64,000 nucleotides of DNA from a virus, in IMG/VR virus record IMGVR_UViG_3300030098_004824, positions 1 through 64,000 of that record. One strand, given 5' to 3'. The position numbers were made by a program, and so were the translations under genes. Below, one piece after another: positions 1 through 64,000 of the stretch. How positions within the stretch are numbered: position 1 is the stretch's first letter; every line of letters begins with the position of its first letter. The notes under the pieces are model-generated. The model was not told where the DNA came from, searched no databases, and was given only the letters and a program-made list of their open reading frames with translations.

Positions 1-129
1 TGCAGGAGTATCATAGGCATTAGGGCAGAACCAGCACTTATAGTTACAATGAGTATTGTTTTCTATTTGTGCAATTCTATAACCAAACCCACTAAATTCT
101 GGTAATGGTCTTGCTAATGCACTTGTCAT
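1..129 (-). CDS. Radical SAM protein, N-terminus (runs off the window edge)
   Basis: Manual translation MTSALARPLPEFSGFGYRIAQIENNTHCNYKCWFCPNAYDTPA contains CxxxCxxC; its ATG overlaps the TAA of 129..956. Confidence 0.75.
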   Translation of the reverse strand, partial: MTSALARPLPEFSGFGYRIAQIENNTHCNYKCWFCPNAYDTPA

Positions 130-956
130 TACATGCAGCGATCAAGTGGGAGATATGTGAGAGATTTGATGTCACCCATATTACCCTTGGGCCAGGTATT
201 AAATGACAAACTAATTCTCTCTTCTTCACCTATATTAGTAGGAACAGAGTGTGTAAGATTACTTGGGAATAATATTAACTCTCCTCTCTTCATTGGTAGC
301 ATAAATGTTGCACTGTTGAAAGTATTATATTGTTGTGTTTGTAATGATACATCTCTCTGCTGTCTACTTCTAAACTGAATAGGTGGCATTTGCTCATGGA
401 TTTGAGGATACCATACACCACTAATCATACTGTTCGGATGCACATGCTCATGGTGTGATTCTCCTTTCTTACTCTTATTCAACCATGACTGTGTAATGAC
501 CAATTTATCAGTAGAGGCATAGATCTTGGTCACAAATTCATGTAACTTTGCTTCAATAAATGCTCTGATGTTTGATAGTTCTGGTCTATCAAGCACAAAT
601 GTATCTTCTGACTGTCTATTATAATGTATCTTTTGACCACCTGCATCACCACCACTATTCTCCTTTCTACACTCTGCATTACGAATCCATTCTAATTCCT
701 TTGTATAATCAACTGGGTAAGGGCAAATCAATACAGGTGTAGGAAATAACTGCATCAACTCATCACCTGCTGGAGTCTGTTGTGTAGGGTATCCCATTGA
801 TGCTGGTTGTGCTTGTTCTTTCTTCTCTGGTATCTTATCAGGTGAATAAAACCCCTGTGCATTGGTTTGTTGAGGTGGAGGAGTTTGGAATCCTTGTGGT
901 TTGGGTTGTTGAGGTTTAACTCCTGTCAAATCACTAAAGTCTATTGCTGCTGTCAT
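129..956 (-). CDS. Putative 2OG-Fe(II) oxygenase (TIGR02466-like) with Q/P-rich N-terminal extension
   Basis: LFPTP, SWLN, HHEHVHPNSMISGVWY, LILFPSNLTHSV and RISLSFN motifs. Confidence 0.8.
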   Translation of the reverse strand: MTAAIDFSDLTGVKPQQPKPQGFQTPPPQQTNAQGFYSPDKIPEKKEQAQPASMGYPTQQTPAGDELMQLFPTPVLICPYPVDYTKELEWIRNAECRKENSGGDAGGQKIHYNRQSEDTFVLDRPELSNIRAFIEAKLHEFVTKIYASTDKLVITQSWLNKSKKGESHHEHVHPNSMISGVWYPQIHEQMPPIQFRSRQQRDVSLQTQQYNTFNSATFMLPMKRGELILFPSNLTHSVPTNIGEEERISLSFNTWPKGNMGDIKSLTYLPLDRCM

Positions 957-977
957 TTTGTAGATCTATCTGTATCA

Positions 978-1006
978 ATTATATATCCTTTTTCCATATA
1001 ATGCAA
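978..1006 (-). promoter_or_regulatory. sigma70-type promoter for the minus-strand operon
   Basis: TTGCAT-17 nt-TATAAT on the minus strand, just upstream of ATG 956. Confidence 0.6.
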
Positions 1007-1098
1007 TATATGTGTTACTGTGCCACTATACAAAGAGACTACCAAATTACCTTGGGTGAATCAAATAGGTTATACTATATCCATAACGCATTTAAAAA

Positions 1099-1221
1099 AT
1101 GAGTAAAGAGATGACAAGCAAGGAGAAATTACTCTTCATTGCTTCATTTGTCTGGGCAATGCACTGGGGTGTTCGTGTTGCCTTTGCAGCAATAAGTACA
1201 TTTGAATTGAGATACTTCTAA
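1099..1221 (+). CDS. Small hydrophobic hypothetical protein (40 aa)
   Basis: MSKEMTSKEKLLFIASFVWAMHWGVRVAFAAISTFELRYF; stop overlaps the next ATG. Confidence 0.55.
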   Translation: MSKEMTSKEKLLFIASFVWAMHWGVRVAFAAISTFELRYF

Positions 1222-1661
1222 TGTTATACCTTACTCATTCTGGTTATGATTACTCTCAAAAGAGATGTGTGAATGTTGTTGAATGGTTCGTGGATGAATA
1301 TCTTTCACGTTATAATATTAACATTAATGTTCATCATTGTCGTTTAGTGAATCGTGAAGGTGTGTATGGATGGTGTTGGGCAACTGATTGTGATTACAGA
1401 CCTCGTGAATTTGATATCGAGATGCACAATCAACTTCCTATACACGATTATATCGAAACTCTATTACATGAGTTGTGGCACGTTTATCAGCACGTTAAAG
1501 GAGATCTCAAGGACAGATATGGTAAGCGTTGTTGGAAGGGTGTGGATCATTCCAAGATAGATTACGAGAATCAACCTTGGGAAAAGGAAGCAGTCAAGAT
1601 GGAGAAAATATTATATAAAAAGTACACATCTTATTTGACAACTAACTCACTTTCTTTATAA
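1221..1661 (+). CDS. HExxH zinc metallopeptidase-like protein
   Basis: TLLHELWHVYQ plus downstream PWEKEA glutamate. Confidence 0.65.
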   Translation: MLYLTHSGYDYSQKRCVNVVEWFVDEYLSRYNININVHHCRLVNREGVYGWCWATDCDYRPREFDIEMHNQLPIHDYIETLLHELWHVYQHVKGDLKDRYGKRCWKGVDHSKIDYENQPWEKEAVKMEKILYKKYTSYLTTNSLSL

Positions 1662-1662
1662 A

Positions 1663-1869
1663 ATGAAAACGGCAATCAAAACTGAATTCCTTTGTGTAAA
1701 ACCAAGAACTATGGATGCACAAGATATATTTAATAATGATATGGATAAGTTACATTCTTGCAGAGTAGTAAATAGAAGGAATGGAAAAGTAATTCTTTCT
1801 TCAATTTCTAATCGTTATGATTTTGAAATGTTTGAAGGAGGAGATGATAACTGGGAGGTTATTAAATGA
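1663..1869 (+). CDS. Hypothetical protein
   Basis: Tightly packed ORF. Confidence 0.6.
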   Translation: MKTAIKTEFLCVKPRTMDAQDIFNNDMDKLHSCRVVNRRNGKVILSSISNRYDFEMFEGGDDNWEVIK

Positions 1870-2177
1870 GTGAAACTAAACAAGACAAATGGGAACGTGG
1901 GAAGACTCTTATGCTGGAGTCTTTGCATAAACCTGATGACAGATTGAGAGGATGTTCTCATAACCAACAATGTTATCACGAATTGATGGAGATAAGGGAT
2001 CAAGTAATTGAAATGGTAAGAGATATTCCTAATCCTTATGCTCCACCAACTAAAATACCATTTGGTAAGAAGAATGATGTTGTAACTCCTACAGTCACAA
2101 CACCAGCAGGTGAGATTAGTGAAACTTTAATGAGTGGAGCATTAGGTGATTATTATGCAGACAAGAGGGAGTATTAA
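1866..2177 (+). CDS. Hypothetical protein
   Basis: ATGA overlap, GGAGG SD. Confidence 0.65.
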   Translation: MSETKQDKWERGKTLMLESLHKPDDRLRGCSHNQQCYHELMEIRDQVIEMVRDIPNPYAPPTKIPFGKKNDVVTPTVTTPAGEISETLMSGALGDYYADKREY

Positions 2178-2179
2178 TT

Positions 2180-2560
2180 ATGGCAATTTATGATGATGTA
2201 AAGATCACTATCAACCTTAATGAGTTGGTAGAGATCAGAGCAAAACTTATTTCTCAGTATGATGATTACTCAGAAAAGATATCTAAGGGTGAATACTTAG
2301 ATGGAGGTGATATTGATCGTATCGCAACTAAGTTAAGAGATACTTTAACTTGGGATACTCTTTACAGTATGGTTGATGATGCTGTTTTAGAATACTTGGG
2401 TATCAAAGAAACTCATTATGGTGAGAGAACTATTGAAACCATTGAACTAACAATGGAGAAGGAAAAGAAAGAAAGAGAGAAGGAGTTTAAGAAGAACTTT
2501 GAGATGGTTAAATTAGAAAGTTCATCATGGTCAATAGATGTACCAGTAAGAAAGAAGTAG
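2180..2560 (+). CDS. Hypothetical protein
   Basis: GGAG SD, tightly packed. Confidence 0.65.
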   Translation: MAIYDDVKITINLNELVEIRAKLISQYDDYSEKISKGEYLDGGDIDRIATKLRDTLTWDTLYSMVDDAVLEYLGIKETHYGERTIETIELTMEKEKKEREKEFKKNFEMVKLESSSWSIDVPVRKK

Positions 2561-2712
2561 GCATAAATTTTTATTAATATATCAGCAAACAAAGACATAA
2601 TTTGTATAAATATTAGTAGTCACCGAGAGGTACATTACGGAGAATCAAATGTATTAAATCTCTATATTATGTGTTAAACAATTAGTAAACTTTGTATTTT
2701 GGAGGAAGATTA

Positions 2713-2859
2713 ATGCACAATTTAGTTTCATACAATCAATTAGCAGGGGAAGACTTTAATCCCGACAATGATGTAATTTCAGAGTATTACGAGTGCTTAA
2801 TCGAGTGTGATGAAAGTCAATCAATCTGTAAACGTATATGTAAGGAGGTTTTAGTTTAG
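2713..2859 (+). CDS. Small Cys-rich protein (CxxxC-x6-CxxxC), 48 aa
   Basis: MHNLVSYNQLAGEDFNPDNDVISEYYECLIECDESQSICKRICKEVLV; GGAGG at 2701; TATAAATA at 2605. Confidence 0.7.
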   Translation: MHNLVSYNQLAGEDFNPDNDVISEYYECLIECDESQSICKRICKEVLV

Positions 2860-2940
2860 TTCATTAAAGTAGTCAACTATTCTAAGAAAATGTTACCTTT
2901 TTCCCATCCACCTTAAATAGGTCAAAAAATTAAAGAATCA

Positions 2941-2968
2941 AAAGCCCCTGTAACAGCAGGGGTTTTTG
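2941..2968 (+). terminator. Intrinsic terminator
   Basis: GCCCCTG-loop-CAGGGGT followed by a T-tract. Confidence 0.7.
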
Positions 2969-3007
2969 CGTTATAAATATTATTTCAGTAGAATTATCTA
3001 TTTTATT

Positions 3008-3151
3008 TTGAAGGACAAGAAAGCAGCGAAAAAGATTATTAAATTGGCAAAGAAACATCCTGATTGGTACACACCAGAAGAAGTTAAGTATGCTAAACAA
3101 GTTAAGTGGAGAATTAAACAAGAAGAAAAGGAGAGTAAGAAAAGTGGATGA
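3008..3151 (+). CDS. Small basic hypothetical protein (probable TTG start at 3008)
   Basis: LKDKKAAKKIIKLAKKHPDWY..., follows TATAAATA at 2972. Confidence 0.5.
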   Translation: MKDKKAAKKIIKLAKKHPDWYTPEEVKYAKQVKWRIKQEEKESKKSG

Positions 3152-3334
3152 AGAATATACAGAAAAGGAATATTGGGATGGTGAAGTACCTGATGAACTA
3201 TTTGATGAGTACCTTAAGAAGTATGGTTATGATTACACTCCTTAACATAAAAATAAAGACATAATTAAGAAAGAGTGGTTTGCATAGATATTATGATATA
3301 ATTATTATCATATCCTCACATTTCTATCAAAAAA

Positions 3335-3556
3335 ATGATTAATTTAGACCAGACATACGAATCTTACTTAGATGGAAGCAAAAAGATGAGGATAGATGGT
3401 GTTGAGGAGAGAGTTAAGGCATACGGTTGGCATTGTGATGGTAATGATATTAAGGGACATTATGTAACAACAGAGAATTATCAGTTATTTTATAATATGG
3501 AAGGATTATTTACAAAGATGGTGGCACTCAGAGAACTGGCACAAACTACTGCGTGA
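3335..3556 (+). CDS. Hypothetical protein
   Basis: ORF track. Confidence 0.6.
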   Translation: MINLDQTYESYLDGSKKMRIDGVEERVKAYGWHCDGNDIKGHYVTTENYQLFYNMEGLFTKMVALRELAQTTA

Positions 3557-3599
3557 ATGAATATCTTTCTGGTATAATAGGATTATAGATAAAAATAAA

Positions 3600-4001
3600 A
3601 TGAAAACAGCACTTGCCGTATTGTTGGCACTCACACCTGTTTCTACACTTGCTGATGAGTATCAACCAGGTTATTCTTCTTCTAAGTCTTGTTACAGATC
3701 AGAATATAGAGAAGAATATATTCCAGGAACGGAGGATCAACCTGGATATGTAAGATCTTGGAAGGAAACTATTGAGTTCCCTTGTGATAGAAATAGAGCA
3801 ACAATTACAAGACCAACAAGAACAGTAGTAGAAAGACACTATGAGGTTGATGATAATGATTGTACTGATGGGAAAGTTGCTGGTGGTATTTTAGGTGGTG
3901 GTCTTGCTGCTGCTATATCAAGAGGAGATGGTAGATGGTGGGCAATTCCATTAGGTGTTGTTGCTGGTAGTGCTATTGGATGTGATGCTGCTGGAGGTTA
4001 A
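3600..4001 (+). CDS. Secreted/membrane protein with C-terminal glycine zipper (2TM)
   Basis: Signal peptide MKTALAVLLALTPVSTLA; GGILGGGLAAA...PLGVVAGSAIG. Confidence 0.7.
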   Translation: MKTALAVLLALTPVSTLADEYQPGYSSSKSCYRSEYREEYIPGTEDQPGYVRSWKETIEFPCDRNRATITRPTRTVVERHYEVDDNDCTDGKVAGGILGGGLAAAISRGDGRWWAIPLGVVAGSAIGCDAAGG

Positions 4002-4006
4002 ACAAA

Positions 4007-4035
4007 GGGGGATCGCCTAAAGTGTTCCAGTAGTG
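4007..4035 (+). repeat. 29-bp module-boundary motif, copy 1
   Basis: GGGGGATCGCCTAAAGTGTTCCAGTAGTG. Confidence 0.9.
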
Positions 4036-4480
4036 AGAAACAGTTGAGGGTCAAACTACTCTGACAGTTTTGAGAGGGATATGTGGTTCTACTGCCCGAA
4101 CATTCCAAGATTTCCTATATCCACATTAGTGCGAAGAAATGGTTATCTTATTAAGATCTCCTATACCAACACGAAGTTGAAGAAATGGTTATCTGATTAG
4201 TAGGGGTTCAGGTGTAAGCGATTCCCAGTAGGTAAATTTGGGCATATAGGTGAAACCTATGTCGATGCCCCACTCCCTCTCAAACAAGAAGCAGAGACAT
4301 GACGTTTGATTAAAATGACTTACCCCTCAATGTTTCTCCCACTAATTTGGGCAAGGATCTATGGTTGTCTCTGTTCAGCAGAGAAATTACGTCCTGTAAG
4401 TCCCACACACAAAAACGAGGAGATGGATGTGCCTCTGGGATCGCAACCCAAGAAAGAACTAACATCCGCTAGCTTTTTTA
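4031..4480 (+). ncRNA. Large structured non-coding RNA or 5' leader (family unknown)
   Basis: Long-range stems 4031-4051/4322-4344 and 4068-4079/4274-4284, hairpin 4240-4270, 46-nt tandem unit 4107-4198, crossing pairing 4290-4299/4366-4375, terminal hairpin 4425-4467 plus U-tract. Confidence 0.7.
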
Positions 4481-4491
4481 TTATTTTTTCA

Positions 4492-4662
4492 ATGGCATAC
4501 CACCATGAATGGAGTCAATCTTATTTTAATGGATTGACGTTTGAAGAACACCACATCAATAATGAGTGGTTTAATGGCACATTGTCAATGTTAAAAGATG
4601 ATGGTATATTATATGTACCAGTTCTTGACAAAGAATTTAACAGACAAGGTGAGGAAGTATGA
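4492..4662 (+). CDS. Hypothetical protein (probable true start 4492)
   Basis: ATG follows the structured leader and U-rich tract. Confidence 0.6.
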   Translation: MAYHHEWSQSYFNGLTFEEHHINNEWFNGTLSMLKDDGILYVPVLDKEFNRQGEEV

Positions 4663-4781
4663 CTGAAAAACATTTTATTAACAAAACTGATGAAATGATT
4701 GAAGATTTCATCGAAGAATGTGAAAAGGAAGCATCAAAATTAGAAGTCACAGTTGACTATTATCTTGCCGAGTTTGTTTGA
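4659..4781 (+). CDS. Small acidic hypothetical protein (40 aa)
   Basis: MTEKHFINKTDEMIEDFIEECEKEASKLEVTVDYYLAEFV, ATGA overlap. Confidence 0.6.
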   Translation: MTEKHFINKTDEMIEDFIEECEKEASKLEVTVDYYLAEFV

Positions 4782-4806
4782 CAAACTCGGTTTTTTTCTT
4801 TATAAT
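4768..4806 (+). promoter_or_regulatory. Terminator hairpin overlapping a consensus sigma70 promoter
   Basis: CCGAGTTTGT-TTG-ACAAACTCGG plus T-tract; TTGACA 4778, 17 nt, TATAAT 4801. Confidence 0.8.
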
Positions 4807-4831
4807 ACATACTATTAGTGAATACAAAACT

Positions 4832-5047
4832 ATGGCAGAAAAACTTTATACCATTTTAGAATTATCTACTAATGGTTGGCATCCAATAGAAGGAGAGGAT
4901 GTACAAATATCTAAAGCAAAATGTGATGAACGTATTAAATATCATTTGGGAAAGGGAGTTTCTCCTGAAAGATTAAAAGCAGTTGTTGATAACAGAAATC
5001 TTGGTAAAAAGGAGTTAGATTTTACAATTACAGGCGATACTGAGTAA
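4832..5047 (+). CDS. Hypothetical protein (start probably 4832)
   Basis: ATG downstream of the promoter. Confidence 0.6.
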   Translation: MAEKLYTILELSTNGWHPIEGEDVQISKAKCDERIKYHLGKGVSPERLKAVVDNRNLGKKELDFTITGDTE

Positions 5048-5385
5048 TGTATGAACCTCAAGTCGATGACTATGTAATTTGGAAAAGACCAAATGGCGAC
5101 TGGGAAGAGGGATGGGTTTACTTTAAGGGTGATCCAGTAGATAATGAGAAAAGAGTAAAGAGTGGATGGAATCCTGTATCACAGTATATCACTATTGAAA
5201 CTGGTGTTAGACCAAAAAAGGATTGTGTTTATACAAGTGGTAAACCAATGAGGCACAAAATGATTCATACATTATTATTGTGCAATAAAGACTGCTGGCA
5301 AGAATTAGAATATGTAAAGAACAGAAGAGATCAAGCAAGTCTTGATATGTATAAATCACAAGATGGAAGACATCCTGATTATTAG
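5047..5385 (+). CDS. Hypothetical protein
   Basis: TAATG overlap; stop abuts motif copy 2. Confidence 0.65.
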   Translation: MYEPQVDDYVIWKRPNGDWEEGWVYFKGDPVDNEKRVKSGWNPVSQYITIETGVRPKKDCVYTSGKPMRHKMIHTLLLCNKDCWQELEYVKNRRDQASLDMYKSQDGRHPDY

Positions 5386-5387
5386 GG

Positions 5388-5416
5388 GGGGGATCGTTTA
5401 AAGTGTCCTTATTTTG
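5388..5416 (+). repeat. 29-bp motif, copy 2
   Basis: GGGGGATCGTTTAAAGTGTCCTTATTTTG. Confidence 0.9.
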
Positions 5417-5431
5417 TAATTAACAATTATT

Positions 5432-5560
5432 ATGCCTGAAGATTTATTTAATCTACCTTCTGAAGATATTGAACAAATGATTCAAGATCTACCAGAAATG
5501 AATGATAAGGATGTTTCTAAATCTTTCGACAAATTCTTAAACTCTACTACCGATTTTTAA
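5432..5560 (+). CDS. Small acidic hypothetical protein (42 aa)
   Basis: MPEDFINLPSEDIEQMIQDLPEMNDKDVSKSFDKFLNSTTDF. Confidence 0.55.
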   Translation: MPEDLFNLPSEDIEQMIQDLPEMNDKDVSKSFDKFLNSTTDF

Positions 5561-5561
5561 A

Positions 5562-5765
5562 ATGAAACCTGCTGCTATTCTTTATGAACTTCAAGAATTA
5601 AGAGATACTTGGAGAAAACAATCATTCTCTTTTACTGTTGAGCAACAGAAACAATATGATAGATTAACATCATTAAGAAGAGAAAGAGTTAAGTATTTTC
5701 ACGATAATAATTTAGTATGGAAGGGTGCGTCTACTGCTGGTAAAACAACTGTACAAGATAAATAA
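5562..5765 (+). CDS. Hypothetical protein
   Basis: ORF track. Confidence 0.6.
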   Translation: MKPAAILYELQELRDTWRKQSFSFTVEQQKQYDRLTSLRRERVKYFHDNNLVWKGASTAGKTTVQDK

Positions 5766-5783
5766 CTAAAAAGTTATATAAAA

Positions 5784-6341
5784 ATGAAAACTTTTCATCA
5801 GTTTATTGCTGAAGTATATGATAAAGATGTAGTGGGAAGATCCCAAATCACCAAACAAGGTGAGGGTGGAAGAGTAGGTGCTAAACGTAAGAAAACTGAA
5901 CCAGAAAAGAAAAGAGTGAAAGCAGTAGGTGGAGGTAAAACTGCACCTGCTAAAGATTATAAACCACGTAAAGATATTGGTACACAGAAACCAAGATCCC
6001 AACGTGAGCAACAACCAACAAAGGAAAGAGGATCTGCTGGTTTATCAGCAAGGGAGCAACAAAGGAAGGCAGCACAAGAAAGAAGAGCAGCAAAATCTGG
6101 TGCTAAAACTAAATCAGCAGATGAATTATTAAGAACAAAGGCAAAGAAAACTGTAGATCCTAAGTATAAACCAACTAAAGCATCTGGAATGACTGCTAAA
6201 GAACGTCAGTCATTAACACGTAAGGGTGAAAAGAAATTAAGAGATCTTAGACTTACTAATACTGGTAAAAAGAAAGAGAGTGAATTAAAGCATCCAGTTA
6301 CACATAAAGAAATATCAAGAAGAAAAAAACAAAATAAGTGA
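5784..6341 (+). CDS. Highly basic putative internal head protein with capsid-targeting-like N-terminus
   Basis: MKTFHQFIAE resembles the T4 IPII/IPIII CTS MKTYQEFIAE; late-promoter-like GATAAATA at 5757. Confidence 0.6.
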   Translation: MKTFHQFIAEVYDKDVVGRSQITKQGEGGRVGAKRKKTEPEKKRVKAVGGGKTAPAKDYKPRKDIGTQKPRSQREQQPTKERGSAGLSAREQQRKAAQERRAAKSGAKTKSADELLRTKAKKTVDPKYKPTKASGMTAKERQSLTRKGEKKLRDLRLTNTGKKKESELKHPVTHKEISRRKKQNK

Positions 6342-6347
6342 ATAAAA

Positions 6348-6376
6348 GGGGGATCGCTTAAAGCGTTCTTATATTG
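6348..6376 (+). repeat. 29-bp motif, copy 3
   Basis: GGGGGATCGCTTAAAGCGTTCTTATATTG. Confidence 0.9.
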
Positions 6377-6389
6377 AATATACTTTATT

Positions 6390-6890
6390 ATGAAACCAGA
6401 AGAAAAATATCAACAACTCTTTGAAGATATGTATTCTCTATGTGAAGAGAATAACTGGGGAGATCCCTTTAGTTATGCACGTTCTCGTGAGATACATTTA
6501 GCAGGATTACTTGGTCATCGTGTTGCAGATGATTATTCTGGTGCAGATGCTTATGATGTTAATAATAATCCAGTAGAATATAAATCTACTATTGGTAAGA
6601 AATTAACTGCAACATATAATGGTATTAGTGTACAAAATACTTGGGAAGATCAAGTTAAGTATTTACAGGAAGAAAAAATAGGTAAGTATAAACATCATTA
6701 CTACGCTAGGTATCAATCAGGCAAGGTAATTGAGGTTTACAGATTACACGCAGATGTGGTATTATCAATATTATTACCACCATTAAAGAAACAATTTGAG
6801 AGTGATAAAGTTAAGAAAGATCCTAGATTAGGATATACTATTTCTAACAAACTCATTCTACAATATGGAGAGAAAGTTTATGCTGGATAG
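6390..6890 (+). CDS. Putative PD-(D/E)xK restriction-endonuclease-like protein
   Basis: SRE...GADAYDVNNNPVEYKS pattern; overlaps an MTase gene. Confidence 0.5.
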   Translation: MKPEEKYQQLFEDMYSLCEENNWGDPFSYARSREIHLAGLLGHRVADDYSGADAYDVNNNPVEYKSTIGKKLTATYNGISVQNTWEDQVKYLQEEKIGKYKHHYYARYQSGKVIEVYRLHADVVLSILLPPLKKQFESDKVKKDPRLGYTISNKLILQYGEKVYAG

Positions 6891-7422
6891 TGGCAAATTA
6901 ATGTATAGTAAAGGTAATAATGATGAGTGTTATACACCACATTATGCTGTAACTCCTATCCTAAAGTATATTCCAAAGGATGCTATTGTATGGTGTCCTT
7001 TTGATACACAAGATAGTGAGTTTGTAAAACAAATTGAGAAACAAAATGAGGTAACATATTCTCATATTAATACTGGAAGAGATTTCTTTGAGTATGAACC
7101 ATTTGAATGGGATGTAATGTTATCTAATCCACCATTTACTAATAAGAGAAAGTATTTTGAAAGAGCATTATCATTTAATAAACCATTTGCATTGATTATG
7201 ACTAACACTTGGTTGAATGATTCAGCACCTAAACAGTTATTTAAAGATAGAGATTTGCAGTTGCTTATGTTTGATAAGAGAATGAAGTTTATTAGTCCTG
7301 ATGGTAGAAATAATGATAAGATAACATTTAGTAGCAGTTATTATTGTTGGAACTTCTTACCTAAACAAATAATTATGGAAGAATTGATAATTAGTGAATC
7401 TAAAGCAAAATTAATAATATAG
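6880..7422 (+). CDS. DNA adenine methyltransferase-like protein (start probably 6880)
   Basis: DECYTP, VWCPFD, GRDFF, SNPPF motifs; GGAG SD at 6867. Confidence 0.75.
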   Translation: MLDSGKLMYSKGNNDECYTPHYAVTPILKYIPKDAIVWCPFDTQDSEFVKQIEKQNEVTYSHINTGRDFFEYEPFEWDVMLSNPPFTNKRKYFERALSFNKPFALIMTNTWLNDSAPKQLFKDRDLQLLMFDKRMKFISPDGRNNDKITFSSSYYCWNFLPKQIIMEELIISESKAKLII

Positions 7423-7451
7423 GGGGGATCGTTTAAACTGTCCCTATATTG
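7423..7451 (+). repeat. 29-bp motif, copy 4
   Basis: GGGGGATCGTTTAAACTGTCCCTATATTG. Confidence 0.9.
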
Positions 7452-7498
7452 TACCTGTATGCTCCTGTAAGGGGTCTATTCATTTATTATGGTATATT

Positions 7499-8674
7499 AT
7501 GTTTAAATTGAGAAATCATCAATTAGCAGTACTTAGAACTTTACAAGAGAATCGTAAAGGTCAAATTATTGTGCCTACTGGTGGTGGTAAAACAATATGT
7601 ATGATTGAGGATGCTAAGTATCAATTTACAATGAACAATGTATCAAAAACTATTGTAGTTGTTGCTCCTCGCATACTATTAGCACAGCAATTATGTGAAG
7701 ATTTTTTAGAATTAATTGATAATGTGCATATTCTTCATGTACATTCAGGAGAGACACATCATACAAGCACAACTAAAATTGATTTGATTAAACAATGGGT
7801 AGGTGATAATGTTGGTAATAAGATTATATTTACAACATATCATTCACTTCATAAGTTAATAGAATCTGATGTATTTGTAGATACAATATATTTTGATGAA
7901 GCACATAATGGAGTTCAGAAGAACTTTGTTGAAGCAGTTGAGTATCATTCAATGTATGCTAATCGTTGCTATTTCTTTACTGCTACACCTAAACATTCCA
8001 AGACACCATTTAAGATAGGAATGAATGATCAAGATATATTTGGTAGGGTGTTGGTGAATGTACCAGCACCTAAATTAGTGGATGAAGGTGTTATTTTACC
8101 ACCTAAAGTTAGGATTAAAAAGATAGATGTTGTTGATGATAGTAGATTCAAGCACGAACACGATTGTGACCATCTTGTATCAACTATGGATGAAATTGAT
8201 GCAGATAAAATATTAATCTGTGCAAGATCTACCAAACAGATTGTTAATTTAGTATCACAAACTGATTTTTGTGTTGAGTTAAAACTTCGTGGATATAATT
8301 GGATGTATATTACTGCAAAAACTGGGGCAGTTATCAATGGTAAGAAAGTTGATCGTGAATCTTTCTTTAATACCCTAAACAGTTGGGGTCAGGACGATTC
8401 AAAGCGATTTGTTGTTATTCATCATAGCATATTATCTGAAGGTATTAATGTTAGAGGACTTGAAGCAGCATTATTCTTAAGAAATATGGATTACATTACT
8501 ATTAGTCAAACAATAGGTAGAGTAATAAGAAAAGGTAATGAATCTAAAACTTATGGATTGATTTGTGTACCAGTTTATGATAAAGTAGGTATATCAACAG
8601 CAAGAAAAGTTGAGGCAGTTGTTGATACTGTCTTTGATAAAGGTCAACCCGCTATTTCTACAATAACAAAATGA
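7499..8674 (+). CDS. SF2 DEAD/DEAH-like helicase (ResIII-like)
   Basis: PTGGGKT, DEAH, TATP, LSEGIN, QTIGRVIR. Confidence 0.85.
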   Translation: MFKLRNHQLAVLRTLQENRKGQIIVPTGGGKTICMIEDAKYQFTMNNVSKTIVVVAPRILLAQQLCEDFLELIDNVHILHVHSGETHHTSTTKIDLIKQWVGDNVGNKIIFTTYHSLHKLIESDVFVDTIYFDEAHNGVQKNFVEAVEYHSMYANRCYFFTATPKHSKTPFKIGMNDQDIFGRVLVNVPAPKLVDEGVILPPKVRIKKIDVVDDSRFKHEHDCDHLVSTMDEIDADKILICARSTKQIVNLVSQTDFCVELKLRGYNWMYITAKTGAVINGKKVDRESFFNTLNSWGQDDSKRFVVIHHSILSEGINVRGLEAALFLRNMDYITISQTIGRVIRKGNESKTYGLICVPVYDKVGISTARKVEAVVDTVFDKGQPAISTITK

Positions 8675-9102
8675 TTACATTAGCATTAGTAACTGGTGGA
8701 TTCGATCCATTACACTCAGGTCACATTGCATATTTCAATGCAGCAAAAGAATTAGGTGATAGTTTATGTGTTGCAGTTAATTCAAATGATTGGTTAATTA
8801 GAAAGAAAGGGAAATACTTTATGACTGCACCTGAAAGAATTTCTATCATTTCAGAGTTAAGAATGGTGGATGCTTGTATAGAATTTAATGATAAAGATGA
8901 TACTGCTAATGATGCAATTAAGATGGCATTAGAGGTTTACGATAACATTATTTTTGCAAATGGTGGTGATCGAGGTAATACAAACACCCCAGAATATGAA
9001 GAGTTTAAAGATGATAATAGAGTCAAATTTGCGTGGGGTGTTGGTGGTGATGATAAAAAGAATAGCAGTTCTTGGATATTAGATAGGTGGACAACAAAAT
9101 GA
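8671..9102 (+). CDS. Cytidylyltransferase-like nucleotidyltransferase (RfaE/TagD-like)
   Basis: TGGFDPLHSGH, NSNDWL, ANGGD, SSS motifs. Confidence 0.85.
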   Translation: MITLALVTGGFDPLHSGHIAYFNAAKELGDSLCVAVNSNDWLIRKKGKYFMTAPERISIISELRMVDACIEFNDKDDTANDAIKMALEVYDNIIFANGGDRGNTNTPEYEEFKDDNRVKFAWGVGGDDKKNSSSWILDRWTTK

Positions 9103-9344
9103 CTAAAAAAATACACCCTCGTGAATATATGTCTAATGACTACTGGAAGTATAATTTAGATGAACCAGAATATAAACGTGGATCTCTTCATAATAAAATA
9201 GGTATGATAATTATGTTTATTTTCTATGGTATAGTTTTAGTACAATTATTACACGCATTTACTATAATACCATTTTTTCCTATTACTTTCACAATCTTAT
9301 TAGGATTATTGTTTATAGTTTATGTTGCGTGGAGGGCATCTTGA
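9099..9344 (+). CDS. Small membrane protein
   Basis: Two hydrophobic segments in the C-terminal half. Confidence 0.6.
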   Translation: MTKKIHPREYMSNDYWKYNLDEPEYKRGSLHNKIGMIIMFIFYGIVLVQLLHAFTIIPFFPITFTILLGLLFIVYVAWRAS

Positions 9345-10273
9345 AAGATACTATTTTGTTTGGAGATTGTCTCCAAACACTTAAACAATTCGATGAAAAA
9401 GCAAGGTGTTGCATCACATCTCCACCTTATTATGGTTTAAGAGATTATGGAGGGGAGGATTGTCAGATAGGACAAGAAGAATCTCCAGAAGAGTATATTC
9501 AAAAATTAGTATTAGTATTCCAAGAGGTGCGTAATAATTTAACAGAAGATGGAACATTGTGGTTAAACATTGGAGATAGTTATTATAACTATAGACCTGG
9601 AAAAGGTCAATCATTAGTTAAACAAACTGTTTCTGCTAATAAACAAGATTTACCAGACAAATGTGCAAGAAGAGGTAACAAACTAAAAGGATATAAAGAG
9701 AAAGATTTAATTGGTATTCCCTGGATGTTAGCATTTGCATTAAGAGCAGATGGATGGTATTTAAGACAAGATATTATATGGCATAAACCTAATCCAATGC
9801 CCGAAAGTGTGAAGGATAGATGTACTAAATCCCACGAATATTTGTTCCTCTTAAGTAAGAACAAGAGGTATTATTATGACAATGAAAGTATCAAAGAACC
9901 AGCAAAAGATTGGGGAACAAGAGATAGAACTAAAGGAAAATATCACAATAAAGGTACAGGATTACAACCTCATTCTGGTCTTACTAAATCATATCCAAAG
10001 AAGAATAAAAGGTCAGTTTGGAGTATAACAAATAAACCATATAGAGGGGCACATTTTGCAACTTTCCCAAGAGATTTAGTGGAACCTTGTATATTAGCAG
10101 GTTCACAAGTTAATGATATTATTCTTGATCCTTTTATGGGATCTGGAACAACAGCAATGGTAGCAAAAGACTTGGGAAGATATTACATAGGGTGTGAATT
10201 GCACGAAGATTATGGTAAATTAATAAAAAACAGAATATGTGAACAAGGGGGATCGCTTAAAGCGTTCTTATAG
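9329..10273 (+). CDS. DNA N4-cytosine/N6-adenine methyltransferase (beta class)
   Basis: TSPPY, HFATFP, DPFMGSGTT; C-terminus encoded by motif copy 5. Confidence 0.9.
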   Translation: MEGILKDTILFGDCLQTLKQFDEKARCCITSPPYYGLRDYGGEDCQIGQEESPEEYIQKLVLVFQEVRNNLTEDGTLWLNIGDSYYNYRPGKGQSLVKQTVSANKQDLPDKCARRGNKLKGYKEKDLIGIPWMLAFALRADGWYLRQDIIWHKPNPMPESVKDRCTKSHEYLFLLSKNKRYYYDNESIKEPAKDWGTRDRTKGKYHNKGTGLQPHSGLTKSYPKKNKRSVWSITNKPYRGAHFATFPRDLVEPCILAGSQVNDIILDPFMGSGTTAMVAKDLGRYYIGCELHEDYGKLIKNRICEQGGSLKAFL

Positions 10274-10275
10274 TG
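10247..10275 (+). repeat. 29-bp motif, copy 5
   Basis: GGGGGATCGCTTAAAGCGTTCTTATAGTG. Confidence 0.9.
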
Positions 10276-10361
10276 TAAGGGATATGCACAGAGCAGACCT
10301 TGAAACTTAAATGATTTCAAGGCATCACAGAAGAGAAATTGCAAGTTCTCACTCCTTTACA
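10274..10361 (+). ncRNA. Multibranch structured 5' leader
   Basis: TGTAAGGGA/TCCTTTACA closing stem with arms TGC/GCA, CCTTGAAA/TTTCAAGG, GAGAA/TTCTC. Confidence 0.55.
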
Positions 10362-10384
10362 TCTATTGTTTATTTTCAAACTAA

Positions 10385-10690
10385 ATGGCAACACGCAGAC
10401 GCACATCAGCAACTCGCAAAACTGCTAAATCTGCTCCCGCTATTGTTAAGGAATCAAGGGCAAGTGTTAAGAAAGTTACAACAACTGCCCCAAAACGTGT
10501 AAATAAAGTTACACCGAAGAAGGTAATTGAAGTGGCAGAAGTAACACCAACTCCCGTAAAAGATACCCTTAACTTAGAGAAACTATTCAAGGATTATCCT
10601 CGTGATGGTTTCGCACTTGCTCTCCTTCCTTTACTATTATTGGAAGCATTAACCAAAGAAGGTTTAAAGATAGCAGGTGTAATTTCGTAA
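10385..10690 (+). CDS. Hypothetical protein, basic N-terminus and hydrophobic C-terminus
   Basis: MATRRRTSATRKTAK...; FALALLPLLLLEAL. Confidence 0.65.
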   Translation: MATRRRTSATRKTAKSAPAIVKESRASVKKVTTTAPKRVNKVTPKKVIEVAEVTPTPVKDTLNLEKLFKDYPRDGFALALLPLLLLEALTKEGLKIAGVIS

Positions 10691-10703
10691 AGAATATTAC
10701 ATT

Positions 10704-10737
10704 GGGGGTTGAAAGATCCCCTTTTTTATGTTAAAAT
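10704..10737 (+). promoter_or_regulatory. Terminator hairpin overlapping a sigma70-like promoter
   Basis: GGGGGTT-GAAA-GATCCCC plus T-tract; TTGAAA-17 nt-TAAAAT with extended TG. Confidence 0.6.
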
Positions 10738-10749
10738 GAATTTATTATT

Positions 10750-11667
10750 ATGCAAAACAAACACATTGAACATCCTGAAGATTCCATTCTAAATGGTGAT
10801 TTAGATGTATTAAATTGGTTTACCACTAATGGTAAAATAACAGCAAAGATTGATGGTGCTCCAGCAATAGTTTGGGGGACTAATCCTGTTAATAATAAAT
10901 TCTTTATTGGAACTAAAAGTGTCTTCAACAAAAAACTCATCAAAATCAACTATAACCATACCGATATTGATAGAAACCATCAAGGAAAAGTGGCAGATAT
11001 TTTGCATATCTGTTTTGACAATCTTCCTGATACAAGTAATATCTACCAAGGTGATTTCATCGGTTTTGGTGGCACTGATTCTTTCAATCCTAACACCATC
11101 AGATACATTTTCCCAGATAAGATTACCCAAGAAATAGTAATAGCACCGCACACATCTTACACCACTAATGGTGATTTAAGAGATGCAATTGCAAGACCTA
11201 TTAGTGATAAAGAACTAATATCTTTATGGCAAGATGCAGAAGATGTTTACTTTGTTTATCCTGAAGTAACATTAGATCAGGAAAGAGATAGTATAATCGA
11301 AAGATGCAAATTTGCAAGACAAATTGCAACTTTATGTGAGTTCCCTAATGATAAACAAGTAAAAAGGATTAAGAAGCAATTAAATACTTGTATTCGTGAA
11401 GATATAGAGATAGATGATATAGTACAGGAAGTACTTGCTAATGATAACAATATAGACGTAAATGTATTGCGTTTGTGGAAATTAGTGCAGACAATTAAGC
11501 ACGATATGTTTAACTATATTTCGTGTAATGATGATGTTGAATGTTACATTGAGGAAGAATATTGCGATCACGAAGGATATGTAATGGTAAATGAGTTTGG
11601 TACATTTAAGATCGTTAATCGTGAAGGATTTAGTAAAGCAAACTTCAATCTCTCTAAAATGAGATAA
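10750..11667 (+). CDS. Phage protein with ligase/capping nucleotidyltransferase-like motifs
   Basis: KIDG (motif I), YQGD, HEGYV, FKIV in the expected order. Confidence 0.5.
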   Translation: MQNKHIEHPEDSILNGDLDVLNWFTTNGKITAKIDGAPAIVWGTNPVNNKFFIGTKSVFNKKLIKINYNHTDIDRNHQGKVADILHICFDNLPDTSNIYQGDFIGFGGTDSFNPNTIRYIFPDKITQEIVIAPHTSYTTNGDLRDAIARPISDKELISLWQDAEDVYFVYPEVTLDQERDSIIERCKFARQIATLCEFPNDKQVKRIKKQLNTCIREDIEIDDIVQEVLANDNNIDVNVLRLWKLVQTIKHDMFNYISCNDDVECYIEEEYCDHEGYVMVNEFGTFKIVNREGFSKANFNLSKMR

Positions 11668-11668
11668 A

Positions 11669-11697
11669 GGGGGATCGTTTAAAGTGTTATAATAGTG
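11669..11697 (+). repeat. 29-bp motif, copy 6 (fused to hairpin 11694-11733)
   Basis: GGGGGATCGTTTAAAGTGTTATAATAGTG; AGTGAGGAT/ATCCTCACT. Confidence 0.9.
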
Positions 11698-11758
11698 AGG
11701 ATATACATCCATTTCTGGTTAGGAATCCTCACTTTAATTTCATTTCTTTATTTTGTTT

Positions 11759-12178
11759 ATGTCAACTTTACCTGAAAGAGTTCTCGATTGGACTGAAACC
11801 TATTGTGAATCTCTTACAGAAAATTACAAACAACATAGTGTAAGAATGTATGAAAGTTCAACATCTGACTATTCAAAACAGTGTTTGGAAAATGTAAAGA
11901 ATGGCACTGCTAATCTTACTAACTTTGTTATCAAGAATGGTCGCAAGTATTACAAGATTATGCAACGTGAATTTGATACTTTCCAAGATCGTAATGAATG
12001 GAGAGAAGGATGTGTTCACGCATTTGTTGATAAGAATACAGGTGAAGTTTACAAACCTGCTTCTTATAATTCACCAGCAAAGCACGTTAGATATGATTTA
12101 AGGATCATAAATGATCGTGCTAAGTTACACAATCCAGACTATACTGGATGGGCAGGTGGTTATCTCTATATGAGATAA
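11759..12178 (+). CDS. Hypothetical phage protein
   Basis: VHAFVDKNTGEVYKPASYNSPAKHVRY; ATG after U-rich leader. Confidence 0.7.
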   Translation: MSTLPERVLDWTETYCESLTENYKQHSVRMYESSTSDYSKQCLENVKNGTANLTNFVIKNGRKYYKIMQREFDTFQDRNEWREGCVHAFVDKNTGEVYKPASYNSPAKHVRYDLRIINDRAKLHNPDYTGWAGGYLYMR

Positions 12179-12214
12179 TCACCATTTTTACTATACCATA
12201 AGGAGGTTAATTCA

Positions 12215-12442
12215 ATGTATTCAAGTGACACTTTTGGAAGAATCTTCTGGGTTGATGAAGATTTAGAGTTCAGATCTTGCCCACTAAATGTTGATGGGAC
12301 TGGTGATTTTACCTGCGAAGATTATGTATCAGAGTGGGATGATTGGAGTGAGGTTAATTATAGTTTGCTCTTCCAAATTCACAAGACTTGTTTACATTTA
12401 AAACAAGATCATCACAATTCAGTTAATTTAGTAGGAGTTTAA
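12215..12442 (+). CDS. Hypothetical protein
   Basis: AAGGAGG SD. Confidence 0.65.
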   Translation: MYSSDTFGRIFWVDEDLEFRSCPLNVDGTGDFTCEDYVSEWDDWSEVNYSLLFQIHKTCLHLKQDHHNSVNLVGV

Positions 12443-12447
12443 TTATT

Positions 12448-12630
12448 ATGTCAAATATCAACAACGAAGCAATATTAGAGTCACTATATGATGAAGTATG
12501 GGAGGAATTCCGTATTGCTAATAAACTAACTGATGACCAAATGTATGAGTTAGAGCAGTCAAATAGTGGTGGTACTTTCGATCAGTTAGTATCAACAACT
12601 AATCAAAGATTTGAGGATTTATGCCAATGA
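12448..12630 (+). CDS. Hypothetical acidic protein
   Basis: AGGAG SD. Confidence 0.6.
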   Translation: MSNINNEAILESLYDEVWEEFRIANKLTDDQMYELEQSNSGGTFDQLVSTTNQRFEDLCQ

Positions 12631-12812
12631 TTACAACAACTGTTTCATTCAAACCTATCACAAAACGTGCAAGATGTGGTAAATGGGGCAAGCATATTAT
12701 GTGCCCTAATTGTAAATCAATCAGCAAAGTTTATCATTTTAGTTGGTCAGGATTACAATGTTCTCAATGTTATAAAACAATAGATAAATTACATTGGAGT
12801 GTAGAACAATGA
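12621..12812 (+). CDS. Small zinc-ribbon protein
   Basis: CPNC...CSQC. Confidence 0.6.
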   Translation: MPMITTTVSFKPITKRARCGKWGKHIMCPNCKSISKVYHFSWSGLQCSQCYKTIDKLHWSVEQ

Positions 12813-12949
12813 AATGGGACGTTAAGTTATACGTAGGCGGTCAAGTCTTCGTAGAAAGTGTTAGAGCAGTCAACTATTCTGATGCAAAAGAAACAGCATT
12901 GGCACGTAATCCTAAAGCAAAGTTTATATCAGCAAACCCAATTCCGTAA
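12809..12949 (+). CDS. Small hypothetical protein (46 aa)
   Basis: MKWDVKLYVGGQVFVESVRAVNYSDAKETALARNPKAKFISANPIP; ATGA overlap. Confidence 0.65.
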   Translation: MKWDVKLYVGGQVFVESVRAVNYSDAKETALARNPKAKFISANPIP

Positions 12950-12955
12950 AGTAAA

Positions 12956-13192
12956 ATGTTATCACCTATACAATTAATGGATCTAAAAAGAATATATTCT
13001 GAGATAATTGTTGATCAGATGAGTGATAACGAGATTATAGAATATGTGACTAAAGATATAGAAATTGAATTAGATTCTGTTTGTGAGTATGATTTAAGGA
13101 AGGAAATCGTACAGACAGTAGGTATAAAGAAATATCGTGCAATGTTAGATATAATATTAACAGAAGGGGGATCGTCTAAAGTGTCCTATTAA
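12956..13192 (+). CDS. Hypothetical protein; C-terminus encoded by motif copy 7
   Basis: Ends TEGGSSKVSY. Confidence 0.6.
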   Translation: MLSPIQLMDLKRIYSEIIVDQMSDNEIIEYVTKDIEIELDSVCEYDLRKEIVQTVGIKKYRAMLDIILTEGGSSKVSY

Positions 13193-13194
13193 TG
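13166..13194 (+). repeat. 29-bp motif, copy 7 (fused to hairpin 13193-13234)
   Basis: GGGGGATCGTCTAAAGTGTCCTATTAATG; TGAGGGTTTGGT/ACCAAACCTCA. Confidence 0.9.
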
Positions 13195-13260
13195 AGGGTT
13201 TGGTTATTCTCTCTTTGATTACTACCAAACCTCACAAGTTTTCTTTAATTCTTTTCATTT

Positions 13261-13428
13261 ATGTCTGAAACATTCCGTACTATTCGTATTACTGAAGCAG
13301 AGGAGAATATGCTTGTTGAAATGATACAATTTTTCAACGATATGGGTTGGGTAAATCCTGATTCACAAGCAGATTACGATTCTTTCACTGATAAAGTATG
13401 CGAACCTGCATTCTGGGAGTATAACTAA
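13261..13428 (+). CDS. Small hypothetical protein (55 aa)
   Basis: MSETFRTIRITEAEENMLVEMIQFF... Confidence 0.6.
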   Translation: MSETFRTIRITEAEENMLVEMIQFFNDMGWVNPDSQADYDSFTDKVCEPAFWEYN

Positions 13429-13474
13429 TGCTCCCTATTTTTCTGTCCTTTATTATTACTTTGGAGTCATTATT

Positions 13475-13636
13475 ATGAGGTATTCTGTTCACTGTCCATC
13501 TGCACCTTTTGAAAATAGTTCTTTCATTAACCTTGAAGATTGTTGGGGTTTATGTTTAGATTTATCAGAAGAATACGGTTATGCAGAAGTTAGACACGGA
13601 AATTGTGTCTTAGGTTCTTATACAAATGGAGGTTAA
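13475..13636 (+). CDS. Small hypothetical protein (53 aa)
   Basis: MRYSVHCPSAPFENSSF...CLDLSEEYGYAEV; GGAG SD. Confidence 0.6.
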   Translation: MRYSVHCPSAPFENSSFINLEDCWGLCLDLSEEYGYAEVRHGNCVLGSYTNGG

Positions 13637-13638
13637 TT

Positions 13639-13908
13639 ATGCTTGAAACATTTACAGAATTTGCTGATTATGTGTGGTCATTCTATGCACCTAACAGCGA
13701 TCTTTATCCAATTAAAGGTTTAACAATCGAAGATGTATTTCAGGCAATCTTTACATATAAGCAGAGATTACTGAAAGTAAGTTATAACAATCCTGAGTAT
13801 GTTGCTGCTTATGGTAACAATTATTCTTGGGGTTATGGTGATAGTTTAGATAGAGAAAGAGTCAGAGATATTATACTTGAGCAACCACAATTCTCTTGGA
13901 GTTCTTAA
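13639..13908 (+). CDS. Hypothetical protein
   Basis: GGAGG SD; GDSLDRERVRD. Confidence 0.65.
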   Translation: MLETFTEFADYVWSFYAPNSDLYPIKGLTIEDVFQAIFTYKQRLLKVSYNNPEYVAAYGNNYSWGYGDSLDRERVRDIILEQPQFSWSS

Positions 13909-14194
13909 CAATGAAAGTATCAAAATTAACATCAACAAAGTATCAACAACCGAACAATTCTGGGTATAGTTCACTCATAAAGATTAGTTTGGTTAATGAT
14001 ATACAAGACGAAGAGAATCAGCGTAAATATTGTTATAAACCCTATCGAACTTTGTACAATTATTAATATGGAAATGAACGATTATTCCGATCCACGTTAT
14101 AAAGATCTCTACGAAGAAATCTTAATTGATTATAACTGGAGATACGGTAAGTTTAGTCCTATTCCTTATCCAAAGTACACAAATTGTAATCCAA

Positions 14195-14419
14195 ATGAAA
14201 AACAATCTATTGAAATCTCTTCAGAATGATATTGCTTACTGCATTGATTATCTGGAGTTAAATGATAATCAAATCGGTGAAATGTTACGTGCTTGTGAAC
14301 AATTAGGTGGCATCAGTGTTGAATACTTTTGCGAAGAATTTATCTTCCAATGTGATAACGAAGATGAGTTAGATCGTTTACATAATGATAACTATCTAAA
14401 AATTGATTGGAAGTTATAA
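14195..14419 (+). CDS. Hypothetical protein (start uncertain)
   Basis: Stop abuts motif copy 8. Confidence 0.55.
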   Translation: MKNNLLKSLQNDIAYCIDYLELNDNQIGEMLRACEQLGGISVEYFCEEFIFQCDNEDELDRLHNDNYLKIDWKL

Positions 14420-14420
14420 A

Positions 14421-14449
14421 GGGGGATCGACTAAAGTGTCCTATTAATG
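14421..14449 (+). repeat. 29-bp motif, copy 8 (fused to ~80-nt hairpin 14448-14528)
   Basis: GGGGGATCGACTAAAGTGTCCTATTAATG; GGGGTTAAGT/ACTTAATTCC, TTATCAG/CTGATAA, ATACAC/GTGTAT. Confidence 0.9.
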
Positions 14450-14555
14450 AAGGGGTTAAGTTAGGTTATCAGGGGCATACACACTCGTTGGTGTATTGTT
14501 AGACTGATAAAGACTTAATTCCCACTCAACAAGTTTTCTTTACTATTTGTTACTT

Positions 14556-14903
14556 ATGAGAAAAATTGAAAGACAAATGAATTTCGCAATTTCAAACAAA
14601 GGTAACTGGTCTTCATCAAATACCCAAGTTAGTTATAACGATTCAACAAATTGTTCTTCTGTTTATCTTCACGGGCATCAAATTGCAACCTTTGACCATA
14701 ACTTAAAAGCAGTTAAATTGTCATCTTGTGGTTATCAAACTAACACCACAAAATCACGTTTAAATGCTATTTTAGATGAGGTAAAATGGGGTTGTAAAGT
14801 ATTCCAAAAGAACTGGGATTGGTTCGTTAGTTATAACAATCAAACTCAATCTTTCATTGATGGAATGATACTTATTGATGCTAATCATCTGGAAGTGGCA
14901 TAA
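14556..14903 (+). CDS. Hypothetical phage protein
   Basis: MRKIERQMNFAI...TTKSRLNAIL. Confidence 0.7.
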   Translation: MRKIERQMNFAISNKGNWSSSNTQVSYNDSTNCSSVYLHGHQIATFDHNLKAVKLSSCGYQTNTTKSRLNAILDEVKWGCKVFQKNWDWFVSYNNQTQSFIDGMILIDANHLEVA

Positions 14904-14948
14904 ACCCCACTTCCTTTTTTCTGTCCTTTATTATTACTTGCTAAAGCA

Positions 14949-16031
14949 ATGCGAATCTTAACTACAACTGAATACAACGAAGTTTGCAAGAGTTATGAAC
15001 AATTTGGTAGCAAACTATTTGATGAAATGTTTTTAGGTTATGATGACAATTCAGTCTCATATCTTTATAACGAGGACTACTATTTTGGAGGTACTAAGTA
15101 ATGGAATTAACTTCAAAAGATGGGAATATGGTTGTTGATTTCTATCCAATTAAGGACTGGAATAATAACATCGATCCGACTAATCGTATGTTAAAAGTAT
15201 TATCTTTCAGAGGTGATATGCAAAAGAAAATGTTAATTAGTAAGATTGAATTTTATTCACAAGTAAAAGAGTATATTAACACCTATAAGTATAAGATAAC
15301 AAGCGAATATATGCCAGCACAGTATTATTCAGAAGAGGTAATATTATGATTAAAAAGTATATCTCCCCGATTGATAATTGCGAGTTTGATTATCAAATAG
15401 TCAACGGCAATTTATCATATAAGATAGAAGGAACTGACTGGCAAGATTTCATATTAGAAGATAAAAGAGCATATTCACCAGAACAATATGCAGAATTTCT
15501 ATCACTTTTGGAGGTATAATAGTATGAGAACATTACACTTAACTAATCAACAATTTGACGTACTATATCACATATTAGAAGATACAGTTCTTGATATTGA
15601 AGAAGATGTAGTTAGTGATACTGTAACCTATCAAATTTACAAACAATTAATTCATTTAAAAGGAGGTAAATTCAATGACTAAGTATCAACAAAGTGCAAA
15701 TCCAAATGCAACTAATAGTGAATTAGATGCAAAACAGATTATAACACATAAGGAGTTAAATCCTAGTCAAAGAAGTAAACTAATTGAACAGTATGTAGAG
15801 TTAGTTGTTGATAATATGGACGTTAAATCTATGATGCAATTTATCACTGAAGAGTTAGAAATTAGGTATCGAAATGATTATACAGATGTTGAATTAAGAG
15901 AAGAAATTAATAACTTTGATGAGGAATTATATGATGAGTTAGTTGATAACGTAACACAACAATACCCTAAACAAGATGTTAAACAGAGTCTTAATCAGAT
16001 GGAAACATTTATACCAAATTTCCACGATTAA
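14949..16031 (+). CDS. Run of five small hypothetical ORFs (14949-15101, 15101-15349, 15346-15519, 15524-15682, 15675-16031)
   Basis: Overlapping or abutting stop/start codons and GGAGG-type SD sites. Confidence 0.6.
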
Positions 16032-16094
16032 GAAGGTATTATTAACAATCAGAGAAGGTATATTAGGTATAGTGTGTAATAACCAAATACAGAG

Positions 16095-16414
16095 AGTTTT
16101 CCACAGATATTAACACTAACTGTGGAAAACTTAGTGTTTTTAGTGTTAAATAGCGTTTTAAATGCCATTATAAATATACATCTGTTTTGTAAAGGTTTTC
16201 CACAATGTTGTTAATAACTGTGTGTAATATGTGGAATAAGTGTTAATAAGGGGGTTTATATTGTGGATTAATTGTTGATAAGTAAGGTGATAATTAATGT
16301 CTCTAAATGTCATTATTTCTTGTGATCTTAGCGAGCGTATTATAACACGAACGCCCGAAATATGTCAAGGATTTATGATATTTTCTGTCATAAGTCTGTC
16401 AGGGTTTTTCCACA
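16095..16414. promoter_or_regulatory. Cluster of DnaA-box-like 9-mers (putative replication origin)
   Basis: TTTTCCACA at 16097(+), 16121(-), 16196(+), 16406(+); variants at 16230(-), 16262(-), 16273(-); non-coding, AT-rich. Confidence 0.6.
16339..16368 (-). promoter_or_regulatory. Leftward sigma70 promoter with no downstream ORF
   Basis: Minus strand TTGACA-18 nt-TATAAT with extended TG. Confidence 0.65.
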
Positions 16415-16442
16415 TTTTTCCGTTATAATATGCACAGAGTTC

Positions 16443-16471
16443 TTGACAACAACTCCGTTTAATCTTATAAT
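16443..16471 (+). promoter_or_regulatory. Consensus sigma70 promoter
   Basis: TTGACA-17 nt-TATAAT. Confidence 0.8.
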
Positions 16472-16500
16472 GAATAGTATCACCCACCCAGGACAATCCA

Positions 16501-16674
16501 ATGGCAGTTACTAACAACAACTGGACGAAGACTAAGTATAGAATAACGTTGGAATTAGATGTGTTTGATGACTTTAATCCCAGACAAATTGCGTGGGGTA
16601 AAGTGTTAGATTTGGGTGGATCTGAACACGTAGAAAGTTATATCGAAGACCTGTCTAATCCTGTGAGGTGGTGA
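16501..16674 (+). CDS. Small hypothetical protein (57 aa)
   Basis: MAVTNNNWTKTKYRITLELDVFDDFNPRQIAW...; AGGA SD. Confidence 0.65.
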   Translation: MAVTNNNWTKTKYRITLELDVFDDFNPRQIAWGKVLDLGGSEHVESYIEDLSNPVRW

Positions 16675-16680
16675 TAACAA

Positions 16681-16709
16681 AGGGGATCGAATAAAGTGTC
16701 CTATTAGTG
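16681..16709 (+). repeat. 29-bp motif, copy 9 (fused to hairpin 16706-16749)
   Basis: AGGGGATCGAATAAAGTGTCCTATTAGTG; AGTGTAAGCGAGGAGCA/TGTTCTTCGTTAACACT. Confidence 0.9.
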
Positions 16710-16776
16710 TAAGCGAGGAGCAGCAAATTGCGTGTTCTTCGTTAACACTTTTTGCAGTCTATTTTTACTACACAAA

Positions 16777-16905
16777 ATGTCAAACAGCGTAGAACAGTTT
16801 GTATCACCTAACTTCGCAGAATTTCTGTTAGATAGTGTTAACAATGGTGATGAAATCCTTGCAGTGTTAGATGATCTTTATGAGGTGCAATCTACCCCGC
16901 TTTAA
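16777..16905 (+). CDS. Small acidic hypothetical protein (42 aa)
   Basis: MSNSVEQFVSPNFAEFLLDSVNNGDEILAVLDDLYEVQSTPL. Confidence 0.55.
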   Translation: MSNSVEQFVSPNFAEFLLDSVNNGDEILAVLDDLYEVQSTPL

Positions 16906-16915
16906 TGTTAGAAAC

Positions 16916-16960
16916 TGTGTGGGGCAGTTGTTGACACATTGCCCCTTCACATGTTATAAT
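16916..16960 (+). promoter_or_regulatory. Hairpin-embedded sigma70 promoter facing a non-coding region
   Basis: GGGGCAGT/ATTGCCCC stem around TTGACA 16931; TG-T-TATAAT at 16955. Confidence 0.65.
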
Positions 16961-17219
16961 AAAAGTATGAATTAAGGAACAAACAGTTAGTATTACATAA
17001 GCACTCCAATATGGGCAGTGTTTATAACATCGTGATCGCAGTGTTTTGGCGGCGTTGTTATTTGTTGGCGGCGGGCGTTGCGGGCTTAAAAAAAGGAACC
17101 TTCCTAACCTACAGAGGTGACAATTCGAGAGAGTGATATCGAATATAAAAAAAATTTTGCCAGGAAAAAAATGCCCCTATAGAGTTTTTTAAAAAACCGC
17201 CCACAAGACTACCAGTAAT

Positions 17220-17490
17220 CAGTTAGTATTCAGGTATTAAAACTCTTGTTAGTTTTCACTCATTAATACTCAAAAATTCAGTTAGTATTCAAGGCGAAAT
17301 ACTCTTGTTAGTATTCATGCCGTAATACTCAAAAATTTAGTTAGTATTCAACCCAAAAAATTCTTGTTAATTTTCAAAGTGTAATACTCAGTTAATATTC
17401 AAGGGAAAAAACTCTTGTTAGTTTTCATAATCTAATATTCAGTCAGTATTCAAGAACAAATACTTTTATCAGTATTCAAGTGTTAATACT
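17220..17490. repeat. Tandem array of five 51-59 bp units containing ten AGTATT-N8-AATACT-type dyads
   Basis: Units start at 17220, 17279, 17338, 17389, 17440. Confidence 0.85.
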
Positions 17491-17545
17491 CTGTTAGTTT
17501 GGTAGAAATTGGCAGGAGAAATATATAAAAAAATAGAGGAGAAAA

Positions 17546-17719
17546 ATGTCAGGATCTACTTATCACATATACTTAAAGGATAGGTGTTTATTCAAAGATC
17601 TTGACTCAGAGGAATTCAAAGTAATATGGTCGAGGCTTTACCATTCTTATTGGGACGATATTACATATTCAGAGGTGGCGGATATTACTACAAAGATATA
17701 CGAAGAAGATTCATATTGA
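17546..17719 (+). CDS. Small hypothetical protein (57 aa)
   Basis: MSGSTYHIYLKDRCLFKDL...; AGGAG SD. Confidence 0.65.
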   Translation: MSGSTYHIYLKDRCLFKDLDSEEFKVIWSRLYHSYWDDITYSEVADITTKIYEEDSY

Positions 17720-17744
17720 CAAATACATAATAGTGTTTTATAAT
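17716..17744 (+). promoter_or_regulatory. Consensus sigma70 promoter
   Basis: TTGACA-17 nt-TATAAT. Confidence 0.8.
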
Positions 17745-17766
17745 TTGTATGTAATTACAAAATACT

Positions 17767-18534
17767 ATGGCAAAAGGATTTACTGTTAAAGCAAACCCAC
17801 CTAAAAAGAAAAAAGAGGATTGGGATATTGCTGCGATTAAAGAGAGAATGAAAGGTAAGGCAATAGTCTTTTGTCTACCAGGTAGAGGATGTTCATATAT
17901 TTTCCTAAAGAATTTTGTACAGCTATGTTTTGATATTGTACAGAATGGAATGAGTATTCAGATATCTCAGGATTACTCATCAATGGTAAACTTTGCACGT
18001 TGTAAGTGTCTTGGAGCTAACGTACTCAGAGGACCAGAGCAAAAACCTTGGGACGGCAATCTTAAGTATGACTATCAGTTGTGGATTGACTCGGATATTG
18101 TCTTTGACACTAACAAGTTCTGGCAGTTATGCGATCTTGCAAATCCAGCAGAGGGTGAAGAGAAGGAAGTAGTTGCAGGATGGTATGCAACTGAGGACGG
18201 CACGACTACATCTGTCGCACACTGGTTAGAGGAAGAGGATTTCCGTAAGAACGGTGGAGTTATGAATCACGAAACCGTAGAGTCAATCAGTAAGCGTCGT
18301 TCACCATTCACCGTAGACTACACAGGTTTCGGATGGGTGCTTATTAAGAATGGAGTTTTTGAGAATCTCCCATATCCTTGGTTTGCTCCTAAGATGCAAC
18401 AATTCGAGTCGGGTGCAGTTCAAGATATGTGTGGAGAGGACGTTAGTTTCTGTTTAGATGCTATTGATAAAGGATATGATATCTGGTGCGATCCTCGGAT
18501 TAGAGTGGGTCACGAAAAAACTCGTGTTATCTAA
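17767..18534 (+). CDS. GT-A fold (GT2-like) glycosyltransferase
   Basis: LWIDSDI (DxD), TGFGWVLIK, GEDVSFC, VGH. Confidence 0.7.
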   Translation: MAKGFTVKANPPKKKKEDWDIAAIKERMKGKAIVFCLPGRGCSYIFLKNFVQLCFDIVQNGMSIQISQDYSSMVNFARCKCLGANVLRGPEQKPWDGNLKYDYQLWIDSDIVFDTNKFWQLCDLANPAEGEEKEVVAGWYATEDGTTTSVAHWLEEEDFRKNGGVMNHETVESISKRRSPFTVDYTGFGWVLIKNGVFENLPYPWFAPKMQQFESGAVQDMCGEDVSFCLDAIDKGYDIWCDPRIRVGHEKTRVI

Positions 18535-18537
18535 GGT

Positions 18538-18717
18538 ATGGAGAGACAAATACAAGAATGGGTAGAGCATCATCTACCCTCTAAGACAAACGAAGACCTT
18601 TGGGACCTCCAAGCAGCGATTCTCACCGAATTGTCTCGTAGGGATGATGTCCAATATCGGGTTCGTGCCTCGAAAGAGTCACTAGATGAGAAATTTAGAG
18701 AAATCGGAGTAATTTAA
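18538..18717 (+). CDS. Small hypothetical protein (59 aa)
   Basis: Manual translation MERQIQEWVEHHL... Confidence 0.55.
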   Translation: MERQIQEWVEHHLPSKTNEDLWDLQAAILTELSRRDDVQYRVRASKESLDEKFREIGVI

Positions 18718-18833
18718 TGAACCATGTAGAGTCAATACCGAAAAAAACTCGTCAAGGAAGGGGAAAACATACCAAATATACCGCTTCCTCTCGAAATAGA
18801 GCAAAAAAAAGAAGTCGAGGACAAGGAAAATAG
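18717..18833 (+). CDS. Small very basic peptide (38 aa) ending RGQGK
   Basis: MNHVESIPKKTRQGRGKHTKYTASSRNRAKKRSRGQGK. Confidence 0.6.
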   Translation: MNHVESIPKKTRQGRGKHTKYTASSRNRAKKRSRGQGK

Positions 18834-18849
18834 CAAAAAACGCACATTT

Positions 18850-18893
18850 AGTGTCTAAATAGCATCAAAACGTGCTTTTAGACACTTTTTTTT
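18850..18893 (+). terminator. Intrinsic terminator whose 5' arm contains a late-promoter motif
   Basis: AGTGTCTAAA/TTTAGACACT stem plus T-tract; CTAAATA at 18855. Confidence 0.65.
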
Positions 18894-18918
18894 ACAAAAA
18901 CCACTAAAGGAGGTCGAA

Positions 18919-19080
18919 ATGTCACCAAAAATGTTAAGAGAAATTGCTGAAGACGATCTAACACCTAAGAGAAGTGATAAAGTAGAGAATTCTAACGACT
19001 TTTATGAGCGTTTAAAGGATCCTGATGATGGTTTTGACTATGATATTGAAAGTTATGAGGTTATTGCAGAATATCGTTAG
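18919..19080 (+). CDS. Small acidic hypothetical protein (53 aa)
   Basis: AAGGAGG SD; MSPKMLREIAEDD... Confidence 0.6.
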   Translation: MSPKMLREIAEDDLTPKRSDKVENSNDFYERLKDPDDGFDYDIESYEVIAEYR

Positions 19081-19117
19081 AGTTTAATGATAAATAAAGT
19101 ATAATTGCTGTATTTTA

Positions 19118-19519
19118 GTGCCAGTAGAAAGAGTTAGTCAAGGTTTTAAGGACGTAAGTATGTCTTTTCAGGCAAATCCCCTGAATGGAGATCTTATTAC
19201 GCTTAAAAACGAAAATGCGATTGCTCGTTCTATCAGAAATATTGTATTTACTGTTCCTGGAGAAAAATTCTTTCAAGAAAACTTCGGATCTAGGATATCT
19301 GAGTCTCTTTTTGAGAATATAGATGAATTATCTTCTCTTTCTATTAAAGATGAAATAACAGAATCTATTACTAGATTTGAACCAAGAGTTAGATTAACAA
19401 AGGTTCAAGTATTTCCAGATTATGATGGGAACTCTTTTGATGTTCTTATTGTATATGAAGTAATTGGAATAGACACTCCACCACAACAATTAGAATTCGT
19501 TTTGCAATCAGCCAGGTAA
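19118..19519 (+). CDS. gp25: Baseplate wedge subunit gp25
   Basis: AIARSIRNIVFTVPGEK..FGS, FEPRV; precedes gp6. Confidence 0.9.
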   Translation: MPVERVSQGFKDVSMSFQANPLNGDLITLKNENAIARSIRNIVFTVPGEKFFQENFGSRISESLFENIDELSSLSIKDEITESITRFEPRVRLTKVQVFPDYDGNSFDVLIVYEVIGIDTPPQQLEFVLQSAR

Positions 19520-19520
19520 A

Positions 19521-21593
19521 ATGCCGTTAGTAAACTTTTCTAACCTGGATTTTGACCAGGTTAAAACAACTCTTAAGGATTATTTAAAATCTAACTCGGA
19601 TTTCACGGATTATGACTTCGAGGGATCGAATTTAGCAACAATAATTGATGTTTTAGCATATAATACGTATATTACTTCATATAATGCCAATATGGTGGCA
19701 AATGAAGTATTCATTGATAGTGCAACTTTGAGAGAAAATGTAGTTGCATTAGCAAGAAATATTGGATATGTACCAAGATCAAGAAAGGCAGCAAAAGCAA
19801 CTGTTAGTTTTTACGTAGATACTTCAAATGTAACTCCAGTTCCAGTAACATTGACCATTAAAAAAGGTCCTGTTGCTGCTACAACAGGCGGTTTTGGAGG
19901 ACAATCGTTCATTTTTTCAATTTTAGAAGATATTACAGTCCCAGTTGTTGATAATATTGCAAATTTTAACGATATTACCGTCTATGAAGGTACTCTTTTA
20001 CAGTCAAATTACGAATTTTCTTCAAGAAATAAGAATCAAAAGTTTGTTTTACAAAATTCTGGTATCGATACTGAGTTAATTTCGGTAGGAGTTAAGCCAA
20101 CTAGAAATGCTTCAGCATCTACATCATACAAATTACACGATAATATCTTTGACATTGATTCAAGTTCCAAAGTTTACTATCTCCAAGAGATAAGTGATGA
20201 AAGATATGAGATATTTTTTGGTGATGGTATATTTGGACAGTCTCTTGAAGACAGAAATTACATTACTGTCGATTATATAATAACAAATGGGGAAGAAGCG
20301 AATGGAATTAGTGCATTTAACTTTGCAGGAAAATTAATTCATACACATAGTGGAGTAGAATATCCAATAACTTCTGGAATTTCCCTATTATCAACTGGAT
20401 TGCAGTCTTCTGGGGGAGAAACTATTGAAAGTGTGGAGTCTGTTAGAAAATTTGCACCTAAAATATATGCTACTCAGAACAGAGCAGTAACTTCTCAAGA
20501 TTATGAATCACTAATTCCATCTAAAATTTACCCAGAAACAGAATCAATTTCAGTATTTGGTGGGGAAGAATTGGTTCCACCTCAATATGGAAAGGTTTTT
20601 ATTAGTATTAAACCAAGATTTGGTGATTTTTTACCAAATTTAGTCAAACAAAACATCAAATCCAAGCTTAAAAAGTATAGTGTAGCAGGTATTGTACCAG
20701 AAATTTTGGATTTGAAGTACTTATACTTAGAAGTTGACTCTAAAGTCTACTATAACAGTAATTTAACACCAAGTGGAACTGTTGTTGAAAATTCTGTAAG
20801 TACTAATACAACAAAATATGCTGATTCTTCAGAATTAAATAAGTATGGTGCAAGATTTAAGTATAGTAAATTCTTAAAAATTATTGATGAAAGTAGTGAA
20901 GCAATCACCTCTAACATTACTACAATTCAAATTAGAAGAGATTTAAGAGTTGCTTTGAATGCATTTGCAGAATATTCTATTGGTTTTGGTAACGAATTTT
21001 ATATTAAGAGTATGAATGGTTACAATATCAAGACTTCTGCATTTAAAGTTCAAGGAATTTCCACCGATGTTTATTTGTCAGATATTCCTAATAGTGATAG
21101 AGAAAGTGGAGAACTATTTTTGTTTAGTGTTCCATCAATAAACTCTACAAGTCCTAACATTATTAAGCGTAATGTTGGTAGTATAAATTATAAAAAGGGT
21201 ATTTTGACATTGAATCCCATCAATATACTTTCAGGTAAAGTTAAGGATGGTCAAACTATTATCGAAATTTCAGGATGTCCTAAGTCAAATGATGTTATTG
21301 GATTGCAAGATTTGTATTTACAATTAGATATTGGTAACAGCAAATTTAGTTCAATAGTAGATGAAATTTCTTCTGGACTTGATCCATCTGCTTCGAATTA
21401 TATTGTGACTTCAAGTTATCATAATGGTGTTTTAGTACGTCCAGGTGGTAGAGATAGTAGACCCACACAACCCTCTCAAACGGCATCTACGGGGTCTACA
21501 ACGTCTTCTAATGCTTCTGTAGGTACTATTGCTAGTGGAACAAGTAATACTCCTACATCATCGTCATCATCTTCATCTTCATCAAGTTATTAA
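19521..21593 (+). CDS. gp6: Baseplate wedge protein gp6
   Basis: LDFDQVK, DYDFEGS, FGDG, QNRAVTSQDY. Confidence 0.92.
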   Translation: MPLVNFSNLDFDQVKTTLKDYLKSNSDFTDYDFEGSNLATIIDVLAYNTYITSYNANMVANEVFIDSATLRENVVALARNIGYVPRSRKAAKATVSFYVDTSNVTPVPVTLTIKKGPVAATTGGFGGQSFIFSILEDITVPVVDNIANFNDITVYEGTLLQSNYEFSSRNKNQKFVLQNSGIDTELISVGVKPTRNASASTSYKLHDNIFDIDSSSKVYYLQEISDERYEIFFGDGIFGQSLEDRNYITVDYIITNGEEANGISAFNFAGKLIHTHSGVEYPITSGISLLSTGLQSSGGETIESVESVRKFAPKIYATQNRAVTSQDYESLIPSKIYPETESISVFGGEELVPPQYGKVFISIKPRFGDFLPNLVKQNIKSKLKKYSVAGIVPEILDLKYLYLEVDSKVYYNSNLTPSGTVVENSVSTNTTKYADSSELNKYGARFKYSKFLKIIDESSEAITSNITTIQIRRDLRVALNAFAEYSIGFGNEFYIKSMNGYNIKTSAFKVQGISTDVYLSDIPNSDRESGELFLFSVPSINSTSPNIIKRNVGSINYKKGILTLNPINILSGKVKDGQTIIEISGCPKSNDVIGLQDLYLQLDIGNSKFSSIVDEISSGLDPSASNYIVTSSYHNGVLVRPGGRDSRPTQPSQTASTGSTTSSNASVGTIASGTSNTPTSSSSSSSSSSY

Positions 21594-21605
21594 TAAAATA
21601 TAAAA

Positions 21606-24600
21606 ATGCCAGTAACTGGAATAGCAACTCACAGAGTTAAATTTAATAACGTTGTTCAGAACCAACTGCCTCAATATGTAAGGAATGAATTTCCTTTAAT
21701 TGAGAATTTTTTGAAGCAATATTATATTTCTCAAGAATTTGATGGAGCTCCTGTTGATTTAATCCAAAATATTGACCAATATGTAAAAGTTGATGAGATA
21801 ACAAATTTAACAGATTCAGCTGTTTTAAAGGGTAATATTACTGAATATGTTACTACAATTAATGTAAATCAGTATTATAGTGAACAACTAGATGGGTTTC
21901 CTGATAGTTATGGTATTATAAAAATTGATAATGAGATAATTACATATACTGGAAAAACGGCTAATTCATTTACAGGTTGTGTAAGAGGATTTTCTGGAAT
22001 TTCTTCTCATATTTCTCCAGATAACCCAGAACAGCTAGTATTTGAATCAACAAATGCTGCAACTCATTTAGATGGTGCAACAATACACAATTTAAGCAAT
22101 CTTTTTCTAAAAGAGTTTTTAAGGAAAACAAAACGTCAAATCTTACCACTTTTAGATGAAAGACAATTTTCTAGTGATTTAGATGAAAATGTATTTATAA
22201 AACAGTCAAAAGATTTTTATAGTAGTAGAGGAACGGATAGATCTTTTGAAATCTTATTCAAATCTCTTTATAATAAAGAAGTAGATGTAGTAAAACCAAG
22301 AGAATTTTTATTTACTCCATCAAATTCAGATTATAGAGTAACAAATGATTTAATAGTTGAAGCAATAGAGGGTGATCCAACTAATCTTGAATTAGCAACT
22401 TTAATACAACAACCATATGCTTTTGGATCAGGAATAGAAAAGGCATATGCACCCATAACTGCTGTTGAGAAGATTGTTTCTAACGAAGGAAATAATTTTT
22501 ATCAACTTAGTATTGATGCTGGATATAGTAGAGATATTAGTGTTGATGGTGCAACTTATGGTAAGTTTTCTGTTATTCCAAGAACTAGAAATATAGGACA
22601 AGTATCTGCAGGTGCTACTTTCTTTGATGTTGATTCAACTGTAGGATTTGGAACTACTGGCGAATTGTCAGTTACTTATAATGATGCAAGTATTGGAATT
22701 GTATCATACACTTCAAAATCATTAACTCAGTTTTATGGAGTTACTAATGTAACTTCACCAATATTAGATGGAACAAATATTGGAATTGATACTTGTGCTT
22801 ATGGTCAATCAACAGTTGATTCGACAGAAAGAATTAAAGTAAGAATTAATTCTGTTATTAATAGGTTAGAATATCCTAAAGATGCTTATTATTATAATGC
22901 TGGAGATACTGCAAATATATCTGCTTTAGGTAGAAAATCTAGGAATTTTAAGACAAAAAATTGGGTCTATAATAACTATGCTCTTTATAATGTAAAAAGC
23001 GTATCTTTAGTTGATTCATCTGACCAAACATGGGATATTACTTTATTTGTTGACCATGATTTTAAGATAAATGATTCAATTACTATTGTTGGACAAGATG
23101 GTGTAGATAGAAATGGTCAAGTTGTTGATGTATTATCTGTTAAATCTTTAACTATAAAAGGACAGGGTGGATTAAATATTAATGAAACTTATACGATAAA
23201 CAGAAATATTTCAAAAACATCATCAACTACTTTTATAGATGCAAGAAAATATGCCTGTAATGTTCAAAATGTATATGAAGATGATAAAGAAATTGTAGTA
23301 GCATCACCATCATTACCATCATATACAATTAATACTGATGATAGAACTGTTAAATTTAGTGGAACCTATGTTGGAACTGAATTGCTAATAACATCAGGAT
23401 CACTTGCAGATCATGGATATTATACTGGGGATGCTATACAATATGATACGAATATAACAACAACAACTTCTTATGATGGTTGGGGTAATACAATCACAAA
23501 AAATGTTTCTGGTGAAAGATTATTTCCAACTGGATTATATTTTGTAAAAAGAGTATCTGCTAATTCGATAAAATTAGCAAAAAGTAGAACTGATCTTTTT
23601 AATGGAGATTTTGTTGAAGTTGAAAGTTCAACTACTGTGGTTGATCAAACAATAAAACCCTATAGTTTTAAAGATAGAACTTTAAGTAGTCAAAAATTAA
23701 TAAGAAAATTTGCTGATCCTGTTTATGATGGAAATGCTAATACAGAAACAAATCCAGGATATACAGGAATGCTCTGTAATGGAGTAGAAATATTAAATTA
23801 TAAATCAAATGACGTAGTTTATTATGGACAAATTGATAAAATTGATGTTCTTGATCCAGGACTTGACTATGATGTTGTAAATCCACCTTCATTATTAATC
23901 GAAGATAGTGTTGGGACTGGTGCTACTGGTAGTGTTTCAGTTAAAGGTGTTTTGACACAATTAAGGGTTTTAGACACAGGATTTGATTATCTCGACAAAC
24001 CAACAGTAACAATATCTGGTGGTAATGGAACTCCTTCTGAAGTTCTGGTCAATATGAAAAAAATTGATCATTCTACATCTTTCTTTGCAGATCTTGATTC
24101 AGATCAGGTTGGACTTGGTACTACAAGTGGAACTTTAGGTGAATGGTATGAAACTATAGGGTTTAGTACTTTCCATAAATTTAGAAATAATGAAAAAGTG
24201 ATATATGATTCTGGTAATCAATCGGGTGTTGGTGGATTATCCACAAATGCTGTATATTATGTTTCTACTATGATTGGGCTTGGTAATACTACAGAAAGTT
24301 TTACTAAGATAAAATTATATCCAACATTATCTGATTCTCTTGCAGGTATTAATACAGTGGTTCTTACTTCTTATGGTGAAGGAAGACATGCTTTAAGATC
24401 TTTTGAAAAGAAATCTGTACTTGCGGGTATTAATGTAGTATCAGGTGGAATCTATGAAAATAAGCAAAGAAAAGTTGCTGCTTCTGGTGTAAGTACTTCC
24501 AAAGATCAAATCACAATTAAAGATCATGATTATAAAGATGGTGAAATAATTAAGTATACTGCAGGAGATAGTGGAATTGGTGGTCTTACTGATGGATCTG

Positions 24601-27600
24601 AATATTATATTACAAAGATTGATAATGATACGTTTAAACTATCAACTGTAGGGGTTGGAACTACTAGTGGTGTTGATTTTTATCAAAAAACAAAACAATA
24701 CATTAATCTTACATCAATAGGTGTAGGAACACATACATTTAATTATCCTGGTATTACAGTTACTGTTTCAGGTAATGTTGGAGTTGCTTCTACTGGATTA
24801 GAAACTTTCCAAGCAAGTGTACAACCAATTATTAGAGGAACAATTACATCAGCTACCTTAGACGATAAAGGTAGTGGATATGGTACAGGAGAAATTATTA
24901 ATTATAATAGAAAACCAGATGTTAGTTTGATAAGTGGAGAGCAAGCACAAATTACTCCAATTGTTGTTGATGGTAAAATAGTAGAAGTGGTTGTTCTGAA
25001 TAAAGGAAAGCAATATAGTTCTCCACCTGATATAAGAATTAGTGGTGATGGAACTGGAGCTTCAGTTACACCTATATTGAGTGATGGATTACTATCTTCT
25101 GTAAAGGTAGTTGAATCTGGATCAGGATATACTCAACAAAATACATCAGGAATTGTTGTTTTTACTGGAAGAGGTGCTAATTTTGATCCACATATTCAAA
25201 AGTGGACAGTAAATCTTGCTCAGAAGAATAGAGCCCATATTGATGAAGATGATGGAATAATTGAAGATGGAATTAATAGATCTTTTGGATTGCAATATTC
25301 TCATGTATATGCTCCAAGAAAATATAGACAATCTGTATCTTCTGTAGATCAAGATGGAAATATTTTATATGGAAATAAAGATTTATATAAGGAACAAGGT
25401 CAAGAACAAGTAAGAGATGAACATTCTCCAATTATGGGATGGGCATACGATGGTCATCCAATTTATGGACCATATGGATATATTTCTAAAGAAGGTGGTT
25501 TAATTGAAAGAATGAGAAGTGGATATATTGAAGAAGCATCTAAAAAGACCAATAGACCTTCTTTAATAGAATTTCCTGCAGGATTTTTTGTTGAAGATTA
25601 TACTTATAAACCATTAACACAAGATACTGTTTTAGATAAAAATAATGGAAGATTTTGCGTAACCCCAGAATTTCCTAATGGCACGTATGCATATTTTGCC
25701 ACTATTGATAATATAATATCACAAGAAGCTCCATTTTCTGGATATTTTGAACCAGTTTTTCCATATTTTATTGGAGATAGTTTTTATGCAAAACCAAATG
25801 AATTTAATTTACATAGAACTTCAAATCAAGATGAATTTGATTTAAATGATACTGAATATTATAGAAATACTAAACCTTATAATTTAATTGAAGGAAAAAT
25901 AAATTATAAGTATCTAACAATACCAAATAATTTAAACCAAACAGCAAGTATTAAAGGAGTTTCTCCTGGTAGAATTGAAAAGATTGGAATAGTAACTGCT
26001 GGTTCAGGATATAGAGTAAATGATGAATTAGTATTTGATAATACTGGAACCAAAGGTGCTGGTGTATCTGCAAGAGTATCAAAACTTAAAGGAGTATCTG
26101 TTGATAATATAAGTGTTGCTACTAGTTCTATTACTGGTGTTGAAATATATCCATTTACAAAAAATGAATATATTCTTTATTCAGATAATCCTCATAATTT
26201 CAATAATCTTGATATAATATCAATTACTGGATTATCTACTGAATCTTCTGGACTTGAGGGTAATTATATTGCTGGTATCGAAACTGGTACATATGTGTTT
26301 GCTGGTGTAGGAACTACTGGTGGAGGTGGATTAGGTCCTGCTACTAGTACTGGAATGGTATCTGATATTAATGTAGTAGGAAATCTTGGATTTAATCATA
26401 TTAGGGAAAATGATATTATTGGGATTGGAACAGAAGAGGTAAGAGTATTAAATGTACTAGAAAATGCTTCTGCACTTAGAATTGAAAGAGGAGTAAATGG
26501 TGTAACTGGTACATCACATACTGCAGGTGCTGTTTTAAGAATTGATCAAAGAAAAATAAAAATAAATGCTGGTTTTAAAACAGATCATAATTATAGAATT
26601 AATAAGCAAATATATTTCAATCCATCAGAAACTGTTGGATTAGGAACTACTTCTGGTGTTGGTATAGGAACTACTATTTTCTTTACTGGAATAACATCAA
26701 CAAATCTTGGAATATCTTCAATTTATATTCCAACTCAAGCATTGTATATTCCAGGTCACAATTTAAAAACTGGAGATCAAGTAACATATTCTCCAGGTAA
26801 TGGTGGATCTGGAATGTCAGTTGGTATGGGTACTACTACTCCAGAAAATGCAGCTGGAATAACCACACTTACAGATGGTCAAACATTATATGTTGCGAAA
26901 TATAGTAATGATATAATTGGTTTAGCAACAGTAAGAGTTGGATTGGGTACAACAGGAATATTTGTAGGACTTGTTACCAATTATCCTTTAGGAAGACAAA
27001 CTCCTTTATATTTTAGAACTCTTGGTGTTGGTAATAGTCATAGTATTAAAACAAATTATTCACCAATAACAGGTGAAATTGTTAGAAATCTTGTAACTAT
27101 TGATACTGGAATATCAACTCATGGAATACATGTTGGACACGATGTTGACGTTGATGTCAATACTGGAACAACTACATCGTTTGATTTCCAATATGATGAT
27201 TTTTATAGAAAACTTATTGTAAATCCAAGATCATTTGATGGTGGTAATATTACTACATCAACAAATTCGATTACAATAACAGATCATAATTGGCAAACAG
27301 GTCAAAAAATTATTCATCAGTCTGATGGACCTGCAGAAGGACTTGGTACTAATGAAATTTATTATGTAGTTAAAGTTGATAAAGATACTATTAAATTATC
27401 TGATAGTTATTATAATGCTACGCAATTTGTACCAAAAACTATTGGAATAGGTACTACGGGTACTAATGGTAGCATTAAACCAATTAACCCACCTCTAGAG
27501 GTTTATAGGGATGCTACAGTAACCTTTACACTTGCTAATGGTTCTTTAGGATATGAGGTTCAAGGAACTAGTTATCCAGCATTTCAATTAAATTTCTATA

Positions 27601-30600
27601 AAGATAGTAATTTTAAGTATCAATATGATACAAATGATCTTGAGAAAAAATTCAATGTTCAAAGAGTAGGTGTTACTGGTGTAGATGGAACCGCAAAAGT
27701 AACTTTATCAGTAAATAAAAATACTCCAGATCTTTTATATTACAAATTAGATACTGTAGAAGTAAGTAGTTTACCTGCAGTTAAATCTGAAATAAATGTT
27801 GATGGTGAAGTTCGTGGTAATAATGAATTTGCATCAAAAACAAGTTTATATAATGGAACCTTTAGAGTTTCTGCTGGAGCAGCTGATACATCTTTCTCAT
27901 ACAGTGTAACTAGAATTCCTGAAAATACTTCTTATATTTCTACTGAAAATGCTACTATATTATATACAACCAATTGTACTCATACAGTTGGACCAATTGC
28001 AGATGTTGAAATAAAAGATGCTGGCAAAAATTATTATTCTCTTCCAGGAATTACTACAATTACTACTGGTGGTGGTAAAAATGCAGTTTTAGAACCTTCT
28101 AGTACTTCTATTGGTTTAATAAAAACTGTTAATATTGATAAAATTGGTTTTGATCTTTCTATTGATAAAACCGTAAGACCTTCTGTTATTTTACCAAATA
28201 TTATAAAAATAAATTCATTTGCTTCCTTTGAATCTATTGGTATATCTTCTCAGGGTAAAGGATATAGTACAGCTCCTTCTTTAAAGGTATTTGATGGAAA
28301 GGATGATACTTTAATTACCGATCTTGATCTTAGATATGATACGGGTGATACTTCTGTGGAGATATTGAAAAATACCTATGGAATGAATAATGTACCTCCA
28401 AAAATAATTCCTACTGGAAATACAAATGGTGTAGGAATTAGCACTGTTGGATTTAATACAATTACCAAGTATGCGACAATAACATTAGATGTTGGATTTA
28501 GTACAGCAAATACATTCCCATTTGTTGTTGGTGATAGAGTATTAATTGAAGGTATAAGTGTTGGTGTTGGATCAACTGGTAAAGGATTTAATTCATCTGC
28601 ATATAATTACAAATTATTTACTATAACTTCAACAGATCCAAATATTGGTGGAGTTGGTGCTACTGTATCTTATAGTCTTGATGGTGATTATGATGATGGT
28701 GAGATTGTTGGATTATATGATGGTGATAATTCTGCTGGAAGAATAATTGCGGAAAAAACATTCCCAGTTTTTAATGCAATATTGAAATTTAATGATTTTG
28801 CAATTGGAGAAACTGTAGAATCAGATACTACTTCTGGTAGTGTTGAAGCTTGGGATAGGCAAAATGGAATTTTAAGAGTTTCAACAAGTGATAACTTTGT
28901 TGTTAATGAAAGAATTAAAGGATTAGCATCTAAAACTGAAGGACTTGCTTCTTCCGTAACAACATATAATTCTTCTTTTGAATTAAGTCCTTTAACTAAG
29001 GTTATTAAAGGATCTGAAACTGTATCTGGATTTTTAAATGAGAGTATTCAAAGAGTTCAAGATAGTTTATATTATCAGAATTTCTCATATGCTTTAAGAT
29101 CTGAAGTTGATTATGATACATGGGATGATGCTATCAGTGCTTCTGATCATACTGCAGGGTTTAAGAAATTTTCTGATTATCAATTAGTAACTCCTCCTAC
29201 AGAAGGAACTGACAATAATATGACGGTTGGAATATCATCCAATTCTATGGAAATTACTAATGAATTAGTAGGATTTGTTGATTTAAATTGTGTTTATGAT
29301 TTTGATTTAGTTAGAGAAAATGTACTTTGGCAAGGAGGTGGATTCTCTTCAGATGAAATTTATTTCAATAGTAGAATCTTAACTGATTATTATGAATCTG
29401 CTGGAAATAGAGTTTTATTACTTGACGATTTTAGTGGATTGTTTAATAGTAATCCAAGACCAACTCGTTATTCTTTAGTTGATCAATGGCCTCTTAATAC
29501 CCATAGATCATTAAAATATTTCCTTTTCTATAGAGATAGAAGATTTACTGGAGAAAAGGAGTGTATGGTTGTTGATCTTGTTCATGATGGATCATATTCT
29601 TATATGAACCAATATGGTGGTGTTGATACTAAACAAGCACTTGGAACATTTGATTTTCAGGTTGATGGTATAGATGGACAATTATTATTTTTCCCATATA
29701 AGTATTCTATAAACGATTATGATATTGGATTTATTGCGTATTCTTTAGATGATAATATTTTAGGTATTGGTACAACTAATATTGGTGGAATTGCTCAATT
29801 AGATACTACTAGTTGTTCTACGTGGGCAGGAGGTAATCCAGGATTTACTACAACTTTAGTTTCTGTTGGTCACACATATAGATCAATGAAACTTTTAGTT
29901 TCTATGAGTAATAATAATAATGAACATCAATTTAACGAACTTAATATAGTTCATGATAATACTGATGCATATGCAGTTGATTATGGAGAATTAGATACTT
30001 CTCAAACACTTACAAGAAGAGAATCTACAGGATTTGGAACATATTATGCATATCTTGATAGTGGAAATATGATTGTTAAATTTATACCAAAAAATAATGG
30101 TATTGGAGTAACTATTAATACAATTCAAGTTGGATTAGGTAGTGATATTCCTAATGGTATTGGAACAGCAAATATGCTACATGCTGATTTAATAGCAAAA
30201 TCAACAGCTATTGAATCTTCTGGTTCTCCAGGATTCCATACTGTTGGTTCTTATAATGAGAATTTTGATGCTGGATATTTCTTTGTACAGGTTTCTGATT
30301 CAACAAATAATATGCATTCAGTTCATGAGATACTTGTAGTTGATAATGATACTGATGATACTGTTGGAACCACATATGATCTTGAGTATGGTGTAGTTGA
30401 AACTAATACTGGACTAGGAACATTTGGATCAAGGTTTAATGGAACTACTAGAGAATTATTATTTACTCCAAAAGCAGGACTTGCAGTTACTGTTACCAGT
30501 TATATGAATGCTTGGACATTCTTAGATGCACCTTCTGATACTTTGGAATTTAATAATGGAATGATTAGAACTGGTTATGGATTATATGAAGGAACAGAAA

Positions 30601-33600
30601 ATGCTATTAAGAGATCATTTGATTTAACACATGAATTAAATCCAGTATTTGAAAGGTATTGGGTTGGTAATGATAGTAATATTGTTAGTGTTTCTGCCGA
30701 TACTATTAAAATTCCAAATCATTTTTGGGTTAGTGGTGAATCTGTCAAGTATAAGCATAATGGTGGCATTACATCTGCTATTGGTATAGGACAGAGTAAT
30801 TTTGCAGGTATAGGAAATACGACATACTTACCAGAAGATTTATTCATTATTAAAATTAGTGAAGATAAAGTTAAACTTGCAAGTTCTGCAGAAAATGCAT
30901 TAAAGAGAATTCCTATTGCATTAGATATTACAAGTGTTGGTATTGGTACTTCTCATAGATTTGTATCAACTAATCAAAATGCTAAAGCAATTTTATCTAT
31001 TGATAACGTAATTCAATCCCCCGTTGTTGCAACTGCAATAACTACTGTTCTTTCAGATCAAGTATGGTCAGTTGATGAACATATAAGTGTTAGTGGAATT
31101 ACATCATTCTTTGGATCTGACATAATCAAGGTTGGCGATGAAATAATGAAAATTAAGGCTGTTGGTGTTGGATCAACAAACCAATTTAAAGTTCGTAGGG
31201 GATGGATGGGTACCCAAATTGGATATGCTCATACTAATACATTGGTTACTAAGATTAATGGAAATTATAACATAATTGATAATGTATGTACCTTTGCAGA
31301 AGCACCATTTGGTAATGTTCCACTATCATCAACTACTAATGCTCCAGATGAAAGAGATTGGATTGGAATAGCAACAGGATCTAGTTTTCAAGGAAGAACC
31401 TTTATGCGTTCTGGTGTAGAGGATGAAGCAAATGAAACTTATTATAGAAACTTAATTTTTGATGATTTCTCTAATGATTTTAATGGAATTGATAAATCAT
31501 TTACTTTAAAATCAAATGGATCTAATGTTAGTGGATTTTCTACTGAAAATGCAGTAATGTTAATTAATGATGTTTTCCAAGCTCCAGGAGCAACTTCAAA
31601 TTATACATTGGCTGAATCATCTGGTGTTACAACTGCAACATTTACTGGTTTTGCTGCTTCTATCGGAAATGATGTTAATACTGCAGGTATTCCACTTGGT
31701 GGTGTTCTTCTTTCTGTTGGTTCAACTGAAGGATTGGGGTATCAACCTCTTGTATCTGCTGGTGGCACAGTAACTATAGTTTCAGATCAATTAATTCTTG
31801 GTACAGGTCTTACAAATCCAGGTAGTATTTCAACTATTACTATTGGAAATACTGGATCTGGATATAGAGCAAGAACAGAATATGAGATTTTGACTGAAAT
31901 AGCATCTCCAGTTGGTATTGGATCAACAGTAATTTACCTTAAAAATAGAAATAGTGTTTTTGGTTTAATTGATTTATTAAATACTGGATCTAATATTAAA
32001 ATTGGAATAGGGACATGGACATCCCCTGTTGATGTTGTTTCTGTTGGTGGAACATTTGTTCGTTTCCATCCCGATCACGTTCAAGGACATGTTATACCAG
32101 TAGATACTCCTGTTAAAATTGAAGTATCGAATCCTACAGTTGGATTTGCTAATGTTACAGCTATTGTTAGTGATCTTCAGGATGGTGGATTTATTGGATT
32201 ATCAACGGCTGCATATAATCCTATGACGGGTATTATGACAGTGACAACTCTTTCCGAGCACGGAATGAGTGAAGGTGATCATATTAAGATAAGAGATAAG
32301 ACTCTTGCATTTAGTTGTAATGCGGGTGTTGGTGTTCATACTTATTCTGGTGGAACTGTTGGTGCTGCATTTACTGATAATAGTAATAATGCATATACTG
32401 TTACAGATGCTGCTTATGTTGGATCAACAGGTCTCTTAACATTAACTATTGGATCTCATAGTTTAACTACAAGTAATGATATCTGGATTGGTGCTAATAA
32501 GATCGTCTTTACTTGTGATGAAGATGGTCATGCAACAGATCACCCATATCCTCGTACAACTGATCCAGCATATAATACTGGACTTGATATTGTATCAAAA
32601 ACTGCCACAACTATTACTGTTAATGTTGGTATTGGATCAACTACAGATGCAAAACTCTATCCAAGAGAGTCTGATCCTATAAGTGGTAGATGGATAAAGA
32701 CATCTAATGTATCTTCTAAATCATTTGAAGTTCAAGTTCTTGATAATGCACCTTCTACAAATAGGTCTACTCACGTATTCCAGTATGCACACCCTAATGC
32801 AATTGTTGTTGGTGAAAAGATTCCAGAATACCATGTTGGTTTTGCTACAATTTTAACTGGAACAGGACATATATCAACAAATGTAAGTATAACAAATACT
32901 GAACAAAGGTTCTATTCTAAGAGGACAATTTCAAATGTAGGATATAATTCAGTAACTGGTATGACTACTGTTACTACAACAACTCCTCATGGATTAATAG
33001 ATGATGATTTTGTAAAAGTTTCTGGTATTGCATTTACTTGTGATTATAAATCAGAAGTTAATATTAGTGGTATTGCATATAGTGCAGCAAGTGGAATTAT
33101 GACGGTTACTACTTCTGCTGGACATGGATTAACAACATATGGAACAGTTGCAAGCACTGTTATTTTAACTGGAATTGGTATGACATGTCAGTTAGACAAT
33201 GGATCATCTACTCATACTTATCCAAGAACTAACGATCCAACTTATAATGGTAATAAAGTTTTAGAAGTTTTAAGTTCTACTCAATTTGTAGTTAACGTTG
33301 GTATTTCAACTGTACCAACATTCTATCAATCAGGAGGAACTGCACAAGGAGCTATTATTGCACCAAGACCAAGTGATCCAGCATCTAATGGATCAGAAGT
33401 ACTTCGTGTAGTAAGTCCAACATCATTTGAAATTAATAGTGGAATATCAACAAGAGTTCATCGTTATGCAAGAGGTGGAACAGTTGATAAAATTACTGAA
33501 TTAGAAATTGATTCACCACTTTCATATGAAAATTTACCACTTTATTATTCTTCATCTTCAATATCAGGGGTTGGAAGTAATGCAACAGTAGATTTAACTG

Positions 33601-35357
33601 TTGGTGCAGGTTCAAGTGTACTTGACTTCTCTATAGATCTTAAAGGATATGGTTATGGTGTTGGTGAAAAATTAACAATTCCTAGAAGTGGATTGACTGG
33701 TATACCAACAACTTCTGACTGGGATGGAAATGAATTCTTACTTACAGTTCAAAAAGTATTTAAAGATGAATTTACTGGATGGACTCTTGGTGAACTTCAA
33801 TTATTAGATTCTCCACAAGGTAGTTTTGATGGAAATAAGAGATCATTTAATATAACTCTTGCAGGTAGTTTGATATCTATTCTTGCTAAGAGAGGATCTA
33901 GAATAAATGTTCAAGATGTTCTTTTAGTCTTTGTTAATGATGTACTTCAAGTTCCTGGTAGAGGATATGAATTCCCTGGTGGTAGTTTAATAACCTTCAG
34001 TGAAGCACCTAAAGAAGGTGATACATGTAAAATACTATTCTATAAAGGAACTGGAAGTACGGATGTTACTTTTGTAGAAGTAATTGAAACTGTTAAACCA
34101 GGTGATATGCTTACAATTAGTGCAAATCCAGATAAGGGACATCCTTATTATTGGAATGAAAATGGAAGAATGGTTCTTAGAATTGATTCTACTGATAAAG
34201 TAACCACACCAATTTATAATGGTCCAGGAAATGTATCTGATGAAACATTATCAAGACCAGTTAAATGGTGTAGACAAACTGAAGATAAATTTATTAATGA
34301 AAAAATAGAATCTAAAGATAGACAATTATATGAACCAATTATCCATCCATATGCACATATTATTAAATCTGTTGGTATTGGTTCAACAGTAGTATATGTT
34401 AATAATGTGAGACCATTCTTCAATCCTTCTAATGAAAATGATCAAACAGTTACATTCCAAGATAAAGTTACCTTTATAAATCAAGATTCTTTAGTTGGTG
34501 CAAGTGCAACTGCAATTGTTTCTGCAGCAGGAACTATTTCTTCTATTGATGTAACTAGTGGTGGTGTTGGTTATTCAACTGCAACTGTTAGTGTTGCAAG
34601 TACTGTTGGTATTGGTACGTCTACTCAATGTTTTGGTAATGTTACTATAAGTGCTGGTGGGACAGTTTCTGGTATAGCAATCACAAGTCCTGGTGTTGGA
34701 TATACATCATCAAATCCACCAGTTGTTCTTATTACTCCACCAACTATTGGTGATAAGGAGGAAAACTCTGTAGTCACTTTTGCTGGTGAGCAAGGTATTA
34801 TTGTTGGATTTGGATCTACTAATGTTGGTGTTGGAACAACTCAATTATTCTTTGATTTACATATTCCACTTAATTCTTATTTGAGAAATGCAAATATTGC
34901 TGGTGCTGCTTTAACATTGAGTGTATTGCAACAAAATGATTACTTTATGGTATTTGATAGTTGTGCTGGTACAGCATCAACTACTATTAGATCTTTAGAT
35001 AATCAGACTGGAAATGTTGTTGGTATTGGAAGTTCCTTTATAGATAATGTGTATGTCGTTAAGACTGCTGAAGATATTGATGGACCAGCTGGTTATGATG
35101 GTATTGGTAACACAACTCTTAGAAGAGTATTCTGTGATATCCAAGATGATTTTACACATGATTATGCAGGATTAATTACATCAACTTATTGGGGTTCCTT
35201 TAGTTGGGGTCGAATTGATGTTAAATCAAGAGCTGGATTAAATTCTTATACCGCATATACTTTGGGTGGTATAGGAACTAATGATGTTACTGGAATTCAA
35301 ACTTCTATGAAAGTTCAAAGGACAGTTGCATTGAAATATAAAAATTATGATACATAA
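21606..35357 (+). CDS. gp7: Giant baseplate wedge initiator gp7-like structural protein (4583 aa)
   Basis: Position between gp6 and gp8; KDFYSSRGT..SFEILFK, YYQNFSY, HTAGFKKF; YHYH-like and fibre repeats. Confidence 0.75.
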   Translation: MPVTGIATHRVKFNNVVQNQLPQYVRNEFPLIENFLKQYYISQEFDGAPVDLIQNIDQYVKVDEITNLTDSAVLKGNITEYVTTINVNQYYSEQLDGFPDSYGIIKIDNEIITYTGKTANSFTGCVRGFSGISSHISPDNPEQLVFESTNAATHLDGATIHNLSNLFLKEFLRKTKRQILPLLDERQFSSDLDENVFIKQSKDFYSSRGTDRSFEILFKSLYNKEVDVVKPREFLFTPSNSDYRVTNDLIVEAIEGDPTNLELATLIQQPYAFGSGIEKAYAPITAVEKIVSNEGNNFYQLSIDAGYSRDISVDGATYGKFSVIPRTRNIGQVSAGATFFDVDSTVGFGTTGELSVTYNDASIGIVSYTSKSLTQFYGVTNVTSPILDGTNIGIDTCAYGQSTVDSTERIKVRINSVINRLEYPKDAYYYNAGDTANISALGRKSRNFKTKNWVYNNYALYNVKSVSLVDSSDQTWDITLFVDHDFKINDSITIVGQDGVDRNGQVVDVLSVKSLTIKGQGGLNINETYTINRNISKTSSTTFIDARKYACNVQNVYEDDKEIVVASPSLPSYTINTDDRTVKFSGTYVGTELLITSGSLADHGYYTGDAIQYDTNITTTTSYDGWGNTITKNVSGERLFPTGLYFVKRVSANSIKLAKSRTDLFNGDFVEVESSTTVVDQTIKPYSFKDRTLSSQKLIRKFADPVYDGNANTETNPGYTGMLCNGVEILNYKSNDVVYYGQIDKIDVLDPGLDYDVVNPPSLLIEDSVGTGATGSVSVKGVLTQLRVLDTGFDYLDKPTVTISGGNGTPSEVLVNMKKIDHSTSFFADLDSDQVGLGTTSGTLGEWYETIGFSTFHKFRNNEKVIYDSGNQSGVGGLSTNAVYYVSTMIGLGNTTESFTKIKLYPTLSDSLAGINTVVLTSYGEGRHALRSFEKKSVLAGINVVSGGIYENKQRKVAASGVSTSKDQITIKDHDYKDGEIIKYTAGDSGIGGLTDGSEYYITKIDNDTFKLSTVGVGTTSGVDFYQKTKQYINLTSIGVGTHTFNYPGITVTVSGNVGVASTGLETFQASVQPIIRGTITSATLDDKGSGYGTGEIINYNRKPDVSLISGEQAQITPIVVDGKIVEVVVLNKGKQYSSPPDIRISGDGTGASVTPILSDGLLSSVKVVESGSGYTQQNTSGIVVFTGRGANFDPHIQKWTVNLAQKNRAHIDEDDGIIEDGINRSFGLQYSHVYAPRKYRQSVSSVDQDGNILYGNKDLYKEQGQEQVRDEHSPIMGWAYDGHPIYGPYGYISKEGGLIERMRSGYIEEASKKTNRPSLIEFPAGFFVEDYTYKPLTQDTVLDKNNGRFCVTPEFPNGTYAYFATIDNIISQEAPFSGYFEPVFPYFIGDSFYAKPNEFNLHRTSNQDEFDLNDTEYYRNTKPYNLIEGKINYKYLTIPNNLNQTASIKGVSPGRIEKIGIVTAGSGYRVNDELVFDNTGTKGAGVSARVSKLKGVSVDNISVATSSITGVEIYPFTKNEYILYSDNPHNFNNLDIISITGLSTESSGLEGNYIAGIETGTYVFAGVGTTGGGGLGPATSTGMVSDINVVGNLGFNHIRENDIIGIGTEEVRVLNVLENASALRIERGVNGVTGTSHTAGAVLRIDQRKIKINAGFKTDHNYRINKQIYFNPSETVGLGTTSGVGIGTTIFFTGITSTNLGISSIYIPTQALYIPGHNLKTGDQVTYSPGNGGSGMSVGMGTTTPENAAGITTLTDGQTLYVAKYSNDIIGLATVRVGLGTTGIFVGLVTNYPLGRQTPLYFRTLGVGNSHSIKTNYSPITGEIVRNLVTIDTGISTHGIHVGHDVDVDVNTGTTTSFDFQYDDFYRKLIVNPRSFDGGNITTSTNSITITDHNWQTGQKIIHQSDGPAEGLGTNEIYYVVKVDKDTIKLSDSYYNATQFVPKTIGIGTTGTNGSIKPINPPLEVYRDATVTFTLANGSLGYEVQGTSYPAFQLNFYKDSNFKYQYDTNDLEKKFNVQRVGVTGVDGTAKVTLSVNKNTPDLLYYKLDTVEVSSLPAVKSEINVDGEVRGNNEFASKTSLYNGTFRVSAGAADTSFSYSVTRIPENTSYISTENATILYTTNCTHTVGPIADVEIKDAGKNYYSLPGITTITTGGGKNAVLEPSSTSIGLIKTVNIDKIGFDLSIDKTVRPSVILPNIIKINSFASFESIGISSQGKGYSTAPSLKVFDGKDDTLITDLDLRYDTGDTSVEILKNTYGMNNVPPKIIPTGNTNGVGISTVGFNTITKYATITLDVGFSTANTFPFVVGDRVLIEGISVGVGSTGKGFNSSAYNYKLFTITSTDPNIGGVGATVSYSLDGDYDDGEIVGLYDGDNSAGRIIAEKTFPVFNAILKFNDFAIGETVESDTTSGSVEAWDRQNGILRVSTSDNFVVNERIKGLASKTEGLASSVTTYNSSFELSPLTKVIKGSETVSGFLNESIQRVQDSLYYQNFSYALRSEVDYDTWDDAISASDHTAGFKKFSDYQLVTPPTEGTDNNMTVGISSNSMEITNELVGFVDLNCVYDFDLVRENVLWQGGGFSSDEIYFNSRILTDYYESAGNRVLLLDDFSGLFNSNPRPTRYSLVDQWPLNTHRSLKYFLFYRDRRFTGEKECMVVDLVHDGSYSYMNQYGGVDTKQALGTFDFQVDGIDGQLLFFPYKYSINDYDIGFIAYSLDDNILGIGTTNIGGIAQLDTTSCSTWAGGNPGFTTTLVSVGHTYRSMKLLVSMSNNNNEHQFNELNIVHDNTDAYAVDYGELDTSQTLTRRESTGFGTYYAYLDSGNMIVKFIPKNNGIGVTINTIQVGLGSDIPNGIGTANMLHADLIAKSTAIESSGSPGFHTVGSYNENFDAGYFFVQVSDSTNNMHSVHEILVVDNDTDDTVGTTYDLEYGVVETNTGLGTFGSRFNGTTRELLFTPKAGLAVTVTSYMNAWTFLDAPSDTLEFNNGMIRTGYGLYEGTENAIKRSFDLTHELNPVFERYWVGNDSNIVSVSADTIKIPNHFWVSGESVKYKHNGGITSAIGIGQSNFAGIGNTTYLPEDLFIIKISEDKVKLASSAENALKRIPIALDITSVGIGTSHRFVSTNQNAKAILSIDNVIQSPVVATAITTVLSDQVWSVDEHISVSGITSFFGSDIIKVGDEIMKIKAVGVGSTNQFKVRRGWMGTQIGYAHTNTLVTKINGNYNIIDNVCTFAEAPFGNVPLSSTTNAPDERDWIGIATGSSFQGRTFMRSGVEDEANETYYRNLIFDDFSNDFNGIDKSFTLKSNGSNVSGFSTENAVMLINDVFQAPGATSNYTLAESSGVTTATFTGFAASIGNDVNTAGIPLGGVLLSVGSTEGLGYQPLVSAGGTVTIVSDQLILGTGLTNPGSISTITIGNTGSGYRARTEYEILTEIASPVGIGSTVIYLKNRNSVFGLIDLLNTGSNIKIGIGTWTSPVDVVSVGGTFVRFHPDHVQGHVIPVDTPVKIEVSNPTVGFANVTAIVSDLQDGGFIGLSTAAYNPMTGIMTVTTLSEHGMSEGDHIKIRDKTLAFSCNAGVGVHTYSGGTVGAAFTDNSNNAYTVTDAAYVGSTGLLTLTIGSHSLTTSNDIWIGANKIVFTCDEDGHATDHPYPRTTDPAYNTGLDIVSKTATTITVNVGIGSTTDAKLYPRESDPISGRWIKTSNVSSKSFEVQVLDNAPSTNRSTHVFQYAHPNAIVVGEKIPEYHVGFATILTGTGHISTNVSITNTEQRFYSKRTISNVGYNSVTGMTTVTTTTPHGLIDDDFVKVSGIAFTCDYKSEVNISGIAYSAASGIMTVTTSAGHGLTTYGTVASTVILTGIGMTCQLDNGSSTHTYPRTNDPTYNGNKVLEVLSSTQFVVNVGISTVPTFYQSGGTAQGAIIAPRPSDPASNGSEVLRVVSPTSFEINSGISTRVHRYARGGTVDKITELEIDSPLSYENLPLYYSSSSISGVGSNATVDLTVGAGSSVLDFSIDLKGYGYGVGEKLTIPRSGLTGIPTTSDWDGNEFLLTVQKVFKDEFTGWTLGELQLLDSPQGSFDGNKRSFNITLAGSLISILAKRGSRINVQDVLLVFVNDVLQVPGRGYEFPGGSLITFSEAPKEGDTCKILFYKGTGSTDVTFVEVIETVKPGDMLTISANPDKGHPYYWNENGRMVLRIDSTDKVTTPIYNGPGNVSDETLSRPVKWCRQTEDKFINEKIESKDRQLYEPIIHPYAHIIKSVGIGSTVVYVNNVRPFFNPSNENDQTVTFQDKVTFINQDSLVGASATAIVSAAGTISSIDVTSGGVGYSTATVSVASTVGIGTSTQCFGNVTISAGGTVSGIAITSPGVGYTSSNPPVVLITPPTIGDKEENSVVTFAGEQGIIVGFGSTNVGVGTTQLFFDLHIPLNSYLRNANIAGAALTLSVLQQNDYFMVFDSCAGTASTTIRSLDNQTGNVVGIGSSFIDNVYVVKTAEDIDGPAGYDGIGNTTLRRVFCDIQDDFTHDYAGLITSTYWGSFSWGRIDVKSRAGLNSYTAYTLGGIGTNDVTGIQTSMKVQRTVALKYKNYDT

Positions 35358-35382
35358 TAAATAATAAAAAAACTCTGTCAAA

Positions 35383-36933
35383 ATGTCTGCTATTATAACT
35401 GATCAGATTCGAATATTAAATGCTAAGAATTTTGTTTCTGGCGTAACTTCTACTGCGAATGCATATTATTCATTTATTGGATTGCCAAATCCAAATGATT
35501 ATCAATCTGATTGGGATTCTCTACCACCAGCTCCTAAAGATAATTTTTCTGAAGAGAATGATTATTGGGATACTATGGTTGCATTAAAAAAAATTAATTC
35601 GTCGGATGTAAGACAAGTTATTCCAAAAAGAGCATGGTCTTCTGGAACAACATATGATATGTATAGACATGATTATAGCAGATCAAAGACAGCATCGGTT
35701 TCTGGAGCAACTCAGTTATATTCTTCATTTTATTATGTAATGAATAGTGATTATCAAGTTTATATTTGTTTGCAAAATGGAAGTAATCCTGATTATCCTG
35801 CTGGAAGACCTTCTTTAGATGAACCAACATTTACTGATTTAGAACCAAGAACAGCAGGATCAAGTAACGATGGATATGTTTGGAAATATTTGTATACAAT
35901 TACTCCAAGTGATGTTGTAAAATTTGAAACTGTTGATTATATGTCAGTTCCTGCAAATTGGGAGTCTGCAACTGCTAATGCTGCTGTTAGAGACAATGCA
36001 GTTGATGGATCTATCAAGATAGTTACTGTAACTAATCGTGGTGTTGGTCTTGGTACTGCAAATAGGACTTATACAAGAGTTCCTATTAAGGGTGATGGAA
36101 GTGATGCTGAATGTACTATTGTTATAAACAATGATTCTAAAGTTGATACTGTAACAGTTTCAAATCAAGGATCTGGATATACTTATGCTAATGTTGATTT
36201 AATAGCTGGTGGAGTTCCAACAGGAACTACAATTCCAACTATGGATGTTATCATATCTCCTAAAGGTGGACACGGTAAAGACATTTACAGAGAACTTGGT
36301 GCATATAATGTTCTTTTATATTCAAGAATTGAAAATGATAATGAAAATCCAGATTTTGTAACTGGAAATCAAATTGCTAGAGTGGGAGTTATACAAAATC
36401 CAGAAGTTAGTAGTGGAACTTTATTATCAGTTGATAAAGCAAGTGCAGTAAATGCAGTAAGATTAACTGGTACTGGTTATAGTTCTGCATCATTTACTGC
36501 AGATTCTTATGTAACTCAAACAGTTGCAACAGCAACAACTGCGGTTGGAAGAGTTGTAAGTTACAATCCAACAACTGGAGTATTGAAATATTGGCAGGAT
36601 AGATCTGTAACTGGGTTTGCTACTGTTGGTACAGCAATAACTGATCCAAAATACGGATTTAATTCAAATCAATTTACTGCTACTCCTTCATCAGGTGGAA
36701 GCATAACAATTGTTCCTTCAAGTGGATCCAATTTATCAATAGATACATCTTTCACGGGTATATCTACTGTAATAAATAGTAAAACATATTACCTTGGTCA
36801 ATCATTTACTGCTGGAATAGCGGGTCCTGAAGTTAAAAAACACGCAGGAAACATAATTTATGTCGATAATCGACCAGCAATAACCCGATCAGCTAATCAA
36901 AAAGAAGATATTAAAGTTATCTTGCAGTTCTAA
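35383..36933 (+). CDS. gp8: Baseplate wedge subunit gp8
   Basis: MSAIITDQIR, DGYVWKYLYTI, QKEDIKVILQF. Confidence 0.9.
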   Translation: MSAIITDQIRILNAKNFVSGVTSTANAYYSFIGLPNPNDYQSDWDSLPPAPKDNFSEENDYWDTMVALKKINSSDVRQVIPKRAWSSGTTYDMYRHDYSRSKTASVSGATQLYSSFYYVMNSDYQVYICLQNGSNPDYPAGRPSLDEPTFTDLEPRTAGSSNDGYVWKYLYTITPSDVVKFETVDYMSVPANWESATANAAVRDNAVDGSIKIVTVTNRGVGLGTANRTYTRVPIKGDGSDAECTIVINNDSKVDTVTVSNQGSGYTYANVDLIAGGVPTGTTIPTMDVIISPKGGHGKDIYRELGAYNVLLYSRIENDNENPDFVTGNQIARVGVIQNPEVSSGTLLSVDKASAVNAVRLTGTGYSSASFTADSYVTQTVATATTAVGRVVSYNPTTGVLKYWQDRSVTGFATVGTAITDPKYGFNSNQFTATPSSGGSITIVPSSGSNLSIDTSFTGISTVINSKTYYLGQSFTAGIAGPEVKKHAGNIIYVDNRPAITRSANQKEDIKVILQF

Positions 36934-36939
36934 AGAATT

Positions 36940-39900
36940 ATGTCTCAGCAAACAAATCTTAACGTCGCACCCTATTTTGATGACTTTGACGCTGCGAAGG
37001 ATTATCATAGAGTTTTATTTAAACCTGGATACCCAGTACAGGCTAGAGAATTAACTGGTTTACAATCAGTTCTACAGAACCAGATTGAAAAATTTGGTCA
37101 ACACTTTTTTAAAGAAGGTGCTAAAGTAATACCAGGAAATACAGGATACACTCAACGTTATAAATGTGTTCAGGTAAATAATAATTATCTAGGAGTTCCA
37201 GTTGAAGCTTATGCTGATCAATTAGTAGGAACAAAGATAACTGGAGAACGTTCTGGTGTTACTGCGTTTGTTGATAAAATATTACTTCCAGAAGATTCTG
37301 AAAGAGGTAATTTAACACTTTATATAAACTATTTAAATTCAAGTACTACAAATAATTCTACTGAAGTATTTTTTGATGGTGAAAATTTAACATCCAATTC
37401 AACAATAACATCTGGTCTTCTTGGTAATACAACAATTGCTCCTGGTACACCATTTGCAACAACATTATCTACTGATGCATCTGCTACTGGATCTGCATTT
37501 CAGATTCAAGATGGTGTTTATTTTATTAGGGGTAATTTTGTAAATGTAAATCAAGAAACTCTTATTCTTGATCAATATGGAATAAAACCAAATTATAGAG
37601 TTGGATTGTATGTTGATGAGGAAATAATTAATGCTGATATAGACGAAAATTTAAATGATAATTCTCAAGGTTTTAATAATTATTCAGCACCAGGTGCTGA
37701 TAGGCTTAAAATATCTGTTAGATTATTTAAAAAAGCAACAAATGATTTTGATGATGATAGTTTTGTTGAACTTGCTACTATTATTAATGGGCAAATAAAA
37801 ACTCAGGTTAAAAAGGGTGTTGGTGGTGGAGGAGTAGGAAAAGAAGATATTAATGATACACTTGCAAGAAGAACTTATGCAGAATCTGGTGATTATTATG
37901 TTAGACCATTTGATCTTACTGTATTAGATTCTTTAAATAATGGTATTGGTAATAGAGGTATTTTTGAGGAAGGTCAATTTACATATGGTGGAGCAACAGC
38001 ATCTGATGATTTAGCACTTTATAAGTTTTCTCCAGGTAAAGCATTTGTTCGTGGTTATGAACTAGAAGTAGATAATCCAGTATTTTTAGATGTTAAAAAA
38101 CCAAGAACAACTAAAACTGTTAAAGATCAATCTATAATATACAATACAGGTCCAACTTTAAAAGTAAATAGATCTCTTAGAAATCCAGATGTTGGTATCG
38201 GTAACACTTATGTTTTAAGTCTTAGAGATCAAAGAGTAGGACTTAGCTCAGATACTACGGCTGTTGGTAGTGAAATTGGAGTAGCAAGAGTTTATGATTA
38301 TAGATTAGAATCTGGTTCTTATAGTTCTAATTCTTCATTAAATGAGTGGAATTTAGCTTTATATGATGTTCAAACTTATACTTCTATTACAGTAAATCAG
38401 GCAGTTACTCTTACAGTACCAACTTTTGTTAAAGGTGCTAATAGTGGTGCCACTGGGTTTATAAAAACTGCGGTTAGTAGTAGTGCCTCAATAACATTAT
38501 ATGAAACAACTGGAGAGTTTATTAAGAATGAAGCATTGATAATTGATGGTATTCCTGATGGTAGAATAATTACAGCAATAACAAAATATACATTATCTGA
38601 TGTTAAGTCTGTTTTTGGATCAAATAATAGACTTACTGGTGGTGATAAATTTAATGCTGATGTAGTTCAATCAGAAAGTCTTTTTATTGGGGCTGCAAGA
38701 ATAGGACAACAGAGTAGTAATTCAAGTACAGTAACAAGTGCAAATCCATTATTTCCTGGAGATATAAAGGTTGGTAACTTAGTTCAATATAGTGATTTAG
38801 AAACCAGTAGTGATCCTGTAATGGGGAGAGTAACTGCTGTTACAAGTTCTAATATCACTATTGCTGGAGTAACAACTGTTCCTGGAATTGTTAATGGTAA
38901 AATGCCAATTGCTAGTGTTGGGCATACTAATGGATATAATGCATCTGATTTTGCCGTAGTTTCTACTAAGTTAACTGGTTCTTCAGATAATACACTATAC
39001 ACACATTTACCAAATACTTCTATTTCTAATGTTGATTTAACTGATGCTACATTAACTATTAGAAAAACTTTTACAGTTGATATAACAAATGGGCAAATTG
39101 ATGCTTCTACTATTCCAACTGCAGGAACAAATGAAACATTTTTAGCATTTGATGAAGAAAGATATGCATTAATAAGATCTGATGGAACAACTGAGCCATT
39201 AGATGCCTCTTGGTTCTCATTTGGTGGTGGTGGATCTACTTGCCAAATTTATGGACTTGGTGGAAATGACACTGATGCAACTCTTATTGCTACTTTAAGA
39301 AAAGGTAAGCCTAAAGCAAAAATAAAAATAAAAAATAGAGTAAATTCAATAACAGTTAATTTATCAAAATATTCTGGATCTGGTATTGGAGCTACTACTT
39401 TAAATGATGGATTAACTTATGGAAATTATCCATTTGGAACTAGGGTGCAAGATGAAATTATATCTTTGAATGTTCCTGATATAATTGAAATACACGGTGT
39501 TTTTGAATCAGAAAATGTAAGTGATCCTACTGCACCAGCAATGAATATTACTTCTATAAGTAATTTTACTGGAACAAGTTCTGATCTATTAGTTGGTGAA
39601 GTAATAAAGGGTGTTAAAACGGGTGCAATAGCTATTGTTGCCGAAAAATTAACATCTACAAAGATTACTTTCTTATATAAGAATGATATAAGATTTAAAG
39701 AAGGTGAAAGAATTACTTTTGCAGAATCAAATACTACAGCAACTATTTCTACTCTTGAATCAGATAGTTTTGATATATCTGCAAACTTTACTTATGAGAA
39801 TGGTCAAGAACCAACTTTTTATGATTATGGTAGAATAAAGAGAAAAGTATCTGCTGAAGAACCTTCTAAAAAATTAAAAATATATTTTAAGAGTGCATAT

Positions 39901-42900
39901 TATGATTCTACTGATACTGGAGATGTTACTACAGTAAATTCTTACGAAGATTTTAATCCTTCTACTGAAATTCCTGGTATTGGTGGATTCCGTGCAACTG
40001 ATATAATTGATATTAGACCAAGAACTTCTGCTTATACAGTTGCAGCAGATGCAAGATCTCCTCTTGAATTTGATGGAAGAACATTTAATGCAAATGGCAA
40101 TTCTTCTGCAAATATGTTGGCATCTGATGAATCAATATTTGCTCATTACGCATATTATCAAGGTAGGAAGGATAGAGTTTATTTAACAAAAGATGGTAAA
40201 TTCCAAGTTAAATATGGAGATCCATCTGATAGTCCAAATCTTCCAAATCCAGTTGATGATGCTTTAGAAATAGCACAAATTGCATTACCACCATATCTTT
40301 ATAGTATTGATCAAGCTTCTGTTAAATTCATGGAGCATAAGAGATTTAGAATGGTTGATATTAAAGGTCTTGAGAATAGAATAAGAAGTCTTGAATATTA
40401 CACATCTTTATCTTTACTAGAAACAAATACTGCTAATTTATTTGTTTCAGATGCTGGTGGATTGAATAGATTCAAATCAGGATTTTTTGTTGATAATTTT
40501 AGTGGATTTAAACCACAAGATGATAAAATCAAAATTAACAATAGTATTGATAGAAAGTATAATGAACTTAGACCTAGACATTATACAAATGCAGTTGATT
40601 TGGTATTTGGACCAGTTATAAATGTAGATCCAACTGCTGATTTAGCATTTTCTGCCATTGAAGGTAATAATATAAGAAAAGCAAGTGATATTATTACATT
40701 AGATTATAGTGAGGTGGAATATATTAAACAAAGTTTTGCAACAACATCAGAAAGTGTAACACCTTTCTTAATTAGTTTTTGGCAAGGAACTCTTGAATTA
40801 ACACCTGCTACAGATACTTGGATAGACACTGTTAGATTGGATCCAAAAATTATTCAAACTGAAGGTGATTATGCTGCTACAATGAAAACTTTAGCAGAGA
40901 CTGAAGGTGTAGATCCACAAACTGGAATGGGTCCAACAATATGGAATCCTTGGGAAACTACTTGGACAGGTGTAAGTGAAATTGAAAGTCTTGGTAATAT
41001 GCAAGAAACCACTAGTGATGGTCCTGAATGGGATGTTGGTGGTTGGCCAAATGGTGACCCTTCAACTAACCCTGCTCAAATATTCTTTACAAGAACAACA
41101 ACGGTAACGCAAGATCTTTATAGAGAAACTGTGAGAGAAGGTGTGGCAAATAGAAGTGGTACTAGAACTATCGTAACTGAGTCATATGATAAACAAAGTC
41201 TTGGTGATAAGATTGTAAGTAGAGATTTAGTTCCTTATATGAGATCAAGGAATGTTGAATTTGTTAGTGAAAGAGTTAAACCTCTTACAAGATTATATGC
41301 TTTCTTTGATGGTGTTAATGTAAGCAAGTATTGTGTTCCAAAATTAATAGAAATTGAAATGGTTTCTGGTTCATTCCAAGTTGGAGAAACTGTTAAAGGA
41401 GTCTCTCTTGCGAGTGGTGTTGGTGATGTACAGATACCTGGAATGTCACCACAAATTACATTCAGAGCTGCTCAAGCAAATCATAAAAAAGGTACTTACA
41501 ATGCCCCATCAAAGACCTTTACTGATAATCCATACAATAATAAACCACTATCTTCAGCATATTCATCAACTTCAACGATATTAAATGTTGATACCTATTC
41601 TTTGGGTGACCAGGCTAGTGGTCAATATTGGGGATGGGTAGAAGAAGGAATGGTTCTTACTGGACAAACTTCTGGTGCTGAAGCAAAAATTACTAGTGTA
41701 AAACTTGTATCCGATTTATCAGCAGTTTGTATTGGTAGTTTCTTTATTCCAAATCCAAATAATGTAAATCATCCAAGATTTGAAACGGGAAGTAAAGTAT
41801 TCACTCTTACTGATGAGTCAACAAATGATCCTGATGAAGCATCAACTCTTGCAGATGAATCATTTACTGCTGCTGGTACATTAGAGACTGTACAGGAAGA
41901 AATTTTATCAATAAGAAATGCAAGAGTTGAACAAAAACAAGAATTCCAAGAAAAACATGTTAATGAATCTCTAGGAACTCAAGTTGTTGGTACTCAAGTT
42001 GTTAGTCAATCTGAAGAGGATATTTATGTTGGATGGTATGATCCTCTTGCACAATCATTCTTAGTTGAAGAGGGTACTGGAGTATTTGTTACTAAATGTG
42101 ATGTATTCTTTAAAACAAAAGATGATATGGACATACCTGTGGTATTCCAGATTAGAACTATGCAAAATGGATTACCCACACAACATATTTTACCATTCTC
42201 AGAAATTGTAGTAGATCCATCTGATGTTAATGTTTCTGGTGATGGATCAGTTGCTACAACAATTGAGTTTAAAGCACCGATTTATCTTGAGGGTAAAGGT
42301 ACTGAATATGCTATTGCTTTGGCATCTAACTCAACAAAATATAGTGTTTTTATATCAAGAATAGGTGAAACTGATCTTATTCAAGATACGTTTATTTCTA
42401 ACCAACCATATTTGGGTTCTTTATTCAAGTCCCAAAATGCTTCTACTTGGGAACCAAGTCAATGGGAAGATCTTAAGTTCACATTGTATAGAGCAGATTT
42501 CATAGGATCTGGTAGTGTTGAATTGTACAGTCCTGAATTGAAAGAAGGTAATGGACAAATTCCAACATTAATGCCAGATTCCTTAATCTTAAAATCAAGA
42601 AAGATTAGAGTTGGTTTAGGAACAACTTTATGGGGTGATCAAGTAGGTAAAGGATATGAAAATGGTAATACTTTTACTCAAGATGGTACAAATGCTACAG
42701 GTAGTTTAGTTGGAACTGCTGGAACTGCTTCTGCAGAATTGGCAATAGCTAATGCTGGTATTGGATATACTCCTTTAAGTGGTAGTGCTATTTTCTATGA
42801 TGTAGATTTAGTAACTCTTAGTGGTCAAGGTAGTGGTGCAAAAGCAAATGTTAAGGTTACTAATGGAGTTGCTGTTGCTGCTACTGTAAGTAACGCTGGT

Positions 42901-44562
42901 GGTCGTGGATATGTTGTTGGTGATGTTGTTGGTATAACAACGATTGGAACTGGTGATGGTGGTTCTAAGGGAACTCAAGTAGCAGGAGTAGGTCGAGATG
43001 CAAGATTTACTGTTCAAGGAATTGGTGCAACAAGTGAACTAATTTTCGAGAAAGTTCAAGGTGAATGGAGAACTAATTCAACATCCAATTCTATTTTCTT
43101 TACTACAAGTGCTGGTATAACAACTGAATTGAATTTTGGTACTACTACTGGTGGAGATGGTGGTGATGTTCAAACAACTACTATAACTGAAGAAACTAAT
43201 GGCACCCATATTCAGGTGAACCATAAGAATCATGGAATGTACTTTACAGATAACTTGGTTAAGATTTCTGGAGTTATGCCAGATGCCAAACCAACAAAAT
43301 TAACTGCTGCATATGATTCTGGATCAACAGCAAGTATATCTGTCGCATCTGCTTCCACATTTACAACATTTGAGGGTGTAGGTATTGGTACAACAAATAC
43401 AGGTTATCTTCAGATTGGTGATGAAATCATTCGATATAATACTGTTAGTGGAAATACTATTGGCGGTTCTTTACTTGAAAGAGGATCTAATCCAGTAAGT
43501 TATCCTGTTGGTACTCCAGTTTATAAGTATGAACTTGGTGGAATTAACTTGATGAGAATTAATAAAACTCATAATATATCAACCTCCACTTCTTCTTCTG
43601 ATACTGGATCAATTACATTTGATTCATATAATATTAAATTAGATATGTCAGAGAAGTTCTATGCTAATAATGATGATAGAAGTTTAGATACTGGACTTGG
43701 AAAACTTTATATTAATCAATCAAAATCTTCTGGTGGATATGGTATTAAAGCAACACAAAATATGCCTTATGAAATAGTTACTCCTATTATTCATAATTTA
43801 ACTGTTGCAGGAACAACTCTTAATGCTGAAATGAGGACTATTACGAGTAAGAGTCTAAGTGGTACTGAACTACCATATATTGATAATGGTTTTGAAACAG
43901 TAGTTCCAAACCAATCAAATTATCTTAATACTACAAGAATGATTGCATCTAAAGTTAATGAAGATGCTAAATTAGGACAAATTCCTGGTAATAAGTCATT
44001 TAATATGAGACTCTTATTAAATACAGTAGATTCTCATGTATCTCCAGTTATTGATGGTCAAAGAACATCTATTATTTGCACATCAAATAGAGTAAATAGT
44101 ATTATTACAGATTATGCAACTGATGAAAGAGTTGCTTCAATTGTTGAAGATCCTACTGCATGTCAGTATATTACTAAAGAAATACAATTAGAAAATCCAG
44201 CAACTTCATTAAAACTTCTTGTAAGTGCTCATATTAATACAAATTCTGATATGAGAGCATTTTATGCAATTAGTAATAATGAGGGATTTGAACCAATATT
44301 TGTTCCATTCCCTGGATATGATAATTTAAATTCTAGAGGATTAGTAATTTCTGATGAAAAGAGTGATGGAAAACCAGATGCTTTTATTAAGAAAACAAAT
44401 AGTTATGGATTTAGTTCTAAAAATCTTGAGTATAATGAATATACATTTACTGCAGATAAGTTACCTGCATTTAGATCATATAGAATTAAATTTGTCTTGA
44501 CTTCTACTAATCAAGTATTTGTTCCAAGAGTTAAAGAATTACGAGTAATTGCACTTGCTTGA
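36940..44562 (+). CDS. Large VrlC/DUF4815-like virion structural protein (2540 aa)
   Basis: TNLNVAPYFDDFD, PVQARELT, DPLAQSF, GSLFKSQN, LRVIALA. Confidence 0.8.
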   Translation: MSQQTNLNVAPYFDDFDAAKDYHRVLFKPGYPVQARELTGLQSVLQNQIEKFGQHFFKEGAKVIPGNTGYTQRYKCVQVNNNYLGVPVEAYADQLVGTKITGERSGVTAFVDKILLPEDSERGNLTLYINYLNSSTTNNSTEVFFDGENLTSNSTITSGLLGNTTIAPGTPFATTLSTDASATGSAFQIQDGVYFIRGNFVNVNQETLILDQYGIKPNYRVGLYVDEEIINADIDENLNDNSQGFNNYSAPGADRLKISVRLFKKATNDFDDDSFVELATIINGQIKTQVKKGVGGGGVGKEDINDTLARRTYAESGDYYVRPFDLTVLDSLNNGIGNRGIFEEGQFTYGGATASDDLALYKFSPGKAFVRGYELEVDNPVFLDVKKPRTTKTVKDQSIIYNTGPTLKVNRSLRNPDVGIGNTYVLSLRDQRVGLSSDTTAVGSEIGVARVYDYRLESGSYSSNSSLNEWNLALYDVQTYTSITVNQAVTLTVPTFVKGANSGATGFIKTAVSSSASITLYETTGEFIKNEALIIDGIPDGRIITAITKYTLSDVKSVFGSNNRLTGGDKFNADVVQSESLFIGAARIGQQSSNSSTVTSANPLFPGDIKVGNLVQYSDLETSSDPVMGRVTAVTSSNITIAGVTTVPGIVNGKMPIASVGHTNGYNASDFAVVSTKLTGSSDNTLYTHLPNTSISNVDLTDATLTIRKTFTVDITNGQIDASTIPTAGTNETFLAFDEERYALIRSDGTTEPLDASWFSFGGGGSTCQIYGLGGNDTDATLIATLRKGKPKAKIKIKNRVNSITVNLSKYSGSGIGATTLNDGLTYGNYPFGTRVQDEIISLNVPDIIEIHGVFESENVSDPTAPAMNITSISNFTGTSSDLLVGEVIKGVKTGAIAIVAEKLTSTKITFLYKNDIRFKEGERITFAESNTTATISTLESDSFDISANFTYENGQEPTFYDYGRIKRKVSAEEPSKKLKIYFKSAYYDSTDTGDVTTVNSYEDFNPSTEIPGIGGFRATDIIDIRPRTSAYTVAADARSPLEFDGRTFNANGNSSANMLASDESIFAHYAYYQGRKDRVYLTKDGKFQVKYGDPSDSPNLPNPVDDALEIAQIALPPYLYSIDQASVKFMEHKRFRMVDIKGLENRIRSLEYYTSLSLLETNTANLFVSDAGGLNRFKSGFFVDNFSGFKPQDDKIKINNSIDRKYNELRPRHYTNAVDLVFGPVINVDPTADLAFSAIEGNNIRKASDIITLDYSEVEYIKQSFATTSESVTPFLISFWQGTLELTPATDTWIDTVRLDPKIIQTEGDYAATMKTLAETEGVDPQTGMGPTIWNPWETTWTGVSEIESLGNMQETTSDGPEWDVGGWPNGDPSTNPAQIFFTRTTTVTQDLYRETVREGVANRSGTRTIVTESYDKQSLGDKIVSRDLVPYMRSRNVEFVSERVKPLTRLYAFFDGVNVSKYCVPKLIEIEMVSGSFQVGETVKGVSLASGVGDVQIPGMSPQITFRAAQANHKKGTYNAPSKTFTDNPYNNKPLSSAYSSTSTILNVDTYSLGDQASGQYWGWVEEGMVLTGQTSGAEAKITSVKLVSDLSAVCIGSFFIPNPNNVNHPRFETGSKVFTLTDESTNDPDEASTLADESFTAAGTLETVQEEILSIRNARVEQKQEFQEKHVNESLGTQVVGTQVVSQSEEDIYVGWYDPLAQSFLVEEGTGVFVTKCDVFFKTKDDMDIPVVFQIRTMQNGLPTQHILPFSEIVVDPSDVNVSGDGSVATTIEFKAPIYLEGKGTEYAIALASNSTKYSVFISRIGETDLIQDTFISNQPYLGSLFKSQNASTWEPSQWEDLKFTLYRADFIGSGSVELYSPELKEGNGQIPTLMPDSLILKSRKIRVGLGTTLWGDQVGKGYENGNTFTQDGTNATGSLVGTAGTASAELAIANAGIGYTPLSGSAIFYDVDLVTLSGQGSGAKANVKVTNGVAVAATVSNAGGRGYVVGDVVGITTIGTGDGGSKGTQVAGVGRDARFTVQGIGATSELIFEKVQGEWRTNSTSNSIFFTTSAGITTELNFGTTTGGDGGDVQTTTITEETNGTHIQVNHKNHGMYFTDNLVKISGVMPDAKPTKLTAAYDSGSTASISVASASTFTTFEGVGIGTTNTGYLQIGDEIIRYNTVSGNTIGGSLLERGSNPVSYPVGTPVYKYELGGINLMRINKTHNISTSTSSSDTGSITFDSYNIKLDMSEKFYANNDDRSLDTGLGKLYINQSKSSGGYGIKATQNMPYEIVTPIIHNLTVAGTTLNAEMRTITSKSLSGTELPYIDNGFETVVPNQSNYLNTTRMIASKVNEDAKLGQIPGNKSFNMRLLLNTVDSHVSPVIDGQRTSIICTSNRVNSIITDYATDERVASIVEDPTACQYITKEIQLENPATSLKLLVSAHINTNSDMRAFYAISNNEGFEPIFVPFPGYDNLNSRGLVISDEKSDGKPDAFIKKTNSYGFSSKNLEYNEYTFTADKLPAFRSYRIKFVLTSTNQVFVPRVKELRVIALA

Positions 44563-44563
44563 T

Positions 44564-44782
44564 ATGTATAAACTTGAAGGACATTCTGATCTTGCAAGAG
44601 ATCCTAAAACAAATTCAATAATTAATGTTAACTCAACTGACTATCAGCAATATATTGCTCGACGTTCAGTTAAGGATGATGAAATTGAAAAATCACAGAA
44701 TGTTGAACAAGAACTTTCTGATTTAAAATGTGAAATTAATGAAATCAAATCTCTTCTCAAGGAGTTAGTAAATGGCAACTAA
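44564..44782 (+). CDS. Small coiled-coil protein
   Basis: GHSDLARDPKTNSIIN; EINEIKSLLKEL. Confidence 0.7.
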   Translation: MYKLEGHSDLARDPKTNSIINVNSTDYQQYIARRSVKDDEIEKSQNVEQELSDLKCEINEIKSLLKELVNGN

Positions 44783-45158
44783 AACAGTAACATTTGATCC
44801 TGATTCAGGAGTTCCTTTTGGAGTGAATCTGGTAGTTTATGGTGGTTCCAATGCGGTCAACAATTTGGAAGTAAAAACTACATCAGGTAGTAATTTTGAT
44901 TTAACTGATTATACTGGTCATTCTGCTATTTCAAAAAGTGTTGGTGTTGGTGCAAGTAATTATCAAAATGCAATTTTTACCGTTGGATTTACCAGTGCAT
45001 ATGATGGAAAGATAAAATTATCTTTAGGTGCAACAGCAACAGCAGCATTAGATCAAGGTAGATATATGTTTGATGTTAATGTTGATTCTGGATCTACAGT
45101 ATTCAAACTTGTTAGTGGGAATGTGTATGTCTATTCAGGCATATCTTCCATACCATAA
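44772..45158 (+). CDS. Hypothetical structural protein
   Basis: FDLTDYT...GRYMFDV; precedes gp13. Confidence 0.65.
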   Translation: MATKTVTFDPDSGVPFGVNLVVYGGSNAVNNLEVKTTSGSNFDLTDYTGHSAISKSVGVGASNYQNAIFTVGFTSAYDGKIKLSLGATATAALDQGRYMFDVNVDSGSTVFKLVSGNVYVYSGISSIP

Positions 45159-45183
45159 ATATTTTAGGGAGAATATATCTTAA

Positions 45184-46041
45184 ATGGCAAAACCAGCAAG
45201 TAGAACAGAATTAAAACAATATTGTTTAAGGCAGCTGGGTGCTCCTGTCTTAGAGATCAACGTTGCCGATGAGCAAATTGATGATCTAATAGATGATGCT
45301 CTTCAATACTTTCAAGAGAGACATTTTGATGGTGTCGAAAAAATGTATTTGAAGCATAAAATAACAGAAGATGAACTTAATAGAGGGCAAGCATCTAATG
45401 AAGCTGATAGTACTAATACTGTTGGTATAGTAACCACTACTGCTACTTCTACAAGTATAAGTGGTTATGGAACTACCACTACTAATTGGTATGAAACTTC
45501 AAACTTTTTACAAGTTCCTGATTCTGTAATTGGTATAGAAAAAGTCTTTAAGTTTGACAGTAGTACTATATCAACTGGAATGTTTAGCATTAAATATCAG
45601 CTCTTTTTGAACGACTTATATCAATTCAATTCACTTGATCTACTTCAGTATGCAATGACAAAGACTTATCTGGAAGATATTGATCGTCTATTAACTACAG
45701 ATAAACAAATAAGATTTAATCAAAGACAAGATAGATTATATTTAGATATTGATTGGGATGCAGAAGAAAAAGATAATTGGTTGGTTATTGAATGTTTTAG
45801 GATTTTGGATCCTAATACTTATACTGGTGTTTATAACGATTCATTCTTAAAGAGATATTTAACTGCTCTTATTAAAAGACAGTGGGGTCAAAACTTAATG
45901 AAATTTGTTGGAGTTAAATTGCCTGGTGGAATTGAATTAAACGGTAGACAAATGTATGATGATGCTGTAATTGAACTTGATAAGATTCAAGAAATTATGT
46001 CTAATACTTATGAAGTTCCTCCTCTTGATATGATAGGATAA
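45184..46041 (+). CDS. gp13: Neck protein gp13
   Basis: LRQLGAPVLEINV, QWGQNL, LPGGIELNG. Confidence 0.92.
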   Translation: MAKPASRTELKQYCLRQLGAPVLEINVADEQIDDLIDDALQYFQERHFDGVEKMYLKHKITEDELNRGQASNEADSTNTVGIVTTTATSTSISGYGTTTTNWYETSNFLQVPDSVIGIEKVFKFDSSTISTGMFSIKYQLFLNDLYQFNSLDLLQYAMTKTYLEDIDRLLTTDKQIRFNQRQDRLYLDIDWDAEEKDNWLVIECFRILDPNTYTGVYNDSFLKRYLTALIKRQWGQNLMKFVGVKLPGGIELNGRQMYDDAVIELDKIQEIMSNTYEVPPLDMIG

Positions 46042-46045
46042 TGTT

Positions 46046-48616
46046 ATGGTACTTAATCCTTATTTCACCCAAGGCACTAATTCAGAACAGAATTTAGTTC
46101 AGGATTTAATCAACGAACAATTAAGAACATATGGTATAGAAATATATTATATACCAAGAAAGTATGTTGGTGAAAAAACTGTTATAAGAGAAGTTGTTAA
46201 ATCTAAATTTGATGTAGCTGTTCCACTCGAAGCATATGTGGACAACTATGATGAGTATTCTGGTGCTGGTAATTTATTAAGTAAGTTTGGAATCCAATCT
46301 CAAGATGAGGTTAGATTAGTTATTTCAAGAGAAAGATTTGAAAATTATATAACACCCCTAATAGAAGATCAGGCAAATATTAAACTCTCTACAAGACCCA
46401 AGACTGGAGACTTGATATGGTTTCCACTTGATGATCGTCTTTATGAAATAAAAGATATTGAGTATGCAAAACCATATTATCAGTTACAAGATTTATATAC
46501 ATATGAACTTCAATGTGAACTTTACAGACTTGGTGATGAGGTTATTGATACTGGTATTGATGATATTGATGATAACTTAGTTGGTGATGATTTAGATGGA
46601 GATACTGATGATGGTATTGGAACCATTCAGGGTGTTGTTCAGACATTTATTGTTGTTGGTACTGGAGCAACAGCATCTGCTATTACAGGATTAGTTGATG
46701 GTGGTATTAAAGCCATTACTATGGGTGATAGAGGTGGTGGATATGATGGAAATCCAACAGTTGCTATTAGTTCTGCACCTTCTGGTGGGGTAACGGGTAT
46801 TGCTACTCCTATAATGATTGGTGGTATTAACGTATGTAATTTAAATGCTAATCCACGATTAAAATCTGTTCAAGCAGCATATATTTCAAATGCAGGTTCT
46901 GGATATACTGTTGCACCGAAAATTAAGTTTATATCAAATACAGGCACAGGTGCAACAGCAACCGTAGGAATATCTACAACAGGTGGTGTTGGTATTGTGA
47001 CTGTTTCTTCTGGTGGTAATGGATATACTTCATCACCAACAGTAACATTCTCAACTCCGAAACATGTAGGTGCTGCTGCTACTGCAACAATAGAAAATCC
47101 AGTTGTTGGGGGTGGTGTTAGTGTTGTATCTGCAACTATAAGTGTTGGTTTATCGACATATCTATTCCCAGGAGGCACTACAGGTGGTGTATTCTATAAG
47201 GTAGTACCAACAGTAACCTTTGCATTACCTACAGGTACCGCAAATGCTGCTACAGCAACGGCAACGCTTGATGATAGAGCAGTAACAGGTGGAACAGTAT
47301 TAAGTGTCGGAATTACATCTGGTGGTAAATTCTACACAAGTGCTCCAACAGTAACATTTTCTGCTCCTGTTAATTCAGGTGCAACTGCGACTATTGGAAT
47401 TGCTGGATCTTCAATTAATCCATCATCAATAGCATTTAGTACAACAGGTAGAGCATATACGACTGCTCCAACAGTTGCTATAACAACAACATCTGGTCAA
47501 GATGCACCAACACAAGCTGCTGTAGGTATTGCAACTATTGACTCAATAACGGGTATTGTAACAGCAGTTGGATTTAATACGCAGACCGATTCTTGGGCTA
47601 CTGGTACTGCAGCAACTATTGGTTTAGGATATACTGCTGCACCTACAATCACATTCTCTGGTGCTACTGCACAAGTAAGAGCAACTGGAACTGCAACAAT
47701 TTCTGCTGCTGGTACAGTTACAGCAATTTCTATAGGAAATAGTGGATATGGTTATCTTGATACACCAACAATTAGTATAGAATCTGCTGGAGGTGCTGAT
47801 GAAGCATTTAGGGCATTAGGTGTTGCAACAATGAGGGTCACTTCTGAGAAGCAAGATGGTATTGTAGGAGTTGGATCCACTTACATTGTTGGAATAACTA
47901 CAACAAATATTATAGTTGGAGATAGAGTAAGATTATCTACAGGTAGTAGTGATACATGGAACTTTATTCCAGCAGATACTTACGTATCACAAATTGGATA
48001 TAGCACTGTATACATGTCTGCTGCTGCATCTAATGTTAGTGTTGCTTCTTCTAACTTCGAATTTGGTCGTCCTGATTGTGGTATTGTTACTGGTATTGCA
48101 GTTACATTTGGAGGAGGTGGATACTTATCACCACCAACAGTATCAATATCAAATACAGAAGGTGATAAGAATTATGTTGAACTTATTGCTGGTATAACTA
48201 CTGCTACAGGTATATCAACAATGAGTTCTGGTGGTGTAGTTACAAATATTGATATGACTGATACTGGTTATGGATATGTTCTAACACCAACAGTTACTTT
48301 ATCTGATCCAGATCTTGATTCAACAGGAGATTATAAGTTTAATGAGCAAGTCACAGGACAAACTTCTGGTGCAACAGGAAGAGTTAGAACTTGGAGTTCA
48401 TCGTCAAATCAATTAGAAATTGCAAGTGTTGTAGGAACATTCTTAATTGGAGAAGATGTTAAAGGTGATGAATCAGGTGCTATTCATGCATTAAGAACAA
48501 AAGATGATATGCCTGATGCTGAAGATGCTGAAGGATTTGCTGCAAATAAAGAGATTGAGGATGCTGCTGATAGTATTTTAGACTTCAGTGAACAGAATCC
48601 ATTCGGTATTCCCTAA
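46046..48616 (+). CDS. gp14: Neck protein gp14 with large repetitive insertion
   Basis: LNPYF, EQNLVQDL, GDLIWFP; C-terminal DFSEQNPFG. Confidence 0.88.
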   Translation: MVLNPYFTQGTNSEQNLVQDLINEQLRTYGIEIYYIPRKYVGEKTVIREVVKSKFDVAVPLEAYVDNYDEYSGAGNLLSKFGIQSQDEVRLVISRERFENYITPLIEDQANIKLSTRPKTGDLIWFPLDDRLYEIKDIEYAKPYYQLQDLYTYELQCELYRLGDEVIDTGIDDIDDNLVGDDLDGDTDDGIGTIQGVVQTFIVVGTGATASAITGLVDGGIKAITMGDRGGGYDGNPTVAISSAPSGGVTGIATPIMIGGINVCNLNANPRLKSVQAAYISNAGSGYTVAPKIKFISNTGTGATATVGISTTGGVGIVTVSSGGNGYTSSPTVTFSTPKHVGAAATATIENPVVGGGVSVVSATISVGLSTYLFPGGTTGGVFYKVVPTVTFALPTGTANAATATATLDDRAVTGGTVLSVGITSGGKFYTSAPTVTFSAPVNSGATATIGIAGSSINPSSIAFSTTGRAYTTAPTVAITTTSGQDAPTQAAVGIATIDSITGIVTAVGFNTQTDSWATGTAATIGLGYTAAPTITFSGATAQVRATGTATISAAGTVTAISIGNSGYGYLDTPTISIESAGGADEAFRALGVATMRVTSEKQDGIVGVGSTYIVGITTTNIIVGDRVRLSTGSSDTWNFIPADTYVSQIGYSTVYMSAAASNVSVASSNFEFGRPDCGIVTGIAVTFGGGGYLSPPTVSISNTEGDKNYVELIAGITTATGISTMSSGGVVTNIDMTDTGYGYVLTPTVTLSDPDLDSTGDYKFNEQVTGQTSGATGRVRTWSSSSNQLEIASVVGTFLIGEDVKGDESGAIHALRTKDDMPDAEDAEGFAANKEIEDAADSILDFSEQNPFGIP

Positions 48617-48641
48617 ATAGTAGTTAACCTTATAAAATAAA

Positions 48642-49670
48642 ATGTTTGAGTATTTTTACAACGAGATCTTTAGGAGAACAATTATCTCCTTCGGAACTTT
48701 GTTTAATAACATTACTATTAAGCAGGATGGTGGATCTGTGAAGGTTCCATTAGCATATGGACCTACTCAAAAGTTTTTAGCAAGAATTGAACAATCGCCA
48801 GATTTAAATAAACCATTTGCCATTACTTTACCAAGAATGTCATTTGAGTTTACTGGTCTTACATACGATTCATCAAGAAAAGTTACTACTACTCAACAAT
48901 TTTCAGTAAAGGATCCAAATACAGAATCTGATACTAAAAAAGCATATATGCCTGTTCCATATAATATGCAATTTGAACTTGCTATTATGTGTAAATTAAA
49001 TGATGATGCACTTCAGATTGTAGAGCAAATACTACCATATTTTCAACCGTCATATAATCTAACAGTAAATTTAGTTTCAGCATTAAACGAAAAAAGAGAT
49101 ATACCTGTTGTACTTGAAAATGTTACAATGCAAGATGATTATGAAGGAGATTATGAAACTAGAAGAGTTCTTCTTTATACAATGAGATTTACTGCAAAGA
49201 CTTACCTATTCGGTCCTACTGCAGATGCTACCAAAGATATTATCAAGAAGTCTACTATCAATTATCTTACTGGCACAGATACTTCAAACACAAGAAGAGA
49301 ACTTTCTTACTCTGTTAAACCTAAAGCACTTAAGGATTATACAGACGATACTGTTACGGTAGTATCTGAAGATATAACTGCAGCTGCTAAGACAATAGCA
49401 GTTGAGGATGCAAGTAGTATTGCAGCAAAAGCATATATTGATATTGATGGTGAAAGGATATACGTTAGGTCTAAATCAGGTAATACATTAAATGTTACCA
49501 GAGGAAAGGATGGAGCAATTCCTACTGATCATGTATTGGGAGCAGCAGTTAAGGGTATTGACTTTACAACTACAACTACCAGTATTGGTACCATAGGTGT
49601 AGATAGTGCATTAGTTGCTGATGGAGATGACTTTGGATTTGATGGATTAATTACTGATACTACATCATGA
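48642..49670 (+). CDS. gp15: Tail sheath stabiliser/terminator gp15
   Basis: YFYNE, FGTLFN, LPRMSFE, QIVEQILPYFQP. Confidence 0.92.
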   Translation: MFEYFYNEIFRRTIISFGTLFNNITIKQDGGSVKVPLAYGPTQKFLARIEQSPDLNKPFAITLPRMSFEFTGLTYDSSRKVTTTQQFSVKDPNTESDTKKAYMPVPYNMQFELAIMCKLNDDALQIVEQILPYFQPSYNLTVNLVSALNEKRDIPVVLENVTMQDDYEGDYETRRVLLYTMRFTAKTYLFGPTADATKDIIKKSTINYLTGTDTSNTRRELSYSVKPKALKDYTDDTVTVVSEDITAAAKTIAVEDASSIAAKAYIDIDGERIYVRSKSGNTLNVTRGKDGAIPTDHVLGAAVKGIDFTTTTTSIGTIGVDSALVADGDDFGFDGLITDTTS

Positions 49671-50098
49671 CAACAACTAAAAATTTAGATGAAACTTTTA
49701 ACATTGCACCTACTGAAATAGTAGAAGCAGATGAAGTTAAACCCCCTGTTGGTATACAAAAACCAGATAGGTTAACTAAGAATGATATTGAAAAAGATTA
49801 TGAATATACTCGTGGTAATCTTTACAGTATTATAGAAAAGGGTCAGGAAGCAATAAATGGTATTCTTGAGGTTGCTCAAGATAGTGATATGCCAAGAGCA
49901 TATGAAGTTGCTGGTCAGTTAATCAAGAGTGTATCTGATGCAACTGATAAGTTGATGGATCTTCAAAAGAAATTGAAAGACGTGGAAGAAGAGAAACAAT
50001 CTAAAGGACCATCTACAGTTAATAATGCACTGTTTGTTGGATCAACTGCAGAGTTGCAAAAACTATTAAAGAACGGACTACCAAAAGATTCTAAATAA
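49667..50098 (+). CDS. gp16: Terminase small subunit gp16
   Basis: DYEYTR, PRAYEV, NNALFVGSTAELQK. Confidence 0.9.
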   Translation: MTTTKNLDETFNIAPTEIVEADEVKPPVGIQKPDRLTKNDIEKDYEYTRGNLYSIIEKGQEAINGILEVAQDSDMPRAYEVAGQLIKSVSDATDKLMDLQKKLKDVEEEKQSKGPSTVNNALFVGSTAELQKLLKNGLPKDSK

Positions 50099-50139
50099 TA
50101 GAAGGAGAGAAATCCTAAAGTACATACGTTACTAATACA

Positions 50140-52161
50140 ATGTCGGATACGTTACCGTCGATAAATGATTTACTTGAGAGTAAATTGCCATCAGTCGATG
50201 ATTTTATAAAAGAAGAAGAATTACCCTCAGTAGACGACTTTATTGAGAAGGAAGAAGATGAAGAGGAAATAGAAGATACTACACCGTGTTCTGTAGAAGA
50301 AGAAGCACAAGATTTAACGGAGATAGTACGTCTGATAAATGACGTAAGAAAAGATATTCCAGATATTCCAGAAATAAAATATTATGATAATGAATTAGAA
50401 AAACTATCTGAACAGGTAGTACAAGTTAGAGATAGTATTCCAGAGATACCAGAAATAAAATATTATGATGAAGAGATTGCTTCTTTAAGAGAAGAGATAG
50501 ATCGTAATGCTGCTGATATTCCAGAAATAAAATATTATGATGAACAGGTAAATGACCTTGAGGAAAAGATTAAGGTCATTAAGGAAGATATTGTAAACCT
50601 TCCTGAACCAAAGTATTATGAGTCAGATTTAGAATCTCTTAAAGAAGACATTCTTGCAGTAAAAGAATCTGTACCCGTATTTCCAAAATGGGTTAATGAG
50701 GTTAATGAAGTTCCAGATTTTTCTTGGATAGGAAAAACTTTTGGTGTTATTGATTCTGACTTTGTAAAAGTAAATGATAATCTTGATTCTATTAGAGGTA
50801 GAATAGATCAGGAAATTCAGGAGATTTCAGAAAATTTTGATCTTAAGGATTTTGAGAATAAAGTTGAATTTGAAAAAGCAAGTAACAATTTAAAAGAAAC
50901 TAAAGGAAAAATATATGAAGAATTAAGAGAAACTGCTCTTAGAATTTGGGATCATCATAAAGAATTTAAAGATGATGATAGAAAATTAAAGAAACAAATA
51001 CTTAGTCACTATAATGTTTTAAAACAGAAAGTAGATGAAGAAGTAAAAGAATTTAACAGAAAAACTGTTGAAAGTAAGGATTTGTTTAAAGGGTATTTTG
51101 ATGGTTTATCAGAAGAGATTGAGAACTTACCTAAACCAAAATATTATGATGATACTATTAATAGTTTAAAAAGAGATGTTAATCGAAATATTTCTAAATT
51201 GAATCATCAGTATGAAAATACTACTTTAGATGTAAGTGAATTATATAAACTTGTTGAAGAATTAAAAGAGAAGCAACATGAATTAAAAGATCTTTATGAG
51301 GAAGGATTACTTGATGATCCAAAGGATACTAATAATGAAGATCCTCTTACACCAATAGATCAGAATTTTGTTACTCTTGATCAGTTACAGCAACATTATA
51401 AGTTATTTGTAGAAAGAGTACAGTATCAGTTAGGATCCATCGGTGGTGGTGGTGCAGGATTCATAAAGGATCTTGACGATGTAACTCATGATGGTACCAA
51501 TAATGAATTATTAATTTATAATTCATCTACTTCTAAATGGGTTGGTATAGCAAGTACTGCTCTTTCAAGCACTAGTACTATTGCAGGTATTAGCACTACA
51601 GGAACATCTGTATTCAAAAATTTACAAATCAGTGGTGTTAGTACATATACAGATACTACTAATTCAACTTCAGTATCAACTGGATCATTAGTTATTAATG
51701 GTGGAGTTGGTGTTGCATTAAGTATGCACGTTGGTGGAAGTTTATCTGTAGGTGGTACAATAACATATGAGGATGTAACTAATATAGATTCTGTTGGTAT
51801 TGTTACTGCTGGTGGTGGATTACAACTTGGAAGAGGTCCATCAGTTGCTGCTATACAATCAGCAGCATCTACAAAAACTTCTACATCAGAAGCTGCTGCA
51901 GATACATTTACAGCAGCTACATATAGATCCGCACAGTATCAAATTCAAGTAACAAGAGGATCTCAATATCATGTGACGACCATGAATGTTTTACACGATG
52001 GGACTAATGTATTCATGAGTGAATTTGGAACTATTAAGACTGGAGTAACTCTTGCAACGTTTGACGCTGACATTAATAGTGGTAATGTAAGACTATTAGT
52101 GACTCCTACTTCAAGTGATTCAACTGTATTTAAAATAGTAAAATCACTTACTCTAACATAG
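50140..52161 (+). CDS. Acidic coiled-coil protein with IPEIKYYD repeats and fibre-like C-terminus
   Basis: Repeated (I/L)PE(I/P)KYY(D/E); GGGG linker; Gly/Ser/Thr-rich tail. Confidence 0.7.
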   Translation: MSDTLPSINDLLESKLPSVDDFIKEEELPSVDDFIEKEEDEEEIEDTTPCSVEEEAQDLTEIVRLINDVRKDIPDIPEIKYYDNELEKLSEQVVQVRDSIPEIPEIKYYDEEIASLREEIDRNAADIPEIKYYDEQVNDLEEKIKVIKEDIVNLPEPKYYESDLESLKEDILAVKESVPVFPKWVNEVNEVPDFSWIGKTFGVIDSDFVKVNDNLDSIRGRIDQEIQEISENFDLKDFENKVEFEKASNNLKETKGKIYEELRETALRIWDHHKEFKDDDRKLKKQILSHYNVLKQKVDEEVKEFNRKTVESKDLFKGYFDGLSEEIENLPKPKYYDDTINSLKRDVNRNISKLNHQYENTTLDVSELYKLVEELKEKQHELKDLYEEGLLDDPKDTNNEDPLTPIDQNFVTLDQLQQHYKLFVERVQYQLGSIGGGGAGFIKDLDDVTHDGTNNELLIYNSSTSKWVGIASTALSSTSTIAGISTTGTSVFKNLQISGVSTYTDTTNSTSVSTGSLVINGGVGVALSMHVGGSLSVGGTITYEDVTNIDSVGIVTAGGGLQLGRGPSVAAIQSAASTKTSTSEAAADTFTAATYRSAQYQIQVTRGSQYHVTTMNVLHDGTNVFMSEFGTIKTGVTLATFDADINSGNVRLLVTPTSSDSTVFKIVKSLTLT

Positions 52162-52194
52162 AAAAATATAAATATCTATATGATGTGTAACGAA

Positions 52195-52437
52195 ATGCAA
52201 ACATTAAACGAAGCAACACGTTTACCCAACTATAATAAAGTCGGTAATATTATCGACGTGTACTTGGCTTGGCGAGGAAAAAACTATATGATAAAAATGT
52301 TTTTCCCGTCGGTTAAAGTACCTTCACGCAGAGAAGTCCTGGATCAAGTGAGAAAAGTGTATCCTGGATCTAAACTCTGGAACTACGAGATTTCCAACTA
52401 TGAACCAGGAGCACCACTCCTCCAAGTCGGAGGATAA
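52195..52437 (+). CDS. Hypothetical late protein
   Basis: TATAAATA at 52167. Confidence 0.6.
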   Translation: MQTLNEATRLPNYNKVGNIIDVYLAWRGKNYMIKMFFPSVKVPSRREVLDQVRKVYPGSKLWNYEISNYEPGAPLLQVGG

Positions 52438-52570
52438 TAAAACTAAAGATTTAGAAAAGAAAGTAGAGAATTTAGAAAAAACATTAGAATTAGTTAAAAA
52501 AACCATAGATCATGATAAACAAATGAAATTACAACAACCATTAGAATTCGGTAAATATGAAATGACTTAG
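52400..52570 (+). CDS. Small coiled-coil hypothetical protein (start uncertain)
   Basis: ...DLEKKVENLEKTLELVKK... Confidence 0.45.
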   Translation: MNQEHHSSKSEDNKTKDLEKKVENLEKTLELVKKTIDHDKQMKLQQPLEFGKYEMT

Positions 52571-52581
52571 GAGGCTTTATT

Positions 52582-54225
52582 ATGGATGATATTTACTTAG
52601 GTAATCCCAATTTAAAAAAGGCAAATGTTCCTCAAGAGTTTACTCAGGAACAGATTGAAGAATTTATGAGATGTGCAGCTGACCCTGTATATTTTGCTAA
52701 AACTTATATGAAAATTGTTTCTCTTGATGAGGGACTTGTTCAATTTCATCCTTATGATTTTCAAGAGAAGTTAATTAAAAACTTCCACGAGAATAGATTT
52801 AATATTTGTAAGATGCCTCGTCAGACTGGTAAGTCTACTACGTCTGTATCATATCTATTACATTATTGCGTTTTTAACGATAGTGTTAATATTGGTATAT
52901 TGGCAAACAAGGCAGCAACTGCCAGAGATTTGTTAGGAAGATTACAAACAGCATATGAAAACTTACCTAAATGGATGCAACAAGGAATTGTATCTTGGAA
53001 TAAAGGATCTCTGGAGTTGGAAAATGGATCAAAGATACTAGCTGCTTCTACGTCTGCAAGTGCTGTCCGAGGCATGTCGTTCAATATCCTTTTCCTCGAC
53101 GAGTTCGCCTTTGTCCCAAATCATATCGCAGAAGCATTCTTTAGTTCTGTTTATCCTACTATTACGTCTGGTAAAACTACCAAAGTAATAATGGTTTCAA
53201 CCCCTCACGGGATGAATCATTTCTATAGGTATTGGCACGATGCTGAAAGAGGAAAGAACGAATATATTCCAACTGATGTTCATTGGTCTCAAGTTCCAGG
53301 TAGAGATGAGGAATGGAAGAGACAAACTATTGCTAACACATCCGATCAACAATTTAAGATTGAGTTTGAATGCGAATTCTTAGGATCTGTTGATACTCTT
53401 ATCGCACCAAGTAAATTAAGAACTCTTGTTTACGAAGAACCTAAAACAAGAAATGCTGGACTTGATGTATATGAAGATGTTATTAAAGGACATGATTATG
53501 TAATGACAGTTGACGTGGCAAGAGGAGTTAGTGAAGATTATTCTGCTTTTGTTGTTGTTGATATTACAGAGTTTCCTCATAAGATAGTAGCGAAGTATAG
53601 GAATAATGAAGTTAAACCAATGCTATTCCCTAATGTTATTTGGGAGTTAGCAAAGAATTATAATAAAGCATTTATAATGTGTGAGGTAAATGATATTGGA
53701 GATCAAGTTGCATCCATTCTAAACTTTGATTTTGAGTATGAAAATCTTCTTATGTGTTCTATGAGAGGTAGAGCAGGTCAAGTTGTGGGTCAGGGATTCT
53801 CTGGTAAAAAGACACAACTTGGAGTTAAGATGTCAAAGACGGTTAAAAAGGTTGGTGCATTAAATTTAAAAACCTTAATAGAAGCAGATAAGATTATATT
53901 TAATGATTATGATATTATATCTGAACTTACAACCTTTATTCAAAAACATAATTCATTTGAAGCAGAAGAAGGATGTAATGATGACCTTGCAATGTGTTTA
54001 GTAATATATGCATGGTTAGTTCAAAGTGATTATTTTAAAGAACTTACTGATCAAGATGTTCGTAAGAGATTGTATGAAGAACAAAAGAATGCAATAGAAC
54101 AGGATATGGCACCTTTTGGATTTATTATTGATGGAACTGATGATAATAGTTTCGTTGACCCTGAAGGTGATAGATGGTTTACTGATGAGTATGGTGATAT
54201 GTCGCATATGTGGGAGTATCAATAA
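52582..54225 (+). CDS. gp17: Terminase large subunit gp17
   Basis: PRQTGKST, LDEFAF, STPHG, DVARG, DDLAM. Confidence 0.96.
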   Translation: MDDIYLGNPNLKKANVPQEFTQEQIEEFMRCAADPVYFAKTYMKIVSLDEGLVQFHPYDFQEKLIKNFHENRFNICKMPRQTGKSTTSVSYLLHYCVFNDSVNIGILANKAATARDLLGRLQTAYENLPKWMQQGIVSWNKGSLELENGSKILAASTSASAVRGMSFNILFLDEFAFVPNHIAEAFFSSVYPTITSGKTTKVIMVSTPHGMNHFYRYWHDAERGKNEYIPTDVHWSQVPGRDEEWKRQTIANTSDQQFKIEFECEFLGSVDTLIAPSKLRTLVYEEPKTRNAGLDVYEDVIKGHDYVMTVDVARGVSEDYSAFVVVDITEFPHKIVAKYRNNEVKPMLFPNVIWELAKNYNKAFIMCEVNDIGDQVASILNFDFEYENLLMCSMRGRAGQVVGQGFSGKKTQLGVKMSKTVKKVGALNLKTLIEADKIIFNDYDIISELTTFIQKHNSFEAEEGCNDDLAMCLVIYAWLVQSDYFKELTDQDVRKRLYEEQKNAIEQDMAPFGFIIDGTDDNSFVDPEGDRWFTDEYGDMSHMWEYQ

Positions 54226-54359
54226 TGATTTTAGAAACATTCTTAATAGCAGCAGCATTACCATTCGTGGCATTATCACTTTACTTTGGAACCAAAGGAG
54301 GGTATTATGATAGTGATGACTATACTGGTGATGGTTGTGCTCACGATGTCCAACGATGA
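54225..54359 (+). CDS. ndhP: NDH-1 small subunit NdhP homologue (44 aa)
   Basis: [40 protein letters not shown] matches the NdhP pattern TM-FGT(K/R)xG(F/Y)YD(S/T)DxYxGxGxAH; TAATG overlap with gp17. Confidence 0.8.
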
Positions 54360-54499
54360 ATAACCTATTTAAAATCTTTTATACTAAATGGTTTAGATCT
54401 GCACCAGTTGTAGCAACCATTTGGTTAACTATTACAGCAGTCATACTCATAGAGTTTAATTACTTCTTCCCAGATCTTTTATTCCATCCAATGCAATGA
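54356..54499 (+). CDS. psaJ: Photosystem I subunit IX PsaJ (47 aa)
   Basis: [33 protein letters not shown], typical PsaJ; ATGA overlaps on both sides. Confidence 0.9.
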
Positions 54500-55053
54500 A
54501 AGCAATCTTTAATTACTTAAAAGAAATAAAAGATACTGCTAAATATATGTTACAAGGGTTAGAAGTAACCTTTGATCATATGAGAAGGAGACCTGTAACA
54601 ATACAGTATCCTTATGAAAAACTGATACCATCTGAAAGGTATCGTGGACGTATTCACTATGAGTTTGATAAGTGTATTGCTTGTGAAGTATGTGTTAGGG
54701 TATGTCCAATAAATCTCCCAGTAGTCGATTGGGTGATGAACAAACAAACAAAGAAAAAAGAACTAAGAAACTATTCAATTGATTTTGGAGCTTGTATATT
54801 CTGCGGAAACTGTGTAGAATACTGTCCTACCAATTGTTTAAGTATGACGGAGGAATATGAACTTTCTACATTCGATAGGCACTCACTCAACTATGATAAT
54901 GTCGCTCTTGGACGATTGCCCACTAATGTTACAAGTGATCCCTCAGTTAGGGCAATGCGTGAACTTGCTTACTTACCAAAAGGAGAGATGGATCCACATG
55001 AAGTACCAGACAGCAAACCCCGTGTAGCAGGACCTCCAAATGGAACTTACTGA
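54496..55053 (+). CDS. ndhI: NAD(P)H-quinone oxidoreductase subunit I
   Basis: [44 protein letters not shown]. Confidence 0.95.
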
Positions 55054-55276
55054 AGAAAATGTAATCAAAGTCCTAGAAGAATTACTTCCGTACATAGAAG
55101 CAGATGGAGGTTTTCTTGAGTTTGTAGAAATAGAACACGAAACTAATTTTGTTAAAGTTAGATTGGGTGGTGCTTGTTCTACTTGTGCAATGAGTGCTAT
55201 TACTTTGAAGCAGGGTATAGAAAGTAAATTAATGCATGAAATCCCTGATTGTTATGGAGTAATACAGGTACTATGA
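55040..55276 (+). CDS. nfuA: Nfu/NifU C-terminal-like Fe-S cluster carrier
   Basis: [10 protein letters not shown]...[20 protein letters not shown]. Confidence 0.88.
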
Positions 55277-55500
55277 TTGAAATTGATGATCAAATTAAAT
55301 TGGGTCATCTATTGTTACAGGATAGAAGATGTAGAGTTTGTGGTAAAACTAAAAATTTAATAGATGGTTTTTATAGAACCAGAAAGAAGAGAGGACCAGT
55401 TCCATCATCATGGTCATATGAATGTAAAGAATGCACTATTAAAAGAATTGTAGATCATAAGAAACCAAAAATTAAAGATTGGGAATATCCAGATTGGTAG
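55273..55500 (+). CDS. Small Zn-finger protein (CxxC...CxxC)
   Basis: CRVC...YECKEC; ATGA overlap with nfu. Confidence 0.65.
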   Translation: MIEIDDQIKLGHLLLQDRRCRVCGKTKNLIDGFYRTRKKRGPVPSSWSYECKECTIKRIVDHKKPKIKDWEYPDW

Positions 55501-55536
55501 TTCACTCCAAGTTTCCCCATTGAAAATGTTCTAAAG

Positions 55537-55544
55537 AATAAATA
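55537..55544 (+). promoter_or_regulatory. T4-type late promoter (AATAAATA) upstream of gp18
   Basis: Similar TAAATA sites precede gp25, gp8, gp13, gp15, gp19, gp20 and gp22, at about 19089, 35356, 45154, 48613, 58060, 58701 and 61928. Confidence 0.65.
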
Positions 55545-55575
55545 TTTTCAGACAAATGAGACATCGGAGAAAAAC

Positions 55576-58053
55576 ATGGCCACTCCTCAATTATCTCCTG
55601 GAGTACTGGTAAGGGAGGTTGATTTAACAGTAGGAAGAGCTGATAATGTATTAGATAATATTGGTGCAATCGCTGGTCCTTTCCAAATTGGACCTGTTGA
55701 TGAAGCAATTGACATCAGCACAGAAGAAGATTTTATAAGTGCGTTTGGTAAACCACTTTCTACAGACCGTCAATATGAGTATTGGATGAGTGCATCATCA
55801 TACTTAACATATGGTGGAGTTTTAAAAGTAGTCAGAACCGATGGAGATCTATTAAACAATGCTAACGCAGGTGTTGGTATTGCTTCAACAAGTTCTACTT
55901 ATGGTAAAGTTAAGAACTATGACGATTATAAAAATAATGCGGAAAATACAACAAATTGGACTTATGCTGCTAAAAACCCAGGTACTTGGGGTAATGGAAT
56001 AAAGGTTTGTCAGATTGATGACTTAGCAGACCAGATACTTGGAATCAATACATCAAACCTTGCTGGAGTTGGTCTGACTATTGGTTATGGAATAACTGCT
56101 TCTTTAGGAACTCAAGCAAATAAAGTTTCAATTCCAGGTGCAGGTTCAACTGATGGATTTGTAGGGTATATTAAAGGTATTATCACTGGTGTTACAACTG
56201 ATACTATTGGTGGTAATAGTACAGTTGATGTTAAATTTACTTCAAGGGTATCAGCATCAAGTACATCATATACGGATGTACTTAATACCACATCAATTAA
56301 TGCTGGACTTGCTGCTACTAATAGAATATACACAAATAGTATTGCTGGACTTTCTACTGGAACAGGAATAACTGTAAAACCAATTCTACCAGGAATTAGT
56401 AGTTTATCTGCTAATGATGCTAGTCATTCAATTGTTTCTATTGGAGATACCTTCGTTACTCTTGGTGCTGTAGTTAACAGTTCAAGTGTTAGTGCTGGTG
56501 TTGCTGTTACCTTTAAAAGGTTAGTAACAATTGGTGGAACAGAAACTCTTGCAGATTATAAAGAAGGTTCTACCTATGCTGAGTTTAAAACAGGAACTGT
56601 ACATATTGTAGGTACAGATGAAGAAATAAGTGCTTCTCCAACTGTAGTATCCAAGACTGATTGGTATGATGAGCAGAAGTTGGGTCTAACTAATGCGACA
56701 ATCTTCTGGAAATCCATTGCACCAAAACCATCATCTAATGTTTATACAACAGATAGGAATGGTAAGGGTGATGGAATGCACATTGTAGTTGTTGACGATG
56801 AGGGTAATGTAACAGGAATTAAGGGTAATACTCTTGAGAAGCATACATTCTTATCTAAAGCAAAGGATGGAGTATCTAATGTAAATGCTCCTGAAAAAGT
56901 TTGGTATAAGAATTATATTGCAGATAATTCGCAATATGTTTATGCAGGATATAATGCATCAAACGCAATAGATACTTACCATGAAACTGCTCCAAGAGCA
57001 ACTGGATTCTCAGGAACATCATTCACACCAGTTACGAATGCTGATAGTCTTTGGGGTCTAAATGCACAGGATGTTACATATTCTTCACTTGGAAATGTAA
57101 CATATACACTTGGTGGTGGTGTTGATTATGGTGCAAATAAGGGAATGTCTGCAACCCTTGCTAATTTAATGACATCTTATGATCTATTTGGTAATAAGGA
57201 TGAAATTGAAGTTGATTACTTAATAATGGGACCTGGTTGTACTACTGAAGACAAGTCTCAAGCAAAAGCAAATAAATTGCTTACAATTGCTGGAGATAGA
57301 AAAGATTGTATGGCAGTCATCAGTCCTCATAGAGCAAATGTAGTTAATGTAACAAACACAACTACGCAGACAAATAACGTAATTAACTTCTTTGGACCGC
57401 TAAGTTCTTCATCTTACGGTGTATTCGATAGTGGTTACAAGTACACTTATGACAGATTTAATAATGAATTCAGATACATTCCTTGTAACGCAGACGTTGC
57501 TGGAATGATGTGTCGCACAAGTCTCACTGCTTATCCTTGGTTCTCACCAGCAGGTCAGCAAAGAGGTGTACTTAATAATGGAATCAAACTTGCATATAAT
57601 CCAACAAAGGCACAAAGAGACAAACTTTATCCAAGTAGAATTAACTCCTTCATAACCACACCTGGCGTAGGAACAATTCTATTCGGTGATAAGACTGCAC
57701 TCGCATATGCATCAGCGTTTGATAGAATTAACGTTCGTCGTTTATTCCTAACAATTGAGCAAGCATTAGAGAAAGCAGCACAGGCTCAACTCTTCGAACT
57801 TAACGATGAGTTAACAAGAGCAAACTTTAGAAACATCGTTGAACCATATCTTCGTGATATTCAGGCAAAACGAGGACTTTACGGATTCCTTGTTGTTTGT
57901 GACACCACAAATAATACACCTGATATCATTGATAACAACGAATTCCGAGCAGACATCTTCCTGAAGCCTGCGAAGAGCATCAACTTCATTACCTTGACAT
58001 TCGTTGCTACACGTACTGGTGTTAGCTTCGAAGAGGTCGTGGGCAGGGTTTAA
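55576..58053 (+). CDS. gp18: Tail sheath protein gp18
   Basis: SPGVLVREVDLT, PWFSPAG, FDRINVRRLF. Confidence 0.95.
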   Translation: MATPQLSPGVLVREVDLTVGRADNVLDNIGAIAGPFQIGPVDEAIDISTEEDFISAFGKPLSTDRQYEYWMSASSYLTYGGVLKVVRTDGDLLNNANAGVGIASTSSTYGKVKNYDDYKNNAENTTNWTYAAKNPGTWGNGIKVCQIDDLADQILGINTSNLAGVGLTIGYGITASLGTQANKVSIPGAGSTDGFVGYIKGIITGVTTDTIGGNSTVDVKFTSRVSASSTSYTDVLNTTSINAGLAATNRIYTNSIAGLSTGTGITVKPILPGISSLSANDASHSIVSIGDTFVTLGAVVNSSSVSAGVAVTFKRLVTIGGTETLADYKEGSTYAEFKTGTVHIVGTDEEISASPTVVSKTDWYDEQKLGLTNATIFWKSIAPKPSSNVYTTDRNGKGDGMHIVVVDDEGNVTGIKGNTLEKHTFLSKAKDGVSNVNAPEKVWYKNYIADNSQYVYAGYNASNAIDTYHETAPRATGFSGTSFTPVTNADSLWGLNAQDVTYSSLGNVTYTLGGGVDYGANKGMSATLANLMTSYDLFGNKDEIEVDYLIMGPGCTTEDKSQAKANKLLTIAGDRKDCMAVISPHRANVVNVTNTTTQTNNVINFFGPLSSSSYGVFDSGYKYTYDRFNNEFRYIPCNADVAGMMCRTSLTAYPWFSPAGQQRGVLNNGIKLAYNPTKAQRDKLYPSRINSFITTPGVGTILFGDKTALAYASAFDRINVRRLFLTIEQALEKAAQAQLFELNDELTRANFRNIVEPYLRDIQAKRGLYGFLVVCDTTNNTPDIIDNNEFRADIFLKPAKSINFITLTFVATRTGVSFEEVVGRV

Positions 58054-58088
58054 TTAACTCTAAATATTTCACAGGAGGATCTTAAAAA

Positions 58089-58700
58089 ATGGCAACATCC
58101 AGACCAGTAAAAACCATCGCAAATTTCAAGTCGCAACTTGTGGGCGGTGGTGCAAGACCAAATTTATTTGAGGTCGAATTAGCGACATTACCTGACGGAG
58201 TTAGTTGGCCCGAAAATGCTCAACGAACCTTCACTTATCTTTGCAAAGCAGCAACATTACCTGCTTCAAATATTGCACAGATTGATATCCCATTTAGGGG
58301 TCGTATTTTCAAAGTAGCTGGAGACAGAACAGTTGACCCTTGGAGTGTCACCGTTATTAACGATGAAAACTTCCAGATTAGAAATGCTATGGAGCAATGG
58401 GTTGAAAAAATGGCGAAATTGAGTGATAATATAGGTAATGTTAACCCAAATGCATATATGGTTAATGCGAAAGTATTCCAATTAGGTAGAGGTTCATCAC
58501 CTGGTACTGCTGGAAATACTGCAGTTGATAATGGAGAAGCAAATTCAGTACTTAAAGAGTATGAATTTATCGACATTTTCCCAACTGCGGTTTCACCAAT
58601 TGACCTATCATACGATTCTTCAGATGCACTTGAAGAATTTACAGTTGAATTCCAAGTCAACTCCTTCTCCTTAGCTGGAGCAGGGTCTCCAAATGGGTAG
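58089..58700 (+). CDS. gp19: Tail tube protein gp19
   Basis: GGARPNLFEV, FRGR..KVAGDR, EEFTVEF. Confidence 0.93.
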   Translation: MATSRPVKTIANFKSQLVGGGARPNLFEVELATLPDGVSWPENAQRTFTYLCKAATLPASNIAQIDIPFRGRIFKVAGDRTVDPWSVTVINDENFQIRNAMEQWVEKMAKLSDNIGNVNPNAYMVNAKVFQLGRGSSPGTAGNTAVDNGEANSVLKEYEFIDIFPTAVSPIDLSYDSSDALEEFTVEFQVNSFSLAGAGSPNG

Positions 58701-58734
58701 CTAAATAGTAATAGGATAAACTTTTAAATTAATT

Positions 58735-60405
58735 ATGGCCAAATTATTTGGGTTCTCGATAGAGGACAATGAACCACTATCTCCAACGTCGGTCTCACCC
58801 GTACCTCCAAACAACGAGGACGGGTCTGATCACTATATGAGTAGTGGTTTTTTTGGTTCATATGTAGATATTGAGGGTGTTTTTAAAACTGAATTTGAAC
58901 TTATTAAAAGATATCGTGAGATGGCACTTCATCCAGAAGCGGATAGTGCTATTGAAGATATTGTAAATGAAGCAATTGTATCAGATACAAATGATAGTCC
59001 TGTTGAAATTGATTTAGATCATTTAAATGCGAGTGATGGTATTAAGAAAAAGGTAAGAGAAGAATTTAAATACATCAAAGACTTATTAGATTTTGATAAA
59101 AAGGCACATGAAATTTATAGGAATTGGTATATTGATGGCAGAATATATTATCATAAAATAATTGATGTAAAGAAACCGCAAGAAGGAATTCAAGAATTAC
59201 GTTATATTGACGCAATGAAAATGCGTTATGTTCGTCAAGCAAAAAAGAAAAAAGATGATAGATTAAATGCTGTTCAAAAATTTCAGAATGATAATCCAAT
59301 GGATTATGATTGGCCTGAAATAGAAGAGTACTTTATATACAATCCAAAGTCACAGTATCCAACTGGTGCCAGAGATGCAACTGGTGCAACTCAAGGAATT
59401 AAAATGACTAAGGATTCCATTGTGTATTGTACCAGTGGATTGGTAGATAGGAATAAAGGATGTACTCTTGGTTATCTTCATAAGGCAATTAAATCAATCA
59501 ACCAACTTAGGATGATTGAGGATAGTCTTGTAATATACAGATTATCTCGTGCTCCAGAACGTAGAATCTTCTACATAGATGTAGGTAATTTACCTAAAGT
59601 CAAGGCAGAGCAATATCTCAGAGATGTGATGATGCGATATCGGAACAAGCTTGTTTACGACGCTAACACAGGAGAGATCCGTGATGACAAGAAGTACATG
59701 GCAATGCTTGAAGATTTCTGGCTCCCTAGAAGGGAAGGAGGTCGTGGCACTGAAATTTCTACTCTTCCAGGAGGTCAAAACCTTGGTGAAATCACGGATA
59801 TTGAGTACTTCAAAAAGAAATTATATAGGTCGCTCAATGTACCCCCATCAAGAATGGATGGAGAAGGAGGATTCAATCTGGGAAGATCCTCAGAGATATT
59901 GAGAGATGAACTTAAGTTTACTAAGTTTGTTGCACGTTTGAGAAAGAGATTCTCAAATATGTTTAATGATATGCTTAAGACACAATTAATTCTGAAGAAT
60001 ATCATTACTCCAGAAGATTGGGAAGTAATGTCAGAGCATATACAATATGACTTCTTATACGACAATCACTTCTCCGAATTAAAAGAGTCAGAACTTTTAC
60101 AAGAAAGACTTAATAATGTTGCAGTAGCAGAACCCTATATTGGAAGATACTTCTCACAGGATTATGTAAGACGTAAGATTCTTCGTCAGACAGATGAGGA
60201 AATTATTGAACAGAATGAGATCATGGAGAAGGAAATTGCGGATGGTGTTGTACCAGATCCTTCTATTCCAACTGATCCAGAAACTGGAATTCCTTTAGAT
60301 CAAGTTGCTGATATGGGTCTTGGTGATCCTGCTATTGAACCTGATTTGGAATCTCAAGGAGCTGCGACAAAGGCACCTGAGATGCCCAAAGGTGGGGAAA
60401 TATAA
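58735..60405 (+). CDS. gp20: Portal vertex protein gp20
   Basis: RAPERRIFYIDVGNLPK, EDFWLPRREGGRGTEI. Confidence 0.96.
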   Translation: MAKLFGFSIEDNEPLSPTSVSPVPPNNEDGSDHYMSSGFFGSYVDIEGVFKTEFELIKRYREMALHPEADSAIEDIVNEAIVSDTNDSPVEIDLDHLNASDGIKKKVREEFKYIKDLLDFDKKAHEIYRNWYIDGRIYYHKIIDVKKPQEGIQELRYIDAMKMRYVRQAKKKKDDRLNAVQKFQNDNPMDYDWPEIEEYFIYNPKSQYPTGARDATGATQGIKMTKDSIVYCTSGLVDRNKGCTLGYLHKAIKSINQLRMIEDSLVIYRLSRAPERRIFYIDVGNLPKVKAEQYLRDVMMRYRNKLVYDANTGEIRDDKKYMAMLEDFWLPRREGGRGTEISTLPGGQNLGEITDIEYFKKKLYRSLNVPPSRMDGEGGFNLGRSSEILRDELKFTKFVARLRKRFSNMFNDMLKTQLILKNIITPEDWEVMSEHIQYDFLYDNHFSELKESELLQERLNNVAVAEPYIGRYFSQDYVRRKILRQTDEEIIEQNEIMEKEIADGVVPDPSIPTDPETGIPLDQVADMGLGDPAIEPDLESQGAATKAPEMPKGGEI

Positions 60406-60436
60406 ATAATAAACGATTACTTAGTGATAAATTACT

Positions 60437-60661
60437 ATGAAACCCAATATGGATGAAGTACAAGCTGAATTGATGGATATGATTACTAGGGACGAATCTC
60501 CTTCTCAAATTAGCGATAAGATCAAAGATATGCTGTTTGCAAAAACCGCAGAAAGAGTAGATGCATATAAACCAGATGCTGCTGCAAGTTTATTTGGTCA
60601 AAATGATAGCGAAGAAGAGTCTGAAGAAGAAGCAGTATCTGCTGAAGTTGGTGATGAGTAA
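60437..60661 (+). CDS. Small acidic prohead core-like protein (gp67-like position)
   Basis: Position after the portal gene; TATAAATA at 60401. Confidence 0.55.
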   Translation: MKPNMDEVQAELMDMITRDESPSQISDKIKDMLFAKTAERVDAYKPDAAASLFGQNDSEEESEEEAVSAEVGDE

Positions 60662-60698
60662 TTTTAATAAATAAGAATAACATGAACATTTCACGATA

Positions 60699-61253
60699 AT
60701 GGCACATAAACCTGTAGGGAATTGCGTGAGTATTGCGTGTACTCCTGTTAATAACAGAACAGATGCAATAGCACATCAAACTGATAGTTTAAGAGTTGTA
60801 GCAATTGGTACTTTTGCACACATTGCAATAAGCACTTTTCCGACTGCTACTCGTGCTGATTATATGGTGACTCCTGATAATCCAGCAACAATTGCATTAG
60901 GCAAACCTACATCGCAAAAGATTAGTGGTATTACTACTGGTGCTACTACAACTCTTGATATGCCAGAAGGTGTTGCATCACAGTTTTCTGTTGGAGATGC
61001 TGTTTCATTAACAGTTACTGGTCAATCAGATTATGATTTTACACATAAAATAGTAAAATCTATTGATAGTACTCCAGGTTTCTCAGGATATCATAGTGAA
61101 AGAATTGTAGTTGATAACAATTCTGCTACAGGTAATCCAGCAACATTAACTGGATATGCTGAGTTAAGAGGATCATTTAAAGTTGGAACAATAACCCATC
61201 TTGGAATTGGTTCAGTTTATGTACAGCAAGTTAACCCATCTTCCCCCGCATAA
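60699..61253 (+). CDS. Hypothetical late/structural protein
   Basis: AATAAATA at 60666. Confidence 0.65.
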   Translation: MAHKPVGNCVSIACTPVNNRTDAIAHQTDSLRVVAIGTFAHIAISTFPTATRADYMVTPDNPATIALGKPTSQKISGITTGATTTLDMPEGVASQFSVGDAVSLTVTGQSDYDFTHKIVKSIDSTPGFSGYHSERIVVDNNSATGNPATLTGYAELRGSFKVGTITHLGIGSVYVQQVNPSSPA

Positions 61254-61268
61254 TTACGGAGAATTCTA

Positions 61269-61919
61269 ATGAAACTTATTAGAGAAGAAATAGAATCAGT
61301 TGAATTTCTAGTCGAACAAAAGAACGGCAAGAAATCAATGTATATAGAGGGTGTGTTCTTACAGGGAAACATTAAAAACCGCAATGGTAGAATGTATCCA
61401 ATGGAGACCCTTCGTAGAGAAGTTGGTCGCTATAATGAAAACCACGTTTTAAGTGGTAGAGCACTTGGGGAACTTGGTCACCCTGATGGTCCAACTGTCA
61501 ACCTTGACCGAGTATCACATAAGATCGTTTCTTTAAAAGAGAATGGATCCAATTTCATTGGTAAGGCGAAAATCCTTGGTACACCAATGGGTAAAATTGC
61601 TGCTTCCCTTGTTGAGGAAGGAGTAAAACTAGGAGTATCTTCTCGTGGTGTTGGTTCTTTGAAGCAAACAAGAGAAGGTGTTAATATAGTCGGTGACGAC
61701 TTTATGTTGGCAACTGCTGCTGACATTGTTGCTGATCCTTCTGCTCCTGATGCTTTCGTTGAAGGTATTATGGAAGGAAAAGATTGGGTCTGGGATGGAG
61801 GAATTTTGCGTGAGAAGTTCGCAGAAAAAACTTACAAACAGATTAATACCCTAACAACACAAAAGAAATTAGATGAGCAAAAACTTGGCTTATTTAATGA
61901 TTTCTTATCAAACTTATAA
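61269..61919 (+). CDS. gp21: Prohead protease gp21
   Basis: NRNGRMYP, ALGELGHP, GVSSRG, DPSAPDA. Confidence 0.95.
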   Translation: MKLIREEIESVEFLVEQKNGKKSMYIEGVFLQGNIKNRNGRMYPMETLRREVGRYNENHVLSGRALGELGHPDGPTVNLDRVSHKIVSLKENGSNFIGKAKILGTPMGKIAASLVEEGVKLGVSSRGVGSLKQTREGVNIVGDDFMLATAADIVADPSAPDAFVEGIMEGKDWVWDGGILREKFAEKTYKQINTLTTQKKLDEQKLGLFNDFLSNL

Positions 61920-61968
61920 AACTTCTAAATAAATATAGATTTAGATAGCACAAATCGGAGAGTTTCAC

Positions 61969-63066
61969 ATGTCTCGTGGCAAACAATTACAAGAAATGGA
62001 TCCAGGCACAAAGCAATCCAAAACTGCAGTAAATGCAAATGCTAAGGCTGGAGAACCAATAGATACATCTGCTGGAAATTGGGAAGACCTTGGAGGTCCA
62101 ACCCCAGAAAATTATAAGGTGGATGACGATTCAGCAAAGCTGAAGACACCTGGTGGTAATTTAAAACAGGTAAGTGATGTAGTCACTAACCGCAAAGGTA
62201 AAACTGCTAAAGAAGACGTGGAACTTGAAGATCAAGAAATTGTAGCTGAAGAACCTGCTACAGACGAAGAAGTCGTTGCAGAAAACGAAGCACCTACTGA
62301 AGAAGTCGTTGCAGAAGAAGAAACCGTTGAAGAGTATGACATGGAAGAAGATGTCAATGCTCTACTTGGTGGAGAAGATCTTTCCGAAGATTTCAAAGCG
62401 AAAGCAAAAACAATTTTCGAAGCTGCTATTAACGCAAAAGTTGCTGAAGTCAAGGAAGCCCTTGAAGCAGAGCAACAAGAAAGAATTGCTGAAGAAGTAG
62501 AAGCAGCAAAAGAATCACTTGCAGAAAGAGTTGATTCTTATTTAGAATATGTTGCTGACGAATGGTTTGAAGAAAACCAAATTGCCGTTGAAAACGGTCT
62601 TAAGTCAGAGATGACAGAATCATTCCTTGAAGGAATGAAGAGTCTTTTTGAAGAACATTATGTACAAATCCCTGAAGATAAATACGATGTCCTTGAGAGT
62701 ATGGTAGAAAAACTTGATGACATGGAAACCAAGCTCAATGAGCAAATAGAAAAGAATATCGGACTAAACAGGAGACTCGCTGAGTCTGTTGCTGATGGTA
62801 TCCTTGAAACTGTTTCTGATGGATTAGCGTCCACACAGAAAGAGAAGCTCGCTTCACTTGCCGAAAGTGTAGAGTTTGAAAGTGAAGAATCTTATCGTGA
62901 CAAGTTGGAGACATTGAAGGAATCTTATTTCGCTTCAAAACCAAATTCTCCACAAGCTAAAACTGAGACCCTTTCCGAGGGTGTAGACAACTCAGAAGGT
63001 GTTGGTGATATTACCAACTCTATGAGTGCGTACCTCAGAACTTTGGGCAGTTTTAACAAAAACTGA
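61969..63066 (+). CDS. gp22: Prohead core scaffold gp22
   Basis: Acidic coiled coil, AKTIFEAA, VDSYLEYV. Confidence 0.9.
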   Translation: MSRGKQLQEMDPGTKQSKTAVNANAKAGEPIDTSAGNWEDLGGPTPENYKVDDDSAKLKTPGGNLKQVSDVVTNRKGKTAKEDVELEDQEIVAEEPATDEEVVAENEAPTEEVVAEEETVEEYDMEEDVNALLGGEDLSEDFKAKAKTIFEAAINAKVAEVKEALEAEQQERIAEEVEAAKESLAERVDSYLEYVADEWFEENQIAVENGLKSEMTESFLEGMKSLFEEHYVQIPEDKYDVLESMVEKLDDMETKLNEQIEKNIGLNRRLAESVADGILETVSDGLASTQKEKLASLAESVEFESEESYRDKLETLKESYFASKPNSPQAKTETLSEGVDNSEGVGDITNSMSAYLRTLGSFNKN

Positions 63067-63108
63067 TTTTAAAATTAATCAAACGTAAACTTATTAGGTA
63101 AACCTCAA

Positions 63109-64000
63109 ATGTTCCAATCAGAACAGTTGCAGGAAAAGTGGAAGCCTCTTCTAGAGTATGAGGGAGTCGATAAAATCGAAGATCCTCATCGTAGAGCCGT
63201 TACCGCAGTCCTGTTAGAAAATCAAGAAAAATTTTTAAGAGAGACATCTTCATTCCAAGAAAGTGGAATGTTGAACGAAACTCCAACCAATAGTACTGGA
63301 TCTGGTGCTAACGCTGGTTTCAGTGCTAGTGCAACAGCTACAGGTCCAACAGCTGGTTTCGACCCAGTTCTAATCTCATTGATTAGACGTTCAATGCCAA
63401 ACTTGGTCGCATATGACCTTGCTGGTGTTCAGCCAATGTCTGGTCCTACTGGACTAATCTTCGCAATGCGTTCTCGTTACACTTCTCAGAGTGGAACCGA
63501 ATCATTCTACAACGAAGCAGATACAGGATTCTCTGGACAGAACGAAGGATTTGACCTTACTCAAGGTTGGACTTCAGCTGCAGCTGGTATGGGTACTACT
63601 GCTCAGAAAGCACAGCAGAACCCATCTGTTCTAAACCCAACTTCATCTGCTACAGAAACTGACTACAACGTTGGTCAGGGTATGCGTACAGACAACGCTG
63701 AAGATTTAGGTACTTCTGGTGATAACTTCAACCAGATGGCATTCTCAATCGAGAAGGTCACAGTTACCGCCAAGTCTCGTGCGTTGAAAGCTGAGTACAG
63801 TTTAGAACTAGCTCAAGACCTCAAAGCAATCCACGGATTGAATGCAGAGGCAGAACTTGCTAACATCCTTTCTACTGAAATCCTTGCTGAAATCAACAGG
63901 GAAGTCATTAGAACTATCTACAAGGTTGCAGAGCAAGGTGCTGTTTCAAACACAGCTTCTGCTGGTGTATTTGACCTAGACATTGACTCCAATGGTAGAT
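63109..64000 (+). CDS. gp23: Major capsid protein gp23 (truncated by the window edge)
   Basis: MFQSEQLQEKWKPLL..., GVQPMSGPTGLIFAMR, AKSRALKAEYS. Confidence 0.95.
   Translation, partial: MFQSEQLQEKWKPLLEYEGVDKIEDPHRRAVTAVLLENQEKFLRETSSFQESGMLNETPTNSTGSGANAGFSASATATGPTAGFDPVLISLIRRSMPNLVAYDLAGVQPMSGPTGLIFAMRSRYTSQSGTESFYNEADTGFSGQNEGFDLTQGWTSAAAGMGTTAQKAQQNPSVLNPTSSATETDYNVGQGMRTDNAEDLGTSGDNFNQMAFSIEKVTVTAKSRALKAEYSLELAQDLKAIHGLNAEAELANILSTEILAEINREVIRTIYKVAEQGAVSNTASAGVFDLDIDSNGR

Follow-up and report, generated by a model that had tools for sequence, protein, structure and literature searches.

A repeat with a genome-private box heading gene blocks in a 77.5-kb viral record: a putative non-sigma70 transcription-start element with a recombination-seam role

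In the first 64,000 nt of viral record IMGVR_UViG_3300030098_004824 (hereafter the window), from an uncultured cyanophage of the T4-like kind, nine copies of a 29-nt repeat divide the variable region upstream of the baseplate genes into gene blocks. We consider it probable (roughly 0.6), from sequence comparison, that these repeats are the lineage's own modular transcription-start element, a putative promoter outside the sigma70 class that also acts as a recombination seam. The nine copies are as follows.

4007..4035, + strand: motif copy 1, GGGGGATCG box and core, then about 280 nt without a convincing ORF
5388..5416, + strand: motif copy 2, with an ATG 15 nt to its 3' side (5432)
6348..6376, + strand: motif copy 3, heading the two-gene block 6390-7422 (phrog_35715 protein and DNA methyltransferase)
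7423..7451, + strand: motif copy 4, heading a helicase, cytidylyltransferase-like and N6_N4 methylase block
10247..10275, + strand: motif copy 5, giving its stop codon to the methylase gene 9329-10273
11669..11697, + strand: motif copy 6, heading the DUF7717 gene 11759-12178
13166..13194, + strand: motif copy 7, giving its stop codon to the ORF 12956-13192
14421..14449, + strand: motif copy 8, heading the Kyano_Gp96 gene 14556-14903
16681..16709, + strand: motif copy 9, with the AGGGGATCG variant

The first eight copies carry GGGGGATCG exactly, and the ninth differs from it by one mismatch. Matches to GGGGGATCG with at most one mismatch number 12 in the window against 2.06 expected, a count reached in none of 100 shuffles; the remaining three (4263 on the − strand, 19620 on the + strand and 31014 on the − strand) lack the rest of the 29-nt motif. 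All nine motif copies are confined to 12.7 kb (4007-16709), with no tenth copy in the rest of the 77.5-kb record. They precede the gp25 and gp6 homologues at 19160-21593 and are co-oriented with the genes. The upstream ORFs end at 4001, 5385, 6341, 7422, 11667, 14419 and 16674, with the motif beginning 0-7 nt later, while copies 5 and 7 contain the stop codons of the ORFs that end at 10273 and 13192; the ATG lies 13-15 nt past copies 2 and 3. On all of these points, namely the nine + strand copies, their 29-nt register and consensus, their absence from the structural module and their spacing to stop and start codons, the search agrees with the first-pass annotation of this DNA.

Each copy opens with a 9-nt box at positions 1-9 (GGGGGATCG in the window genome), followed by a free 2-nt spacer and a common core of about 20 nt, TAAAG(T/C)GT-CC(C)-TATAGTG. 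The motif belongs to a large family of marine T4-like cyanophages, with 135 unique instances in IMG/VR, that is conserved from position -1 to about +31. Upstream of position -2 we detected no conservation across these instances (information content <0.35 bit), and hence no -35 element, which extends to the family the earlier remark that TTGACA is missing. With the core held fixed, 41 different 9-mers occupy the box position among 159 instances, including GGGGGGACG, GGGGGGTCG, ACTGAAGCG and TTAGTTACC, the last being the box of P-TIM68. Per-site differences within a locus amount to 0.055 for the box but to 0.339 for the neighboring 2-nt spacer and 0.396 for the sequence immediately upstream, and the box is identical in 85% of within-locus pairs versus 9% of between-locus pairs. 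By the same measure, the window gives 0.025 in the box and 0.68 in the spacer. Because the spacer between box and core varies freely, the box is under selection in every copy: it is near-invariant inside one genome and private to each genome. A 97%-complete relative of 190.8 kb repeats the arrangement: its 12 copies share one strand and lie between 42.7 and 58.5 kb. GGTC is found in 96% of the 135 family members, and GGAC or quite different boxes in many others. The GATC of the window, once proposed as an invariant and possibly methylation-sensitive site, is thus not conserved, and the idea of a conserved methylation switch falls away.

The 3' end of the motif is tightly coupled to the features of the downstream gene. 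We scored, by motif position, the first ATG that opens an ORF of 35 codons or more. Of these ATGs, 19 are at position 29, 4 at 31 and 7 at 35, with none at 36-41 and a broad peak over 42-53. Start codons at positions 27-31 occur in relatives in 24 instances spanning at least four gene families, and those of at least four families fall exactly on position 29; one such ORF (L093), beginning at motif position 29, aligns from residue 1 with the window gene 10750-11667. Where the leader is structured, stems with the pattern GUG+(U)RAGGG / CCCUY(A)CAC start at position 27, and at least 11 of 15 related leaders keep the pairing by compensatory changes. The leaders of window copies 5-9 fold better than their shuffles (z <= -2.4), the 5' arm beginning in the final (A/G)TG.

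10270..10366, + strand: leader hairpin of copy 5, z = -2.7; its outer stem starts in the motif 3' end
11694..11733, + strand: leader hairpin of copy 6, z = -2.5; GUGAGGAU...AUCCUCAC
13193..13234, + strand: leader hairpin of copy 7, z = -2.6
14452..14522, + strand: leader hairpin of copy 8, z = -2.4
16706..16749, + strand: leader hairpin of copy 9, GC-rich, z = -4.2; 0 of 200 shuffles fold as well

The outer stem of copy 5 is preserved in relatives through compensatory changes. The leaders of copies 1 and 4 (z = +1.2 and -0.8, respectively) do not fold significantly better than shuffles, so that of the stem-loops previously described for copies 1 and 5-9, and weakly for copy 4, those of copies 5-9 stand. 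Across the family, positions 24-30 are paired no more often than in shuffled leaders, and only 30% of long leaders have z < -2.

Because the ATGs of relatives sit at position 29 and the leader hairpins start at 27, the RNA 5' end would most likely lie at about positions 24-27. On the promoter reading, a conserved machine, in the simplest case the host RNA polymerase, would read the common core, with the TAAAGYGT block as a -10-like element and initiation at about A24-G27 within TATAG, and the box would be recognized by a putative genome-specific factor. Transcripts beginning at the motif 3' end would be leaderless or nearly so where the ATG is at position 29, or would carry either a short leader of 13-25 nt or a 5' stem-loop; a stem-loop beginning 1-3 nt from the RNA 5' end may shield the transcript against 5'-end-dependent RNases. 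Such an element would be in use in the hyperplastic (early-type) region upstream of the baseplate genes in many marine T4-like cyanophages. Our search for sigma factors and polymerases found a gp55-type sigma only, with no extra polymerase or sigma, and no candidate box reader emerged among the proteins of the window. In assembled metatranscriptome contigs, a data type that cannot show 5' ends, the bin just past copy 1 has a greater summed contig depth than the preceding bin in 4 of 4 runs, a weak hint in favor of a promoter. The first-pass annotation had placed a distinct non-sigma70 class here with its 5' end near the TG; the ATGs at 29 and the stems at 27 in relatives now point to the same position, and promoter function is predicted on that basis. 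Four perfect TTGACA-17/18-TATAAT sites do lie on the + strand of the 1-20 kb region, and a sigma70 promoter scan of the window did not pick up the motif copies. Of the other promoter classes once reported here, the sigma70 sites are therefore real, but exact TATAAATA is not enriched (6 found versus 11.7 expected), and that earlier remark can be set aside.

The choice of TAAAGT as a classical -10 hexamer is weakened because 27% of copies in the 135-instance family have C at position 17. An alternative register uses TATAGT at 23-28, which is more -10-like (T 74%, A 70% and T 93% at its key positions) and would bring the box to -34..-26, as for -35 elements and T4 MotA boxes. On this register one could build a composite insulator of PeSL-like function in the order promoter, then stem-loop: the hairpin and its U-rich tail would terminate incoming transcription, and new transcripts, starting near position 35 within the 5' arm of the hairpin, would escape termination. 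Several hairpins are indeed followed by U-rich tracts, and UUUUU directly follows the -23.7 kcal/mol stem of copy 9; the tracts behind the other leader hairpins are interrupted or distant. However, a +1 near 35 would lie inside the ORFs that begin at position 29, and the start codons at 27-31 would be missing from such transcripts. Moreover, a significant hairpin is missing from 4 of the 9 window copies and from most of the family, and the terminator scan left the strong leader hairpins unflagged, flagging here only a weak site at 7461-7475. We therefore regard an insulator as quite unlikely.

The same coupling of the motif to its neighbors could arise at the RNA level, if a long read-through transcript used the motif as a signal for its processing or protection. 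A cut in the region of TATAG would then leave an upstream mRNA ending past its stop codon and a downstream mRNA starting with a hairpin or an AUG. This reading would account for the abutment or overlap of the upstream stop codon by the motif in 9 of 9 copies, for the lack of any terminator before the motif in the terminator scan, and for functional RNA features (AUG, stems) that begin at positions 27-29. The variable positions 10, 17 and 20-22 show pyrimidine transitions opposite the G-run, compatible with G-C and G-U pairs in a box-core hairpin. Yet pairing of the box with the core is possible for G-rich boxes only; boxes of the non-G kind (ACTGAAGCG, TTAGTTACC and others) retain an unchanged core without a compensating change, so such a hairpin is not required. 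A genome-private 9-nt box is also more easily understood as the partner of a co-evolving DNA- or RNA-binding reader than as a host RNase site, and we found no nuclease candidate. In addition, the window gene 10750-11667, whose relative begins at motif position 29, has a sigma70-like promoter at an equal distance to its ATG. Together, these points make RNA punctuation an unlikely account of the repeats.

Beyond its putative role in transcription, the motif is a seam at which the gene blocks it bounds have been inserted, deleted and permuted between relatives. The clearest case is a cassette missing from the relative AG-345-O18.

6313..7415, + strand: motif-bounded cassette (copy 3 and its two genes), absent from AG-345-O18

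On either side of this cassette, window 5561-6312 aligns to 4220-4952 of AG-345-O18 (L076) and window 7416-8674 to 4947-6230, and motif copy 4 aligns with the single copy at L076:4954. The flanks of copy 1 are homologous to those of two different AG-345-O18 copies, upstream to copy 2880 and downstream to copy 8970. P-TIM68 carries orthologs of the window's blocks in permuted order, and in both genomes every such block is headed by the motif proper to that genome. Among 134 instance pairs with one similar flank, all taken at motif junctions only, 100 are alike on one side only. Since about 30 nt of identical sequence head every gene block, the motif could serve as a seam for homologous recombination, which would insert, delete and reorder the blocks. 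The earlier suggestion of a handle for cassette shuffling thus gains indirect support from the 6313-7415 indel and the permuted blocks. The expectation that breaks between relatives fall at the motif holds for that motif-to-motif indel but not for a whole-gene indel relative to AG-345-O18 at 8675-9341, which is away from any motif.

Direct repeats heading 1-3 kb gene blocks, with indels and permutations of cassettes at the motif, might also be expected of a dedicated, attC-like site for a site-specific recombinase, its promoter look being incidental. This second proposal of the first-pass annotation fares poorly. The search for a PF00589 tyrosine recombinase, whose control was positive in 14 of 14 genomes, found none in either this record or the 97%-complete relative, and in most box classes the motif is not a hairpin-forming imperfect palindrome. 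The copies all run in the direction of the genes and are closely linked to start codons, and homologous recombination between 30-nt repeats suffices for the rearrangements, as in PeSLs (PMC4122927). A dedicated recombination site is accordingly highly improbable, and a transcription-start element with a seam role remains our preferred reading.

Only analogy links the motif to early promoters studied by experiment. A novel, non-host-like element reportedly drives the early genes of Syn9 and P-TIM40, where its start sites are said to have been mapped, and it is reportedly widespread in T4-like cyanophages. Like the motif, it is long, repeated and non-host-like, stands before small genes upstream of the baseplate genes and co-exists with host-like sigma70 promoters; a further likeness may be the lack of motA and asiA, for which our PF09114 (MotA) search gave no match while its control was silent too. 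The sequence class is different. The elements that we extracted from Syn9, P-TIM40 and P-SSM2 have a (G)TG(G/T)CACA box, a spacer or GC hairpin, and TATAAT about 35-40 nt to the 3' side, the P-TIM40 box being a GTGACA-N10-TGTCAC dyad. Conversely, the TAAAGTGT core is not enriched in Syn9, P-TIM40, P-SSM2 or S-PM2, and the + strand early region of the window has no GGCACA-class element.

Two other promoter architectures resemble the motif in layout. T4 middle promoters dependent on MotA combine a MotA box (TGCTT) near -30 with a -10, and like the motif they pair an upstream box for a dedicated factor with a generic element for the host polymerase; the sequences are unrelated, with no TGCTT in the motif, and MotA boxes do not vary from genome to genome. 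The promoters of the single-subunit RNA polymerases of phages T7, T3, SP6 and K11 are contiguous, span about 25-30 nt and end in TATA-G at the start site, and they share with the motif a variable specificity part upstream and a common melting and initiation part downstream. No T7-like polymerase is known from T4-like cyanophages; a search of the record and the near-complete relative gave no match, its control being likewise silent.

The promoter-early stem-loop (PeSL) cassettes of the T4-type phages RB49/phi1, T4/PST and KVP40/nt-1 (Arbiol 2010, PMC2839356; Comeau 2014, PMC4122927) had been offered as an analogy. Both are repeated intergenic elements with a promoter or promoter-like part that cluster in hyperplastic regions, stand before one or a few ORFs and mark junctions where close relatives differ by an indel or a replacement. 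PeSLs, however, have sigma70-like -35/-10 boxes about 17 nt apart, directly preceded by a stem-loop that acts as a terminator (PMC4122927), whereas the window motif has no -35, its hairpins are downstream, variable and optional, and it starts 0-7 nt past the stop codon and carries a genome-private box. By the PeSL definition, a place for the nine repeats in that class is therefore not supported. True PeSL-like anatomy is present elsewhere in the window, at 4767-4806 and 10704-10737, where a terminator hairpin containing TTGACA or TTGAAA is followed by a -10.

Nine copies of a 29-nt element, built from a 9-nt box (positions 1-9), a 2-nt spacer and a core, are present in the window, as the first-pass annotation had reported (starts at 4007, 5388, 6348, 7423, 10247, 11669, 13166, 14421 and 16681). 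A scan of the window finds GGGGGATCG exactly in eight copies and AGGGGATCG in one, all on the + strand; this count was reached by no shuffle, and the whole record holds no additional copy. All nine copies share the 29-nt register and the GATC variant. The element family is real and strongly non-random. Most probably it represents a non-sigma70 promoter class particular to this lineage, its specificity box private to each genome, that yields messages either leaderless or headed by a hairpin and serves in addition as a recombination seam, that is, an exchange junction for gene blocks.

The record is that of a T4-like cyanomyovirus of 77.5 kb, with the window as its first 64 kb. Its closest named relatives are the Prochlorococcus phages P-TIM68 and P-SSM2, together with single-cell-derived marine viruses such as AG-345-O18. 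The overall layout is as follows.

1-19 kb, + strand: small genes
19160-21593: gp25/gp6-like baseplate genes, after the small-gene stretch

Recognisable families in the small-gene stretch include those of an SF2 helicase, two DNA methyltransferases, a cytidylyltransferase-like protein, DUF6267, DUF7717 and Kyano_Gp96, and the stretch is the hyperplastic, early-type region of cyanomyoviruses. The earlier observation that copies begin near the upstream stop codon was borne out, with the stop 0-6 nt before the motif in seven of the nine copies and inside it in the other two. Short leaders (the stretch between the motif 3' end and the following gene) were likewise found at copies 2 and 3, where an ATG lies 13-15 nt downstream. 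The proposed 5' stem-loops held for copies 5-9, whose leaders beat shuffles in folding (z -2.4 to -4.2) with a 5' arm that starts from the last (A/G)TG of the motif, but not for copies 1 and 4, where we observe no significant fold relative to shuffles. Copies 3 (6348-6376) and 5 (10247-10275), which bracket the DNA-modification genes (the two methylases, the helicase and the cytidylyltransferase-like protein), are identical at 28 of 29 positions and have private variants in common, CT at 10-11 and GCGTTCT at 16-22.

Searching IMG/VR with the exact GATC version, GGGGGATCGNNTAAAG, returned only single, chance-like matches on other contigs, and the family became visible only once R was permitted at position 6, which yielded 102 loci and 135 unique instances. 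The consensus of these 135 instances is AA-GGGGGGTCG-yn-TAAAG(T/C)GT-CCC-TATAGTGTA, with conservation limited to the interval from position -2 upstream to about +31 downstream; because it ends at -2, a -35 element is absent. G occupies position 6 in 96% of instances, so that the GATC of the window is a lineage peculiarity rather than a conserved methylation site. The reading of the invariant GATC as a Dam methylation switch is therefore rejected, GATC being merely unavoided in this genome. AG-345-O18 carries eight copies of GGGGGGTCG-nn-TAAAGTGTCCTTATAGTG in a 14.5-kb stretch, and a 97%-complete relative of 190.8 kb has its 12 copies confined to a single strand and to 16 kb.

In P-TIM68 a 36-nt element particular to that genome is present at least 13 times; its 3' half, TAAATTGA-nnTA-TTAATG, aligns with the core of the window motif, while its upstream part, TTAGTTACC, replaces the G-run. 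A scan anchored on the core alone (TAAAGTGTCCNTATAGTG) found 159 unique instances, whose box positions hold 41 different 9-mers, among them GGGGGGACG, GGGGGGTCG, ACTGAAGCG, TTAGTTACC, TTACTCACC and TCTGGGGCC. Contigs with three or more copies have, in every case, a single box or very nearly so. Within a locus, the per-site difference is 0.055 for the box, 0.339 for the 2-base spacer and 0.396 for the six upstream bases, and between loci the box differs at 0.51 per site; identical boxes make up 85% of within-locus pairs versus 9% of between-locus pairs. The window copies alone differ at 0.025 per site in the box and at 0.68 in the spacer. Since the spacer bases vary freely, recent duplication or gene conversion does not explain why the boxes are alike, and each copy is held to the box of its own genome. 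Some IMG/VR contigs pair an ACTG-type box with the TAAAGTGT core. A hairpin between box and core RNA was ruled out, as hybrid elements with other boxes retain the core.

The simplest reading of this pattern is that the box has a co-evolving reader and that whatever reads the core is shared by all these phages. A fuller version, to which we give roughly one chance in five, envisages orthogonal promoter-reader pairs in marine T4-like cyanophages. A fast-evolving phage factor, possibly virion-delivered, would read the private 9-nt box, with at least 35 specificities on the shared core, and would direct the host polymerase or an unrecognised polymerase activity to start exactly at the motif 3' end and produce leaderless or 5'-hairpin-capped messages. 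The private box would also render early expression non-interchangeable between co-infecting phages. T4-like cyanophages begin an infection without the T4 proteins Alt, ModA/B, MotA and AsiA, in a way that is understood only in part. The element family offers a handle on this question, with its one shared core, its dozens of private boxes and its exact linkage to 5' hairpins or to start codons that lack a leader. The diversity of the box predicts a specificity factor that comparative genomics could bring to light. The only sigma-like gene we detect is of the gp55 type, and no DNA-binding or transcription-factor domain was found among the 20 ORFs of the motif region. Searches for a T7-like polymerase and for MotA returned no match, as did the control searches, so that these two negatives are uninformative. 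A guide-like RNA complementary to the box was also considered and rejected, the 1-mismatch complement CGATGCCCC at 4263 being at chance level; no covarying box complement occurs in AG-345-O18.

To place the RNA start, we scored the first ATG opening an ORF of at least 35 codons in the 135 instances. Motif position 29 (TATAGT-ATG) accounts for 19 of these ATGs, position 31 for four, position 35 for seven and position 27 for one; the interval 36-41 is empty, and beyond it comes a broad peak at 42-53. The position-29 starts span at least four gene families, and one such ORF aligns from residue 1 with window gene 10750-11667, which identifies the ATG at 29 as the true start. In addition, 15 related leaders ending in TTGTTTAT form an outer stem in which GUG+(U)RAGGG pairs with CCCUY(A)CAC or CAU, with motif positions 27-29 as part of the stem; compensatory changes (for example UAAGGG/CCUUUA, UGAG/CUCA and AGGGG/CCCCU) maintain it in at least 11 of the 15. 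With an ATG at 29 and a stem from 27, functional RNA features begin at 27-29. Leader length is also bimodal, either zero or at least 13 nt, as expected if the 5' end lies just upstream. Together these features would place +1 at about A24-G27, with TAAAGYGT as a -10-like block. The alternative register, with TATAGT as the -10, +1 near 35 and the box at -34 to -26, is more attractive on paper, but its +1 would remove the start codons at position 29. The start codons and leader stems of relatives indirectly support the third promoter class with +1 near the TG that had been suggested from the sequence. Significant hairpins accompany five of the nine leaders.

Within 10704-10752, window gene 10750-11667 (DUF6267) itself begins only 12 nt past the -10 of a sigma70-like promoter (TTGAAA-17-TAAAAT), a spacing equal to that between the 3' end of TAAAGT and the ATG at 29. 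This spacing implies a 5' UTR of about 5-6 nt, and the version of the gene in relatives directly adjoins the motif. This phage group may commonly make near-leaderless messages.

Across the family, a fold at z < -2 is seen in only 30% of the 49 long leaders (mean -1.4). Positions 24-30 were tried as a family-wide 5' arm and discarded, their pairing not being enriched over shuffled leaders. Given this weak family-wide folding, the hairpins are an optional module of some leaders rather than a part of the element. They could protect the RNA 5' end, and those followed by U tracts, as at copy 9, could act in termination or attenuation. An Rfam search of window 1-20000 gave nothing relevant. If the signal acts instead at the RNA level, the family would point to a message-punctuation system in abundant ocean viruses.

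The element also accounts for sites of gene-block exchange. AG-345-O18 has a single copy where the window carries an exact motif-to-motif insertion, 6313-7415, made up of copy 3 and two genes. Copy 1 resembles AG-345-O18 copy 2880 in its upstream flank and copy 8970 in its downstream flank, which amounts to a crossover within the motif. The window order of [6390-7422], [helicase..dam] and [..DUF6267] is permuted in P-TIM68 to [dam], [6390-7422 homologues], [DUF6267 homologue] and [helicase], and in both genomes the resident genome's own element heads each permuted block. Similarity is one-sided in 100 of the 134 instance pairs having one highly similar flank, a count of motif-bearing junctions alone. 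The proposed role as a cassette-shuffling handle finds support at these junctions, but one two-gene indel relative to AG-345-O18 (8675-9341) lies away from any motif. Homologous recombination between motif repeats, a process described for the promoter-early stem-loop (PeSL) cassettes of T4-type phages (PMC4122927), is sufficient to explain the block rearrangements. The other earlier suggestion, an attC-like recombinase site, finds no tyrosine recombinase in the record or in the near-complete relative.

The motif resembles PeSLs in location, repetition and seam role. It differs in that PeSLs have sigma70 boxes and an upstream stem-loop (PMC4122927), whereas the motif lacks a -35. Two terminator-plus-promoter composites in the window are real PeSL look-alikes, and further host-like promoter sites are present.

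4767-4806 and 10704-10737: terminator-like hairpins carrying a -35 (TTGACA, TTGAAA), with a -10 17 nt later
16443-16471, 16931-16960 and 17716-17744: further host-like promoter sites

Four perfect TTGACA-17/18-TATAAT sites, all on the + strand within 20 kb, form a separate host-like class beside the motif. Of the two other promoter types noted in the first-pass annotation, the sigma70 sites are thus present, but the classical T4 late octamer TATAAATA is not enriched, with 6 exact matches in the whole window versus 11.7 expected by shuffling, a count confined to the classical form, of which NATAAATA is the cyanophage variant. A novel element rather than host-like promoters reportedly drives the early genes of Syn9 and P-TIM40 (attributed to Doron et al. 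2016), and such elements are said to be widespread. By our computation, Syn9, P-TIM40 and P-SSM2 lack the TAAAGTGT core and use, in the same genome region as the window motif, a different sequence class, in which a (G)TG(G/T)CACA box is followed by a spacer or GC-rich hairpin and then TATAAT.

P-SSM2 15603-27082: second repeated-element class
Syn9 46337-53044: second repeated-element class
P-TIM40 48897-54342: second repeated-element class

The boxes of this class are ACTGGCAC, GGTGGCACA and TTAGTG(T/G)CACA, and the P-TIM40 box is half of a GTGACA-N10-TGTCAC dyad. A lone GTGGCACA box at window 1019-1026, on the minus strand upstream of minus-strand gene 956-129 and in the divergent gap before the + strand genes, may be a single member of the Syn9/P-SSM2-type class. 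In the literature we found no paper with the window motif in a relevant context, and the papers citing Doron 2016 or Mann 2005 that we consulted give no account of the early motif. The element can serve to mark transcription units when contigs of uncultured cyanophages are annotated.

Several 4-bp palindromes are strongly avoided across the window, with GCGC and CCGG absent versus 49 expected each, GGCC found 7 times versus 49 expected, and CTAG, AGCT, CATG and TCGA at about 0.3-0.4 of expectation. At 1.37 times expectation, GATC fits a Dam-type methylase encoded by the phage at 9329-10273. The stretch that follows copy 1 (4031-4480) is without a convincing ORF and shows unusually strong conservation at the DNA level. 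It matches P-SSM2, P-SSM5 and several single-cell marine viruses at 83-96% identity, although their proteins reach only about 50-60%. The fold of the whole region is not significant (z = -1.6), and it has no Rfam match. In all four metatranscriptome contig sets, the bin with the top summed depth includes this region, with many variant joints; these contigs are assembled and unable to show starts or ends, so depth differences are a hint only, and the listing for them gave no point at which many molecules begin. The region may be a conserved modular non-coding RNA.

Follow-up and report, generated by a model that had tools for sequence, protein, structure and literature searches.

The most abundant phototroph of the ocean loses a large share of its cells to T4-like cyanophages, and the early region with which these phages take over the host is almost wholly unannotated. 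Among the structured RNAs carried by phages, GOLLD and ROOL are multi-domain phage or prophage non-coding RNAs of several hundred nucleotides; both are Rfam families of unknown function, and some ornate RNAs of this type have been reported to self-assemble. Pneumococcal BOX and enterobacterial BIME/REP elements are multi-copy chromosomal mosaic repeats of simple hairpins that fold as RNA. In T4-type phages, the PeSL cassettes are units of about 100 bp, consisting of a promoter and a simple hairpin, of which many occur per genome (Arbiol et al. 2010, PMC2839356). Weinberg et al. (2010, PMC2864571) presented manA (RF01745), wcaG (RF01761) and PhotoRC-II (RF01717) as orphan structured motifs in the 5' leaders of T4-like cyanophage genes, almost exclusively marine, supported by covariation and of unknown function.

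The locus described here is a folded non-coding stretch at positions 4031-4480 (+ strand) of a viral DNA of 64,000 nucleotides, referred to below as the window, which is part of the 77.6-kb IMG/VR record IMGVR_UViG_3300030098_004824 of a T4-like cyanomyovirus. The nearest cultured relatives are the Prochlorococcus phages P-SSM2 and P-SSM5 of the genus Salacisavirus, and the virus is a P-SSM2-like Prochlorococcus myovirus. The stretch lies in the gap between two early genes belonging to a series of small genes on the + strand, namely an upstream ORF of 133 amino acids (3600-4001, PHROG 767) and a downstream ORF of 56 amino acids (4492-4662) without a PHROG match, which begins 12 nt 3' of a T-tract. 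No tRNA or tmRNA was detected in the window. A preliminary description of this DNA had proposed a large, functional-looking structured RNA of about 440 nt with a single, probably pseudoknotted fold, richer in GC than its flanks and devoid of a credible ORF. The difference in composition was confirmed (GC 0.41-0.43 in the stretch vs 0.30-0.35 in the flanks), and no conserved reading frame was found within 4031-4480. The functional-looking RNA was likewise borne out, by covariation and by its presence in RNA libraries, whereas the single fold was not, as the parts occur separately, permuted and reciprocally nested in other phages.

We conclude that 4031-4480 is a phage-specific, expressed, structured non-coding RNA built from autonomous modules that are shuffled among phages. 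It consists of four independent modules, named X, core A, M2 and M3, which are nested or chained and together comprise at least 12 helices, and a single pseudoknotted fold is not supported. When the window was compared by BLAST with the fetched loci, the stretch broke into blocks that are found independently of each other, and the helices of the modules covary across more than 200 marine viral contigs. The folding energies by themselves did not set the region apart from chance and did not pick a strand (MFE z-scores: + strand, -1.45; - strand, -2.17), and the case was therefore built on the comparison with other phages.

No known RNA family could be assigned to the stretch, in agreement with the preliminary description. 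Rfam 15 gave no match in the whole window at the gathering score; at E <= 10, only chance matches to snoRNA and miRNA families were obtained for 3900-4600 and for the minimal P-SSM2 copies, and nothing relevant was obtained with Rfam 15 for three contigs carrying a minimal X. The unmatched Rfam families include manA, wcaG, PhotoRC-II, GOLLD, ROOL, HEARO, IMES, twister, pistol, hatchet, hammerhead and the riboswitches. A literature search found no paper containing the core A sequence. Core A is not present in the text and the first 200 of the 438 supplementary files of Weinberg et al. (PMC2864571), and the Ocean-VI motif, as given in that part of the publication, is different from it; Steglich 2008 mentions P-SSM2 for its ORFs only.

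The locus shares features with each of the described systems and differs from all of them. Like manA, wcaG and PhotoRC-II, it is an orphan, marine and covarying leader RNA of cyanophages; however, those motifs are tied to particular gene classes, whereas the present modules precede unrelated ORFs and nest inside each other, and none of the three motifs matches the window or a minimal P-SSM2 copy at E <= 10. With PeSLs it has in common the intergenic position in a hyperplastic early region, the small orphan genes and the modular shuffling, and the GGGGGATCG motif at 4007, a poly-G stem-loop beside a -10-like box, resembles a PeSL. The present modules are nevertheless larger (55-220 nt) and multi-helix, with invariant loops and compensatory evolution, and core A occurs about once per genome; a single simple terminator stem-loop in many copies, the hallmark of PeSLs, is not what is found here. 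Like GOLLD and ROOL, the RNA is phage-carried and highly structured, and a conserved self-complementary hexamer could permit putative dimers; unlike them, it is smaller, consists of shuffled portable modules instead of one fixed architecture, has no Rfam match, and lies in a leader and not beside tRNAs. As in BOX and BIME/REP elements, a few sequence modules are combined in intergenic, co-transcribed positions, but the present modules are much more complex, have near-invariant unpaired cores, and occur essentially as single copies in a phage genome.

Module X is a three-helix hairpin and constitutes a separate family, of which viral contigs contain 53 distinct copies. Its 5' half (4031-4066) comprises the first strand of P1 (4031-4051), the P2 strand TCAAAC (4051-4056), the P3 strand CTCTG (4059-4063) and the beginning of the end loop, GAC. 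The 3' half (4286-4344) contains the end of the loop, AGAAG, the P3 strand CAGAG (4292-4296), the sequence ACATGAC, the P2 strand GTTTGA (4304-4309), an internal loop of 13 nt and the second strand of P1 (4322-4344). Compensatory changes were observed in P1, P2 and P3 among the 53 copies. P1 is the outer stem of the preliminary description and occurs exactly as proposed there; it covaries among relatives, where GTTACAGGT/ACCTGTAAT, TTAAGGGT/ACCCTTAA and GAGCGAAAC/GTTTCGCCC are found. The combination of MAFFT and RNAalifold recovered P3 alone, because covarying stems misalign and P1 and P2 are then missed; single-sequence folds were used instead, and each X copy, folded alone, adopts the same three-helix hairpin. 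In its minimal form the end loop of X reads GAC-NN-AGAAG, and in the window the whole of core A occupies that loop. X is near-identical in a contig without core A (L191) and in one with core A in the X loop (L069), and two chimeric copies (L088 and L094) have the 3' half of X and lack the 5' half.

Core A (4067-4285, + strand) is a three-way junction, as deduced with RNAalifold from an alignment of 29 minimal copies (A1); the covariance model R1 of the core matches the window locus with E = 4e-17. P1 (4068-4079/4274-4285) has the consensus GAGRGA/TCYCTC in A1 and includes the pairing of TTTGAGAGGGA (4069-4079) with TCCCTCTCAAA (4274-4284) noticed earlier; of the nested pairings in the preliminary description, all of which exist at the coordinates given, an inverted-repeat finder recovered the two long ones. 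P2 (GTGG 4083-4086/CCAC 4270-4273) switches to ACGG/CCGT, and P3 (CTACTG 4089-4094/CAGTAG 4226-4231), another pairing of the preliminary description, exists in nine fully complementary versions among relatives. P4 begins with CCC (4095-4097) opposite GGG (4203-4205) and continues into a variable arm. P5 (4240-4270) is the previously described hairpin GGGCAT-ATAGGT-GAA-ACCTAT-gtcg-ATGCCC, and its tip is GGTGAAACC. The core A consensus contains 33 pairs, of which 11 show compensatory double changes; together with the covarying stems of X, M2 and M3, this provides the covariation among homologues that the preliminary description had named as a check. Many G-U pairs of core A would be A-C mismatches on the opposite strand, which indicates that the RNA is read from the + strand.

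The loops and junctions of core A are held tighter than its stems. The near-invariant unpaired core (4205-4239) is composed of a 22-mer, GGTTCAGGTGTAAGCGATTCCC (4205-4226), whose last bases enter P3, and a joiner, GTAAATTT (4232-4239). The exact 22-mer is present in more than 119 IMG/VR contigs. Since it had served as the search key, its conservation was rechecked in cores fetched via a different module, and the 22 cores found in this independent way have 13 exact copies and nine with one base different (21-22/22 identity). Moreover, the joiner GTAAATTT and the P5 tip GGTGAAACC, neither of which was used for searching, are invariant in A1. R1 detects a single core A copy in this record, in the 252-kb P-SSM2 genome, in a complete 202-kb UViG and in each of two large fragments. 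Among 185,579 prokaryote species, each represented by one genome, a conserved 20-mer turned up only once, in Siphonobacter, and that match is due to chance, as R1 gives no match there; with respect to complementarity to host genomes, this check covers perfect 20-mer matches on either strand only. The modules are restricted to phages, at about one copy per genome, and no further copies of X, M2 or M3 were found within the window.

The P4 arm of core A is variable and provides a second site for insertions. In the window it spans 4098-4202 (+ strand), with GAA (4098-4100) opposite AGTA (4199-4202), a frame (AGUA in the RNA) that we take to be a loop-E or sarcin-ricin-like motif. Enclosed by this frame is a strain-specific insert of 98 nt (4101-4198) without a counterpart among the loci, which consists of two tandem hairpin units of 46 nt (4107-4152 and 4153-4198) that are 78% alike; 4110-4190 has no match in 120 loci. 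Seventy distinct P4 arms of 12-229 nt were collected, of which 43 are framed by GAA...AGTA, 22 contain an X-like domain and 5 are minimal hairpins. In the 22 variants with an X-like domain the nesting is therefore reversed: the X-like domain lies inside P4 of core A, whereas here core A lies inside X. Other phages have the modules alone, reordered or nested the opposite way round. In P-SSM2, X-M2-M3 (55.8-56.1 kb) and core A (56.7 kb) are located in two different intergenic gaps and their order is permuted, the counterpart of window positions 4350-4489 being upstream of PSSM2_070 and core A downstream of it, where core A has its own promoter (TTGACC-17-TATAAT). This reciprocal nesting is a natural experiment, which indicates that every module folds and works by itself. 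The modules are hairpin-type domains closed by a covarying helix, with near-invariant loops and junctions, and other modules are consequently tolerated in the end loop or beside it.

M2 (4350-4404, + strand; 25 distinct copies) is a hairpin with an outer stem, AGGA (4354-4357)/TCCT (4392-4395), which becomes AGGG/CCCT or AAGA/TCTT in relatives, and an inner stem, TCTCTG (4368-4373)/CAGAGA (4379-4384), which closes the loop TTCAG and becomes TCTCAA/TTGAGA in relatives. The internal loops are invariant in the 25 copies, and the module ends in the tail GTAAGTCC (4397-4404). In other phages M2 is also found inside P4 of core A or inside X-like domains, at times twice. The pairings that had been thought to cross the outer stem, namely AGCAGAGACA (4290) with TGTCTCTGTT (4366) and GACGT (4301) with ACGTC (4389), did not hold: across 22 loci the proposed partners vary independently, with 1-4 mismatches and zero compensation, and the segments concerned own local covarying partners, CTCTG/CAGAG of X (4059-4063/4292-4296) and TCTCTG/CAGAGA of M2 (4368-4373/4379-4384). 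The suggested alternative pairing of TGCCCGAA with either copy of TTTGGGCA, also written UGCCCGAA/UUUGGGCA, was abandoned too: where the second strand, the 5' strand of P5, reads GGACT or GGTCT (GGACU or GGUCU in the RNA), a matching change is seen in the local 3' partner and not in GCCC, which is constant. The second UUUGGGCA copy (4346) is not conserved.

M3 (4416-4479, + strand) ends in a palindrome of 6 nt and a T-tract before the next ORF. Its first hairpin is formed by GAGG (4417-4420) and CCTC (4432-4435), with GGATGT (4425-4430) in the loop, and is followed by a small covarying hairpin, GGG (4437-4439)/CCC (4447-4449), for which the versions CGG/CCG, GGG/CCC, GTGG/CCAC and GTAG/CTAC were observed. 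The sequences GGATGT and ACATCC (4462-4467), followed by the T-tract (4474-4479), are present as the preliminary description had it, and they are invariant among the copies; their pairing could form a predicted pseudoknot with the GAGG/CCTC hairpin. This stem has an interior of 31 nt, and the palindrome GCTAGC (4468-4473), directly 3' of ACATCC, stands between the stem and the Us; the terminator scan makes no call. M3 does not act as a full terminator, because RNA contigs of other strains continue across it into unrelated sequence. A palindrome of 6 nt occupies the same site in 119 of 121 copies and is of six kinds (GCTAGC, CACGTG, CCTAGG, CTATAG, CCATGG and TCTAGA). The letters change and self-complementarity is kept, which suggests that the palindrome may serve RNA-RNA pairing of two molecules or some role at the DNA level; a second intramolecular partner was considered and discarded, since the same hexamer is found nearby in just 1 of 124 loci.

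An ORF of at least 30 codons begins 0-24 nt 3' of M3 in 111 of 124 copies, and in most copies M3 is located 15-24 nt upstream of the start codon. These ORFs belong to at least 17 unrelated families, one of which is that of the 56-aa ORF of the window. An ATG at 4423 is in frame with the ORF at 4492, both in the window and in P-SSM2. The idea that M3 encodes a leader peptide or extends the N-terminus of the next protein was nevertheless rejected, because no more than 24 of 95 distinct copies keep this frame open and continuous with that of the ORF; in 33 of the 95 the frame corresponding to ATG 4423 stops ahead of the main ATG, and the changes in the hairpin are non-synonymous, yet preserve pairing.

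The existence of a transcript had been named as a further check. The contigs of four RNA runs, which belong to three studies of marine metatranscriptomes, were placed on 3400-5100; such contigs reveal neither RNA ends nor strand, and the depths given here add up the contigs of many different strains. The summed depth in the four runs was 0-20 over the flanking ORFs, 0-1.5 at 3970-4026, 5-27 at 4027-4083 and 8-112 at 4084-4197; it was 2760, 618, 614 and 113 at 4198-4254, an excess that is inflated because strains are summed and the core is the most conserved part, and 596, 168, 181 and 37 at 4369-4425. At 4483-4539 it was 0 in all four runs, which was not counted as proof of termination, and the cover by contigs at least 88% alike ends near 4482 in the four runs. 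In ocean RNA libraries, the summed depth of the stretch thus greatly exceeds that of the neighbouring genes. Contamination by DNA would cover the flanks equally. An RNA contig of 156 nt covers 4074-4226, including the unique insert, with 0 mismatches, at depths of 85, 30 and 44 in three runs, and RNA contigs are unbroken across 4074-4226 and 4197-4279. Few stretches of such a phage are represented as heavily in ocean RNA libraries as this non-coding locus, and its modules amount to at least four RNA families that are in no catalogue and are found in hundreds of viral contigs.

The RNA cover starts in the 4027-4083 bin, just 3' of the PeSL-like poly-G stem-loop motif GGGGGATCG..TAAAGTGT (4007-4030, + strand), which is outside the folded RNA. 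The window contains nine copies of this motif, each followed by a different 5' hairpin of the GTGAGG...CCTCAC type, and other contigs have the same motif ahead of X or core A. The promoter scan found no canonical sigma-70 promoter upstream of 4031, where TAAAGT is the sole possible -10 element. In many relatives, a promoter of the TTGAC-17-TATAAT type, or a -10 box, is separated by 5-8 nt from the helix with which core A or X begins. The scan for simple terminators found none at the 3' end of the stretch in the window.

As a tentative explanation, which we favour while considering it somewhat short of probable, the stretch would give rise to a stable and abundant early RNA, derived from a leader and modular, that binds one or more conserved partners and acts mainly in trans. 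Transcription from the + strand would start just 3' of the PeSL-like motif and proceed up to the U-tract 12 nt before the next ORF, presumably early and by the host RNA polymerase. The compact modules may make the RNA long-lived, so that the leader accumulates well over the body of the mRNA. The invariant loops would be putative docking sites for a conserved partner or partners, either a protein of the host or the phage or another RNA, and the RNA could then function as a decoy or scaffold mainly in trans, whichever small gene comes next, with M3 and the U-rich tract perhaps doubling as a portable generic leader for the downstream gene. This explanation is suggested by the combination of near-invariant unpaired segments, freely covarying stems and indifference to position and gene, which points to docking of a specific partner and to a gene-independent role. 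It has to be said that all modules found occupy 5' leaders on the sense strand and are closely followed by an ORF without an intervening promoter, and a role purely in cis would agree with this equally well.

The main rival is such a purely cis-acting modular 5' leader, which would shield the 5' end of early messages against RNase E or RNase J and set read-through and translation of the ORF that follows, the accumulated RNA being a decay-resistant by-product only. We consider it a serious proposal but, on balance, an unlikely one. The constant leader position is well explained by it, since all modules lie on the sense strand between a promoter-type element and an ORF, the first helix follows the -10 boxes of many relatives at about 5-8 nt, M3 keeps its short distance to the start codon in most copies, and all nine motif copies in the window have their own 5' hairpin behind them. 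It does not explain the single copy or the conservation of the loops: a generic stabiliser needs no unpaired segment of 22 nt kept at 21-22/22 identity while the stems drift, core A is present once per genome and not on many early genes, and the modules nest inside each other, far from the 5' end. Less likely still are the readings as a mere recombination linker, a riboswitch or a ribozyme. The modules might be mainly DNA-level linkers of the PeSL kind, used for shuffling early genes among co-infecting phages, with folding being incidental; we regard this as improbable. Chimeric copies such as L088 and L094, the permuted module order, and the site in a hyperplastic early region adjoining a repeated poly-G motif would be expected of linkers, and shuffling of this kind is an established property of PeSLs (PMC2839356). 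However, a single-stranded fold has been under selection, as shown by the compensatory changes and the strand-specific G-U pairs, the loops are conserved above the stems, the RNA is abundant, and the single-copy core A cannot pair with a second copy in the same genome; shuffling is probably a consequence of the repeats and not their purpose.

Core A, or another module, could also be the aptamer of a ligand-sensing riboswitch that controls early genes through a global metabolite or signal. The conserved architecture expected of an aptamer is found in core A, a three-way junction with covarying stems, a near-invariant junction and bulge and an arm of variable length; it is located in 5' leaders, some copies, e.g. 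that of P-SSM2, have a U-tract 3' of P1, and manA and wcaG are suspected switches in cyanophage leaders (PMC2864571). Nevertheless this is very improbable, because placement independent of the gene argues against a classical riboswitch: no consistent gene family is found downstream, as seen with the diverse ORFs after M3. The expression platform is not conserved either, P1 being followed by a U-tract, by other modules or by the 3' half of X; the UGCCCGAA/UUUGGGCA alternative pairing is lost when P5 varies, and there is no Rfam riboswitch match at E <= 10. Small self-cleaving ribozymes have conserved unpaired nucleotides between covarying helices and variable peripheral inserts. The modules have the same features and an intergenic position that resembles punctuation, so that one of them might act as a self-cleaving ribozyme of a new type, or be recognised by a processing nuclease, and the early polycistronic RNA would be cut there. 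This reading receives the lowest weight of all, as no ribozyme family in Rfam 15 matches at E <= 10, the RNA contigs are continuous over 4074-4226 and 4197-4279, and no mark of a cleavage site was found.

Each module, with a size of 55-120 nt (about 120 nt for the minimal core A and about 100 nt for the minimal X), is a compact and tractable target for work on partners, structure, ligands and cleavage, and possibly a source of portable RNA parts. Prochlorococcus has very few protein regulators, and if the modules bind host factors, they would represent a new layer of phage-host interaction in this organism. A bolder and rather doubtful version would see the modules as a portable kit that tolerates nesting in either order or chaining with its function intact and is assembled into one abundant early RNA, in which the invariant loops would each bind their own host factor and the self-complementary hexamer at the 3' end would link two RNA molecules; if true, phages would possess a hitherto undescribed kind of RNA, a scaffold or decoy that is natural and evolvable and is used in host take-over or counter-defence. 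With regard to the joining of two RNAs, RNAcofold predicted gains of -3.5 to -7.7 kcal/mol for M3 dimers, mostly generic hairpin-to-duplex swaps, and pairing of hexamer to hexamer was predicted in the window's variant only.

The motif GGGGGATCG-NN-TAAAGTGTYC-TTATAGTG is present in nine copies in the window (at 4007, 5388, 6348, 7423, 10247, 11669, 13166, 14421 and 16681), and a different 5' hairpin, with closing strands of the type GTGAGG.../...CCTCAC, can be observed within a few bases past each of them. Judged from its sequence, the motif looks like a promoter or boundary in the style of PeSL, the promoter-early stem-loop cassette of T4-type phages, with an interchangeable family of leader hairpins. 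A small module, ATACATCCATTTCTGGTTAGGA, was observed at 11703-11724 within the leader hairpin that follows motif copy 6; elsewhere (loci L027, L100 and L024) this module lies inside the P4 arm of core A, the three-way junction of the structured RNA at 4031-4480.

At 4767-4806, 300 nt downstream of the RNA, a perfect TTGACA-17-TATAAT promoter is overlapped by a terminator hairpin of 11 bp that carries a T-run; in sequence terms, this pair is a textbook PeSL-like unit. Upstream of the RNA, the ORF at 3600-4001 matches PHROG 767 (E = 8.5e-46), labelled "cAMP phosphodiesterase". This label looks doubtful, because the N-terminus resembles a signal or lipoprotein sequence and the C-terminus is glycine-rich.

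In M3, the last module of the RNA, ACATCC is followed by a 6-nt palindrome in 119 of the 121 copies (window 4468-4473; equivalent site e.g. L001:2609-2614). The palindrome is of six different kinds, its self-complementarity being kept across copies while its letters are not; an RNA dimer site and a DNA-level feature are both possible readings. M3 also contains an ATG at 4423, immediately 3' of GAGGAG, which opens a frame, conceivably a short upstream ORF. This frame, MDVPLGSQPKKELTS..., spans 4423-4491 and continues into the next gene, ORF 4492, as it likewise does in the Prochlorococcus phage relative P-SSM2; in the majority of the remaining M3 copies the frame is stopped or out of frame.

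Of the contigs seen, L015 (IMGVR_UViG_3300006332_000008) alone has core A twice, the two copies lying about 900 nt from each other. It also carries two copies each of M3 and of X, the module whose end loop holds core A in the window. The double set may have arisen by recent duplication, or the contig may be recombinant.

The word AUGGUU (or GUGGUU, or UGGUUAGGAG) recurs at unpaired or stem-edge sites of several unrelated modules, namely core A, its insert, the hairpin M2, X-like domains and the ACAUCC module (window 4139-4144, 4185-4190 and 4361-4366, with similar sites in further modules). It may be a binding word that these modules share, or it may be left over from a common ancestor.

Follow-up and report, generated by a model that had tools for sequence, protein, structure and literature searches.

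Is the row of small photosynthesis genes between the large terminase and tail sheath genes of a cyanophage contig one integrated module, or does it consist of independent units that lie side by side? The window, that is the whole stretch of DNA that was analysed, is 64,000 nucleotides long and corresponds to positions 1 to 64,000 of the IMG/VR virus record IMGVR_UViG_3300030098_004824. Its contig is a metagenomic fragment, 36% complete, and the source is a T4-like cyanomyovirus, probably with Prochlorococcus as host. An earlier note on this DNA had proposed that ndhP, psaJ, ndhI and nfu form a compact module for cyclic electron flow through photosystem I (PSI) and NDH-1, with its own cluster-loading factor and expressed together with the terminase late in infection.

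Gene content of the terminase-sheath gap

The following genes are found in this part of the window.

52582..54225, + strand: gp17, large terminase (Pfam Terminase_6N 2.9e-22, Terminase_6C 3.5e-15)
54225..54359, + strand: ndhP, 44 aa, small single-helix subunit specific to NDH-1L (6khi_P, phrog_2173, Prochlorococcus homologues)
54356..54499, + strand: stand-alone psaJ, 47 aa, PSI subunit IX (PF01701, NF002743, PDB PsaJ chains)
54496..55053, + strand: ndhI, 185 aa, NDH-1 subunit with two [4Fe-4S] clusters (TIGR00403, both CxxCxxCxxxCP motifs)
55040..55276, + strand: nfu, 78 aa, stand-alone NifU C-terminal domain with CxxC (GACSTCAMS) (PF01106)
55273..55500, + strand: Zn-ribbon ORF, 75 aa, four Cys (phrog_4723, 7.8e-37), last gene of the overlap chain
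55576..58053, + strand: gp18, tail sheath (Pfam Phage_sheath_1C 5.4e-14, Phage_sheath_1 1.1e-9)

The four small photosynthesis-support genes are intact and lie end to end directly 3' of gp17, which has 75-85% DNA identity to cyanomyovirus terminase genes. From gp17 onward the overlaps are 1, 4, 4 and 14 nt (gp17/ndhP, ndhP/psaJ, psaJ/ndhI and ndhI/nfu). The gp17 stop TAA and the ndhP ATG have one base in common (TAATG), while ATGA junctions join ndhP to psaJ, psaJ to ndhI, and nfu to the Zn-ribbon ORF, so that the chain extends one gene past nfu before a 75-nt spacer and gp18. Both coordinates and junctions bear out the chaining that had been described from gp17 through ndhP and psaJ into an ndhI that overlaps nfu. 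Overlapping genes are the usual packing in this genome and in related loci, and therefore the overlaps alone are not special. Two small ORFs 5' of gp17 were considered as a split gp16 and rejected, as they are without family support.

The two smallest ORFs had been missing from the list of open reading frames and were proposed as genes in the earlier note. Both pass the family or homology tests and can be regarded as genuine. For PsaJ the expected models are found: PF01701 matches at 3.5e-16 (59.8 bits, cut-off 22.4), the NCBIfam equivalog NF002743 scores 83.2 (cut-off 69), and PDB PsaJ chains match down to E 6e-15. NdhP has no Pfam or NCBIfam family at E <= 1; this does not count against homology, because the libraries lack a fitting model for so short a protein. 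Its identity comes instead from the NdhP chains of solved NDH-1L structures (6khi_P at E 8.7e-8 and 6hum_P at E 4.1e-7, residues 5-40, PDB sequence search) and from single-copy Prochlorococcus genes with 58-69% identity; the motif FGTKxGYYDxDxYxGxGxAH is common to the window's NdhP and its homologues. Further, NdhP matches phrog_2173 (1.2e-16), a family of unknown function. The viral homologues begin at the ATGs at 54225 (ndhP) and 54356 (psaJ), and not at the GTG and TTG further upstream.

NdhI scores above the cut-offs of TIGR00403 (309.2 bits, cut-off 302.35) and NF004537 (249.1, cut-off 163). Its translation contains two CxxCxxCxxxCP motifs, for the [4Fe-4S] clusters N6a and N6b, Pfam finds the Fer4 domain twice, and the identity to the annotated ndhI of the phages P-TIM40 and P-TIM68 is 86-87%. 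Nfu matches PF01106 at 1.4e-21 (76.8 bits, cut-off 27) and is 55-57% identical to Prochlorococcus proteins and 81% to the annotated NifU-like protein of P-SSM2. Its GACSTC aligns with GACGSC of the host, where the domain also stands alone (an open frame of 83-84 aa). The Zn-ribbon ORF, which lies directly 3' of gp17 or nfu in relatives, carries the label 'endonuclease VII' in PHROGs and phage records; it has no curated Pfam match, C1_2 reaching 20.1 bits against a cut-off of 26.

Among viral copies dN/dS is 0.13 for ndhP, 0.05 for psaJ, 0.07 for ndhI and 0.06 for nfu. This is strong purifying selection, so the small ORFs code for protein and did not arise as random open frames.

A recurrent trio and a separate nfu

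Of 38 psaJ loci in public viral contigs, 35 have both ndhP and ndhI next to psaJ. The other three are at or near contig ends: two are cut from both partners and one from ndhP only. The gene orders observed, P-J-I, I-P-J and J-I-P, are the three cyclic rotations of one order. Judged by gene order, ndhP-psaJ-ndhI is thus a recurrent linked three-gene module in viral contigs. In Prochlorococcus MIT 9107 the positions are 0.47 Mb for ndhI, 0.69 for nfu, 0.74 for psaJ and 1.09 for ndhP; since more than 600 kb separate the outermost of these dispersed host homologues, the cluster was assembled in phages.

In IMG/VR, 438 viral contigs carry nfu, 193 carry ndhI, and 44 carry the viral PsaJ motif, the last counted by a degenerate DNA pattern for the C-terminal motif that covers exact-peptide copies only. 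In about 41 of the closest 80 nfu loci the order is gp17-nfu-(Zn-ribbon)-gp18 with neither ndh genes nor psaJ, and of 80 ndhI loci only 12 have nfu at a distance of 4 kb or less. Relatives have 20-40 kb between the trio and nfu. In one relative (G007) gp17 and nfu are adjacent and the trio is 20 kb away. In another, a complete genome of 202 kb (G004), the trio is 40 kb from gp17, and there is no match to nfu and no psaA or psaB. By these placements nfu is a separate unit that usually sits in the gp17-gp18 gap, which lends no support to its being the cassette's own cluster-loading factor or to its unity with the trio. Neither is the coupling to the terminase a conserved feature, as gp17 stands directly 5' of the trio in only three of the 38 psaJ loci, plus the window.

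We consider it rather likely that the gp17-gp18 block consists of two independent host-derived auxiliary units side by side, the trio and nfu, and that the subunits made by the phage keep host complexes going. Of the gene-order survey that the earlier note had called for, the recurrence of the trio is the part that stands; the four genes do not in general travel together. Similarly, a module for PSI-NDH-1 cyclic flow is retained for the trio, which is linked, recurrent and in keeping with a shared NDH-1L/PSI role, and not for nfu.

The alternative is one integrated four-gene module, in which a dedicated Nfu loads NdhI and the expression of the whole is tied on purpose, late in infection, to that of the ATP-consuming terminase. 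Every junction from gp17 to nfu overlaps, the order gp17-ndhP-psaJ-ndhI-nfu-Zn-ribbon-gp18 is also present in a second contig (L011, the same as L276), and NdhI requires two [4Fe-4S] clusters. Reportedly, Jin et al. found in 2008 that NfuA loads PsaC, which is similar to NdhI; we count this on the same side. Further, at least five contigs (L021, L028, L030, L042 and L077) have nfu next to ndhP or ndhI in other surroundings, away from gp17, so there may be some functional tie between nfu and ndh genes. However, nfu is mostly found behind gp17 without the trio, and the trio mostly elsewhere, 68 of the 80 ndhI loci being without nfu in the surrounding 4 kb. The trio seldom adjoins gp17, the complete relative has no nfu match, and P-SSM2 has nifU with no match to ndhI. 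An integrated four-gene module is therefore unlikely.

Promoter motifs and RNA

Two motifs of the T4 late-promoter type flank the region.

52167..52174, + strand: TATAAATA, T4-type late-promoter-like motif and putative promoter, in the spacer before an ORF at 52180
55538..55544, + strand: ATAAATA, late-promoter-like motif and putative promoter, 32 nt before gp18

The motif at 52167 is the nearest one upstream of gp17 and the cassette. Scans for motifs and terminators gave no late-promoter-like motif between 52167 and 55538, and no + strand terminator. The relaxed motif ATAAATA occurs seven times between 44 and 64 kb, in six cases just upstream of the start of a structural gene. A scan for sigma-70-like promoters was uninformative, with 20 sites against 15.9 expected. 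A promoter of its own for the trio in other contexts was considered and rejected: most copies lie behind an overlapping ORF and few have ATAAATA nearby.

Relatives of all four genes are found in marine RNA libraries from four studies, as short Logan contigs of at least 85% likeness that may include DNA carry-over or relatives; the psaJ/ndhI junction is bridged by at least one contig, and the gp17/ndhP junction by none among the RNA-library contigs listed. In two RNA runs the cover is deeper over ndhP-ndhI than over the 3' end of gp17, a depth that cannot rank genes. Cover is low at 54129-54209 and 55263-55505, which is not evidence of a transcript boundary. Word shares are small (0.11 or less) and uninformative on habitat.

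The layout of the motifs is compatible with late co-transcription of the cassette with gp17. In the phage of the window the cassette is probably the tail of a late gp17 transcript; it would be read from a start close to 52167, and translation would be coupled where the genes overlap. To judge from the other loci, this placement is one of several, a minority arrangement, and not essential to the module.

Proposed role of the trio

When host gene expression is shut off, subunits made by the phage could keep host complexes working. NdhP would serve as 'glue' that keeps NdhD1 attached to NDH-1L, NdhI as the two-cluster electron-transfer subunit, and PsaJ as a subunit at the periphery of PSI, next to PsaF. 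What NdhP does for the stability of NDH-1L and for cyclic flow has been described (PMC11794437, PMC4131877). Together the three may keep NDH-1L and PSI assembled, and thereby sustain cyclic and respiratory electron flow and the supply of ATP for phage replication. Nfu would be a general [4Fe-4S] carrier that may help to mature PsaC, NdhI and other Fe-S proteins and is not dedicated to the cassette. The trio itself is best seen as a phage-assembled module that has landed directly behind gp17 in the phage of the window.

PsaJ shows one small difference from its host counterparts. In the C-terminal motif of the window's protein (IEFNYFFPD) a Tyr replaces a conserved Arg; Tyr is present in every viral copy seen, while Arg is present in 33 of 33 host main copies. 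The fixed change suggests that viral PsaJ may be something other than a plain replacement part. The Glu and His of the motif, which we take to be chlorophyll ligands in T. elongatus PsaJ (1JB0 structure), are present in the window and kept in most viral copies.

It is possible, although doubtful, that viral PsaJ is a modifier. Its Tyr form would then alter PSI at the PsaF/PsaJ rim, with effects for instance on the docking of donors or of NDH-1L or on the attachment of the Pcb antenna, and the trio would remodel PSI and its partners instead of only maintaining them. The fixation of Tyr and the retention of the presumed ligand positions are in line with this, as is the linkage of psaJ to the NDH-1L-specific ndhP wherever the flanks reach far enough. 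Further, as the complete relative lacks psaA and psaB, its psaJ must act on host PSI. Against this, one exchanged residue may be the result of neutral drift that became fixed when the viral lineage was founded. A still bolder version, which we think quite improbable, is that the trio couples host PSI physically or functionally to NDH-1L: a PSI-NDH-1L supercomplex would be favoured by Tyr-form PsaJ, located on the outer PsaF/PsaJ rim, in combination with NdhP and newly made NdhI, and the infected cell would so be switched to cyclic flow. Prochlorococcus is not known to have the phycobilisome linker that bridges PSI and NDH-1L in other cyanobacteria.

Finally, the cassette could be an artefact or dead cargo, either a chimera with host DNA that arose in assembly, or functionless hitch-hiker genes in decay, as the fragmentary contig and the 55-83% identity of the four genes to host genes might indicate; this is barely credible, because these genes, with their junctions, are found again in dozens of independent contigs of viral origin and in virus records derived from single cells, phage structural genes stand on both flanks, the G+C of the genes (31-39%) is close to the 33.7% of the window, and dN/dS is 0.05-0.13. 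In a quick IQ-TREE run, with SH-aLRT support only, a single branch (SH-aLRT 86) sets the viral NdhI sequences, which form two subclades, apart from those of the host. The recurrence among contigs, this tree and the dN/dS values effectively refute an artefact or dead cargo.

Cyanophage photosynthesis genes shape light use during infection in a large share of ocean primary producers. The locus adds little on which genes phages carry. What it sharpens is that psaJ is the only PSI gene in phages of the window's type and always comes with two NDH-1 genes, that the trio was built in phages from scattered host genes, that viral PsaJ has a fixed Tyr where every host main copy sampled has Arg, and that nfu occupies the terminase-sheath gap as a unit of its own. 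A trio that did link PSI to NDH-1L would offer compact genetic access to cyclic electron flow in Prochlorococcus. At present the locus amounts to a well-supported annotation and, beyond that, a lead.

Comparison with known phages

The earlier note stated that some of these genes had been reported singly in cyanophages, and all four have indeed been reported already (P-TIM68, P-TIM40, P-SSM2, GOS scaffolds). The T4-like cyanomyovirus P-TIM68 (NC_028955), a Prochlorococcus phage, has an annotated ndhI, 'confirmed using proteomics' according to the record and 86% identical to that of the window. However, there it follows a psaJF-C-A-B-K-E-D cassette, a full PSI core, whereas the complete relative of the window has neither psaA nor psaB. 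PsaJ is fused to PsaF in P-TIM68, and the J part of the fusion shares only 36% identity with the stand-alone PsaJ of the window and has a different motif. Further, ndhI stands behind psaD and a TQO gene, not behind ndhP-psaJ and not beside gp17, and the NifU-like gene is located elsewhere (50% identity to the window's Nfu); the ORF 3' of ndhI was considered as Nfu and rejected (E 0.91). Fridman et al. are said to have explained the P-TIM68 genes in 2017 by enhanced cyclic electron flow.

P-TIM40 (NC_028663) contains gp027-ndhI-speD, in which the unannotated gp027 of 43 aa is 65% identical to the window's NdhP and overlaps the start of ndhI by 4 nt, so that ndhP and ndhI are coupled in the manner seen in the window. 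Unlike the window it has no psaJ between the two and no adjacent nfu; the pair lies among tail and baseplate genes and auxiliary genes (CP12, speD, cpeT), not behind gp17, and its NdhI belongs to the other viral subclade. In the Prochlorococcus phages P-SSM2 and P-SSM5 the window's nfu has a counterpart with 81% identity, annotated as NifU-like, and its ndhP has an unannotated homologue with 82% identity; the two genes are 12 kb apart in P-SSM2, and neither record has a match to ndhI or psaJ.

In the literature, viral nifU was reported in 2008 (PMC2186209). Stand-alone psaJ, ndhI, ndhD and ndhP are listed as cyanophage genes from GOS metagenomes (Sharon et al. 2011, cited in PMC5019241 and PMC10452541). 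In the open-access library searched, no paper deals with psaJ, ndhI and cyanophages together; the three words co-occur in a single one, on a chloroplast genome, which by its title and abstract is irrelevant.

The nearest likenesses are in uncultured viruses. The full order from gp17 to gp18 recurs in IMG/VR UViG_3300020416_000180, the second contig mentioned above, with a gp17 93% identical. Of the single-cell records, marine virus AG-345-P14 has a contiguous ndhP-psaJ-ndhI with 95-98% identity to the window's genes and marine virus AG-345-D19 has psaJ-ndhI-nfu; all these records are unannotated. In most uncultured relatives, unlike the window, the trio has another position and a rotated order, and nfu remains at gp17. 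The find is thus largely ordinary: each gene is known from such viruses, and the block is two adjoining units.

Layout of the gp17-gp18 interval

The window, with a G+C of 33.7%, covers the initial 64 kb of an IMG/VR viral contig that is 77.6 kb long (completeness 36%, CheckV). It is a T4-like cyanomyovirus fragment, and its terminase shows 75-85% DNA identity to those of marine cyanomyoviruses. Five small genes, chained without spacers from gp17, fill the interval between the large terminase and the tail sheath:

52582-54225, +, gp17, large terminase
54225-54359, +, ndhP; TAATG with the gp17 stop
54356-54499, +, psaJ; ATGA junction
54496-55053, +, ndhI; ATGA junction
55040-55276, +, nfu; 14-nt overlap with ndhI
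55273-55500, +, 75-aa four-Cys Zn-ribbon ORF; ATGA junction, last in the overlap chain
55576-58053, +, gp18, tail sheath

On re-inspection of the window, the coordinates and overlaps that the earlier note gave for gp17 through nfu are correct; the chain extends one gene further than described there, into the Zn-ribbon ORF. Start/stop overlaps are a general packing style in genomes of this type. The Zn-ribbon ORF, directly 3' of gp17 or nfu in many relatives, matches phrog_4723, named "endonuclease VII". This name is doubtful, since there is no curated Pfam Endonuclease_7 match and T4 gp49 is about twice as long.

Just upstream of gp17, where the small terminase (gp16) is expected, two small ORFs of 85 and 56 aa (52180-52437 and 52400-52570) overlap in different frames. 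Neither has an informative family match; they may represent gp16 in divergent or split form. The structural module also contains giant + strand ORFs of 4583 aa (21606-35357) and 2540 aa (36940-44562).

Gene identities and selection

The names NdhP, PsaJ, NdhI and Nfu hold by family models, PDB chains and host homologues. NdhI scores 309.2 against the ndhI equivalog TIGR00403 (cut-off 302.35) and has both CxxCxxCxxxCP motifs, and Nfu is a stand-alone NifU C-terminal domain with a CxxC motif (PF01106, 1.4e-21). The HMM check proposed for the two small ORFs gave a divided answer. PsaJ scores 59.8 bits against Pfam PF01701 (cut-off 22.4) and 83.2 against the NCBIfam equivalog (cut-off 69), and the PsaJ chains of solved PSI structures match it. 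NdhP has no match among Pfam or NCBIfam models, yet among PDB chains it matches NdhP from Thermosynechococcus NDH-1L (6khi_P, E 8.7e-8), and each of three complete Prochlorococcus genomes has a single-copy homologue with 58-69% identity to it. Among distinct viral copies (dS near 1), dN/dS is 0.13 for ndhP, 0.05 for psaJ, 0.07 for ndhI and 0.06 for nfu; these low values are strong evolutionary evidence that ndhP and psaJ, though tiny ORFs, are translated and functional.

A linked trio and a separate nfu

We surveyed IMG/VR from three sides, with ndhI (relatives in 193 viral contigs), nfu (438) and a 14-residue viral PsaJ peptide (44), and mapped the window proteins onto the fetched loci. Both ndhP and ndhI flank psaJ in 35 of 38 psaJ loci; the three loci without both partners are all at or near contig ends. 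The trio occurs as ndhP-psaJ-ndhI, ndhI-ndhP-psaJ and psaJ-ndhI-ndhP, orders that differ only by cyclic rotation. A single contig (IMGVR_UViG_3300006565_000895) has ndhP three times around ndhI and psaJ. Its arrangement is ndhP-ndhI-ndhP-psaJ...nfu...ndhP, with diverged ndhP copies 86-98% identical to that of the window, and it may be an intermediate explaining how the three orders arise.

In three complete Prochlorococcus genomes the homologues of all four genes are separated from one another by hundreds of kilobases; their positions in MIT 9107 are 0.47 Mb (ndhI), 0.69 Mb (nfu), 0.74 Mb (psaJ) and 1.09 Mb (ndhP). Such distances rule out that the trio is a captured host operon. Because the host homologues are scattered, the trio must have been assembled and maintained as a unit in phages, and its being kept together argues for a shared function.

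The earlier note had counted nfu into a four-gene module. The ndhP-psaJ-ndhI linkage stands; the membership of nfu is not supported. The dominant layout, in about 41 of the 80 closest nfu loci, is gp17-nfu-(Zn-ribbon)-gp18 without ndh or psaJ; another 26 have nfu alone with uninformative flanks, and nfu is at most 4 kb from ndhI in only 12 of 80 ndhI loci. Three larger relatives separate the two as well: in G007 gp17 adjoins nfu and the trio is 20 kb off, in G006 24 kb lie between nfu and ndhI, and in G004 (IMGVR_UViG_3300020471_000006; 202.5 kb, CheckV 100% complete) the trio is about 40 kb from gp17 and no nfu match was found. These layouts make an insertion of the trio, between gp17 and an nfu already in place, the best reading of the window. 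In G004, ndhI is split over the record ends (202248-202517 and 3-113), which would fit a circularly permuted assembly opened within the gene.

The trio is recurrent in viral contigs, and the exact window composite was found in one other (UViG_3300020416_000180). Partial versions are gp17-ndhP-psaJ-ndhI in two contigs (L262 and L282) and gp17-ndhP-ndhI-Zn-ribbon in one (L016). In at least five others (L021, L028, L030, L042 and L077) nfu adjoins ndh genes away from gp17, so nfu and the ndh genes may be loosely associated.

Origin of the viral genes

NdhI sequences, 70 viral and 67 cellular, were placed in a quick maximum-likelihood tree. A single branch (SH-aLRT 86) has the viral sequences on one side, where they form two subclades. 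One holds P-TIM40 and P-TIM68, mostly without psaJ; the other (support 96) holds the window, mostly with psaJ. A cyanobacterial-type ndhI, with 80% identity to that of the window and placed among Cyanobium-like sequences, is also present on two contigs (L160 and L091) whose labels give them as MAGs of Klebsiella and Chitinophaga; these contigs are probably mis-binned.

Identity between the window PsaJ and the J part of the PsaJF fusion in P-TIM68 is just 36%, so the stand-alone psaJ is a separate acquisition. In the complete relative G004 psbA is present and psaA and psaB were not found; of the PSI genes looked for in window-type phages, psaJ alone was found.

All viral PsaJ copies seen have Tyr in IEFNYFFPD, where each of the 33 main host copies in the sample has Arg, alongside Glu and His. 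Of 121 Prochlorococcaceae genomes sampled, four gave a second psaJ-like match:

G002, C1:1179817-1179948 and 1811646-1811765, second/third psaJ-like copies
G098, C1:1791055-1791186, second psaJ-like copy
G126, C1:1050029-1050160, second psaJ-like copy
G020, C1:93157-93267, second psaJ-like copy

The second copy of G002 (Prochlorococcus sp. MIT 0916), the one in which these positions were read, has Gly-Tyr-Met where PsaJ has Glu-Arg-His. Its N-terminal half resembles viral PsaJ. The third G002 copy is degenerate, with in-frame stops. The extra host copies may reflect phage-host exchange of psaJ.

Expression

ATAAATA-type motifs serve cyanomyoviruses as late promoters. Such T4-type late-promoter-like motifs are located in spacers upstream of structural genes:

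52167, +, ATAAATA-type motif before the small ORFs preceding gp17
55538, +, ATAAATA-type motif before gp18

Between them there is no further late-promoter-like motif and no + strand terminator, a layout that fits a single late transcript which starts near 52167 and spans gp17 and the five small genes. All four genes have contigs with 85% similarity or more in marine RNA libraries, which come from four studies; contig depth in such data cannot rank genes. One contig bridges the psaJ/ndhI junction and another has the ndhI-to-ndhP junction of a rotated order; none of the contigs listed bridges gp17/ndhP. Judged from the sequence, co-transcription of the cassette with gp17 is plausible. As most relatives place the trio elsewhere, coupling to the terminase, which the earlier note inferred, does not belong to the module itself. 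In one RNA-library run (X8) a very high summed contig depth of about 2966 covers mid-psaJ only (54372-54452); its probable source is not the window phage but other relatives of psaJ with a likeness of 85% or above.

Proposed function

NdhI holds two terminal [4Fe-4S] clusters, and PsaJ sits beside PsaF at the outer rim of PSI. Most likely the trio would sustain NDH-1L and PSI after host shut-off by supplying fresh small, limiting or labile subunits, so that cyclic and respiratory electron flow could keep producing ATP, an explanation put forward before for the ndhI and PSI genes of phages. NdhP binds NdhD1 as a "molecular glue" for NDH-1L (PMC11794437; see also PMC4131877), and when it is deleted about half of the NDH-1L comes off as NDH-1M and cyclic electron flow is lower (PMC11794437). 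Nfu would most simply be a general cluster carrier.

Comparison with known cyanophage genes

Cyanophage precedent had been claimed for some of these genes; in fact all four are already recorded. Annotated genes include the ndhI of P-TIM40 and P-TIM68 and a NifU-like gene of P-SSM2. Viral nifU was reported from GOS data (PMC2186209), ndhP is named in reviews and in S-SCSM2R (PMC12801897, PMC10452541), and one source (PMC5019241) cites Sharon et al. 2011 for a stand-alone viral psaJ. The trio, even the exact window composite, is already in public viral contigs. What is added here is that nfu resides in the gp17-gp18 gap independently of the trio, that the three trio orders are rotations of each other, and that the Tyr of viral PsaJ is virus-specific against the main host copies sampled.
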